From the NCBI GenBank assembly GCA_965637545.1, contig OZ281501.1, positions 7,254,001 to 7,318,000 on the forward strand: DNA of 64,000 nucleotides. Direction: 5' to 3'. Origin of the DNA: Phallusia mammillata. Its lineage: Eukaryota. The notes beneath the pieces were generated by a model. The model ran no database searches, was not told where the DNA came from, and worked only from the letters and a program-made list of their open reading frames with translations. Numbering within the stretch: position 1 is the first letter of the stretch; each line of letters starts with the position of its first letter. The translations under genes were made by a program, and so were the position numbers. Positions 1 to 64,000 of this stretch are shown here, piece after piece.

Positions 1-3000
1 CTGACAGCATTAAGATTGAACGCACCATCGCACAGGCGACTCTTACAATAAAGGATATCAAGTTGGCCAGTAGTGGCGAGTACACCGTTACTGCAGCAAA
101 CCACTACGGATCTAAATCGGCGACTTGCAAAGTCCAAGTCCTTGGTAAATGCATCAACACATGTAGTTTGTTTAAAGTTTTAAAAACATATTCCAATCTG
201 ACTGTTGTGCGTACAGACAAACCAGGCCAAGTGACAGGGCCTGTGAAGATTGTCGGCATGACAGCAAGCAAATGCAAATTGACTTGGTCTCCACCAGCCC
301 AAAATGGAGGCAGCACCATCACAAACTACGTTGTTGAGAAACGCGAGACCAGTCGCCTGTTGTGGACCTCGGTAAGTGGCTCAAAAGATTAACTTATCTC
401 CTCAGATAAGCATTGCTATATTTCTCTACGTCTTGGCCTTGGTTGAAAACATGCTTCGTCATTTGTGATAGGTTGGCGACGCGGGAATGCATTGTGATAT
501 CAACTGCACAAAACTGGTCGCGGGTAACCAGTACGTCTTCCGAGTATCGGCACAAAACAAATATGGAGTCGGGCCACCGTTGGAGTCAGCAGCAGCAGTG
601 TGCAAGAATCCGTTCGGTAAGTCTGCTTTCAAAACATTGTTTGTTTCTTGTGCCTCAAGAGATTTTGCTAAATTGTTTAATGTGATTTCGTAATGCAGAC
701 GCACCAGGAAAACCAGGAAAGCCACAAGCCACCAAGTCAACAAAGAACACCATTACTATTACCTGGGATAGACCAGAGTCGGATGGTGGAAATGAAATCA
801 TCGGATACCACTTGGAACGGCATCACAAAAAGGGACTCAAATGGATTCGGTGGGTTTTACAAAAGTTAGCAAAAGTGTAAATGAATCGAAATTAAATATT
901 GCGCACTTTTGGTCACATCATTGTTGGTCACAACATCTAATCGCAAGAATATGTTTTTTCAGCTGCAACCAGGAACCCATCCGCGAGAACAGACATCGTG
1001 TGTGTGGCCTAACCGAAGGCTACGAATACGAGTTCCGCGTCTCAGCAGAGAACAAGGGTGGAATTGGGCCAACAAGCGATGAATCTGGCTTCTTCGCGGC
1101 GCGAGATCCAATCTGTAAGTTTTAACTGATCACAGCCGATCACTGAGCCTTCTATACAGGCCCTGTGTTATTGCGGTGTAGCGGTGTGAAGTGTTTTAGC
1201 TGATGGGAAGGTTATACCCACGAGAGTAACGCGTTGGAAGACGTATTTAGCCCAGCACGCGCAGATTCAATCACTTAGCGACGTGACAGTTCGAAGTGCA
1301 GAGGCTGTGCTACGCCAGAATTGGCGGGCGCATATTGTGAGACTTATTCCCTGCACGGAGGCATGAGCAGTTGTGTAAGTTACAGCGCAGAGCAACAGAG
1401 AGTCGTGAACATACAAAATGTAAAGACGGTTAAAACCTTAGCGCATGATGTGATCGAAAAGCACAAGGATATAGAATCGCGCCGACAAAGATGGAATCAA
1501 GTATTGGAAGAATCGGAATTATCGTTAGAGCGACTGGAAGCTGATGTTTTACAGCAAGCCCTGCTGGGAAAAAAGCACGGTGCGCGTTTGTTTAGCCGAA
1601 ACTTTGCATCAAACTTGGAAGGGAATAGGGTGTCTGAGAAGCGCGAAGTTGTCTCTCGCAAGTCAAGATCGTTGAGTAGGATAGAGATCCATCATCAAAC
1701 GGAAGAAGATCACATAAAGCAGAGAAGTTTTTCTACTGATCGAAGGTCGAGATCTTTGAAGAGAGAAAATCTCCAATACGATGGACAACAGACTAGTATA
1801 ACCGATGTAACAATTGAAGACAGTAGACGATTAGCAGATGACAAAAGTTTCAAAAAAGACTTTAAAGACCTCAAACGGTCAATCGTAAGCCTCGATGAAG
1901 ACATTGAGCGTATTAACGATGAGATTAAACTGCGCAATGATACATTCGGCACAATCTCGTTGAAACGAAAGTCTAGAAGTATGGCTGCGTTTCAAATAGT
2001 AGTTTGTGGGTTTAATCCCAACTTTTTTGTTAAGACGTTCCGGGTGCGCCAGGATGCCCAACAGTTACAGACACAACCAAGACTTCAATCAGTCTTGTCT
2101 GGTCGAAACCCACACACGATGGTGGGGCTCCGGTCACCGGATTTGTGGTCGAAATGGCCAAGGCCGAGTCTGATGATTTTGAAGTGGTTAGCGGCCTGAA
2201 ACCAATTGTCATTGCAGAATACGTGGTCACGAATTTGTTGCCTGATCTCAAATACAAGTAAGGGTTTATGACAATAAACAATAACATACAAAACGGTTTC
2301 TGAAACACAAAGTTAATTATTTTGCACGGTCCAAACAGCTTTGTAAAGACCAGAAATCTAATGTAACAGAGATCATCGGTTATGTAACACTGGTAATTGC
2401 TTTTCCAGGTTCCGAGTTCGCGCTGTCAACTATGCCGGTCAATCTGATGCCAGCAAAGAAAGCGAAGCAACCAGTCCGGTTGAAATTATTGAACCTCCGA
2501 CATACGAGCTTGATGCAGATATGAAACAGAGTCTTACTGTGCGTGCAGGTGGTTCAATTCGCCTCTTTGTAACTGTAAAGGGCCGGCCTACACCAACTGC
2601 TACTTGGACTAAGGAAGGCGGTTTGCCAGAGGCAAGAACAGTTATTGATACGACCAGCTCATACAGGTAATGCATAAGAAGTAACATGCATTAGGCAGAA
2701 AGAGTAGAATCGTAACTTTGAATTTGTTCTTAGCCTCTTGGTTGTAAACAACTGTAACCGACACGACGCTGGTAAATACGAGTTGATGATTGAGAACAGC
2801 GCGGGATCAAAGATGGTCGCGGTTAACGTCAAGGTTTTGGACTCTCCCGGCCCTGTGCAGAACCTTGAAGTAAAGGATGTTACTAAGAGCACAGCTTTCT
2901 TGATGTGGGACACACCAAAGACTGATGGAGGGGCTGTGATTTCCAATTACATTGTTGAAAAACGACTGTCTACACGAAAGGCCTGGTCCACTGTTTCAAC

Positions 3001-6000
3001 AGAGGTAAACAATAGTATGAAATGAAAGCTCTTGTGGTAGGAAAAGCTAATAACATTTAGGTCACTATGTAAAATATGATTTGACTTTGTAGGTACACCG
3101 TGAGTCTCACAAAGTGACAGGCCTTGCTGAGGGTGAACAATATTTCTTCCGCGTTCTGGCTGAAAACAAATACGGCATTGGCGAACCGGCCGAGACCCGC
3201 GAGGTTGCTAGAGCTGCAGAAATTCCTGGAGCCCCCAAGTCTTTGGATGTAACAGGTTTTAGCAAGACATCGGCTTCCCTTGTCTGGACCAAACCCGAAT
3301 CAGATGGCGGAAGTCCGGTTATTGCTTATTTGGTTGAAATGCAAAGACTGGGAATGGATGCATGGGTAACCAAGGCAACTACACCATCATTAAAGTGAGT
3401 GTTTTTTCATGGTACTAGTATAATACTAAGATGTGTTGCCTAATCAAAAACAAGCGTACAAATTAAGGTATTACATCATGCTGATTGCCGACACTAACTT
3501 AACATCTGTTCGTTGCTGCAGGGCAACCATCAACGACTTGAACGAGGGAGCCGAGTATCACTTCAGGGTGCGAGCTAAGAACGCCATGGGACCCGGTGAA
3601 CCTAGGCAGACGCTGCACTCTGTCACAGCCAAGGATGATGTCACCCGACCTGGGGTCGATTTGCGCGAACTCTATATGGGTACTGTGACTGCAAAGGCCG
3701 GCGCCAACTTGAAGATCAAGCTACCTTTACTTGGTAAGCATTTTTTGCGTAGCAATTACTCCTATAGTTACCGAATAGCGTGTAACAGTATTTTTCTTTG
3801 CAACTCGCAGGCAAACCCCTACCGACAGCGCAATGGCGTTCCAATGACGAAAACGTGCGTGAAACACAACGGGTTAACACTGAAACCTGCGACGGGTTCA
3901 CCACACTTAACATTCGGGATTGCCAAAGAGGTGACGCTGGTATATACGAGATTGTAGTTAAGAACCCAGCTGGAAGCAAGACCTCAGAAATCAAGTTAAC
4001 GGTCTTCGATGTACCAAGTTTACCCCGTGGACCGATTGAGTTCACCAACGTTACCGCCGATTCGCTAACCATGACTTGGCTTACGCCAGAACAAGATGGC
4101 GGCGCTCAGATCAACAATTACATTGTCATGAAACGTGAAAAAGAGGTTGACACATGGACTGAGGTGGCAGCGTCAGTTGCTAGAACCACGCTGAAGGTGA
4201 ATATGCCGAACATTTCTGCAACTAATGAGATTTGAACCTGTAAAACTTCACTGACATAATGTTGTGTTCTTAAGGTTGGACGTCTTGCAAGGGATCAGGA
4301 ATATCTTTTCCGAGTGTATGCCGAAAACCGCTTCGGACGTTCAGCACCTCTTGACTCCAAACCGATTTTGGTAAAATTCCCATTCAGTCGACCTGGTGTT
4401 CCTGGCCAGCCCGAAGTGGTTAACTGCACTAGGGACAGCGTGGCACTCAGATGGGATGCACCTGCATCTAACGGAGGTACACAAGATTAAGATAAAATTA
4501 ATAAATTTGATATTTTATTATACACTGATGTATTCGATTGGGTTATACTTAAAATGCAATATTGTATTTTGACTGAATGTTTGTCTTGGTACTCAGGCGA
4601 TGCAATCTTTGCATATCACGTTGAGAAAAAGGACCGAAACGCAATTTTGTGGACACCAGCTACAAGGGCACCCGCCAAAGACACTTCACTTAAGGTACGC
4701 CTACTACAAAAGCAATTCAACAAACTTTATAGACCGAACAACTATACGATACTTAACAGAAAGCTTTATTACAGATTTCAAGCTTGACTGAAAACCTGGA
4801 ATACCAGTTCCGCGTTTGCGCTGAAAACTTGGCCGGCGTTGGTAAATTCAGCCGGGCATCTGATGGTGTAGTGTGCAGAGACAACGTTGATCGACCCGGA
4901 CGTCCAGAGGTTGTCGAGGTCAGCCGTACAGGCGCCAGTCTCATCTGGACAAAGCCAGAGTACGACGGTGGTGCCAAGATCACTGGTAAGTCAAATTGAA
5001 CTTAAGTAGTTTTAGTTATCACAACTTTAACTGACATGACTTGATGTGTAAAGGTTATACCATTGAACGACGTGAACTGCCTACTGGCCGTTGGCTCAAG
5101 TGCAATTTTAGCAACGTGATTGACACCAAGTTTGATGTCACCGGTCTTACAGAAGGCAGCGACTACATCTTCAGGTAAGCATTCCATCGTATTGAAAACT
5201 GACAAATAAGTTTCACTAAGAATAGTTTACCAAAACGCAATTTCGTTTACAGAATCTTCGCTAAGAATGCTAGCGGAAGCGTTTCTGAAGAATCAGAATC
5301 ATCTCAGTCAGTTACTTGCCGCGACGAAGTAAGACCACCACGAGTTGAGTTTGACGCCAAACTGAGAGACACGCTCGTTGTAAAAGCAGGCGACAGCGTA
5401 AAACTCCAAGCTCGTATATCAGGTACGTTACAATATCCAAAATTGTACTGTTTGCTTGGATATATTTTGCAGTATTTTACGTGTTAACTTGTCCTTTTAC
5501 AGGAAAACCACTGCCTTCCATCCAGTGGCAAAAGGACGGCGAAACACTGGAGGAAAGCAACCTGCTTAGTGTGGTGAACAGCGACAACGAGTCCTTGGTT
5601 CATATTAGGGATTCAACGCGCACCGATTCCGGCCAGTACACGATCAATCTGAAGAACGGCGCTGGTACAAGAAGTCTTACTGTCAGCGTCAAAGTGCTCG
5701 ACCGTCCTGGACCACCAGCAAACGTCAATGTCAAAGATGTTACATCAAGCCGTGCGAAGCTATCGTGGTCAGCACCACGTGACGATGGTGGATCTACCAT
5801 TACAAGTTACGTGGTCGAAAAACGCGAAACCAGCCGCCTGGCCTGGACATTGGTGTCCAACGAGGTTAGCACACATTCCTTTGTACAATACAGAGTTTCA
5901 ACCATCCACAGCACATGGGCTAATACCACATTGCGCTTTAGGTTGAAGGCACATCTTTGCGTGTGAACAATCTTCTTGAGCACAACGAGTACATCTTCCG

Positions 6001-9000
6001 CGTAATGGGAGTGAACAAGTACGGTCAGGGCGAGGCCGGCGAGTCGCAACCCGTGAAGGCCGAGAATCCGTTCGTCCTACCAGGTAAACCTTCGCAACCC
6101 GAGATTAGCAATGCAACTCGGGATTCGTGCGTCGTGACCTGGATGCGACCAAACAACGACGGAGGCGCCGAGATAACCAACTACATCTTGGAAAAACGCG
6201 ACAAGTAAGTTTTGCTTCTTAACACCTAACCTTTATCGTGTGAAGATATTTGACATAAACTATTCAAGTATTATTTGACATGTGTTAACTGATGGTGTTT
6301 TTGTACCTAACAGGAAAGGAACAAGGTGGGTAAGGGCCACACGCAAGAACATCAGCGAATGTCGATTCCGAGTGACTGGACTGAATGAAGGCATCGAAGT
6401 CGAGTTCCGAGTTGCCGCTGAGAACGCAGCCGGAACTGGCGAGCCTTCAGAAGGATCACCTTATGTTAGGATCGAGGATCCAATCTATCCTCCAGGTAAA
6501 TAATCCACAACATTACAACTTTGTTTTTGCATTACAATGTGTAAAACAACAAATGTTTTCAGGCCCACCATCCAACGTCAAGACTAATGAGACCACACGC
6601 AAGAGCGCCACAGTTGCTTGGACTAAGCCCATGTACGACGGAGGAAGTGATGTTACCGGTTACGTCGTTCAGTACGCTGAGGCAAAGGGCGACGACGAGA
6701 TACAAGAGGAAGACTGGATTAAGTCCCCAATGCCAGTTCGTTACATGCTTAACGAGTTTACTGTTGGGGATCTGATTGAAAACAAAGAATACAAACTCAG
6801 GTAAGTCTTGTTTAATGTGGTTAATAGGAGTTAAACAACTGTGGCATAAACGGTTTACGAACATGCAGAGTTGGTGCGGTGAACAACGCTGGGGTTGGAG
6901 AGTTTGCTTACGTGGCTGGTAAGGTCGTAGCAAAAGACTTGTTACTCTCACCAGACATGGAGATTGACGTCAGTCTGCGTCAAGCTCTCAAGGTAAGTGA
7001 TTGTTTAATCAGCGGAGATACGCAGGTCGACTTATGCGGCAACATCACGTTTTCATGTTATTTGCAGATAAAAGCTGGAAATTCAATTCGTCTCTTCTCC
7101 ACTTACCGAGGAAGCCCGACGCCGATGGTGACATGGCGCAAGGACGAAGGAAAACTTCCGGATGCAAGCCATGTTGACACGACCGATTCCACAACGTTGA
7201 TGCTTGTTGAAGATGCAACCAGGTACAACTTAAACACCTCTGATTGTTTTACCATCTTGTTTTCTACGAGAGTAAGTATATGTATTAACACCATTAACCA
7301 TTACAGGAACCACAGCGGAAAGTACTCTCTGACTTTGGAAAACAGCGCCGGGTCCAAGACAGTTACAGTTAACGTTGTGGTACTGGATAGCCCGTCTGCA
7401 CCACAGCAACTCGTAACCAAGGATATTACTCGCGAATCAGTCACCTTGTCTTGGCAAGCACCAGAAAATGATGGCGGCAGTGTGGTGAACCATTACATTG
7501 TCGAAAAGAAGGAAACCACCAAGAAGGCGTGGTCAACTGTCACTATGACCTGTGTCAGGACATCGTTCAAGGTTTGTATTGCCTTGCTGTGATATTCAAA
7601 AATTGTACAGTTTCTTTCACCAACATGTCCTTTAATGTTTAGGTGCTTAATCTGAACGAGGGAATGAGTTACTATTTCCGCGTGATGGCCGAGAACGAGT
7701 ACGGCATTGGTGCAGCTTGCGAAACACCTGGTGCGATCAAGGCGTCAGAGGTACCAAGTGCTCCTGGCCGACTTGAAGTGACACAAACCACCGCCAACAG
7801 CGTCTCGTTGGCTTGGGGTAAGCCCGAAGCTGACGGTGGCAGCAAAGTCATTGGCTATCTTATCGAGTACAGAGAAGCAGCCGCTGAGCAATGGAAACAA
7901 GCTGCTCAGGTGAAGGTCATGTCAGGCACTGTGACCCGACTCACCGAGGGTAAAGATTATTGCTTCCGGGTTAAGGCTTTGAATGAGAACGGTCTTGGCG
8001 ATGCTCGCGAGCTTTTGCAATCTGTCACTGCTAAGGACGAGGTAAGTTATGTTTTACCAACATGGCATTTAACTTTTATGTGGTCTAAACATGACAATGA
8101 TTTGAAGGTGGAACCAGCAGCTATTGATTTCGGAGGTCTCTCCTCTTTGGTATTTTACGCCAAGAAGGGCAGCGACCTGAAGGCAAAGGTGATGCTCAGC
8201 GGCAAACCCACGCCTCAGGCCGTGTGGAGACGAAACGGTGACGAACTGAAGCAGACCAGTCGTGTCAATGTTGAAGCTCTTGAAAATTTCACTTTGCTGA
8301 CTATTAAAGGTAGATGCCTGTTTCAAACCCTGTATATATCAACCTAACCATATAATAGACATGATAAAAATAACATACTCTGTATTGCAGACTGCATTGT
8401 TGAAGACGCCGGCGAGTACCAGCTTACAGCTTCCAACCTTCTGCACAAGGAATCAGCCCCTGTGCAGATCGTGGTGTACGACAAGCCTGGTGCACCCAAG
8501 GGGCCAGTTCGGTTTGATAAGGTGACGGCCGACTCCATCACTCTATCATGGGATCAACCCACCTTTACTGGAGGATGTCAAATTTCAAACTACATTGTCG
8601 AAAAGCGTGAAGCCACAAGCACTGTAAGATTCGTAGTTGAAATCGTAACAAATGTGTTTGATCAGTACATAAACAAACGTGTTTCTTTTTAGGTTTGGAC
8701 AATCGTGTCAGCTGCTTGCGCACGAGCAACAGTCAAAGCTACCAAACTGAACAACGGAACCGAATACCTGTTCCGAATCAAGGCTGAGAACCGGTTTGGT
8801 GTCGGCCCGGTTCTGACTTCAGATCCGGTTACGGCACAACACCCGTACAAGGCTCCAGGCGCCCCAAGTCAGCCACACATCGCTCGCGTTACAAAGGACA
8901 GCGTCACACTGCGTTGGTCCGAGCCTGTTAACGACGGTGGTTCCGCTATTACGGGATACCAGATGGAGCACAAGGACAGAAACTCAATCTTGTGGCAGGT

Positions 9001-10877
9001 TGGTCAGGTTTAATAAAAAAGTATTAGCATTTGTTGCAGTGTTTAACATCTGTACCCTACAGAAAACCAACAAGATCACAATTAGCGACACCGAGTACAG
9101 AGCAAGCGGACTCGACCAAGGACTCGAGTACGAGTTCCGAATTTATGCGCAAAACGCAGTGGGTACGAGTAAGCCGAGTCGCACCACTGACCTTGTGTTG
9201 TGCCGCGACCCCATTGAGGCACCAGGAAAACCAGAGGCACTTCAGGTAAGCATTCCACCATCGATTATGTAAAGAAGCGGTACATCTTGACCATAATCAT
9301 TATAACGATGATGTATCATAGGTTGGAAGTCGTTACGTTACCATCGAATGGGAGAAATCGTCATACGACGGCGGTAGTAAACTTATCGGATACAACGTTG
9401 AGAAGCGTGAGCTTCCCGATGGTCGATGGTTGAAGGCAAACTACGGAAATGTGTCGGAAACTCATTTCAAGATTGACGGACTAACTGAGAACGTAAAATA
9501 CGAGTTCCGCGTATTTGGCAAGAATGCCATCGGTAAGTTCTCATTGATTTATCTCTGTGCTCTTATTATGCGATTTTTATTCCAATACAACAACGTCTCT
9601 ATTTTGTCCAGGATCCGTATCTGAGCCTTCAGAGCCATCATCGCCTGTGTTATGCCGTGATGAGCTGGAACCACCAAGCCTTGAGTACGACCAATCATTG
9701 CGAGACACGCAGATCGTCAAGGCTGGCGACACAGCCAAGTTCACCATTCGCATATATGGAAAACCACCACCATCTGTGCGTTGGTGCCGTGAAGGACGCG
9801 ACATCGAGGTCTCGCCTCGCATCAAGGTCGAACACGCCACGACCTACACTTCTCTGACAATCGCTGACACAACTAGACGTGATACAGGTAATGTTTAATT
9901 TGGTGCTCAAATACCCCTGCCTTGAACTTCACGGGCTTGTACGTAACAAAATATTTACTTGATTTCAGGACAATACACATTGAGCTTGGCCAATGATGCC
10001 GGCGAACGCACAATGGCAATCCACCTGAAGGTTCTGGACATTCCAGGCCCTGTACGTCATTTAGCGGTTGAAGATATAACTTCAAGCAAGTGCACAGTAG
10101 CGTGGGACGCACCTAGCGAAGACGGTGGCAGTCAGATCACCAACTACGTGGTTGAGAAACGCGAGACAAGCCGCATTACTTGGACGCAGATCGCTTCAGA
10201 TTTGCAGACGCGCTACATTAAGATCGGACACTTGGTGAAAGATCATGAGTATATCTTCAGGTAAGAACACGCCAACGTGCACACAATTATTTTCGGACAG
10301 CATTTTAATCAACTTGGTATCAAATTACAGAGTGCGTGCCGAAAACAAGTTTGGTCTTGGAGACATCACTGAAACAACACCTGTGGTGACTAAAAACCCA
10401 TTCAAGGTGCCCGGACCACCAGGCAAACCCGAGTTCACGAATGTGCACAGCAAGGGCTTGATTCTTACCTGGCCACGTCCGGAGAACGATGGTGGATCTG
10501 AGGTCTGCAACTATGTTGTCGAAAAAAGAGAAAAGCTTGGTTCAAAGTGGTTCCGCGTCACTTCAAGGCAGATTGAGGAGTGCCGACTCAAAATCAGTGG
10601 CCTACAAGAAGGACAGGAGTATGAGTTCCAGGTACGTTTCAATACAGCTACAAAGTGCACTACCGTTTAGAGTGTTTTAAACTAAAACGCTTCTTTTCTT
10701 CAGGTTATGGCTCAAAACGCTGAAGGCATCGGTCTGCCTGGACCTTCATCTGATTCCGTGCTTATCAGAGATCCAATCTATGCCCCAGGAGTTCCACGGG
10801 TTCCAAAGGTTACTGACACTAGCCGAAGCTCAATTAGCCTTGTGTGGTCATCACCAACTTTCGATGGTGGCAGCTCG
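1..10877 (+). CDS. TTN: Titin A-band, intron-dense block (~33 short introns; about 2.4 super-repeats)
   Basis: Exons traced by GT/AG and phase, e.g. <1-144, 217-371, 472-616, 699-849, 963-1114, 2035-2257, 2409-2667. The many + strand ORF-track fragments are these exons running into introns. Confidence 0.93.
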
Positions 10878-13800
10878 GTAAGAATTTACGCAGCATAGTA
10901 ACCTCTCTCAATGGCTTTATTGGTATTATTATGTAGCAATTCACATTATCAGCAGTGCAATTACCATTGGTAATTTTTTTTTCAGATTTCGGGATATGGC
11001 GTTGAAGTCCTTCCTGAAGATTCGGACACCGACGACTGGGTGCTTTGTACTCCCAACATTGGTGTAGCCGCCACTCAGTACACTATCGGTGGCCTGCAGG
11101 CTGAAAAAGCTTACAGGATCCGTGTACGAGCAATGAACGCGGCGGGAATTGGCGAACCAGCTCAATTACCATCGGTTATTCAACCTAAGGACGTTCTAAT
11201 CGCACCAGAGATTGAAGTCGACGCAGATGTTGGCCAATTTGTAAGCGTACGCGCTGGTGGCACCATCCGATTGTTCAGCATCATTCATGGTCGTCCAACA
11301 CCTACTGCTAAATGGACCAAGGAGAACGGACAGATCAACGATATGGCTCAGATTGAAACAACTAATGTCTCCACCTTGTTGCTTATCAACAATTGCACGC
11401 GTGATGATGCCGGGCGGTACACTCTTGCAGTGGAAAACTCATCGGGAACCAAGACCGTTTCCATTACTGTGAAGGTGCTGGATACACCAGGACCGGTAAA
11501 AGCACTTAAGGTGACCGAAGTTACTCGTGATCATGTTAGCTTGAACTGGGAGGCCCCAGAACAAGATGGCGGTGCAGTTGTGACAAACTACATAATCGAG
11601 AAGCGAGAGACCACGCGCAAGGCTTACCAGGCTGTGGGCAGCACACCACACAGAACCAGCTTTAAAGTCACCGGTTTGAACGAAGGAGACACATACTTTT
11701 TCCGAGTTCTTGCCGAAAACGAGTACGGCGTTGGCGTGCCTTGCGAAACAAATAAGGCAACCAAGGTTTCAGAAGCACCAAGCTTGCCTGAGAAGGTAGA
11801 TGTAACCGACGTGACGGACACAACAGTTACCCTGACTTGGGCTAAACCAGAACATGACGGTGGAAGCCCAGTGACCAATTATGTGGTTGAACAAACCCAA
11901 AAGGGTGGCTTTGAATCATGGACTGTATCTGGATCAACCAAGAACACACGGCTTGTCGTCGGAAAATTGACCACAGGAAAGGATTACGTTTTCCGTGTGC
12001 GTGCACAAAACGACGTCGGCATTTCAGACGGACGAGAAACGAACACAATAAACGTGCGTGAGGTTCTCATTGCACCGAATATCGATACGAGCAAGTACTT
12101 CAACAACACAGTGGCTGAGAAGGTTGGCAACAACGTCAAGGTCGTTGTTCCATTTAGCGGCAAGCCAGCACCTACTGCATACTTCCTGCGTGATGGAGAA
12201 GAGCTCAAACAAACCAGTCGCGTCAATTCTGACACATCTGACAGCGTTGCTAAGCTGAACATCGGAGAGCTTTCGCGTAAAGATGCCGGTGATTACGAAC
12301 TCGTGGTGAAGAACTCTGTTGGCACGAAGCAAGTCAAGATGCACATTGTGGTAATGGAGAAGCCATCAGCACCGTCTGGGCCAATGGAGGTTCGCGACGT
12401 GACCGCTGAAAGTGTCACAGTTGCTTGGGGAGCGCCTGAAGAAGATGGCGGCACTCCTGTTACACACTACACTCTGGAGAAGCTTGATAGCAGTATTGGA
12501 TGGGTTGAGGTGTCCGGATTCGTGGTTCGCACTACACAAAAAGTAACTAGGCTTGTAACAGGCCAAGAGTACATCTTTAGAGTGCGCGCCGCCAATAAGT
12601 TTGGTCTCAGCGAACCTTTGGATTCACAACCAGTTTTGGCGCGTCATCCATTCAACAAACCAGGCCCTCCGGGAGCACCACAGATTGATCAGATCGCAGG
12701 CGAGTTTGTTGTTCTTAACTGGCAGGAGCCGGCCAACGACGGCGGTTCACCGATCCTCGGATACCACGTCGAACGCAAGGACAGAAACTCAATTCTGTGG
12801 ACAAAGGCCAACAGCTACTCTGTACGGGACACCACCTTCAAATGCGGCAACCTTTCTCCAGGACTGAGCTACGAATTCAGGATAACTGCTGAGAACTTAG
12901 CTGGACTCGGCAAGACCAGCAAATCGTCGGAATCTGTCATTACACGCGATCCAATTGAGCCGCCTCGCGACGTGCATGCCACTAAGATCAATCGTACTGC
13001 AGTGACCGTATCTTGGCGCAGACCCGAGTACGACGGTGGAAGCCGCATAACAGGTTACATTGTCGAAAAGCTCGACTTGCCTAACGGTCGATGGATGAAG
13101 TGCAATTTCAACAAGATTATTGACACGTCGTTCGAATCCGATGGCTTGATTGAAGGCTCAGTATACGAGTTCCGCGTCTTGGCGCAAAACGCAGCTGGCA
13201 GCATCAGCAAACCATCTGATTCCACAGGACCAGTCACCGCCAAGGATGAGCTGGAACCAGCAAGTGTGGACGTAGACGCCCAATACAGGGATGTTGTGTT
13301 GGTAAAAGCCGGAGACACGCTGACTCTTCGAACCTACATCAGCGGCAAACCTGTTCCTACTATTTCTTGGGAAAAGGACGGAGTCGAATTTGAGTCCAGC
13401 GCCAAACGAGCAATCCGTACCACTGACGAAACATCCAATGTAACAGTAAAGGATTGTTCTCGTATGGACAGCGGCACATACACAATCAAAGTCCGAAATG
13501 CCGGTGGTGAGAGGTCAATTGGAATCAATGTTCGTGTTCTTGACACACCTGGACCTTGCGAAGGCCTAAAGATCAACGGAGTAACTGCCGAAAAATGCAA
13601 CCTTTCTTGGCAGGCTCCAACGCTAAATGGTGGGGCTAAGGTCGCCAGCTATTCCATCGAAAAGAGGGAAACTTCCCGCTTGGCGTGGACTGTCGTAACA
13701 TCGGCCACCGAGCACACTCAGCACAAGGTGACTGGTTTGATCCGGGGAAATGAGTACGTGTTCCGCATTCGCGCAGAAAACAAGCTTGGACTTGGTGAAC

Positions 13801-16800
13801 CAGTTGAGTCTACACCAGTTTCCGCAGTCGATCCATATGTGCCACCTGAACCACCTCAAAATGTCAAGGTTTCCAATATCATGAAATCCAGTTGTACCTT
13901 GACTTGGGATCGGCCAGAGTCTGATGGAGGTGCCGAAATCTCTGGGTACATCATAGAGCGACGTGAAAAGAACTCGTCAAGATGGCTTCGCGTCAACCGA
14001 AGACTTGTTTCGGATTGCAGACTTCGAGTAAGCGACTTGAAAGATGGGTCCGAGCAAGAGTTCCGTGTTTACGCTGAAAATCGTGCTGGAACTGGTCAGC
14101 CAAGTATCACAAGTGGATTCTTTGCTATCAGTGATCCTATCTACCCACCAGAACAAGTCGGTATTCCTCGTGTTATCGACAGCACCAGGTCCTCAATTAC
14201 ACTGAAGTGGACAAGACCGATGTACGATGGAGGCGCCGACATTAGCGGCTACTCAGTTGAATTCGCCGAAGTTTCGGAGAAATCTGACGACGAGGACGAA
14301 AGCCAGCTTGCCGAGCTTACATGGGTAAAGGCGGTTGATAAATCAAATCTCCGCACAACCAGCTACACCACCACTGGCCTGTCAGCGGAAAAACACTACC
14401 GATTCCGCGTATGTGCCCACAATAGCTGTGGTGTATCTGAGCCTTCCTTTGTTCCGGCTAAGGTTACTCCGCTTGAGCGACAAGAACCTCCCACATTTGG
14501 TCCAGACGCTGAGTTGAGAAGAACTCTCACAGTCCGTGCGGGAGGCTCTGTCCGTCTTGCTGTTCCAATTGCAGGTCGACCGGCACCAAGTGTCGCTTGG
14601 TCAAGACCGAATAATGGACTCAAGGAACGCGCAATCATTGACACAAGTGATTCCATGACCACTTTGATCTTGGAGGACGTAACCCGAGACGACACCGCAA
14701 AATATACCCTGACTTTGGAGAACCAGAGCGGTTCAGTTAATGCCTCGGTGATGGTAAAGGTCCTTGACAGTCCTGGAGCTCCAGGTGACTTTGCAGTCAC
14801 TGCAATGTCGAAGAACACTGTATCGGTCGCATGGAAAGCACCCGAAAACGACGGTGGAAGCAATGTGACAAACTACATTCTTGAAAGACGTGAGGCAAGC
14901 AAGAAGTCCTGGTCGACGGTTGAGACCGCCTGCACCAGAAATTCGTACAAGTTTTCCAAGCTTAATGAAGGATTCTTGTACTACTTCCGCGTCATGGCTG
15001 AGAACGAATACGGCGTCGGAGCTCCAACTCAAACTGACAAGCCACTGCGAGCATCAGAAGAGCCAGGAGCACCAAGATCTATCCACTGCAGTGACATCAC
15101 TAACGAGAGCGTGACTTTGCAGTGGACCAAACCTGATTACGATGGTGGTAGCGAGATTTTGGACTATACCATTGAACAGCAATTGAAGGGATTTGATCAA
15201 TGGAGCAAAGTGAAGACGGTTAAAGCTTCCGTACATTCTTTCACCATTAAATCGCTCAATGAAAATCAGCTCTATACCTTCCGCATATCCGCAAGAAATG
15301 ATTCTGGTATTGGTCAACCTACTGAACTTCCAGGACATGTGCTGGTTGTTACCCAAACTGCTCCACCTGATGCGGACCTCGCTGGACTCAGTCAAAAGGT
15401 TGTCGAAGGCAAGGCTGGTACACATATCCAGGCTTCAATTGTGATCAAGGGCAAACCATTCCCAAGCACCGAATGGAAATACGCTGGCGAAGAGCTAAAG
15501 ATGACAAGCAGGATCAACTACCAAACTGAAGGAAACGTTGCAACGCTGTCGATCAAAGATGCCGAGCTTAAAGACGCAGGTCTGTACGAACTCGTTCTTG
15601 AAAACAGCGTTGGTAGCAAGACTGTGCCTGTTTCTGTCCGGGTATTGGACAAGCCTGGACCTCCAAAGGGACCTGTTGTCTTCTCCAACGTCACTTCTGA
15701 TTCCATGGTGATTTCTTGGAGTCAACCAGAAGCCGACGGTGGAGCTGCAGTCAACAACTACGTTGTCGACATGAGAGAAACATCCGGCGATGCTACTGAA
15801 TGGCGAATGATTTCAGGATCGACCGCTCGTACCACCCTAAAAGTAACCAGGTTGTCAACTGGCATGGATTACGCGTTTAGGATCCGAGCTGAGAATAGAT
15901 TTGGAGTCGGAAAGACTTTGGAATCACAAGCTGTAACTGCCCAGTTTCCATTTAAGGTCCCAGGACCTCCAGGTGCACCAGAAGTGGTTGCAACATCACG
16001 CGAAACTATGTCCATTAAGTGGACGGCGCCGACAAACGACGGCGGTTCAAAGATTCTTGGATACCACGTTGAAAAGAAAGACAGAAACTCGATACTATGG
16101 ACCAAGTGCAGCAAGACCTTGTTGTCTAGTACTGAATACAAGGTAACCAACTTGCACGAAGGTCTCGAGTACGAATTCAGGGTGTACGCCGAGAACGCTG
16201 CCGGTCTTGGAAAAGTGAGCAAGGCATCTGAACACGCAGTCGCACGTGATGCAGTAGACCCGCCCAGGGAGGTTGAGGTTGTCGGTGTTACCCGCTCTTC
16301 TGTTCACATCCAATGGAAGAAACCTGAGTACGACGGTGGAGCAAGAATCACTGGATACATCATCGAGAGACTTGAGCTGCCGCATGGTCGCTGGCTAAAA
16401 TGCAACTTCTGTAACGTTTCCGCAACCAACTTTAATGTGGAAGGACTAACTGAAGGCTTGAGCTATGAGTTCCGAGTATTCGCCAAAAACGCTGCGGGTG
16501 CCATCAGTGCCGCTGCTGACATCATATCACCAGTCCTAGTGAAGGATGAGATGTTGCCGCCGACCATTGACATGGACTCACGTTACTGCGAGGCAGTGGT
16601 TTTGAGAGCCGGCAAAACGGTGAAACTGGAAGCTGGCATCAGAGGCAAGCCAACACCTACCATGGTCTGGAAGAAAGATAACGAGGAGCTTAAGTCTTCA
16701 TCACACATGGCTATCAAAAACACTGACGTTTCATCTTGCCTTGAAATTGTGGACGCAAGCAGGGACGACACAGCAACTTACACGCTTACAGTGCAGAACT

Positions 16801-19800
16801 TCGCTGGATCGCGGTCACTTGCTATTCAAGTCAAGGTTCTTGATAAGCCTGGGGCACCAACAGGACCTTTGAAGGTGTCAGGTATTACTGCCGACAAGTG
16901 CACACTGCATTGGGAGTCGCCAAAACGCGACGGTGGAGCACCAGTTACCAACTACGTTGTTGAAAAACGCGAGACCAGCCATCTTGCCTGGGTGCTTGTG
17001 AACCCAAGTGTGGAAGGCACGACTTGCAAGGTCAGCAAATTGCTGGCAGACAACGAATACGTGTTCCGCGTCCGTGCAGAAAACAAGTATGGAGTCGGTG
17101 ACATCCTTGAATCAGAAGAGATCACCGCACGAAATCCATTCAAAGCTCCAAATGCCCCGGCCACGATTGAGATCACATCAGTCACGAAAAACACTGTAAT
17201 GTTAACTTGGTCGCGCCCGAAATCTGATGGAGGTTCAGAAATATCAGGATACATCATTGAGAAGAAGCAACGCACTGGAATGCGATGGATCCGTGCAAAC
17301 CGACAAACCGTAATGGACCTGAGATATAAGGTCTGCGATCTGAACGAAAACCAAGAGTACGAGTTCCGCGTTTGTGCTGAAAACTCCGCTGGAAATAGCC
17401 CTTGGAGCGATGTCACTCCATTTGTGCTTATCGAAGATCCAAAATATTCTCCTGAAGCTCCGCTATCGTTCCGAGTTGATGACACCACAAAGTCATCGGT
17501 TAGTCTTTCGTGGATGCCACCCACTTTTGACGGAGGAAGCGACGTAATGGGTTACGTCATCGAGATGAGCAAAATGAAGAAGCGCAGGACTGTTTCCCAA
17601 TCTTCGACTTCAACTATTGCCACCACCATAACTATGACAACCGTTGATGGCGTAGAAGAGCAGTCTGTTCTTGATGAGGAGCAAAGAGACATAAGACGCG
17701 AGTGGGTAAAGGTTTCAGGAAAGAACCTTATTCGGGATACAGACTATCTTGTCACCGGCCTCCGCGATAGCGCAGAGTACTTGTTCCGTGTCGCTGCTGT
17801 CAGCAAGGTCGGCACAGGAACTTGGTCTATGTTGAGAATGCCAGTGATCTGTGTTGATCGTTTGGAAATGCCAGAGCTCATCATTGACGAAACTGTGCAC
17901 CGCAACGTCACCATCAAGGCAGGCGCGATGTTGCGACTTAACCTCGGGTTCCGTGGCAGACCAACACCAACAATTATTTGGTCAAAGGCCGACATGCTTG
18001 CCGATGCTCTTAAACAACGAGTCAACATTGACACAACGCCATACAACACCTCGCTTGTGATCAATGAGGCTGATCGTTACGACGCTGGCAAGTACATGGT
18101 GACGGTTGAGAACTGCGAGGGCTCAAAGGACTTTTCCTACAACGTGAAAGTTATGGATACACCAGGACCTGTGTTGGATCTTGTCGTCAGTGATGTTACT
18201 CGTGATTCAGCGACACTCAAATGGACCACGCCTGAAAACGAAGGCAGCGCTGTTATCACAAACTATGTGGTTCAAAAACGCGAGGCATCCAGAAAAGCCT
18301 GGACTACTGTTTCGAGCGAGTGCACACGCACCTCGATGAAGATCACTCCTTTGAATGAAGGAGACTCGTACATGTTCCGTGTAATGGCGGAAAATGCCAA
18401 CGGTTTGGGTGTACCATGCGAATCTCAAGAATCTGTGAAGATCTCAATGAAACCTTCTTGTCCTGGAAAGGTACAAGTCGTTGATGTGACCCAGTCAACT
18501 GTCAGTTTGGCCTGGGGTAAACCAGAACACAACGGTGGAAGCGAGATTACAGGTTACGTGATTGAGATGGTTTTGAACGGATTCGAAAACTGGCAGCAAT
18601 GTTCCACAGTTAACGCAATGTCAGCCACTGTAAAAGGCCTAGAGGAAGGTCGTCAATACATGTTCCGCGTCAAAGCAAAGAACGACAAAGGCCTGAGCGA
18701 AGCTTCAACACTTGGAGCTCCAGTGACTGCTATGGAAATTGTCGAAGCTCCTGAATTGTCCTTACGTGACTTACCTGTTGGTGGTATTCACGGTAAAGCC
18801 GGTACAACCATCAAGTTTACAGTTCCGATCAGCGGCAAGCCAAAGCCTGAGGTTACCTGGAAGAAGGATGGCGAAACTCTGAAACAGACAACTCGTGTAT
18901 CAACCGTAAACTCAGCACTGGACACAACCATCACCATGAAAACTTGCAAGCTTGAAGATTCCGGTCGTTATGAAATCATTGCAACCAACGCATCGGGAAC
19001 AAAAACTGGAACTGTCGTTGTCAACGTTCTTGACAAGCCAGGAAAGGTTGGAGACTTATTGGCTGACGCAGTAACTGAGAACTCAGTCAGCCTAGTGTGG
19101 CAACCACCTTCTGAGGATGGGGGATGTCAGATCAGCAACTACGTTGTACAAATGCGCGACGTGGAGTCTGAAACGTGGGTTGAATGTGCAGCTACTGCTG
19201 TGAGACCGAGAATAAAAGTTACAAAGCTGGTATTGGGCAAGGAATATCAATTCCGGGTTGCCGCTGAAAACCGCTTCGGTTGTGGAGGTTTCGTTACATC
19301 CGAGAAGGTCACAGTCAAGTTTCCGTTTAACAAACCTGGCCCTCCTGGAATTCCGAAGGTCAGCGTCGTTGGTTCAGATCATGTAGTTTTGCATTGGCAC
19401 GAACCCGTCCATGATGGAGGTAGTCCTGTTATCGCTTATCACGTGGAAATGAAGGATAGAAACAGCATTCTCTGGCGCAAGGTCAATCGATCTGACATTC
19501 ACGATTGTGCATTTAAGGTTACTGGATTACAACCAGGCCTTACTTATGAATTCCGGGCTTACGCCGAAAATGCTGCTGGATGCGGAAAGCCAAGCCAAGC
19601 ATGCGACCCAATCGTGGCACGTGATCAGATTTCACCTCCCTGTATGGTCGATCCAGTCGGGGTTACACGTACATCAGTGGATTTGGTATGGCGCAAGCCA
19701 GAAAACGATGGCGGCGCTAAAATCACTGGCTACGTGGTTGAGCGACGTGACGTGCCCAACGGCAGATGGATGAAATGCAACTTCAGCAATTTGGACGAGT

Positions 19801-22800
19801 GTAGATACACGGTCACAAGCCTTGTTGAAGACACAACATACGAGTTCCAGGTCATCGCCAAAAATGCCGCGGGATCTGTGTCCCAGCCGAGTGAGCCAAG
19901 TGAGCGTGTAACCTGCAAAGACGCGTTCACACCTCCACGATTGGACTTAGATCCAAAGTTGCGAGATACCATCATTGTAAAGGCTGGCGAGTCAACCACG
20001 ATCTCAGCTGCTATCTTCGGAAAACCACAACCAACGGTCACATGGTCTCGCAATGGCAGAGAACTAGAACATTCACCAAAGACTGACATAGCATTGAACG
20101 AACATTCGACCGCTCTTACTCTCAAGGATGCGAATCGAGATGACAGCGGAGAATACGTTCTACACTTGAAGAACAGTGCAGGTTCAAGGTCAATCTCTGT
20201 AAACGTAAAGGTTCTTGACCGTCCAGGCCAACCCATCGGCCCGCTTGGGGTTACTGAAGTTACGTCCGAGAGATGTCGCTTGACCTGGAGACCGCCAACG
20301 AACAACGGCAGCGCACCAATCACGAACTACGTTGTTGAGAAGCGTGAAACATCTCGACTTACATGGACTCTTGTGGCAGCGGATGTTGAAGGAGTAACCA
20401 TCAAGGTCAACCGCCTTCTTAAAGGCAATGAGTACTTGTTCCGCGTTATGGCTGTGAACAAATACGGTGTTGGCGTGCCTTTGGAGTCGGTGCCAGTAGT
20501 GGCTAAAGATCCATTCAGCTGCCCCGGAGCTCCAGGTCAGCCGCAGATCTCTACAGTTATGCGCAACTCAGTTGTCGTAACATGGACAAGACCTACATCA
20601 GATGGAGGAAGTGAAATTACCGGATACCACATCGAACGTAAAGAAAGAAATTCACTTCGCTGGACCCGCGCTGTTCGCCGAGCTGTCAGCAGCTTGCACC
20701 ACAAGGTCACTGGTCTCAACGAGGGCTACGAATACGAATTTCGTGTTTCGGCTGAGAACGCTGCTGGCATCGGACCCTTGTCCGATATTAGTGCACCAGT
20801 GCTTTGCAAAGAGCCAGTATACCCGCCTGGACCAGTTGGAATTCCCAAAGTGGTTGACACAACACGCAGAAGCATCTCATTGGCCTGGACTCCGCCTTCA
20901 TTTGATGGTGGCGCTGACGTCAGCGGTTATCAGATTGATGTGTGCCCGAAAGAAGCTGAGGTAGAAGACTGGGTAAAGTGTACTCCACCGACAGGTGTCA
21001 AATCCACTGAGTACACTGTCACCGATCTGCAAGCCAATAAGGAATACAAGTTTAGAGTTGCCGCCATAAACGTGGTTGGTTGTGGCGAGGCTGTCCAGCT
21101 GCCAGTTGCAGTTGAGACTAGCGATAGACTTGAAGCACCTGAGATTTCACCCGACGGCGATTTGAGAAAGAATCTCACCGTTAAGGCTGGAAACTCCATT
21201 CGTCTTCATGTTCCAATTCGTGGGCGTCCGGTACCGACAGTTCGCTGGAGCAAGGAAGGATCGGCCAATATTGCTGAACGTGTTCAGATTGATTCATCAG
21301 AAGCTGGTACCACTTTGCTTGTACAAGAATGCAACCGAGAGGACTCTGGCAAATATACCTTGACCCTTGACAACAGCTCCGGTTCGGTATCGGCAAGTTG
21401 CTCAGTTAAGGTACTTGACACACCAGGACCTTGCCAGAATCTTGGCGTCAAGGACGTCAGCAAAGATTACGCTACGGTCACATGGAATCCACCAACCAAT
21501 GATGGCGGTTCTCACGTGACCAACTACATCGTCGAGAAGAAAGAACGGGGCCGCAAAGCCTGGTCTACCATTACCACTGGCTGCCAGCGTACCCATTTAA
21601 AAACAAACCTTGCCGAGGGACAAAGCTACCTGTTCCGCGTTATTGCAGAAAACGAGAATGGCATCGGTGAACCTGCTGAAACTACCAAGCCCGTGAAAGC
21701 AACAGAAGTACCTGGATTGCCCGAGGCACTCGAAGTGGTCGATGTTACACGATCATCTGTTGCACTCAAGTGGGCTAAACCAGAAGAAGATGGCGGATCA
21801 AAGATTCTTGGTTACACCGTCGAATCGCTCGAAAAGGACCAGAACAAATGGGTTAAGCGCGCCACTGTAAAAGAACCACTGGCTACTATCAACAACCTCA
21901 AAGAGGGACAGGAATACGCCTTCCGTGTTGTGGCTCTTAACGAAGCTGGTGCTTCTGATCCTCGCGAATGCGTTTCACTCGTGATGGTACGCGACACCTT
22001 TGTATCTCCGTCACTGGATCTTACTCAGCTTCCTCACGGCGTTGCTCACGTAAAGGTCGGCGATAATCTTGACATTAGAGTGCCTTACAGTGGCAAGCCT
22101 GTACCACATATCAAATGGATGAAGGACGGCGCAAAAGTAAAGATCACCAAACGCATGGATGTCGAGAGCGACAATGTTGGAATGGCATGCCTTAAAATAC
22201 AGGCTGTTACACCTGAAGACGCCGGAGAGTTTGAGCTGGTCGCTGAAAACCAAGGAGGAAAGCGGTGTGCCAAGATCAAAGTTGTTGCACTTGATAAACC
22301 AGGAGCAGTGGAAGACTTACAGACTGCCGATGTCACTGAATCATCTGTAGTTCTCTCTTGGAAACAACCTATTTCAGACGGAGGCTCTTCTATCAGTTGC
22401 TATGTTGTGGATATGCGCACTGCCGAAGAGGCTGAGTGGCGTGTGGTGTCATCAGCCATCGTACGTACCACGTTTAAATGCACCAAACTCACGCTTGGCA
22501 AAGAGTATACCTTCCGAGTTCGTACAATGAATCGATTCGGACTGGGACCAGCGATGTTTACAGATCCAGTTCTTATACAGTTACCATACAAAGTTCCTGG
22601 ACCACCAGGCACTTGTACAGTTAGCTATGCATCCAAGGAAGCCATGGTGGTCAACTGGCAAGAACCGGTCCAAGACGGCGGCAGCGTTGTCGTAGGTTAT
22701 CACTTGGAGGTTAAGGATCGCAACAGCATTCTGTGGAAGAAGGCAAACCGTGCAATCATAAGAAGCACACACTTCCGCGTGATTGGCCTTCAAGAAGGAC

Positions 22801-25800
22801 TTGAATACGAGTACAGAGTGTCAGCTGAAAATGCAGCAGGCATTGGCAAACCAAGTCGCCCATCACAAGGAGCTTTCGCCCGCGACCCAGTGGATATTCC
22901 ACGTGAGGTTGAGGTAGCAGATATCACTCGCTCGACATGCTTGGTGCGCTGGAAGAAGCCTGAGTACGATGGAGGACAGAAAATTGTTGGATACATGGTG
23001 GAACGACGCGATCTGCCAGCAGGGCGTTGGACTCGGGCTAGCTTTAACATCATTCCAGACAACGAGTTTTTGGTAACTGGTCTGAACGGTGGGGCAGACT
23101 ACGAGTTCCGTGTTTTGGCCAAGAACGCAGCAGGAATCTTTAGCGAGGCATCTGCCAGCACAGGGGCTGTGAAATGCGAGGATGACTTCCGTCCTCCAAG
23201 GATTGCCCTGGATGCACATCTCCTTGATGAAGTCAAGGTCTCTGCTGGATCCACCATCCGTCTTCACGTTGGAATCTCTGGCAAGCCGGATCCGATTGTC
23301 GTTTGGTCTCTAAATGGCCAAGATATCCGAGAGGATTTCAGACGCGTATTCGACAACACATTCGACCACAGCAGCATCATTATCAAAGACTGTGCCCGAA
23401 ACGATTCTGGCAATTACACTGTAATGGCAAAGAACGCTTGTGGTGAGAAATCAGCTCAGATCAAGGTTATGGTACTGGACAAGCCTGGACCACCAACGGG
23501 ACCAATCCACTTCTCAAGGATCACAGATGCTCGCATAACTTGTTCTTGGGAAGCACCGCAACAAGATGGCGGCGCCAAGATTACGCATTACGTCCTGTCC
23601 AAGCGTGAAACATCCCGCCTAGCTTGGTCGATTGTAACCGAAGCCGAGGAGCTGTCAACTCACACAGTACAGAGACTTATCAAGGGCAATGAATACCAAT
23701 TCCGCGTACAAGCTGTAAACAAGTTTGGAGTGGGTGACCCTCTTGATTCGGAACCAGTCGTTGCCAAGAACAGCTTTGTTGAACCTAGCGCACCTGGTGT
23801 ACCAGATGTAAGCAACGTCTGTCGCGACAGTTGTACAGTGATGTGGAAGCGACCTGAAAGCGATGGTGGAGCCGATATTGACCAATACGTGCTGGAGAGG
23901 CGAGAACGCAAGAGCTCCCGATGGATCAAGTGCAGCAAGAAGCCAATTCGCGACTTGCGCTTGAAGGTCACCAACCTTACCGAAGGAAACGAGTATGAAT
24001 TCAGAGTTGCTGCAGAAAACGCTGCCGGCATTGGAGCTTACAGCCCTCTATCTCTTCCAACCATAATGCGCGATCCAATTGACGTTCCAGGACCGCCCAG
24101 CAGTCCAAAGGTTCGTGATACAACGAAATCGTCGATTCTTCTTGCTTGGACCCGACCACCATATGACGGCGGAAGCCCTGTGATTGGGTACTTGCTTGAG
24201 ATGAAAATCGGCGAGAAAGAACAAATTGAAGAACAGGAAGACGAGGCTGCATCCGTTGCCGCCGATGAGAAAGGTTGGACAGTTGTGCAGCCAAATATCT
24301 TGCACACAAAATACGAGGTAGAAAAACTCAACAACGACACCGCTTATCGTTTCCGGGTTTCTGCAATCAACAAGGGAGGAGTTGGCGAGCCGGCTGAGAT
24401 CTCAGAAGCAGTTAAACCAATTGACAAGCTTGAATCGCCCGATTACGACCTTGAGCCTTTGTTGCGTAAAACTCTTGTCGTCAAAGCTGGAACTACTATT
24501 AACGTCAGTATACCAGTGAAAGGAAGACCGACGCCGAGCGTGAAGTGGACCAAGGACAACACGAACATTACTACGAATCCACGCGTACATGTCGATAACG
24601 TCGATGGAAAGACCATTGTCGTGATTCAAGACTGCAACCGGGATGATACTGGAAAATATGCATTGTCACTTGAGAATGCAAGCGGCGTTGCTAATACCTT
24701 TATCAGTGTTCGGGTCCTTGATACTCCAGGGGCACCATTTGCGATCAAAATCAAAAAGGTGACGCAACAGTATGCGATTATTACTTGGGATGCTCCAGTC
24801 GTTGATGGTGGATCTGACGTTTTCAACTATTGCGTTGATAAACGTGAGACTACCCACCGCGCATGGTCGTCAGTGACTCGCCAATGCACCAAGCTGTCTT
24901 ACAAGATCGAAGGTCTGAACAAGGGAAGTAGTTATTTCTTCCGCGTGATGGCTGAAAACGAAAGGGGAGTTGGTGTTCCTGTTGAATCCGAAGCTGTTGT
25001 TGCAACCGAAGTGCCAGCACCAATCAATGATTTACGCATTGAAGACATGACAAATAGTTCGATCTCATTGGCTTGGGGAAAACCAGACGCTGATGGCGGA
25101 ACACCAATCACAGCTTACCACATCGGTTACTTGATTAAGGGTGCCGAGGAATGGCAAACCATGAAGACCAGACACACCAAAGCCACTGTTGATGATTTGA
25201 AGAAGGACAGCAAGTACGAGTTACGGGTTGCAGCTGAAAATGAAGCTGGCCTTGGTGAATGGAGCGCCGTTGGTCCAGTAGCTGTACGTGAGCAGTTAAT
25301 TCCACCTGAAGCAGATTTCAGTTCGATTCCAGGACGTACCATTAACATGCGCGAGGGCGGCAACCTAAGACTTGACATTCCGTTTTATGGCAAACCGATC
25401 CCATCCGTGAAATGGAGCAAAGAGCGTATTCCATTGAAGCAGAGTGATCACGTTGCTTATGAGCGATCCAAGGACGTCGCAATGTTGGTGATGAAGAATG
25501 TAAAGAAGACTGACGCTGGTCAATACTTCTTGCATCTTGAAAGCGCCGGCGGTCGCAAGGATAATTCCTTTACTCTCAACGTCTACGGAAATCCTGGTCC
25601 AATTAAGGGCCTGATTGAGTTCCCAGAGATCAGCGCTGAGAGTATTGTTCTTAAATGGTGTCCTCCAGAAGACAACGGAGGCTCAGAGATCACAAACTAC
25701 ATCATCGAGAAGAGGGAAACATCCAGCGATGTTTGGTCTTCTGTCAACGCCAACTGCAGCAGGACCACAGTCAAGGCCACAAAACTGCATCCAAATACAG

Positions 25801-28800
25801 AGTACGTATTCCGCGTTGCCGCTGAGAACAAGTACGGCATGGGAGAGTTCTCTGAATCAATGGATGTTGTCGCCAAGTATCCATTCCGCGTTCCAACTGC
25901 TCCAGGACAGCCAGAAGTTGTTGAGATGACTGCAGACTCCATGAACATCATGTGGAAGGAATGCCACTCTGATGGCGGCTCTGAAATTCTTGGTTATCAC
26001 ATTGAACGCAAGGAGCGCAATGCTATCCTTTGGACCAAGCTTAACCAATCAGCTATTAAGAACCGAGAATACAAAGCGAACGGGCTTACTGAAGGCTTGG
26101 AGTACCAATTCCGCGTTTATGCTGAGAATCAAGCTGGTATAAGCGGCCCAAGTGACGCAAGCAAACCAGAACGTGCCCACAATGTGGTTAGCCCACCATC
26201 ATGCCCTGATTGGACCGACATCACACGTGACACTGTGACGTTGATCTGGCAGCCACCGAAGTCTGACGGCGGAAGCAAAATCATCGGTTACAACATTGAG
26301 AAGCGGTCGGGTGAAGACGGTCGATGGTTGAAGTGCAACTACACAAATGTTCAGGAGTGCGAGTTCACAGCAACGGCGTTAAACATGGGCGAAAAATACC
26401 AGTTCCGCGTATTTGCGCGTAACGCCACCGGTACAGTCAGCAAACCGTCGATACCAAGCGCCGAGATCGTTTGCAGAGATGACTTCCAGCCGCCAAACAT
26501 TCAACTTGAAGCTGATCTTTATGATGGAGTCAACATACGCGCTGGCGCTACACTGAGGCTAAAGGCCATGGTAACGGGCAAACCAGCACCACGCATTACA
26601 TGGACTCTCAACGACAAGGAGGTTGTTGCCAATGCACAGGTTGACATTAACAACCAGAAAAACACCAGTCAAGTTACAGTTAAGGATACGACCAGGCTAA
26701 ACAGCGGAACATACGTGATTTCAGCGAGAAATCCATGCGCTACCAAGACCATGGACATCAAAGTAGTGGTTTTTGACAAACCGGGACCACCCGAAGGACC
26801 AATCAAATTTACATCACTGACACAAGATAAGGTTACTCTTTGGTGGGGAAGCCCGAAGGAAACCGGAGGCGCTTTGATTGACAACTACGTTATCGAGAAG
26901 CGCGAGACCACAAGACTAAACTGGTCATTGGTTACTGCAAGCTGTGGCTCCAACAATTTGACTGTCAACCGGTTGATCAAAAACCACGAGTACCAGTTCC
27001 GCGTTTCTGCGCAGAACAAGTACGGAGTAGGTGCCCCATTGCTGTCAGATGCCGTTGTTGCCAAGGTCTCATACACCGTACCTTCACCGCCTGGACAACC
27101 TCAATACTCGAGCTCAAGTGTTGATTCCATTACAGTCGCTTTCACAAGACCAGTTAGCGATGGCGGTAACGAGATTATCGGATACAACGTTGAACGACGG
27201 GAAAAGAAGAGCATGCGTTGGGTGCGCGTCAACAAGAGGCCTGTCACCGAACTTCGATGCAAAGCTACAGGACTTACTGAAGGCGGGGAATACGAATTCC
27301 GCGTTATGGCTGAAAATGCAGCTGGCTTAAGCAAGCCAAGTGAAACATCTTCTTTGATCGTATGCCGTGAACCGATTAGCCCACCAGCAGCTCCAGGCAT
27401 CGCTCGAATCACTGACACTACACGCAGTACAGTGGCTTTGACGTGGACGCCACCAAATTACGACGGGGGCAGTCATGTTACCGGGTATGTTGTTGAGGCA
27501 AAGAAGTACATTGCTGACGAGGAGCAGACTGATGGTAATGAGTGGATCAGAATGAACCCCGAAACAATCAGATCATGCGAATACGTGTTACCTAACCTAG
27601 AACCAGGCGCCGAGTACAACCTTCGTGTTCGGGCAATGAACGCTGGAGGACTTGGAGACCCAACAACAGTTTCGGGCAAGGTTATGGCTACGGACAAGCT
27701 TGAGGCTCCTGATTTCCAGATCGATGCTGATTTCAAGTCTCACTACGTCGTCCGAGCTGGAGCCGCTCTCCGGTTGTTTGTTCTTTACCACGGAAGACCT
27801 ACTCCTAATGTGAGTTGGTCTAAACCTGATGTGGAACTTCAAGACCGCGCTGAGATACAGACGACCGGATACAGTACTTTGTTGTTGATCAACTCCACAA
27901 CCAGAGATGATTCAGGCAAATATACACTTACCCTGGAGAACAGCACTGGCGAAAAGAAACTGCACATGACTGTAAAGGTATTGGATACACCTGGAGAGGT
28001 TGGGGCCATTAAATGCAAGGAAGTCACACGCAACAGCGTTACACTTGCTTGGGACTCACCTCTTATTGACGGCGGAGCGATGGTCAAGAACTACATCGTA
28101 GAAAAGAGAGAAGTGTCACGACGCAGCTGGCAGACCGTGGCCACTAAGTGTTCACGAACATCGTTCAAGGTTACCAAGCTGCAGGAAGGCACGACTTACC
28201 TGTTCAGGATTCTACCGGAAAATGAATACGGAGTCGGAGAGCCGCGTGAGACCGAAACACCGATCACCGTCACAGAAGTGCCAGGAATCCCAGAGCGTGT
28301 TGATATTGCTGAGGTTAGTATTCAATGCCCTTAACTTAAATCAAAATAGATTTAAGCTGAGTGTTTCGCTATGATATAAAACATATTGCTTTTTATCACA
28401 GGTTACAAAAAACACCGTTTCATTGTCCTGGCGTAAACCAGAGTACGATGGTGGAAGCAGGATCAATTCCTACATCATCGAGCTTTCGGAGAAGGGATCC
28501 AACAAGTTTTCGGAATGCGGAAGGGTTAAGGGAACTGTTTTCCGCCACACAGTCACCAACTTGCACGAGGGTGCTGAGTACGAATTCCGCGTGGGGGCAA
28601 GGAACGAAGCTGGAATTGGTGAAGCAAGAGATGCTTTCTCTTCTGTGATCACGAAGGACGAACAAGGTAAATATCTGCACTGCGCACAACTGAACGATGT
28701 AAATTTCTTCCGTTACATAGCAATAACACCTATATTTTGTCTTAGTGCTTCCTGAAGCTGACTTGAAAGGAATCTACCACAGGACAGTGACCGTAAAAGC

Positions 28801-31800
28801 TGGTGCTGCAATCGACGTTAGCGTTCCAATTGTAGGAAAACCGGCACCAACTGTTAGCTGGAAGGCTTCTGGTCGGGCACTTAAGAAGGGAGGGCGCGTG
28901 TGTATGGTAACTAAGGATGACACAACATCACTGACTATTAAAGACTCAAAGAAAACAGATGCAGGAGAATACGTGCTTAGCCTAGAGAACTCGGTCGGAG
29001 AGAAGAGCTACAAACTCAGTGTGGTTGTACTTGGTAAGTCTAAATTTAAACAAGGCTATTTACTGAGAAGTTGATTAAATCAAAACCACATTGCCTATTG
29101 GTTTCCACATAGTAATTGATGTTGTTATTTCCTCAGACATTCCCGGAGCGCCAACCGGTCCGATTAACTTTACGGAGGTTACTGCTGACAGCATTACGAT
29201 TTCGTGGGCTCCCCCACAGGATACTGGAGGAAGCGAAATTACCAACTACGCTGTGGATTACCGAGAGTTTGGACGTGCAACCTGGTCCAACGTGACCTCG
29301 TGTACAACAAGAACATTTATAAAGGTTCGTGCTCGGATTAGCTTACGATTTTACAAATCTTTAATAACACAATATAAGCATATTAATTACCGCTATGAAC
29401 TATATGCAGGTGGGAAAGCTTCAACGCAATACTGAGTATCAGTTCCGCGTCATAGCCGAAAGCAAGTACGGCATTGGTGAACCTTTAGTTTCCGAAATTT
29501 GCAGAGCAGACTACCAATACAGTAAGAAGCGTTCTGTCCTTAATTATTATGCCCATTCCGTCCTAATAAACTGTAAACAATTATCTTCAGCCGTACCAAG
29601 GCAACCTGGAACGCCTGGAATCACAGCGGTGACACGTGACACAGTGGCAATCAGCTGGAACGAGCCGACACACGACGGAGGTAGCGCAGTGACCGGGTAC
29701 TACGTTGAAAAGAAGGAAAAGAACTCAATTCTATGGCAGAGAGACAGTGATAAGCCAACGCCCAACAGATCATACACATGCAAAGGTAAGGCTCCGCAGT
29801 TCGAATTGTACGATATAGTGATTAAAACGTATGTAAACCATAGACCAAAAACTAATCGTATTTATGTCAACAGGATTGCTTGAAGGCTTGGAATACCAAT
29901 TCCGAATTGTGGCTGAAAACGAGGCTGGCCTTAGTAAACCTGGTGAGGCAAGCCGCCCTGTCGAAGTAATCAGTGCAGTCAGTGCACCGTACGATGTGGT
30001 CATCGACGACATCTCTCGTCACTCGGTCGTTTTGCGCTGGAAGAAGCCGCTCGCCGATGGAGGCAGCAAGATCGCGTACTATAACATCGAAAGACGCCAT
30101 GTACCCGAAGGCAGATGGCTTAAATGCAATTTCACCAACGTCACCGAATGTGTGTTTGAGGTCACTGGACTTACACCAAATGATTCATACGAATTCCGTG
30201 TGACTGCTCGCAATGCGATTGGTACCGTTGGGCAACCATCGGATGTTCTTGGGCCGATTGTGTGCAAGCCCAAGTATAAACCACCATCGATTGACATGGA
30301 CAGCAAATTCATGTCGGATGTTGTCCAGATTCGCGCTGGCAATACACTGCGACTCGATGCTGAAATATCAGGAAAACCACAACCGAACGTGTTTTGGTCC
30401 AAGGGAGAAACCGATCTTGAAGATACTGATCACATGACCATCGTGACCTCACCAACGTCCACTGCACTGATCATAAAGGACGTGACTCGTGATGATAGCG
30501 CCCGCTACGCCCTATTGTTGCGTAATGAATGCGGTGAGAAGAGGACGACCATCAACGTTAAGGTCCTTGACAAACCAGGACAGCCTAAAGGTCCAGTAGT
30601 GTTTAGCCGCGTCAGTGCTGAGAAATGCAATTTGTCGTGGGAAAGACCAGTTGAAGACGGAGGTGCTGATATCACCCATTACGTGGTGGAAAAGCGTGAA
30701 ACTTCTAGGATCAGCTGGATTGCTGTCAACGAAAACCTCGAACATACATCATGTACTGTGCCCAACTTAGTACCCAACAACGAGTACATCTTCCGCATTT
30801 CAGCAGTGAACAAGTACGGAAAAGGCTCACCTCTCGAGTCGGAGCCATTGGTAGCGAAGAACCAGTTCATTGCACCACAGGCACCAGGACAACCAGAGAT
30901 CGCAGCTACAACCAAAGACTCTGTAACCATTACATGGACCAGACCAACTTGTGACGGTGGAGCAAGCATCAAAAACTACGTGATTGAAAAACGTGACAAG
31001 CAAGGCCAGAGATGGATTCGCTGCAACAAACAGCAAGAAGTTACTGACCTTCGTTTCAAAGCTACCGGACTCCGCCACAAGGCTAAGATCGAGTTCAGAG
31101 TTGCGGCTGAAAATGCTGCTGGTCTTGGCGGCTTCAGTGAACCCAGTTCATACGCATGTGTCCAAGACCCAGTCTTTGCGCCGGCCGCTCCAAGTCATCT
31201 GCGAGTCGTGGATTCAACACGAAACAGCGTTAGCCTGGCATGGAACTCACCGCTATACGATGGTGGCAGCTCTGTCGATGGTTACATTGTGGAATGTACT
31301 GAGTCTATCGCCGACAAAGAGGACAATTGGATGAAGATGCACAAATCAAATCACATTCAGAACACAGAGTTTACCGTTACCGGCCTCAGAAATGGGCATG
31401 AGTACAAGTTCCGAGTCTACGCTGTTAACGTTAACGGTGTTAGTGAAGAAGCAGCAACTCTGAAGGAAGCAGTTGCCGCTAAAGATATAATCGAAGAACC
31501 TGAACTTGAAATCGACGATGCTTTCCGCAAAACTGTGAGTGTACACGCCGGTAAGCCCTTGCGCTTATACGTGCTCGTTAAGGGACGCCCAGCACCGACT
31601 GTCGCATGGTCGAAGGCTCCATACGGTGAGGACTTAAGCGCCAAGGCGTTCATCGAGACTCACGAGGCCGCAAGCCGCTTGGAAATCGAAAAGACCGATC
31701 GGTACGATGCTGGTAAATACACAATCTCGCTTGAGAACCAAAGCGGAAAGAAGGAGGCAACAATCAATGTGAGGATATACGATACACCAGGAAAGCCTGG

Positions 31801-34800
31801 ACCCATCAATATTCGCGAAGTGACCAGAAGCTCAATCTCTTTCGGCTGGGAAGCGCCTGAGATCGATGGTGGAAGCGCCATTCGCAACTATGTTGTAGAG
31901 AAACGTGAAGCTACTCGTCGAACATGGAGTACTGTTACAACCAAGTGCTCGAAGATGGGTTACAAGATTCCTGACCTCGTTGAGGGAGTAAGCTACTTTT
32001 TCCGAGTTCTAGCCGAAAATGAGTACGGAATCGGTGAAGGACGTGAAACCGAAACGGCGATTAAGATCTCCGAGCAACCTTCACCACCAGCTGTGGTCGA
32101 AGCCACTGATGTCACAGCTAGCACTGTCACATTGGCGTGGGAGCGACCAGAACAAGATGGCGGATCTCGAATTGAAGGATACGTCGTCGAGATGATGGAA
32201 AAGGGCACAGACAAGTGGCTGAAGGTCGGAAACACCAAAGACCAAAGCTTCACCGTAAAGGGATTGAAAACTGGCTTGGATTACTACTTCAGAGTTAAAG
32301 CCAAGAATGATAGCGGACTTGGTGAGGCACGCGAAATGCTTTCATCGGTTACTGTGAAAGAACAACTCGTTGCCCCTGAGGTCGACATGACAAGCTTACC
32401 ACAGAAGACTCTTAACGTGAAGGCGGGATCTCCAATTGTACTTAAACTGCCAATTGTCGGCCGACCTGCGCCAACAGTTGCATGGACCAAGGACAATAAC
32501 GAAATTAAAGAAGATCTAAAAAGGACCACTATTAAGTCCACCGACTCCAATGCTTCGTTGGAGATCCGTGAATCAACTGTTGAGGATCGTGGCGACTACC
32601 GTCTTACGCTGACCAACTCCTCAGGCACTTGCACTCAGCTCATTCGAGTTGTGGTCCTTGATGTGCCACTGGCTCCGCAAGGACCGGCTGAGGTTTCGGA
32701 CATCACGGCAACTTCTGTAGTGCTGCATTGGAAACCACCCCAGTACGATGGCGGTGCGACGCTTAGCAACTACGTAGTTGAAAAGCGAGAAAGCCACAGG
32801 CCAAACTGGGTGACTGTCAGCTCCACCGTTACCAGAACAACCATTAAGATTACTCGTCTCAATGAGGATACTGAGTATATGTTCCGTGTAATGGCACAGA
32901 ATCGTTTTGGAGTCGGCAAAGCTTTGACATCTGAAGAGATCGTTGTAAAGAGTCAGTTTGGTCTTCCAGGAGCACCAGGAACGCCACAGATTACTTCATG
33001 CAGCAAGGACAGCATGACAGTCATTTGGATGGAACAAGTAAATGATGGCGGTGCCGAGATCACTGGCTACATTGTTGAAAGGAAAGAACCGAAGTCTTCA
33101 CGTTGGATCAGAGCCACCAGAACGCCAGTGACCCAAACAAGATTTGTCAGCAGCGGTCTCATCGAGGGTGTTGAGTACGTGCACAGAGTCATCGCTATAA
33201 ACGCAAAGGGGGAAGGAAAACCAAGCAAAGACACGGAACCAAGGACATGTCAAGAACCAGTTGTACCACCGGGTGCACCAAGAAATCCTCGCATTGTTGA
33301 CGTGACGAAGGCAACATTGTCCGTCGCATGGGAAAAACCAGAGTTCGAAGGAGGTTCCAAGATACTTGGATACTACATCGAGATGCGAAAGGATGACACC
33401 TGGTGGGAGAAATGCAACACCACACCGATTCGTATCACCGAGTACACTTTGAAGGGTCTCCCAGAAGGCGGCGAGTACTACCTTCGCGTTCTAGCATTGA
33501 ATGCAGGAGGAACAGGACAGGCTTCTGAAATCCAGAAGCCGGTTGTTATCCGAGACATGAGCGGACCTCCAGAGGTGCTGGATACGTTTGTTGATCACGT
33601 AGTAGCACGCACCGGTGGTGTTGTGCGTCTCTTGGTGCCGTTTAAGTGCCGCCCGTCACCACATGTCGAGTGGAAAAAGATTAGCGGTACTGAAGCGGAC
33701 TTGAACATCCGTGCCATGACTGCAATTCAAGCTGAATCTGCTGAGCTTGTCATGAAGGGCGTTGACCGTCGAGATGCAGGCGAATACCGAGCTTTGCTTA
33801 CAAACAAACTTGGCGAGAAGGAAGTTACAATCCACCTTCAAGTAATCGGCAAGCCCGACGCACCAGAGGGCCCAATGCAGTTTGGCGAGATTGAAGCGAC
33901 ATCAGTGAAACTTGTGTGGAAGCCGGTGCTCGATAACGGAGGCAGCGAAGTGACCAACTACGCTGTAGAAAGACGCGAAGTCAGCAAGACCGCTTGGTTT
34001 ACCGTCGATTCCAAAATCAGAGCAACACACTGCACGGTTAAAGGTCTAACTGAAGGCCGTGAATACTACTTCAAAGTTTACGCCGAGAACGCATTCGGGC
34101 TTGGAGAGCCTTTACAGAACCCCGATCCCGTTGTACCCAAGAACCCACTATTTGCACCGCAGCCACCACAGATTGTTGAACTCAATGAGGTTCGCAAAGA
34201 TCGCGTATTTTTGTCTTGGCCACGAACCCGCGACGACGGTGGTTCACGCGTCACTGGATACTTTGTCGAGCGCCGCGAAGCTGGATCGGAAAGATGGGTT
34301 CGAGTTAACAAGGTACTCACCAAAAATCTTTCCTTCGTGGTGCAGGGATTGGTCGAAGACGCGGAGTACCAGTTCCGCGTTGTCGCTCTCAACGATGTCG
34401 GAGAAGGCGAGCCTTCAGAACCAACTGAGATCGTCGCTTGTAAAGATCCCTTCGATAAGCCTTCATCACCAGAAGACGTAGAGGTTCATCATATTACAAA
34501 GGATTCCATCACTCTTGCCTGGAGCAAACCAGAATTTGATGGAGGCAAGGGCATTCAGGGTTATATTATCGAGCACCGCGAATATGGAATGACTTTGTGG
34601 AAGCAGAGTCACGAAGATATGATCCGCGATCGCATTTACCAGATTGGAGGTTTGGACCAAGGCGCTGAGTACGAGTTTAGACTCTACTCTGTCAACGAGC
34701 AAGGACGTTCGCGCCCAAGAGCTTTGGAAGCGCCTGTGGCGACAAAGAAGGCGGCAGGAGAGAAGCCTGAGATTCTTAAGCCTCTTGACACTACCACCGC

Positions 34801-37800
34801 GGTTCGTGATACAACCGGAGTCCTAACTTGTCAGGTTTCAGGACGACCTCTTCCGGATATCTCATGGATTCGATTCGGCAAAGAGCTTCAGAGCGGCAGA
34901 AAATACAAGATGTCTTCTGAGGGCCAGGTCAACTCGCTTCATATTCAAAATGTCACAGACGAAGACGAAGGCGGGTACCACATGGTTGCCAAAAACAACG
35001 TTGGAACACTGGATGTTGAAGGCACTTTGGTTGTCGAGGGCGTTCCTATTCTTGATGACAGCAACATGCGTTTCAAGGATAGGGTTACAGCTAAGCACGG
35101 CCAGACCTTGCGTATCCATGTTCCATACAAGGGCAGACCAATTGCACAGGCAATTTGGACTAAAGAGGGTCGCCGTTTTGAGAAGAGCGAACGACATGAA
35201 ATTGAAACAACTGACAACTACACTCACTTGCTTGTTAAGTCTGCTGATAGAAACAAGGACACCGGCAAGTACATGGTGAAGCTGAACAACGCTCACGGCC
35301 ACAACACCTATCCCATTGAAGTCGAGATCCAAGATGTTCCATCTAAAGTACAAGATATCCAGGTGTCCAATGTTACTTTGAACAGCATGGTACTGACATG
35401 GAAGGAGCCACTTGACAATGGCGGTGCTCCAGTGTCAAACTACATCATTGAAAAACGTGACATTGAAGACGATGAAAATAGGTGGACTTTGGTGACATCG
35501 AACACAGCTCAGACATCATACAAGGTTGGCAGGTTGATTGAGAAACACGCGTACTACTTCCGAATCTCAGCTGAAAACTGCTTCGGTGTCTCACAAGCAC
35601 AGGAGTCTGACTGTCCGACGGCAGCTAAACCACCACACGATGTGCCACAGAAACCGAGTCAGCCCGTAGCAACAGGAGTGTCCAAGGAAGGCTGTATGCT
35701 CAACTGGAAGCAGCCCAAGACCGATGGTGGCAGTAGGATTTCAAACTACGTCGTGCAACGTCGCGACAACCGTCGCCCGAGATGGATGAAGATTAACAGC
35801 GAAACGTTGACTCAATCTGTTTATCAAGTGACAGGACTAGTGGAAGGAATTACCTACGAATTCCGCGTCATCGCAGAAAACTCCGCCGGGGCATCGGAAC
35901 CATCGGATGTATCCGAACAGGTTGTGCCAAAAGACGACATCCGAGTCACTAAGCCAAAGTTTGTTGAAAGCCTTCGAGACTTAGTGCTTAAACCGAACCA
36001 GAACGCAACATTTAGTTGCAAGATTTCAGGACAACCAAAGCCTATTGTGAAGTGGTACAAGGGAGGGCGCGAGATTTCGGGCTGCCCGAAATATCAGATG
36101 CATGAAGGCAAGGGCAACCATTACTCATTGGTTATTTCTGATGTTACTGCTGCTGATGAGTTACCATACACCGTGAGGGCTACCAACCATGGCGGCTCAA
36201 TCTCAGCTACAGTGCAGTTGGATGTTCAGCTTCCAGCGCAAGTTAACTTGCCGAAGTACATGATGTCAGAGGCAACAGTTTGCAAGGTGCACGAAGTCGT
36301 AAGCATCAAGGTGCCCATTCAAGGAAAACCTATGCCAGATGTTACTTGGACAAAGGCTGGAAAGGTTGTGAGCCAAGACGCTCACAGGCAATTCATCACA
36401 ACACCGTCCTTTACATCAATGACCATCACCAACGCAGACCGCCGTGATTCTGGATTCTACAACATCACTGTAAAGAACCGATTTGGCACACATCAAGCCA
36501 CAGTAGAACTTCTGGTCGGCGATGTTCCATCGCGGCCAGAGGCATTGAAGGTTTCTGGCGTGACTCGCGATTCGGTCGATTTGTCGTGGAAGGAGCCTTC
36601 CGATGATGGCGGCAAGCCGGTCTTGAAATATATCATCGAGAAGAGCACTGTGTCAAGCGATAGATGGATGAAGGTTTCATCTTCAAGCACCTGTCACTAC
36701 ACCGTATGTAACCTTTCAGGCAAGACCAGCTACGAATTCCGAGTATTGGCTGAAAACGAGTACGGCCAAAGCAAACCTTCACAAGCGTGTGATCCAATCA
36801 CCACCAAGGAGGATCGCATGATGGCAGGCAACTACGATGACATGGTCGACGCCACTGAGAAGTTCGTACCCGGTTTGGCTGAGGTCTACAAATCCAACGT
36901 GCTCGACAAATATCAGATCATGGAAGAACTCGGTCGTGGTACCTTTGGAGTTGTGCATAGAGCCAAGGAGATCCTCACTGGCAAAATATGGGCAGTGAAG
37001 ATTTGTCGCTTCTCGGACGAGTCGGACAAGGCTCCAGTGCTACGTGAAGCTGAGATTATGAGGAAACTACAGCATCCACGAGTCCTGCAACTTCACGAAG
37101 TCTTCAATGTAAAGGGCGAAACATCTTTGGTTGTTCAGTTTGTGTCAGGAGGCGATCTGCTTGAGAGGGTCACTGGTCCTATGTTCGATCTCACTGAAAA
37201 CATGTGTGTATACTTGCTGAAGCAAGTGTGCGAAGCCCTTGCCTTTGTGCACTCGCAAAAAATCGCTCATCTGGATATTAAGCCGGAGAACATCCTCTTT
37301 ATGACACGTAGAAGCAAAAAGATCAAGCTCATCGACTTTGGTGTTTCACGTCAGCTCAAAACTGGCGAAGGTGCGAATGATATAAATTACTAATGTGTTA
37401 AAATATTGTTTAATGTAACAAAGGCGTTATGTGCATACAACAGCTTTTCGTATTTACAACCAAAAATATACACTATTTATCTCTTATTAGGACTAAGAAT
37501 CGCATTCGGAACACCTGAGTTCTGCGCCCCAGAAGTTGTTCAAAACGACACGGTCGGATGCTCAACCGATATGTGGTCTCTTGGTGTTATCACTTACTTA
37601 TTGCTCACTGGAGTGTCACCGTTCCATGGTGAAAACGACAGCGATACGTTAAAGAACGTAGCCGAGGCCGATTGGACTTTTGACCGAGAGGAGTTCGGCT
37701 TGGTGTCTGATGATGCCCTGGACTTTATTGACAGGTGAGTAATTTAGCTATACCCTGATACTGGTTGAATTTTTATCCTGTTGAATGCTAATTGCAACAT

Positions 37801-40800
37801 GCCTTAATTTACATGCCAGCTTCTTCATAATTTGCTCTTTGTACTTTAGGTTGCTAGTCAAGGAGAAGAAGGAGAGAATGACAGCTGACGACGCTTTGCA
37901 ACATCCATGGATGCGCACTTTGCATCCCGAGGTCGATGAGGATCTGATGGAGCGAAGATCGGTAATCATTCAAACCACACAACATCGCAAGTTTTACCAA
38001 ACCATTAAGAAGCAGGATGTGTCTACGGTTATCGTGTCTCTTGGTCGCTACGCTTCTGGTGGAGCCATGCGCTCCCTCAAGGGAAAATCTGTGGCCAAGG
38101 TCAAGGTTGAGCCTGTGGACATGACACCTCATCTCATGCCAATGCATCATGTCTTTGTGAAAGAGAGTGATGACGCGAAGATCATTTGCCGTATCAAGGA
38201 CGCTGACGACAATGAGACTGTAACTTGGTAAGCATTTATTTCCTCAAGAGATATACTAAACTTACAATGTAAAACCCTTTAAATATTTTCTTGATTATCT
38301 TTTAAAATTATCCGTTAATAAATGCCGTTCTTTGTGCTCTTTAGGTACAAGGACAATATCAAGCTTGACGACGAAGACAAGTATGAATTCGGTTACGATC
38401 AACATACGGGCGCAGCATCACTTTATGTGAAGGGTGTAGTGAGATCGGACGACGGAAGCTACAAGTGCCGAGTCGAAAATGCGTTTGGTGTCAACTCGCA
38501 AACTTGCGAACTTTGCGTGGAACTTAAGAACAGGTCGGTTGGACACCTATACAAAAAATTGCAACAAATTGCAGTTGTAGCTATATATAAATACAATACA
38601 TAACCTTGGTTATTGTCACAGAGAATGGACTCGAACCCGCCGCAGCATCTACTTGAACAAGCACAAGAAGAGAGGCAAGCGCAGTGGAGCAGAAGACATC
38701 TCCAGGATCATCAAGTCGCCTCCAGAGTTTACTCTACCACTCTACAACAGAAGCGTGTACGTTGGAGATCCAGCCATCTTCACAATAACAGTCACTGTTC
38801 ATCCGACGCCTGAAATCACATGGTTCCACAACGGACAGAAGGTCAAGGCCACGGATGATTCAAACTACAGTGTAACGAAGGAGAAGGGACTCTACACACT
38901 ACAGATTAGGGACTGTCAGGCGGAAGACAACGGCGATGTCACTGTGACTGCCAGAAACGCCTATGGTGAAGATGAATGCAAGGCTACTCTGACAGTGCAA
39001 CGTACGTAGCAATAGATATAAATTCTGATATTTAGGCAGTACTTGAAAATCTAATATATTGCTGCAATAAAATATATTCAAGTTTTTAACAATTGGTTTT
39101 CTACTGCAGCAAAACCGGTCAAAGAGGACTTGAGCGTTCGTCCAATGTTCCGAAGGTTGCTTGCAAACCAAGAGGTAGAGGAAGGTGATAATGCGCGATT
39201 TGATATTCGCGTTACCGGATTCCCCAAACCTGTTGTTGAATGGTACGTACAATCCACTAGCACTGTTACCTTTCTAAGGCAGGAGTTTAACGTGTCTTTT
39301 AACATCAGGGAGAAGGACGGCAAGCCGATTCGATCAGACCACCATCACGATATTGAGTGGGAAGATAAACATTCATGCTACTTGCTGATTCGGGACACAT
39401 TCCAACAGGACAGCGGCCAGTACAAGGTTACTGCTAAGAACTCAGCCGGCACAGCCAGTTGCCAAGCAACACTACAAGTTCAGCCGTTAGCGTACAGGAA
39501 ACGCAAGAAGTAAGTGTACAAAAGAAATTGCGTCAAACTTTGTTTCCACCCCTATTAGAAATTGCTAACCCGCAATTTTCTCTTCAAGACCACAACAAGA
39601 CGCAGATCTATTCGCACGCGAAAAGGCTTACAAGATGGCAGACAAGCTTTCAATGCTTCAAGGCGACGCCGTTGATGTAAGGATGAACGCATCAGCGAAA
39701 GAGGCTCTTCTGAGCGCCTCTACTCAGAGCTCGTTTTTCCGACAACCGGTTACAGACGACGAGGCCAAGCAGGAGAAGGAAGAGCGGAGAAGAGCCAAAG
39801 AGCGAGATCTTAACCTCAGGATGCCCTACGACGTCCCGGAACCAATCCAACGTTCGGAGAAGTCCCTTAAAGAAGATACGACTCTTAAGAGCTTCGTGCC
39901 TTTGAGTGACTTCAAGTGGTACAAGAAAGTCCAGCAATCGAATGAGGCTTACGTTCCGACCGATATCTCACGCGATGAAAGGCGAAGTCGTCGATTGAAG
40001 AGACAGTTTGTGCCAGACGTGGCCTACATTGTCCCCGACAAACGCTACGGATCAACTACAAGGTACGGTTCACTACATCATAAATCCAAATATTATTGTA
40101 ATCGAAAAAGCCAAGATATGTTTTGCTTGTAATATTTTACACAGTGGAAATATGAAAGTCATTTTGTTCACAGACGTGACATGCAAATGCGCACAATCGA
40201 TGACGTACTTGGTGATGGCATGATGCAGCAGCGTGACAGGAGCTTGTCACCTGATGAAGACGAGATCGTACTTCAAAGGAAAGAACGCTCCCGCATTCCC
40301 AAACGCATGAGTCCAATTCCTTTCAAGCAACCTAAATGGCAGCAGTACTACAAACCAATGGCTGATGACGACGAGGTAAGATACCTTAACCGAGTCCGTT
40401 ACGATATACATTTAACTGAATTTACATTTTATTTAATATCATATTTTTCAAACAGGTTTTGCGCCCTGTGCGAGATTACCTTGAAAATGCATCTGCCAAG
40501 GAGTATGTACAGGAAATGGAATCAAGAGGCATCGAAGAGCGTGCCGATGGGTTAAAAAGTTACGCTGATCTGCTCAGGGAACAAAGAGAGTCGTCTTTGG
40601 AAACTGGACAGGTGCAGGAGAAGTACGAGTACCGACCAGTAAAAGTGCCAAAGAAGGCTGATGCTTCACCGTCATATGTGTCGCTTCGGGGACGCCACGA
40701 TCAGGCTTTGATGTCAAAGAAGTACTCAACGTAAGATTTGTTCCTTTAAACTAAAATCATTTTGAACAAAATTAATACATATAGTTGATGCTTTGTACTG

Positions 40801-43800
40801 ATGGGACTTGTTCTTACCCAAACTTTATTTGTTTTAGAACTGAAGAAACTTACACCAAGCCGGAATCTGACGATGAACTCTTGCGGCCGATCTCGCTCGA
40901 TGCTTGGAAGTACGAGCAAGTAAAACATGATGAGGCTTCTACATCCCGGGCAGTCAAACCCCGGCGTCCGTTATCACCGTCCTCTTCTTCTGAGAGCGAT
41001 GGCGAAAAGGAATACAGGAGGAAGAAGCAAGAGCGCGAGAGACGACGTCAGGAGGATTACTCCATGGAGATGGAAGAGTATGAAAGCCTTCAGCAGTCCT
41101 CCAGACAGAAGAAGTCGCGCAGGAAGAGGGTTGATGAAGAACCGGAATATATGCAGAAGCTCAGAAGGAGAAGGTGCTTAAAAATGAACAGTTTGCAACA
41201 TAATAACCCCTTAATTGTCGTTTGTATTTTAATGATGAGAGTATTCAATGTTTAGTAATTTGTATTTGTTGTAGATCTTTCGAATATGAAGAGCTGATGC
41301 GACCTATTACGGAGGTTGTTCTCCAGAAGAGGAGACGACGACCTGTGTCTTCATCTTCATCATCATCAGACAGCAGCAGTGACGACGAAGAATACCGCAG
41401 ACAACAACGTCAACTGAGAAAATCACGCAAATCCAGGTAACACAAACTTCCAACCCGACCCCAAACTCACAACATTCCACCACATACATTTGCCCGCAAT
41501 ATTACACATATATTTGCCCGCAATATTAACCTATATGTTTATCTTTAGACGCCATTACGACGAATACGAAGAAGACCTTTCCTCCGGTATCGAGTTTACA
41601 AGCTCCAAGTTGAAGCGTGAAACGAGTTACGGAGGAGTAAGCAGAAATGCAGCGGACTATGCACCAACTTTCCAGCTACGTATGAGATCACACGTGGTCC
41701 CGGAAGGCATGAGCACGAAGCTGAGCGCATATGTCCGCGGTCGACCAGAACCCAAGATCACTTGGTACAGAAATGGAACCGAGCTGACACCAGGTGGCAG
41801 CAAATACTACATCAGTAACATCGGAGGTAAGAATTCAGCTTCTACAGTTTGAGAAATTCTATGTTGTGAAGTTCAGGGTAGACTATATTGGTTGCCTGTA
41901 GCTACTGGTAACACGGAATATGTGACTTTTGCAGGTGTGACATCACTTGAGATCGTGCGTTGTCACGAAGGAGACAGTGGAACCTACCGTTGCTCTGCAA
42001 GAAACTCGAGAGGCGAAGTGTCGGATTATGCTACTCTTGAGGTCACTGGATCTGAATTTGAGTCAAGCGCATCCAAGCGAGGCGTTGACCAATTCCACAT
42101 GACTATGGAAAGAGTCGACGCAAGAACTGCTCTGTCAAGGTAAATAACCACACCTGTTGAAATTACCACTTGCAGTTGACTAGATTTTTAACCTTTTCCT
42201 ATTGTTTTAGGGCCGAGACAACTACAGAAAGGGACTTTTACTCGCGGGCGTCAATCCAATCAGAGGTACAACCTGCTTCCAGAACATCCACTTACAGTGA
42301 ATACGGTGCAGACAGCCGAATGGGAGGTGTCACACCATCATCTATGACTGGTGCACCGTACTTCGTCATTCAACCGAAAAGCCAATATGTGATGGAGGGA
42401 GACAACGTAATGTTTACAACACAATGCGATGGCAAACCTTCACCAAAAGGTTAGTTAAGTTTATATTGTGTTTGTATTTTGAAACTTACGAGTATAACGA
42501 ACTTTGTCAAATTGGCATTTGGCACTGAAAAAAAACATGTTTTAATCTTGATCTGTTTTGGCAGTGACTTGGTACCACGACGACCGCCAGATTCGTGAAA
42601 GTGAGAAATACACGCTGGGCGCTTCAAGAGGCAAGCGAACATTCGAAATCCGAAATGCAAACGTCGCCGACATCGGTCAATACAAATGTGTGGCCGAGTC
42701 CAGCAAAGGATCAGCGGTGTCTGACTTTACTCTTGACGTCACTGCCCGTCGTCGCCCAGTATCGTCGGCAGCATCGGCATACGAGCGAACAACGCCACCG
42801 ATTAAGCTTGGTCGACAGGCAAGAGGTCCAGTGATCGTTGGACAACTCCATGTTGAGCTGCGATTGGATGGTACTGTTCATCTCGAATGCAGCGTTTCCA
42901 ATTCTGATGACGTAACTCGTGTGAGTTGGCGAAAAGACGGAACGCCTGTGAGGTAAGATATACACCAAGCACTAAGTTATAATTACCACTACGATATAGA
43001 GTTTTCTAAATGAATAATTTATCTGTTAGAACATCAAGTGAAAGAATCAGAGAAGCCAATTTCGGTTGCTCTTACTCTCTCATCATCCACGAGCTGCGCG
43101 AGGAAGACGCCGGCTTATACGAATGCGAGTTTACTGCTTCCAACGGAGCCATCTCCACTACCATTTGCACCATGTCGCGAGACTCTTGTGCAAGCATGCG
43201 CAAAAAGGTCTCAAAATTGGCTGGAGCTAGTGGACGCTCAAGCGCTTCTCCAATGAGCGGTTTGATGCAACACATGGAAAAATCAATGCAGCAAACGTCA
43301 CAGATTACATCGTTTTCATCGGAAAGTCGAGGATCTTCTGTAACATCAGCAAGAGGTAAATAAATAACACAATAACACTGTTAATTTTGTGTTAGCACAT
43401 GAAGCCGTGATTTTAACGTTCTCTTTTATTTTGCAGCAGCCCCGACCAAGATCGAAGCTCTTCCTGGATCAGTGACCGTCAGCAACGGGAAGGTACTTAC
43501 ACTGACCACTGCATTGTCCGGGCAAGGGCCTTGCGTTGCTGTGTGGTTTCATAACGGAATGACACTCAGGTAAATATTGGGCAGTGTAAATTTTGTGCCA
43601 TAGCGTAAAATCAATCGTTGCAGTATTCTAAACAAACTTGTATTTGTTACAGCGATGGAGACGATAGCGGCCGGATTCGACTTGAAAGCACGGATTCGTC
43701 AACTACACTAACAATTCTCGGCGCAAAGGCTTCGGACGCTGGAAAATACAGACTCGAAGTGGCCAGCCCAAAAGGATCAGACTCAGCCACTACCAACGTT

Positions 43801-43812
43801 ACTGTGGCCTAA
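1..43812 (+). CDS. TTN: Titin/connectin, multi-exon, 5'-truncated by the window (A-band C-zone, P-zone, kinase, M-line)
   Basis: Spliced + strand translation gives tandem Ig (..GRP.P.V.W.K..DSG.Y) and Fn3 (W..P..DGGS.I..Y.VEKRE..Y.FRV.A.N..G) domains in Ig-Fn-Fn-Ig-Fn-Fn-Fn-Ig-Fn-Fn-Fn order. A kinase and M-line Ig domains follow, ending in an M10-like domain (PTKIEALP...GKVLT...GSDSATTNVTVA*). Introns are GT-AG; stop TAA at 43810-43812. Confidence 0.97.
1363..1978 (+). CDS. Putative alternative first exon of titin encoding a 205-aa charged, partly coiled-coil leader
   Basis: Stop-free frame from 1279, with ATG at 1363 (ggcATGa). A phase-1 donor a|GTATGG at 1978/1979 and a 56-bp intron lead to the titin acceptor at 2034, which is also phase 1. 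It sits in a 920-bp intron (1115-2034) among ~60-150 bp introns. Confidence 0.55.
10986..28313 (+). CDS. TTN: Titin giant A-band exon (17,328 bp, 5776 codons)
   Basis: Acceptor ttttcag|att at 10985/10986, donor gag|gttagt at 28313/28314. Corresponds to the 5764-aa ORF 11040-28334. Confidence 0.95.
28402..29785 (+). CDS. TTN: Titin A-band small-exon cluster between the two giant exons
   Basis: Five short exons (six flanking or internal introns) continue the eighth complete super-repeat (Fn, Ig, Fn, Fn) in phase. Confidence 0.9.
29874..37370 (+). CDS. TTN: Titin second large exon (7,497 bp): last super-repeats, P-zone and N-terminal part of the kinase
   Basis: Acceptor caacag|ga at 29873/29874, donor gaag|gtgcga at 37370/37371. 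Corresponds to the 2509-aa ORF 29864-37393. Confidence 0.95.
36911..37910 (+). CDS. TTN: Titin kinase domain (CAMK/MLCK-like), split by two introns; autoregulatory tail follows to ~38118
   Basis: Motifs LGRGTFG, WAVK (36989-37000), HLDIKPEN (37268-37291), IDFG (37331-37342), GTPEFCAPE (from 37508), DMWSLGV and HPW. Tail RKFYQTIKK...ASGGAMRSLKGKSVAKVKV resembles the vertebrate titin kinase regulatory tail. Confidence 0.95.
38119..43812 (+). CDS. TTN: Titin M-line region: seven Ig domains plus a long is2-like unique insertion
   Basis: M2-like PPEFTLPLYN, M3-like RPMFRRLLAN, is2-like LRMPYDVPEP...FVPLSDFKWYKK, M4-like LRMRSHVVP...DYATLEVTG and terminal M10-like KIEALP...GSDSAT. Matches are to recalled vertebrate titin sequence. 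Confidence 0.88.
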
Positions 43813-44420
43813 ACCGGACTTAGCTGTTTTTTTTTGTACATACTGTAAATATTATGTTGTGAATTGTTTGGGGCAATGTCCTTTGCTTTAAGCAAATATG
43901 TATAGCGGATTGTCTTTACTAAACCACGTTCACCGATGGTGCCTACTTGCAAATCACTGCTATAGACGGATAAAAACGTCGAAACTTGTACAAAGAAACA
44001 ATGCTTTTCAAACCTTTACTTGACTGTGACATTTTATGACATGGAAATGTACTCTTGTCTATGATGCTGCCTTGCAAAGGCAACTATTTATGCTGACCTG
44101 TCACAATATGACATAGAACAATTAGTGCCTTGGCACATTGGTACGAAAGCTAGCTTACGAAAATGACAAACCAATAAGCGTTAATATCATCCCCTTGTCA
44201 GTCATCAAGGCCATGAGGTTAACGTTGTATTGGTGAATGCTGGTTGGTCAAAAAAAGCGCTTACCTTCAAATGTTATTAATTTATTGGGCTATTATACTG
44301 TTCATTTATTGATTTCACTTACATCTCAAAGTCATTCAACTGATTTTCCTACATTGTGTTTTCTGGCGATGTTCCTTCTTGCCAAATCCCCTTTATCGGC
44401 TGTTTCCGTTTAACGTGAGT

Positions 44421-44490
44421 TGACCGCCCGGTGGCGCCCCTGTCACATGATGTCTGTGTGACGTCATTATCCTCGCCATTTGTGACGTCA
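44421..44490. promoter_or_regulatory. CTCF-like motif followed by two CRE/ATF palindromes
   Basis: tgaccgcccggtggcgccc (44421-44439) resembles the CTCF core consensus. TGACGTCA occurs at 44459-44466 and 44483-44490, both in a GTGACGTCAT context, in a short GC-rich patch between titin and the next gene. Motif match only. Confidence 0.35.
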
Positions 44491-44847
44491 TCCACACGTA
44501 ATGACACTTGTTGGCCGGTTCTCGCCGCCGTTGTTTTTGTTTTATTTAGTATTTACAGCGCATGCCCCCAAAATTAATATTACACGTGAACGTGCATGTT
44601 ATCACTTTGTTTGGACAAGTTTGGAAATTTTAATAAACATCACTTGCAATCAATTACTTGTGTTTATAAAACATTCATTCAAAAAAAGTTATTTCAAGGA
44701 AATGAATCAAATAATCTAAATATAGGCAAACCAGTCGATAGTTATTGCAAAGGCTGTATGAACCAAAATTTCTTAAACTCACCAAGGTTCCAGTTTCAAA
44801 CTGGAATTTTCCGGCGAAAACTTACATAAAAAACAAAATCATAACAG

Positions 44848-45163
44848 AAAGGCTATAGCCTCAGGGTTATTTCAAAAATCGGTTAAAAATTTCGGTTTCC
44901 GAATCCGGTTTAAACCGTTGAGGAGGCAGAAACCGACTGAAGCCAGCTTGAAACTGGAGTATTTCGAAGAAAACACATTTAAAATCGGATTTGTTCATCC
45001 ACAAAAGTCGAATAAACGGAAAGGCTATAGCCTACGATTTTTTTTCAAAATTTTGGTCAAAATTTTGGTTCTACTTAGCCTCCTACCAACCCCCCAAACC
45101 GGTTAAACCAAAATCGAAAAACCAAATTTTTGACCCGATTTTCGAAAAAAGGCTACAGCCTTT
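44848..45163. repeat. MITE-like dispersed repeat bounded by AGGCTATAGCCT palindromes
   Basis: Ends are inverted (aaaggctatagcct...aaaaatcggttaaaaattt versus aaatttttgacccgattttcgaaaaaaggctacagccttt), with a third palindrome internally near 45022. An inverted homologue lies at 51101-51295. No TSD resolved. Confidence 0.6.
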
Positions 45164-46043
45164 CCGTTTTTTCAATTTTTTTTCTAATCACTTTTGCTCA
45201 TCTCAGACCTAATCACTTGGAAAATTGTATTGCCTTCGTGCGGCGGTGCATACATCTTTAACAACAAAAGATGGTGTGGTAAACTATGCAAGAAAATGTC
45301 AGTACCTTGCTTTAAACAAGATTTAAAAACATGGGATGTGCAAAAAGCTAAACATATAACAATAAACGCAGTTAATGCAGGTGGCAATTGGACTTCGCCT
45401 GTTTAAGCTTATTTAATCGAATTGCTGTTATGAGATATTCGCCCAACGTTGGAAAGAATTTATTTCTGCAGTAGATTTTGTATTTATGTTAAACTTCATA
45501 TGTTTGGCTCCATGTTGCAAGTCTGAAAGCGTGTAATCAGTGTGTAACACCATGTTTGCTTTCGAATGATCTTAAAAGTTTACTTAGTAACCCGAAAATA
45601 TTGAGTTGGATCCACAAAATCCACGCTAAATTTCATAACCCACCAATTCTGAACGACGGGAACCCAGACAAGCAAATTTCAACGGTCGTTGGTGGCAGCA
45701 AAGAGTATCTGTCGCATCTAACCGTAAACTTCGAAAACCTCGTCTGCTTTATACTGTGCCAACCGGTCCCAACCCAACAGGTGTCACCACCAGTATTGAA
45801 CGAAAGAAAGAAATTTATAGGGTAATTTGCTTCTGACTTTGTTATGTTTAGCAAATACCACCGCTATATGTTTACCGACGACCCAGATTTTTTAACAGCC
45901 AGTATGGTACCAGTAGTGTTAAAAATGATTTGCTTTGATGTGCATTTTTACATTGATAAGCCCAAAGCTTTTGTATTTTTGGGAGCATAATGTTGGATTT
46001 AATCTCACATTTAAGAGAGATTATACAAAACAAACGTTAAAAC

Positions 46044-48166
46044 CAGGGGCGGCTCGTGCTAGGGTGCTGCGGAGCTGCAGCACCCCCTAGATATTTTCAC
46101 CTAGTATTCCTACCCCAACAATACAGATAACGTTCATGATACTTATTTTGTCATTCCTTAGTATAATTTTTATAAGTATAATTTCCGCCTTGATCAGCAT
46201 TTTAAAAAAAATTATGGCATTAATATGTTATCTATGGTGGAACTGCAGCTCCAGTTTCATGACGTTTTGCACTTGTGCGCATGCGCAGTTGGAAAAGCTA
46301 CATGCCGAGCGAAATAGGCGACAGGGGGCTGCGGCTCGCGCAGCTCCACCAATCACGCAGCGTGTGAACCGGCCGCTGTAGTTGTGTTGTCTGTTCCGGG
46401 TCTATATTGTGCTCCAAAACCAAACCCGTTTGCTATATTCTTAAGTGCGACAGTGAGTACAGTTAAACAATTTTTTTGCCTTTTTTAAATTTATTTGTTT
46501 GAAGGTTACTCGTGAATTTTTAAGATGACTTTAAGTGGGCTTCAGTTTTTGCAGTTATCATTGAATTAGGAAGTGTATCTACCACCTTAAAAAAGGTCAT
46601 CTAACACTTTGAAAAGTCACGATTAACCTTTACAATAAAAACCTGAATAAAAAGTTAAGAAAACTGGGATAAAACATCTTCTATTCCAAATATGTCATGC
46701 AGGAATAAGCAACCACAAGAACTACTCACACTGTAAAGTTAAATGCCTCACTGAAATTCACGCAATATGAAATGCAGAACAAACAATTGCACAAGCAACA
46801 GGAATTTTGAAATACCTTAGTGATGACAACACAAGCAACAGGAATTTTGAAATACCTTAGTGATGACAATTTCAAGTTTTGGTTTCTTAACACACCATGT
46901 GGACAGTATTTGCAACCAAGTGCAATCATGTGTATTGATATAATGGACATGTTATGTTTCTTTAAACAGTAGCTGCTAAATTGCTACACAGGAAATGTTT
47001 CTTAAGAATGAACATTCTACAGGGGAGATATTAGTGACCACCAAACATATCCTGTTGTTAGAAAAGTTACTGAAACTTTTAAAGGAAAAGCCAGTTAGCC
47101 AGCAATTTCCATGAGTCTCTCCAAGGCAAAACGGTTCTTGAAAAGGATGTCAACACTGAAAAGGATGCAAACTTTTCTGAGGAACACCATTATTTCCAAA
47201 AAGACTTGCACTTGCAGTGATAGGTAGCACTAAATAGAAAAAAAACGGTTTCTTGGTTGTCATTTGGAAATCAAGGAAGAAGCTATCAATTATTTTGCTT
47301 AAACTATAGCTTTATGATTCATTTTGGTTGTAAAATAGAAGCACAAGGTTTAATAATATGTTTAAAATTTAAGTGAGAGTGTTGTAATTTTCAAAGCTTG
47401 CAGAGTTTTGTACTTCAAAAATTGAATTATAAGCTATTTGCCACCAAATAAAGCATCAAGTTTAGCAGTTAAGAAACTTACAAACAATTAATAGTTGTAC
47501 ACAAAAAATAAGAAAAGATGTTAAATAAACAAGTTCTGACACAAATGTAATGTGGTTGTTGAATTTGTCAGTTATGATAGAAATAAAAAGCTTTATGGCT
47601 ATTTTTTTTTGTGTGACAATTATAATCTGTGTCGTGTAATGGAATATGTTGAAAATGCTGACTGTGGCTATAAGGTACTTAAATGATACATGACCATATT
47701 AATGACTGAATAGCAAGTGTGTTAGTTAGTAGTCATTGTTATAACCAGTTTTACTTAAATGTTGTCCAATTGAAATACTTCGACCTTTTTCGACTCATTT
47801 ATTAATAATTTTGTTCGACATACTGTTGTTGTGTTTTACCGTATTTACAACCGCTTTGTTTCGAGTCTGTGTCACGTGTGTTTTTGTGCCACATTATTAC
47901 TGCATGTTATTGAGTTTGGCCTGTCGCTGTGCAAGTAAACAAAATTCCCCAATGATACCGTCTGCTGTTTACACCCGTGTACATTAATGCGTAAAAACCA
48001 TTACGTCACAATGGAGTTGCTAATTAAGATTTGTATTACTTGGTTTTCTACACAAAACAATGACTAGAAAACTAGAAATGTGGCTTTTCTATATATTGCC
48101 AACTTATCCAATAAAGGCAAAAATTGGAGCAGCACCCCCAGAATTTTTAGGCACGAGCCGCCACTG
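46044..48166 (+). mobile_element. Non-autonomous hAT DNA transposon (2,123 bp) with decayed transposase remnants
   Basis: TIRs CAGGGGCGGCTCGTGC / GCACGAGCCGCCACTG (1 mismatch). Perfect 8-bp TSD GTTAAAAC at 46036-46043 and 46043-matching 48167-48174. Broken frames TQATGILKYLSDDNFKFWFL and HVDSICNQVQ (~46830-46930) resemble hAT/ZMYM1-like transposases (weak). Confidence 0.88.
46790..46869. repeat. Perfect 40-bp tandem duplication inside the hAT element
   Basis: cacaagcaacaggaattttgaaataccttagtgatgacaa occurs twice in tandem. A 40-bp duplication shifts the remnant transposase frame. Confidence 0.9.
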
Positions 48167-48262
48167 GTTAAAACCGTTTTATCCGCCGATGGTAGGCTAC
48201 GTTGATGACCAAAAATCTCTTTAACAAACAACATTGCCATTTTACGCGAAACTTGTTCAATT

Positions 48263-48746
48263 CAGGGAGTTGAACCGCTTGTCATATGGGTTCAGGTTCG
48301 GTTAGGATTCACTTGGTTTTGCTTTTAAGGGTTCGGGTTTGGTTCAGGTTTTTAAAAATGTATATTTTCGGGTTCGGGTTTTGTTCCGGTTTGGCAAATT
48401 ATCCGGTCCGAACTGGTTTGCGGTTTTCAAACCGGTTCAAATTTTCATTCGTTTCAATTTAATTCTACCTATCATCTTCCAGGCCTTATCAAATCCCAAA
48501 AGATTTTTGACCATGTACTGTTATTTATCTCGCGAAAATCACAAAATATAAAACAGACTGCATTTTTTACTGGTTCGGTTCCGGTTCGGGTCCAACGCCA
48601 AACAAAATATAGGGTTCAACTCCGGTTAGGGTTTTTAGAAATCGTAATTAGCGGTTCGGGTTCGGTTCGGGTTCGGTTCGGGTTTAATGAAATTAACCGC
48701 TCAAACCGGTTCGCGGGTTCGGGTTCAGTTCCGGTTCGACTCTCTG
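48263..48746. mobile_element. hAT-type MITE (484 bp) rich in GGTTCG/GGGTTC subterminal repeats
   Basis: TIRs CAGGGAGTTGAACCG / CGGTTCGACTCTCTG (2 mismatches). Perfect 8-bp TSD GTTCAATT at 48255-48262 and 48747-48754. Confidence 0.88.
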
Positions 48747-51100
48747 GTTCAATTAGTTCTTGATTTTGTTACAGACATTTTTCACTGTAATACTTTTATG
48801 TGGTCACGCATGAGTGATACTAATTAAACCTCACCGAAAACGAAAACCGCGCACTTTAACACAGACAGAACAAGAGTCGCCAGAGCTTGCAGATTTTGTT
48901 AGTCAATTTTAAATGAGTTATTTCTTTGTAATACTGGAACAGTTCCTATAAAATAAGTTCCAAGTTATGCTCAGCTTTTCTACTAACTACTAACTGCGGT
49001 TCACAATTTTAGATTGCACAAGAACATGATTTGTTGATAATTGAAGATGACCCTTACTTTTATCTTCAATATTCCGAGGTAATACACTGTAGACTTACTA
49101 CAGATTATGACACTGCTTTCTCAAAGTTTTGAAATTGCCATCTGTGAACTGCCAATACTTAAGAATATTGATTTAATTGACAATGTGCTTTGCTTTTTTC
49201 GATTTTGTGATACCTTGTAAATGCATGAAGTAATGAACATTTACTTAAATATGTTTGTATTGTTTTTAAATCCACAGGACTTTGTTCTGATCTGAGTTAT
49301 CAATCTCTTGACACAGATGGCAGAGTAATTCGGCTGGATTCCATGACAAAATAGTTTGGCTGAGGTATTTAAAAAAACTGTTAACTGAGTTTCAAAATGC
49401 ACAATTGGTTTGCAACAACCTATTTGCAATAAAATTGTCTAGTTGAAAATTTTATGTTTATAGTGAACATGACACACAACAATAAAGATGTAGGCTACTA
49501 CTAGTGTTGGCCGTTCCATTTATGATATTAATTGCATAGGTATTAAAGGTGGACACTTGAAGTTGAAGAGTCAGTCTAACATATTTTGGTAACCTTTTGT
49601 ATGTTTAAGGGTACAACCACAAAAAAATCTGCTATGTGGCGTTACATTATATGTGCTTAAGTTGATGTTAAATTTAAAAAAAACAAGCAAATCAAACAAA
49701 AGTCATGTTGTTTAATCCACAGTTTGCAATTATGACACAGTTTGATCATTGGGGCTTGGATGGTTTTCACCAACACATTAACTACCTTTTTTACCAGAAA
49801 CTAAGAGATCGTACTGAAAAAATAATGGATGAGTTGCTGACCGGTAAGTGTTTTAACCTTGTTAAGGTTACTATAGCTTTTTTGAATTCACAATAAGCCT
49901 GCCTTAAGCATCACTTACTTTGTAATTAGTCCAAACTTTGTTCCTACATGATGCAAATTATAGTTTTCTAGCTAATGTGTATGCTGTAACTTCTCTCACA
50001 GATTTAATTGAATGGAAATCTCCTGAAGCTGTTTCATGTACTTGGGCGAAAAAAACAACCAGGATTCTCTTATTTTGCCAACACAGAATTTTGTGAAAAA
50101 CATGATGTGTTTGTTGTACCTGGGGTTGACTTTTCATGTGACTTAAATACTGCAACAGCATATTTTCGAATTTGTTTTACATACACCAATCAACAAGAAG
50201 AGGTGAGAAAATATTATGTGTAACAACAAATTCTGTTTGCAAAGTCAGTCTAGAATGTTTCACCTGTGATATCATCAAATCATTTCAAAACTTTTACCAA
50301 TTTTTATGTTCAAATATCAAATATTAGTTCATGAAATTTGTTTCTAAAACCATAAGACTATTTGTGTTTTAGTAAACATTTTTACACCTGGGTAACCTAA
50401 ACCTTTGCTATATAACTGTTGTACTTTTGACTTTTATTCATTTTCATGGTTTTATGAGAAAACTGGTTGAAACATTTTCTTTTTTAGGCGATCAAGCGTC
50501 TGTGAAACCTGGTTGTGGACATAAATGCAAGACAATGATGATCAATTGTCCTCATTCACCAATAATTGTAACAACTACTTTATACTATACTTTATTACAA
50601 TTGTTTCGATTTTTAAAATTCTTTAATATATTTGCAAAGTCAATACTCGTAATTGAAACTTAAAGCTTGAATCACCTAGTCGGTTGCATGGTGGATGAAG
50701 ACTAATGAGCCTTGTAGCAATGGATGTAAGTTCAGAAAAAACACTTGGTCGTTCACCCTTTCGTTTTAAAGATATATATATATATTTCGCTATTACAGCA
50801 TCGGTCAGTATCTACGAACAAGCAGTATGTTTTTGAACATTCTATTTAACCGATTTCATTAGTAAATATAAGCATTATTCGTGCGCGAAAAAATGCCTTT
50901 TGTTAGTTGTAGTGGAGTAAAACAGAATTACTTCTGTTTTTAAGAAGAAACTCTTGACGATCCCGAAGAATTTTAAAAAGAAGCCCTTGACGATCCCGAA
51001 AAATTTTCTTCGAGGAAAGAGTATCAGAAAGCACGCATTAGGGCATGTTTATTGATAGTATACCGGAAACGGAAAACAAAAATTGTAACCTAAAAAAAAT

Positions 51101-51295
51101 TGTAGCCTTTCCTTTTTTTAGGTTAGGGGGCGTCAAAAAAATCCGGTTTTAGATGTGTATTCGCCTAAACATTCCAGTTTCAAACTGGTTTTAGCCGGTT
51201 TCTGCAGCCTACCGAACCTACAAGCCGGTTTAAACCGAAATTGGGAGCCATAAATTTGAACCCGATTTTCGAAAAAAACGAAGGCCATAGTCTTA
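51101..51295 (-). repeat. Inverted copy of the AGGCTATAGCCT-bounded repeat at 44848-45040
   Basis: Its reverse complement aligns to 44848-45035, e.g. gcagaaaccggctaaaaccagtttgaaactgg versus gcagaaaccgactgaagccagcttgaaactgg; roughly 75-80% identical by eye. Confidence 0.7.
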
Positions 51296-52850
51296 CTCTT
51301 TTCTTCGGTTTTTGTGGCTCAAAAAATTTGGGACAAATAACCGGTTATATAATCGCTTATGTAACACCGTTAATTGCTTTTCCAGATTCCAAGTTGGCGC
51401 TGTCAACGATGCCGGTCAATCTGATACAAGCAATAAAGCGAAACAACCAGCACTGTTGAAATAAAACCTCCAACATACGAGGTAAGAGCTGGACGCAGAC
51501 ATAAAGCAGAGTCACTGTAAAAAGTCGACCTACGCCAAGTGCTAATTGGACTAAGGAAGGCGATTTGCAAGAGGATAGAACAGTTATCGATACGACCAGC
51601 TCATTCGGGTAAGGCATAAGAAGAAACATGGACTAAGTATAAAGGGTAGAGTTGTAGCCTTGACTTTCTTCTTAGCCTCTTGGTTGTAAACAACTGTAAC
51701 CGACACGGCGCTGGCAAATACGAGTTGATGATTGACAACAGCGCGGGATCAAAGATGGTCGCGGTAAACGACAAGGCTTCGGCCTATCCTGGCCCTGTGC
51801 AGAACCTTGAAGTAAAGGATGTTACCAAGAGCACAGCTTTCTTGATGTGGAACACACCAAAGACTGATGGAGGGGCTGTGATTTCCAATTACATTGTTGA
51901 AAAACGACTGTCTACACAAACGGCCTGGTCCACTGTTTCAACAGAGGTAAACAATAATACAAAATCAAAGCTATCGTTATCGTAGCAAAAGCTAATAACA
52001 CTTTATTAACTGATGTTAACTTTGATTTGACTGTGTAAACTTATTGTGTAACTTCCTAGGTACACCATGAGTCTCACAAAGTGACAGGTCTTGCTGAGGG
52101 TGAACAATATTTCTTCCGCGTTCTGGCTAAAAACAAATACGGCATTGGCGAACCGACCGAGACCTGCGAGGTTGCTAGAGCTGCAGAAATTCCTGGAGCC
52201 CCCAAGTCTTTGGATGTAACAGGTTTTAACAAGACATCGGCTTCCCTTGTCTGGACTAAACCCGAATCAGATGGCGGAAGCCCAATTATTGCTTATTTGG
52301 TTGAGATGCAAATAGAGGGTATGGATGCATGGGTAACCACGGCAACTACATTAGCATTAAAGTAAGTTTTTTTTTCTGGTACTGATACAATGTTAAGATG
52401 TGTGTGTTGCCTAATCAAAAACAAGCGTACAAATTAATGTTACATTATACCGATTACCGACACTTACTTAACATCTGTTCGTTGCTGCAGGGCAACCATC
52501 AACGACTTATACGAGGGAGCGAAGTATCACTTCAGGGTGCGAGCTAAGAACGTCATGGGACCCGGTGAACCTATAAATACAGTGACCGCCAAGGATGACG
52601 TCACCGGACCTGGGGCCGATCTGCGCGAACTCTGTATGGGGAGGCAAGCTTCTGATGGTGTAATGCGCAGAGACAATGTTGACCGGCCTGGGCGTCCAGA
52701 GGCTGTCGAGGTCTGGCGTACAGGCGTCAGTTTGGTCTGGACAAAGCCGGAATGTGACGGTGGGGCCAAAGTCAATGGTAAGTCGACTAAACTTTGGTTA
52801 GTTTTCCCTGCAGGGTGCACTAATCGTTTTTGTCCGAATTTCCTTTTTTC

Positions 52851-53555
52851 TGTCTAACGCTGGCTTGTTATACGCGTTTGGTCAAGAAAGTGTGCTTCAA
52901 TTTATTCAAATTAACACACATGTTAGTTATTGATCTAAATTTGATCCACCTAAAGTTTGGCCCGAATAACCCAGCGGTTCACCCACGGGCCCCCCAAACG
53001 CAATTTTTTGGAAACAGGTTTACTGACTAAAGTACATCATCTAGGACAGGGGTCGGCAACCTTTTTTGCACTGCGGACCGGTTTTTAAACTGAAATTTTA
53101 TCGCGGACCGGTCTTCAAAAAACTACAAATATATAGCTATAAAAACGCTTAAATTAGTTTATCATGCCCAGGATACATGGGCAAAATATTTTATAGCATT
53201 TAACCTGAAAAATTATACGGCCCGGTAACGAACTCCTCGCGGACCGGTACCGGGCCGCGGACCGGCGGTTGCCCACCACTGATCTAGGAGTTATATGTTT
53301 TTGTGGTTGGTGCAATGTAAGGCATTTTAAAGAATTTTGTCACTTTTAATAGGATTCACTCTTTTTCACCCCTTAAACCTCAAAATATTCGTTTTTGTCT
53401 AACGCTGGTTTGTTATAGGCGTTTGGTGAAGAAAGAGGGCTTCAAATTTGTTGAAATTTACGCAGATGTTAATTAATTATCCCTAGTTGATCCTCTCAAA
53501 GTCTGACCCCGAACGACCCAGCTGTTTACCCACAGGTTCCCAAAACGTCAAAAAT
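52851..53555. repeat. Diverged ~160-bp direct repeats (52851-53005 and 53396-53555) within a ~1.8-kb intronic insertion
   Basis: tgtctaacgctggcttgttatacgcgtttggtcaagaaag... versus tgtctaacgctggtttgttataggcgtttggtgaagaaag...; the period is ~300 bp once the nested MITE is removed. Confidence 0.75.
53047..53281. mobile_element. hAT Charlie/Buster-type MITE (235 bp)
   Basis: TIRs CAGGGGTCGGCAACC / GGTTGCCCACCACTG. Perfect 8-bp TSD ATCTAGGA at 53039-53046 and 53282-53289, with the central TA typical of Buster/Charlie. Internal GCGGACCGG repeats. Confidence 0.92.
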
Positions 53556-54858
53556 TTTATAATTTTATAATTGTTTTATACCTTTACAGTCCATAATATG
53601 TATACACTGTCAGTCAGATAGAAGTCCCAAAGGAGTAATTCACTAGTTTACGATTAAGAAAGCAGAGCGGGAGGGCTCAGCTTAGCGCCCGGACAGACGT
53701 TTTACGATTTTTTTTCAGTTTAGGCGAAGGTTTTAAACCTAAGACGTAATTAAAACTCGATAAACGTGCTTCGGTTTCGTATATGTCAGGCAAAACGTTG
53801 TTGATCAACGTACAGGTGAAAACATAAACTTGACTTTTTCGATAGCCACGATAAATGGTCTTTAAATACTTGTTGTCAGCTTGACCGCCGCATGACCGCA
53901 GGTCACTAAAGGTCAACTTATAAGTATTACAAACACAGTTAAGAACGATTTTTCGTCATAACGTAGCTTCATTGTTTTTGACAAATCAACTCAAAAATTA
54001 ATACTTAAGTCATGTATAAATTGGGCAAAACGGTATTGTTAAACACTATGGACTGCGTACAATTTAAAACGATGTCAAAAGGTCATAAAACGGTTGTTCG
54101 GCGTCTGTACCGTGAAAGGTTACTACAGGCCAATGGTATTTGATTTGCAAAACAAAGTTAAGTCAGAAACAATTTGTTATGTATGCTTTTGTAGCAAACG
54201 GCTTCTTAATTTGTAGTGTATTTTAAACAACTAAGGCTCTCTAGAAAAGTTTGTGTTTGAAAACCTTGGACGACAATATCAAGGTCAAACAAGAGATTAA
54301 ATTAAAATTATTTTTCCGTTCTTTTTTACGTTTTTTTTTGTAATTTTATGACAATAATTATGCAAAAAGAATACGTACAAAACTTTTTTAAAGTAGGGTC
54401 AATGCTTTCTAATAATTTGCCGTTAGGAATCTAAAAATAACCAGAACATTTGTTTATTGTAAACCAACACAAACACGCTTGTGGGGACCCATTCGTTTTT
54501 GTTTGCAAAAACAATCATATGTGTAGATCAAATGATGTAAATAGTAACTTGGTAAATAGGATAGAGAATATATAAAATAGAAGTATATTAGAAAGGCAAT
54601 ATTCTAGTGTTTGTTATGTCTTAATTTTTACTGACATGACTAAACGTGTTTAGGTTACACCATTGAACGGCGTGAACTGCCTGCTGGCTGTTGGCTCAAG
54701 TGCAATTTCGGCAACGTGATTGACACCAAGTTTGATGTAACCGGTCTTACAGAAGGCGGCGACTACATCTTTAGGTAAGCATTCCATTATATTGAAAACT
54801 GACACACCAGTTTCACAAGGTATAGTTTAAAGTTTACTGAACACAATTTCGTTTTCAG

Positions 54859-57800
54859 AATCTTTGCTAAGAATGCTAACGGAAGCGTTTCTGACGAATC
54901 AGAGCCATCTGAGGCAGTTACTTGCCGTGCAGATGGCAGCATCAGCAAACCATCTGATTCCACAGGTCCAGTTACGGCCACGGATGAGCTTGAGCCAGCA
55001 AGCGTGGACGTAGGCGCCGAATACAGGGATATTGTGTTGGTTAAAACCGGAGACGCGCTGACTCTTCTTGCGTACATCAGCGGCAAACCTGTTCCTACTG
55101 TTTCTTGGGAAAAGGACGGAGTCGAATTCGAGTCCAGCGCCAAACGAGCAATCCGTACCACTGAAGAAACATCCAATGTAACAGTAAACGATTGTTCTCT
55201 TTTAGACAGCGGCACATACACAATCAAAGTTCGAAATGCCGGTGGTGACAGGTCAATTGGAATCAATGTTCGTGTTCTTGACACACCTAGCGGGGGCCTG
55301 AAGATCAGCGGAGTAACTCCTGAAAAATGCATTCTTTCATGGCAGGCGCCAACGCTCAATGGCGGGGCCCAGGTCACCAGCTATTTCATCGAGAAGCGAG
55401 AAACTTCCCGCTTGGCGTGGACTGTCGTAACATCGTCCACCGAGCACACTCAGCACAAGGTGACTGGTTTGATTCAGGGCAATGAGTACGTGTTCCGCAT
55501 TCGCGCCAGAAACAAGTTTGGATTGGGCGAACCAGTTGAGTCTACACCAGTTTCCGCAGTTGATCCGCATGTGCCACCCGAACCACCTCAAAATGTCATG
55601 GTTTCCAATATCATGAAATCCAGTTGTTCTTTAACTTGGGATCGACCTGAGTCTGATGGAGGTGCTGAAATCTCTGGTTACATTATCGAACGACGTGAAA
55701 AGAACTCGTCAAGATGGCTTCGCGTCAACCGAAGACTTGTTTCGGATTGCAGACTTCGAGTAAGCGACTTGAAAGATGGGTCCGAGCAAGAGTTCCGTGT
55801 TTACGCTGAAAATCGTGCTGGAACTGGTCAGCCAAGTATCACAAGTGGATTCTTTGCTATCAGTGATCCTATCTACCCACCAGAACAAGTCGGTATTCCT
55901 CGTGTTATCGACAGCACCAGGTCCTCAATTACACTGAAGTGGACAAGACCGATGTACGATGGAGGCGCCGACATTAGCGGCTACTCAGTTGAATTCGCCG
56001 AAGTTTCGGAGAAATCTGACGACGAGGACGAAAGCCAGCTTGCCGAGCTTACATGGGTAAAGGCGGTTGATAAATCAAATCTCCGCACAACCAGCTACAC
56101 CACCACTGGCCTGTCAGCGGAAAAACACTACCGATTCCGCGTATGTGCCCACAATAGCTGTGGTGTATCTGAGCCTTCCTTTGTTCCGGCTAAGGTTACT
56201 CCGCTTGAGCGACAAGAACCTCCCACATTTGGTCCAGACGCTGAGTTGAGAAGAACTCTCACAGTCCGTGCGGGAGGCTCTGTCCGTCTTGCTGTTCCAA
56301 TTGCAGGTCGACCGGCACCAAGTGTCGCTTGGTCAAGACCGAATAATGGACTCAAGGAACGCGCAATCATTGACACAAGTGATTCCATGACCACTTTGAT
56401 CTTGGAGGACGTAACCCGAGACGACACCGCAAAATATACCCTGACTTTGGAGAACCAGAGCGGTTCAGTTAATGCCTCGGTGATGGTAAAGGTCCTTGAC
56501 AGTCCTGGAGCTCCAGGTGACTTTGCAGTCACTGCAATGTCGAAGAACACTGTATCGGTCGCATGGAAAGCACCCGAAAACGACGGTGGAAGCAATGTGA
56601 CAAACTACATTCTTGAAAGACGTGAGGCAAGCAAGAAGTCCTGGTCGACGGTTGAGACTGCCTGCACCAGAAATTCGTACAAGTTTTCCAAGCTTAATGA
56701 AGGATTATTGTACTACTTCCGCGTCATGGCTGAGAACGAATACGGCGTCGGAGCTCCAACTCAAACTGACAAGCCACTGCGAGCATCAGAAGAGCCAGGA
56801 GCACCAAGATCTATCCACTGCAGTGACATCACTAACGAGAGCGTGACTTTGCAGTGGACCAAGCCTAATTACGATGGTGGTAGCGAGATTTTGGACTATA
56901 CCATTGAACAGCAATTGAAGGGATTTGATCAATGGAGCAAAGTGAAGACGGTTAAAGCTTCCGTACATTCTTTCACCATTAAATCGCTCAATGAAAATCA
57001 GCTTTATACCTTCCGCATATCCGCAAGAAATGATTCTGGTATTGGTCAACCTACTGAACTTCCAGGACATTTGCTGGTTGTTACCCAAACTGCTCCACCT
57101 GATGCGGACCTCGCTGGACTCAGTCAAAAGGTTGTCGAAGGCAAGGCTGGTACACATATCCAGGCTTCAATTGTGATCAAGGGCAAACCATTCCCAAGCA
57201 CCGAATGGAAATACGCTGGCGAAGAGCTAAAGATGACGAGCAGGATCAACTACCAAACTGAAGGAAACGTTGCAACGCTGTCGATCAAAGATGCCGAGCT
57301 TAAAGACACAGGTCTGTACGAACTCGTTCTTGAAAACAGCGTTGATAGCAAGACTGTGCCTGTTTCTGTCCGGGTATTGGACAAGCCTGGACCTCCAAAG
57401 GGACCTGTTGTCTTCTCCAACGTCACTTCTGATTCCATGGTGATTTCTTGGAGTCAACCAGAAGCCGACGGTGGAGCTGCAGTTAACAACTACGTTGTCG
57501 ACATGAGAGAAACATCCGGCGATGCTACTGAATGGCGAATGATTTCAGGATCGACCGCTCGTACCACTCTGAAGGTAACCAGGTTGTCAGCTGGCATGGA
57601 TTACGCGTTTAGGATCCGAGCTGAGAATAGATTTGGAGTCGGAAAGGCTTTGCAATCACAAGCTGTAACTGCCCAGTTTCCATTTAAGGTCCCAGGACCT
57701 CCAGGTTCACCAGAAGTGGTTGCAACATCACGCGAAACTATGTCCATTAAGTGGACGGCGCCGACAAACGATGGAGGTTCAAAGATTCTTGGATACCACG

Positions 57801-60800
57801 TTGTAAAGAAAGACAGAAACTCGATACTATGGGCCAAGTGCAGCAAGACCTTGTTGTCTAGTACTAAATACAAGGTAACCAACTTGCACGAAGGTCTCGA
57901 GTACGAATTCAGGGTGTACGCCGAGAACGCTGCCGGTCTTGGAAAAATGAGCAAGGCATCTGAACACGCAGTCGCACGTGATGCAGTAGACCCGCCCAGG
58001 GAGGTTGAGGTTGTCGGTGTTACCCGCTCTTCTGTTCACATCCAATGGAAGAAACCTGAGTACGACGGTGGAGCAAGAATCACTGGATACATCATCGAGA
58101 GACTTGAGCTGCCGCATGGTCGCTGGCTAAAATGCAACTTCAGTAACGTTTCCGCAACCAACTTTAATGTGGAAGGACTAACTGAAGGCTTGAGCTATGA
58201 GTTCCGAGTATTCGCCAAAAACGCTGCGGGTGCCATCAGTGCCGCTGCTGACATCATATCACCAGTCCTAGTGAAGGATGAGATGTTGCCGCCAACCATT
58301 GACATGGATTCACGTTACTGCGAGGTAGTGGTTGTGAGAGCCGGCAAAACGGTGAAACTGGAAGCTGGCATCAGAGGCAAGCCAACACCTACCATGGTCT
58401 GGAAGAAAGATAACGAGGAGCTTAAGTCTTCATCACACATGGCTATCAAAAACACTGACGTTTCATCTTGCCTTGAAATTGTGGACGCAAGCAGGGACGA
58501 CACAGCAACTTACACGCTTACAGTACAGAACTTCGCTGGATCGCGGTCACTTGCTATTCAAGTCAAAGTTCTTTATAACCCTGGGGCACCAACAGGACCT
58601 TTGAAGGTGTCAGGTATTACTGCCGACAAGTGCACACTGCATTGGGAGTCGCCAAAACGCGACGGTGGAGCACCAGTTACCAACTACGTTGTTGAAAAAC
58701 GCGAGACCAGCCATCTTGCCTGGGTGCTTGTGAACCCAAGTGTGGAAGGCACGACTTGCAAGGTCAGCAAATTGCTGGCAGACAACGAATACGTGTTCCG
58801 CGTCCGTGCAGAAAACAAGTATGGAGTCGGTGACATCCTTGAATCAGAAGAGATCACCGCACGAAATCCATTCAAAGCTCCAAATGCCCCGGCCACGATT
58901 GAGATCACATCAGTCACGAAAAACACTGTAATGTTAACTTGGTCGCGCCCGAAATCTGATGGAGGTTCAGAAATATCAGGATACATCATTGAGAAGAAGC
59001 AACGCACTGGAATGCGATGGATCCGTGCAAACCGACAAACCGTAATGGACCTGAGATATAAGGTCTGCGATCTGAACGAAAACCAAGAGTACGAGTTCCG
59101 CGTTTGTGCTGAAAACTCCGCTGGAAATAGCCCTTGGAGCGATGTCACTCCATTTGTGCTTATCGAAGATCCAAAATATTCTCCTGAAGCTCCGCTATCG
59201 TTCCGAGTTGATGACACCACAAAGTCATCGGTTAGTCTTTCGTGGATGCCACCCACTTTTGACGGAGGAAGCGACGTAATGGGTTACGTCATCGAGATGA
59301 GCAAAATGAAGAAGCGCAGGACTGTTTCCCAATCTTCGACTTCAACTATTGCCACCACCATAACTATGACAACCGTTGATGGCGTAGAAGAGCAGTCTGT
59401 TCTTGATGAGGAGCAAAGAGACATAAGACGCGAGTGGGTAAAGGTTTCAGGAAAGAACCTTATTCGGGATACAGACTATCTTGTCACCGGCCTCCGCGAT
59501 AGCGCAGAGTACTTGTTCCGTGTCGCTGCTGTCAGCAAGGTCGGCACAGGAACTTGGTCTATGTTGAGAATGCCAGTGATCTGTGTTGATCGTTTGGAAA
59601 TGCCAGAGCTCATCATTGACGAAACTGTGCACCGCAACGTCACCATCAAGGCAGGCGCGATGTTGCGACTTAACCTCGGGTTCCGTGGCAGACCAACACC
59701 AACAATTATTTGGTCAAAGGCCGACATGCTTGCCGATGCTCTTAAACAACGAGTCAACATTGACACAACGCCATACAACACCTCGCTTGTGATCAATGAG
59801 GCTGATCGTTACGACGCTGGCAAGTACATGGTGACGGTTGAGAACTGCGAGGGCTCAAAGGACTTTTCCTACAACGTGAAAGTTATGGATACACCAGGAC
59901 CTGTGTTGGATCTTGTCGTCAGTGATGTTACTCGTGATTCAGCGACACTCAAATGGACCACGCCTGAAAACGAAGGCAGCGCTGTTATCACAAACTATGT
60001 GGTTCAAAAACGCGAGGCATCCAGAAAAGCCTGGACTACTGTTTCGAGCGAGTGCACACGCACCTCGATGAAGATCACTCCTTTGAATGAAGGAGACTCG
60101 TACATGTTCCGTGTAATGGCGGAAAATGCCAACGGTTTGGGTGTACCATGCGAATCTCAAGAATCTGTGAAGATCTCAATGAAACCTTCTTGTCCTGGAA
60201 AGGTACAAGTCGTTGATGTGACCCAGTCAACTGTCAGTTTGGCCTGGGGTAAACCAGAACACAACGGTGGAAGCGAGATTACAGGTTACGTGATTGAGAT
60301 GGTTTTGAACGGATTCGAAAACTGGCAGCAATGTTCCACAGTTAACGCAATGTCAGCCACTGTAAAAGGCCTAGAGGAAGGTCGTCAATACATGTTCCGC
60401 GTCAAAGCAAAGAACGACAAAGGCCTGAGCGAAGCTTCAACACTTGGAGCTCCAGTGACTGCTATGGAAATTGTCGAAGCTCCTGAATTGTCCTTACGTG
60501 ACTTACCTGTTGGTGGTATTCACGGTAAAGCCGGTACAACCATCAAGTTTACAGTTCCGATCAGCGGCAAGCCAAAGCCTGAGGTTACCTGGAAGAAGGA
60601 TGGCGAAACTCTGAAACAGACAACTCGTGTATCAACCGTAAACTCAGCACTGGACACAACCATCACCATGAAAACTTGCAAGCTTGAAGATTCCGGTCGT
60701 TATGAAATCATTGCAACCAACGCATCGGGAACAAAAACTGGAACTGTCGTTGTCAACGTTCTTGACAAGCCAGGAAAGGTTGGAGACTTATTGGCTGACG

Positions 60801-63800
60801 CAGTAACTGAGAACTCAGTCAGCCTAGTGTGGCAACCACCTTCTGAGGATGGGGGATGTCAGATCAGCAACTACGTTGTACAAATGCGCGACGTGGAGTC
60901 TGAAACGTGGGTTGAATGTGCAGCTACTGCTGTGAGACCGAGAATAAAAGTTACAAAGCTGGTATTGGGCAAGGAATATCAATTCCGGGTTGCCGCTGAA
61001 AACCGCTTCGGTTGTGGAGGTTTCGTTACATCCGAGAAGGTCACAGTCAAGTTTCCGTTTAACAAACCTGGCCCTCCTGGAATTCCGAAGGTCAGCGTCG
61101 TTGGTTCAGATCATGTAGTTTTGCATTGGCACGAACCCGTCCATGATGGAGGTAGTCCTGTTATCGCTTATCACGTGGAAATGAAGGATAGAAACAGCAT
61201 TCTCTGGCGCAAGGTCAATCGATCTGACATTCACGATTGTGCATTTAAGGTTACTGGATTACAACCAGGCCTTACTTATGAATTCCGGGCTTACGCCGAA
61301 AATGCTGCTGGATGCGGAAAGCCAAGCCAAGCATGCGACCCAATCGTGGCACGTGATCAGATTTCACCTCCCTGTATGGTCGATCCAGTCGGGGTTACAC
61401 GTACATCAGTGGATTTGGTATGGCGCAAGCCAGAAAACGATGGCGGCGCTAAAATCACTGGCTACGTGGTTGAGCGACGTGACGTGCCCAACGGCAGATG
61501 GATGAAATGCAACTTCAGCAATTTGGACGAGTGTAGATACACGGTCACAAGCCTTGTTGAAGACACAACATACGAGTTCCAGGTCATCGCCAAAAATGCC
61601 GCGGGATCTGTGTCCCAGCCGAGTGAGCCAAGTGAGCGTGTAACCTGCAAAGACGCGTTCACACCTCCACGATTGGACTTAGATCCAAAGTTGCGAGATA
61701 CCATCATTGTAAAGGCTGGCGAGTCAACCACGATCTCAGCTGCTATCTTCGGAAAACCACAACCAACGGTCACATGGTCTCGCAATGGCAGAGAACTAGA
61801 ACATTCACCAAAGACTGATATAGCATTGAACGAACATTCGACCGCTCTTACTCTCAAGGATGCGAATCGAGATGACAGCGGAGAATACGTTCTACACTTG
61901 AAGAACAGTGCAGGTTCAAGGTCAATCTCTGTAAACGTAAAGGTTCTTGACCGTCCAGGCCAACCCATCGGCCCGCTTGGGGTTACTGAAGTTACGTCCG
62001 AGAGATGTCGCTTGACCTGGAGACCGCCAACGAACAACGGCAGCGCACCAATCACGAACTACGTTGTTGAGAAGCGTGAAACATCTCGACTTACATGGAC
62101 TCTTGTGGCAGCGGATGTTGAAGGAGTAACCATCAAGGTCAACCGCCTTCTTAAAGGCAATGAGTACTTGTTCCGCGTTATGGCTGTGAACAAATACGGT
62201 GTTGGCGTGCCTTTGGAGTCGGTGCCAGTAGTGGCTAAAGATCCATTCAGCTGCCCCGGAGCTCCAGGTCAGCCGCAGATCTCTACAGTTATGCGCAACT
62301 CAGTTGTCGTAACATGGACAAGACCTACATCAGATGGAGGAAGTGAAATTACCGGATACCACATCGAACGTAAAGAAAGAAATTCACTTCGCTGGACCCG
62401 CGCTGTTCGCCGAGCTGTCAGCAGCTTGCACCACAAGGTCACTGGTCTCAACGAGGGCTACGAATACGAATTTCGTGTTTCGGCTGAGAACGCTGCTGGC
62501 ATCGGACCCTTGTCCGATATTAGTGCACCAGTGCTTTGCAAAGAGCCAGTATACCCGCCTGGACCAGTTGGAATTCCCAAAGTGGTTGACACAACACGCA
62601 GAAGCATCTCATTGGCCTGGACTCCGCCTTCATTTGATGGTGGCGCTGACGTCAGCGGTTATCAGATTGATGTGTGCCCGAAAGAAGCTGAGGTAGAAGA
62701 CTGGGTAAAGTGTACTCCACCGACAGGTGTCAAATCCACTGAGTACACTGTCACCGATCTGCAAGCCAATAAGGAATACAAGTTTAGAGTTGCCGCCATA
62801 AACGTGGTTGGTTGTGGCGAGGCTGTCCAGCTGCCAGTTGCAGTTGAGACTAGCGATAGACTTGAAGCACCTGAGATTTCACCCGACGGCGATTTGAGAA
62901 AGAATCTCACCGTTAAGGCTGGAAACTCCATTCGTCTTCATGTTCCAATTCGTGGGCGTCCGGTACCGACAGTTCGCTGGAGCAAGGAAGGATCGGCCAA
63001 TATTGCTGAACGTGTTCAGATTGATTCATCAGAAGCTGGTACCACTTTGCTTGTACAAGAATGCAACCGAGAGGACTCTGGCAAATATACCTTGACCCTT
63101 GACAACAGCTCCGGTTCGGTATCGGCAAGTTGCTCAGTTAAGGTACTTGACACACCAGGACCTTGCCAGAATCTTGGCGTCAAGGACGTCAGCAAAGATT
63201 ACGCTACGGTCACATGGAATCCACCAACCAATGATGGCGGTTCTCACGTGACCAACTACATCGTCGAGAAGAAAGAACGGGGCCGCAAAGCCTGGTCTAC
63301 CATTACCACTGGCTGCCAGCGTACCCATTTAAAAACAAACCTTGCCGAGGGACAAAGCTACCTGTTCCGCGTTATTGCAGAAAACGAGAATGGCATCGGT
63401 GAACCTGCTGAAACTACCAAGCCCGTGAAAGCAACAGAAGTACCTGGATTGCCCGAGGCACTCGAAGTGGTCGATGTTACACGATCATCTGTTGCACTCA
63501 AGTGGGCTAAACCAGAAGAAGATGGCGGATCAAAGATTCTTGGTTACACCGTCGAATCGCTCGAAAAGGACCAGAACAAATGGGTTAAGCGCGCCACTGT
63601 AAAAGAACCACTGGCTACTATCAACAACCTCAAAGAGGGACAGGAATACGCCTTCCGTGTTGTGGCTCTTAACGAAGCTGGTGCTTCTGATCCTCGCGAA
63701 TGCGTTTCACTCGTGATGGTACGCGACACCTTTGTATCTCCGTCACTGGATCTTACTCAGCTTCCTCACGGCGTTGCTCACGTAAAGGTCGGCGATAATC

Positions 63801-64000
63801 TTGACATTAGAGTGCCTTACAGTGGCAAGCCTGTACCACATATCAAATGGATGAAGGACGGCGCAAAAGTAAAGATCACCAAACGCATGGATGTCGAGAG
63901 CGACAATGTTGGAATGGCATGCCTTAAAATACAGGCTGTTACACCTGAAGACGCCGGAGAGTTTGAGCTGGTCGCTGAAAACCAAGGAGGAAAGCGGTGT
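54859..64000 (+). CDS. Open titin Ig/Fn3 reading frame of the duplicate, running off the window
   Basis: Acceptor ttttcag|a at 54858/54859, with codons from 54860. No stop was seen, and the ORF track lists no terminated ORF in this frame, as expected if it is open to 64000 (~3047 codons). Confidence 0.7.

What the first reader, a model, noticed from the sequence alone, without database searches (positions are those of the whole stretch)
36800..38118. Titin kinase with canonical catalytic motifs where vertebrate titin has a pseudokinase
Seen: WAVK, HLDIKPEN, DFG and P+1 loop GTPEF, together with the N-linker NYD motif (36830-36838) and a vertebrate-like C-terminal tail (GGAMRSLKGKSVAKVKV). Known: human titin kinase has MAK, HFDIRPEN, EFG and TAPEY(Y) and is regarded as catalytically inactive, whereas invertebrate twitchin kinases are active. 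Inference: this chordate titin may keep an active, tail-autoinhibited kinase, which would date pseudokinase conversion to the vertebrate lineage.
Basis: partly seen in the sequence, partly recalled or inferred. Interest (0 to 1): 0.72.

Follow-up and report, generated by a model that had tools for sequence, protein, structure and literature searches.

The report
Sea-squirt titin keeps a canonical kinase
This sea-squirt titin gene encodes an expressed kinase domain with every catalytic residue intact, unlike the degenerate titin "pseudokinase" of vertebrates. The loss therefore dates to the vertebrate stem, and tunicates offer a true titin in which kinase activity can be tested.

Summary
Window 36800-38118 encodes the N-linker, kinase and C-terminal regulatory tail of a tunicate titin orthologue. 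It lies in three exons, with introns at 37371-37490 and 37735-37849.

- **Sequence is real.** Spliced transcript contigs from three independent studies match the window letter for letter, so the AVK/DFG reading is not a sequencing error.
- **It is titin.** Upstream lie 11-domain C-zone super-repeats and the vertebrate-type Ig-Ig-Fn3-Fn3-Ig-Ig-Fn3 block. The tail matches only titin among solved structures. The kinase is sister to vertebrate titin kinases (99/96 support).
- **Catalytic residues.** All canonical residues are present: GRGTFG, AVK, the helix-C Glu, HLDIKPEN, DFG, GTPEF/APE. The tail also has Leu at position -2 of R-7x-R, the state a 2026 study ties to active twitchin-type kinases. 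Six other ascidian genomes and Ciona savignyi share all of this.
- **Dating.** Hagfish titin already shows LAK, HFDIRPEN, EFG and Ala at -2. The MAK/EFG-type conversion therefore predates crown vertebrates.
- **Amphioxus.** A published alignment shows its connectin kinase with different lesions (K>T, D>H, N>S), which implies an independent loss. I did not verify this sequence.

Catalytic activity is inferred, not shown. The scan noted the same thing on a near-identical tandem copy 41.7 kb downstream (s1-405576).

The parts
10974..28331 (+). Giant A-band exon of the same titin gene, made of repeated 11-domain super-repeats (Ig-Fn3-Fn3-Ig-Fn3-Fn3-Fn3-Ig-Fn3-Fn3-Fn3), the vertebrate C-zone pattern.
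   Evidence: Open frame of 5786 aa. The domain string is from self-trained Ig and Fn3 profiles.
29873..36526 (+). First part of the last A-band exon (29873-37370). It holds the end of the C-zone, then Ig-Ig-Fn3-Fn3-Ig-Ig, with the last Fn3 following. This is the vertebrate titin P-zone layout directly before the kinase.
   Evidence: Domain string ...IIFFIIF. The splice acceptor at 29872/29873 was read from the RNA loose end and the sequence.
36527..36799 (+). Last Fn3 domain before the kinase, the equivalent of human A170.
   Evidence: Pfam fn3 E=8.5e-16; domain map.
36800..36910 (+). N-terminal linker (NL) of the kinase. The YD anchor motif NYD lies at 36830-36838.
   Evidence: Aligns to the human titin NL (TKEDKTRAMNYDEEVDE) in 6YGN. 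The role of the YD motif is from PMC12862963.
36911..37370 (+). Kinase exon 1, running from the N-lobe to just past DFG. Motifs: GRGTFG 36932-36949, WAVK 36989-37000 (Ala 36992-36994, Lys 36998-37000), helix-C Glu 37046-37048, HLDIKPEN 37268-37291, DFG 37334-37342.
   Evidence: RNA contigs are identical.
37371..37490 (+). Intron, 120 nt, GT..AG.
   Evidence: Joint seen in transcript contigs of X6, X12 and X8; boundaries.
37491..37734 (+). Kinase exon 2, covering the activation segment, the P+1 loop and the C-lobe. Motifs: GTPEF 37508-37522, APE 37526-37534, DMWSLG 37568-37585.
   Evidence: Pfam Pkinase E=1.7e-14. Best solved-structure hits are MYLK4 and twitchin, ahead of human titin.
37735..37849 (+). 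Intron, 115 nt, GT..AG.
37850..37913 (+). Start of exon 3 and end of the kinase core, with the subdomain XI Arg in ERMTADDALQHPW (37872-37910).
37914..38108 (+). C-terminal regulatory tail (CRD). Helix R1 motif QHRKFY 37980-37997; Leu(-2)-Gly-Arg-7x-Arg 38040-38072; strand SVAKVKV 38088-38108.
   Evidence: Among solved structures this exon matches only titin: 6YGN 7.4e-22, 1TKI, 4JNW, and medaka TKb 9QJ2 at 2.9e-13. Twitchin does not appear. Motif definitions are from PMC12862963.
38109..38533 (+). First M-band Ig domain (M1-like), split by intron 38228-38344.
   Evidence: Aligns to human M1 in 6YGN; domain map; joints.
38622..41800 (+). M-band part. It contains a basic insertion, two Ig domains, a long charged Ser-rich insertion and a further Ig. 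The frame stays open through ten more GT..AG introns.

Best explanation
The region is the kinase module of an ascidian titin (connectin) orthologue. It is transcribed and spliced from three exons.

The module combines titin-type flanking tails with a fully canonical MLCK/twitchin-type catalytic core. The tails are an N-linker with a YD anchor and a C-terminal regulatory tail carrying QHRKFY, R-7x-R and SVAKVKV.

It most likely works as twitchin kinase does (inferred):
- At rest the tail plugs the active site. Leu at position -2 sits in the adenine pocket against the small Ala of AVK.
- The first Arg bridges to hinge acidic residues.
- The second Arg contacts the catalytic Asp, because the P+1 loop has Phe rather than the human Tyr.
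- The SVAKVKV strand pairs with the activation segment.
- Strain at the A-band/M-band junction pulls the tails off. The kinase can then bind ATP-Mg and phosphorylate Ser/Thr substrates.

Shown here: the gene structure, its expression, its orthology to titin, the presence and conservation of all catalytic residues, and the hagfish pseudokinase state. Inferred: catalytic activity, tail autoinhibition and mechanical release.
For: - **Sequence and splicing.**
- **Kinase identity.** Pkinase E=2.1e-39. Titin 6YGN and twitchin 1KOA are the best solved relatives.
- **Tail.** It matches only titin among solved structures.
- **Architecture.** C-zone super-repeats, then IIFFIIF, kinase and M-band Ig domains.
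- **Tree.** Tunicate plus vertebrate titin kinases form a clade at 99/96. That clade is sister to twitchin plus ambulacrarian twitchin-like kinases at 100/98.
- **Conservation.** In six independent ascidian genomes, 56% of kinase columns are invariant, yet all 20 catalytic-core key positions are. Leu(-2), both Arg residues and the YD motif are invariant too. Two Ciona-type proteins (P0002, P0008) carry the same motifs where their models cover them.
- **Published covariation rule.** AxK with DFG and Leu/Ile at -2 marks active kinases. A bulky residue before xK with EFG and a small residue at -2 marks the pseudokinase (PMC12862963).
- **Sufficiency of the vertebrate changes.** Putting Met or Glu into twitchin kinase abolishes its activity (PMC4042850).
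- **Hagfish.** Hagfish titin has the pseudokinase state.
Against: - No biochemical data exist for any tunicate titin kinase.
- Canonical motifs are necessary but not sufficient for activity. Human TK with E147D alone stayed inactive (PMC4042850).
- I could not fold the spliced protein with the tools on hand, so tail docking rests on alignment to solved homologues.
- The helix R1 motif is only partly titin-like (QHRKFY against [R/K]H[R/K]RYY).
- A divergent plankton tunicate-like sequence (P0219) has Tyr for the His of HxD and Arg for the Gly of the P+1 loop. The catalytic constraint may therefore not be uniform across tunicates.
Confidence: 0.7

Rival explanations
1. The domain looks canonical but works mainly or only as a mechanosensitive scaffold, as vertebrate titin kinase does. 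Phosphotransfer would be negligible or physiologically irrelevant. The catalytic residues would be kept for structural reasons or for nucleotide binding alone.
For: - The tails, the M-band context and the SVAKVKV strand are titin-like.
- Vertebrate TK functions as a scaffold (PMC4042850, PMC12862963).
- Restoring Asp in human TK did not restore activity.
- Two other lineages appear to have dispensed with catalysis, which suggests the non-catalytic role is the essential one. These are amphioxus and the crinoid twitchin-like P0191, which reads HLALKPQN.
Against: - All 20 catalytic-core key positions, including the catalytic-loop Lys and Asn, the DFG Asp and the P+1 Thr, are invariant across ascidians that are only 69-90% identical in the kinase core.
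- Pseudokinases normally drift at exactly these sites, as the vertebrate, amphioxus and crinoid sequences do.
- The Ala/Leu(-2) pairing matches the active class.
Confidence: 0.22
2. The gene is not the titin orthologue. It would be a twitchin/projectin-type paralogue whose canonical kinase is expected, so nothing could be said about titin evolution.
For: - Exon 2 scores slightly higher against MYLK4 and twitchin than against human titin.
- Exon 1 scores about equally against titin and twitchin.
Against: - The tree places it with vertebrate titin kinases at 99/96.
- The tail matches titin only.
- 11-domain super-repeats and the IIFFIIF block precede the kinase, and M-band Ig domains with insertions follow it.
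- The closest named protein is Ciona savignyi titin.
- The higher exon 2 score for twitchin is explained by the long vertebrate stem branch, 0.66.
Confidence: 0.03
3. The canonical motifs are an assembly or sequencing artefact, or they belong to an unexpressed duplicate.
For: A second, 99.8% identical copy lies 41.7 kb downstream. The locus is therefore structurally complex.
Against: - Three transcript assemblies from different studies and one DNA assembly reproduce the window sequence through the kinase.
- At the two coding sites where the copies differ, 37645 and 37996, all three transcript contigs carry the window's letter.
- Seven other ascidian assemblies have the same motifs.
Confidence: 0.02

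Closest known systems
Vertebrate titin kinase (human 1TKI/4JNW/6YGN; medaka TKb 9QJ2; hagfish titin A0A8C4QLJ7)
   Same: - It is the orthologue by tree.
- It has the same position in the protein: Ig-Ig-Fn3-Fn3-Ig-Ig-Fn3, then kinase, then Ig M1.
- It has the same tail elements: the YD anchor, an HR[KR]-type helix R1 motif, R-7x-R and [ST][VI]AK[VA]K[VI].
- Among solved structures the tail matches only these.
   Different: - Window AVK, against MAK or LAK.
- Window HLDIKPEN, against HFDIRPEN.
- Window DFG, against EFG or ELG.
- Window GTPEF, against TAPEY or TAAEY.
- Window Leu at -2, against Ala or Ser.
- Window QHRKFY, against RH[RK]RYY.

The vertebrate proteins are regarded as pseudokinase scaffolds (PMC4042850, PMC12862963).
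Twitchin kinase (C. elegans 1KOA/3UTO, Aplysia 1KOB), with projectin and TTN-1 kinases
   Same: - Canonical AxK, HLDxKPEN, DFG and a GT/AT P+1 loop.
- Leu or Ile at -2 of R-7x-R.
- A YD anchor.
- Experimentally active and inhibited by their own tails. This is the working model adopted here.
   Different: - They fall in a separate clade.
- The tail sequence is not recognisably similar; there is no hit at E<=1e-3.
- The host proteins lack the titin C-zone, P-zone and M-band architecture.
Amphioxus connectin kinase (Bf_CON, XP_035661587.1; supplementary alignment of PMC12198301)
   Same: It is the kinase of the titin/connectin gene of another invertebrate chordate, and it retains DFG.
   Different: - It reads FAAT in place of AxK, so the Lys is lost.
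- It reads HLHLRPES in place of HxDxKxxN, so the catalytic Asp and the Asn are lost.
- It reads ISAEF in the P+1 loop.

This is a differently degenerated pseudokinase. It was read from a published alignment and not verified here.
Myosin light-chain kinases (for example human MYLK4, 2X4F)
   Same: The C-lobe and P+1 loop are very similar. MYLK4 is the best hit for exon 2, at 7.6e-24. All catalytic motifs are the same.
   Different: They form a different clade. They have calmodulin-regulated tails, no YD linker and no titin tail.

Membership tests
Titin/connectin orthologue | A-band C-zone built of 11-domain super-repeats, Ig-Fn3-Fn3-Ig-Fn3-Fn3-Fn3-Ig-Fn3-Fn3-Fn3 | tested here: met
   The string IFFIFFFIFFF is repeated along exon 10974-28331.
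Titin/connectin orthologue | Ig-Ig-Fn3-Fn3-Ig-Ig-Fn3 immediately before the kinase, and Ig domains with unique insertions after it (M-band) | tested here: met
   Fn3 by Pfam. M1 aligns to 6YGN.
Titin/connectin orthologue | Kinase groups with vertebrate titin kinases rather than with twitchin or MLCK | tested here: met
   Clade support 99/96.
Titin-like kinases (TK, TwcK, projectin, TTN-1) | YD anchor motif in the N-terminal linker | tested here: met
   NYD at 36830-36838, aligned to human NYD. YD is invariant in every tunicate sequence that covers the linker.
Titin-like kinases (TK, TwcK, projectin, TTN-1) | R-7x-R motif in the C-terminal regulatory tail | tested here: met
   RYASGGAMR at 38046-38072. 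It is conserved in the five other ascidian loci that include exon 3.
Catalytically competent eukaryotic protein kinase | GxGxxG loop, AxK Lys with a small first residue, and the helix-C Glu | tested here: met
   GRGTFG, W-A-V-K, and the Glu of REAEIM.
Catalytically competent eukaryotic protein kinase | HxDxKxxN catalytic loop and the DFG Mg-binding motif | tested here: met
   HLDIKPEN and DFG. Both are invariant in the ascidians.
Catalytically competent eukaryotic protein kinase | GT..APE P+1/activation segment, the subdomain IX Asp and the subdomain XI Arg | tested here: met
   GTPEFCAPE, DMWSLG and ERMTA.
Catalytically competent eukaryotic protein kinase | Measured ATP binding and phosphotransfer | not testable with these tools
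   Needs recombinant protein.
Vertebrate titin pseudokinase signature (PMC12862963) | [quoted passage not shown] | tested here: not met
   The window has Ala (WAVK). Hagfish has LAK and the fish representatives have MAK or MVK.
Vertebrate titin pseudokinase signature (PMC12862963) | Glu in place of the DFG Asp (EFG or ELG) | tested here: not met
   The window has DFG at 37334-37342.
Vertebrate titin pseudokinase signature (PMC12862963) | Small residue (Gly or Ala) at position -2 of R-7x-R | tested here: not met
   The window has Leu (SLGR), against human and hagfish AAR.
Vertebrate titin pseudokinase signature (PMC12862963) | [R/K]H[R/K]RYY motif in helix R1 | tested here: inconclusive
   The window has QHRKFY, which matches 3 of 6 positions exactly. 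The ascidian loci have HRKF[YH].

The most novel reading that the evidence does not exclude
Tunicates are the only chordate subphylum whose titin still carries a working, mechanically gated kinase. Catalysis would then have been lost twice independently: in cephalochordates (K>T, D>H, N>S) and on the vertebrate stem (Ala>Met/Leu, Asp>Glu, with a compensating small residue in the tail). If so, Ciona-type ascidians would be the one system where the ancestral substrates and the force-activated phosphotransfer of a true titin can be found by genetics and biochemistry.
Probability: 0.45. Interest if true: 0.65.

Novelty: new member of a known kind. Interest (0 to 1): 0.5.

Why it matters
Whether titin's only enzymatic domain ever transfers phosphate has been argued for about 30 years. 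The current view is that vertebrate titin kinase is a pseudokinase scaffold, while invertebrate titin-like kinases (twitchin, projectin, TTN-1) are active. Those invertebrate proteins are not titin orthologues.

This locus shows that a bona fide titin, with vertebrate-type A-band and M-band architecture and vertebrate-type kinase tails, keeps the full catalytic set in the sister group of vertebrates. Hagfish already has the degenerate set. This brackets the conversion to the vertebrate stem. It also offers a tractable organism group in which to test force-gated titin phosphotransfer and to search for substrates.

The amphioxus data, if confirmed, add a second and independent loss. That would suggest the catalytic function is dispensable relative to the scaffold function.

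No paper in the searchable library discusses the catalytic motifs of tunicate or amphioxus titin kinase.

Tried and rejected
- **Regex domain map.** A regular-expression map of Ig/Fn3 order was too leaky. I replaced it with self-trained profiles.
- **Closed papers.** The two primary papers on ascidian and amphioxus connectin (PubMed 22245513 and 21510959) are not held. I cannot exclude that they show the kinase motifs.
- **Amphioxus and lamprey sequences.** Neither could be fetched.
  - The word search is limited by length, and searches returned none.
  - The exhaustive search ranked multi-kinase proteins high, and its best 150 held no amphioxus titin.
  - I left the third word search unused, because divergent amphioxus words and an unknown protein length made success unlikely.
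- **Structure prediction.** The spliced protein has no single reference in the window. The only full-length proxy, Ciona savignyi P0002, has gene-model gaps in the tail, and P0219 is divergent.
- **Organism names.** The names behind the six ENA/JGI ascidian-like contigs are not given by the tools.
- **Twitchin-paralogue and artefact readings.** Both were considered and rejected; see the rival explanations.


Full report
**What is there.**
- The window is G000:C8:7254001-7318000 of a 240-Mb genome.
- From 36800 the frame of a 2509-codon open stretch reads TTKEDRMMAGNYDD..., runs through a protein kinase, and breaks just after DFG.
- Pfam Pkinase scores E=2.1e-39 on this exon and 1.7e-14 on the next. 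The preceding 100 codons are an Fn3 domain at 8.5e-16.
- The best solved-structure relatives of exon 1 are human titin 6YGN (1.5e-42) and C. elegans twitchin 1KOA (7.5e-42). The alignment to titin starts in the N-terminal linker, at TKED..NYD.

**Gene model and expression.**
- I laid Logan contigs of four runs on 36300-41800.
- Three runs from three studies (X6, X12, X8) each hold one long contig that skips twelve GT..AG introns. Two of them are 37371-37490 and 37735-37849, inside the kinase.
- These three contigs differ from the window at no letter. They are spliced, so they derive from RNA.
- A DNA contig (X1) is collinear and differs only at 37645 (T>G, Asp/Glu).
- The spliced frame stays open for 1365 codons. 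In order it encodes: Fn3, linker, kinase, regulatory tail, Ig, a basic insertion, Ig, Ig, a long charged Ser-rich insertion, Ig.
- The AVK/DFG reading is therefore neither a sequencing error nor a pseudo-exon.

**It is titin, not twitchin.**
- Profiles trained on the window's own Ig and Fn3 domains give repeated IFFIFFFIFFF units in exon 10974-28331, then IIFFIIF directly before the kinase. From my own knowledge of titin, these are the vertebrate C-zone super-repeat and P-zone.
- The exon holding the tail matches only titins among all solved chains: 6YGN 7.4e-22, 1TKI, 4JNW, and medaka TKb 9QJ2 at 2.9e-13. Twitchin is absent at E<=1e-3.
- The closest named protein is Ciona savignyi titin, 76% identical over exon 1. 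The organism is therefore an ascidian.
- A maximum-likelihood tree of 29 kinase modules puts window, Ciona and a plankton tunicate-like sequence in one clade (99/96). That clade is sister to a vertebrate titin clade (100/100), and the two join at 99/96. Their sister is twitchin plus ambulacrarian twitchin-like kinases (100/98).
- The vertebrate stem branch is long, at 0.66. This explains why exon 2 scores a little better against MYLK4 and twitchin than against human titin.

**Catalytic state.**

| Position | Window | Human titin kinase |
|---|---|---|
| Gly-rich loop | GRGTFG | not compared |
| AxK motif | WAVK | YMAK |
| Helix-C Glu | present (REAEIM) | not compared |
| Catalytic loop | HLDIKPEN | HFDIRPEN |
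| Mg-binding motif | DFG | EFG |
| P+1 loop | GTPEFCAPE | TAPEYYAPE |
| Subdomain IX | DMWSLG | not compared |
| Subdomain XI | Arg present | not compared |

- Human states are.
- The 2026 study of Dorendorf, Gravenhorst and Mayans defines the pseudokinase signature as three features: a bulky residue before xK, EFG, and a small residue at position -2 of the tail motif R-7x-R. It reports that active twitchin, TTN-1 and projectin kinases have AxK, DFG and Leu/Ile at -2. The reason given is that this tail residue packs on the AxK residue inside the ATP pocket.
- The window tail reads S-L-G-R-YASGGAM-R, with Leu at -2. Human has AAR and medaka b has AAR. All three diagnostic positions are thus in the active state.
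- Bogomolovas et al. 2014 showed that putting Met or Glu into twitchin kinase abolishes activity. They proposed an invertebrate-active, vertebrate-inactive dichotomy, but they sampled only twitchin, TTN-1 and projectin.

**Conservation.**
- Eight tunicate-type proteins from the word search all have AxK, HLDxKP[ED]N and DFG.
- I fetched six of their contigs and found the same three-exon structure. Where the exons are present, they read GTP[ED]F, APE, HRKF[YH], SLGRYA[SA]GG..R and S[VI]AKVK[VI].
- Among six independent genomes that are 69-90% identical in the kinase core, 56% of columns are invariant, but all 20 catalytic-core key positions are. A naive chance estimate is about 1e-5.
- A divergent plankton transcript (P0219) keeps Lys, Asp, Asn and DFG. 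It has Val-x-Lys, Tyr for the His of HxD, and Arg for the P+1 Gly.

**Dating the conversion.**
- The exhaustive search returned a protein named titin of the hagfish Eptatretus burgeri.
- It reads YLAK, HFDIRPEN, EFG, TAAEYFAPE, RHRRYY, A-A-R-7x-R and TVAKVKV.
- The fish representatives read MAK or MVK with ELG or EMG.
- Hemichordate, mollusc, arthropod, nematode and rotifer twitchin-type kinases and the MLCKs are all AxK plus DFG.
- With the tree, one change on the vertebrate stem explains the MAK/EFG-type state. That change falls after the split from tunicates and before the cyclostome-gnathostome split.

**Amphioxus.**
- The supplementary kinase alignment of Hanashima et al. 2025 contains Bf_CON (XP_035661587.1).
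- It reads FAAT where others have AxK, HLHLRPES where others have HxDxKxxN, DFG, and ISAEF in the P+1 loop.
- That paper does not comment on this; the word pseudokinase does not occur in it.
- If the gene model is right, amphioxus titin kinase lost the essential Lys, Asp and Asn by a different route. Tunicates would then be the only chordates with a canonical titin kinase.
- I could not verify this sequence.

**Mechanism and confidence.**
- By homology to solved titin and twitchin kinase structures, the module should be autoinhibited by its tails and opened by strain.
- Because it has the ATP- and Mg-binding residues, it should then phosphorylate substrates, as twitchin kinase does.
- I put 0.7 on this and 0.22 on a scaffold-only role despite canonical residues. 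Little is left for the paralogue or artefact readings.

**Novelty.**
- Related Ciona sequences are public, and the invertebrate/vertebrate dichotomy was proposed in 2014.
- I found no paper that examines a tunicate titin kinase.
- I class it as a new member of a known kind. It has moderate interest because it makes an old question testable.
- The scan flagged the same feature on the tandem copy downstream (s1-405576).

Noticed in passing
window 51511-64000 and beyond (G000:C8:7332532-7333850 = L002): There is a second, partial titin copy in tandem.
- 51511-52640 and 54623-54927 match 2569-3680 and 5023-5321 at only 86-87% identity.
- 54929-64000 matches 13191-22268 at 98.8%.
- Its kinase is 99.8% identical to this one, with 5 differences in 3 kb.

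The mosaic of old and near-identical parts argues for a real duplicate with recent gene conversion rather than an assembly artefact. The copy 2 kinase differs by Asp>Glu (37645 equivalent) and by Tyr>Cys in the helix R1 motif (QHRKFC). All three transcript contigs carry the copy 1 letters at both sites.
   Followed up: partly
window 29873-29893 joined to 36731: In runs X6 and X12 a loose end before 36731 reads ...ACATGCAAAG|GATTGCTTGAAGGCTTGGAA. That is exon end 29785 spliced to 29873-29893, then continuing at 36731. It would be an in-frame skip of 6837 nt between two Fn3 EGLEY(Q/E)FR motifs, without GT..AG ends. It could be a template-switch or assembly chimera, a structural allele, or a shortened isoform. 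It is unresolved, and my one read-laying run was already used.
   Followed up: partly
window 37645: A T/G polymorphism (Asp/Glu in GENDS[D/E]TLKNV) is seen in DNA run X1 and in copy 2. Twitchin has Glu at this position.
   Followed up: yes
window 44000-51500: A low-GC stretch (35-38%, against 45-50% in the titin exons) separates the end of copy 1 from the start of copy 2. It was not examined.
   Followed up: no
P0191 (Anneissia japonica twitchin-like, XP_033116214.1), residues 4197-4476: The catalytic loop reads HLALKPQN, with the catalytic Asp replaced by Ala, while DFG is kept. This may be an independent pseudokinase conversion in a crinoid twitchin-like protein.
   Followed up: no
P0219 (MERC plankton transcript, 515 aa): This is a divergent tunicate-clade titin kinase with tails and an M1 Ig domain. 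It reads YVAK, YLDLKPTN, DFG, RTPDF and V-A-K-7x-R. It is probably from a pelagic tunicate, and it shows that the catalytic loop is less constrained there.
   Followed up: partly
P0065 (Hucho hucho, 706 aa): One short gene model holds two titin-kinase-like domains. One of them reads HFEIKPDN and ETG. It probably merges the tandem ttna and ttnb genes, or it is a degenerate extra copy.
   Followed up: no
window 39589-41436 (spliced M-band insertion): This is a long, highly charged insertion with Ser runs (SSSSSSSDSSSDDEE, PLSPSSSSESDGEKEY) and Arg/Lys/Glu-rich stretches. It recalls the phosphorylatable M-band insertions of vertebrate titin.
   Followed up: no
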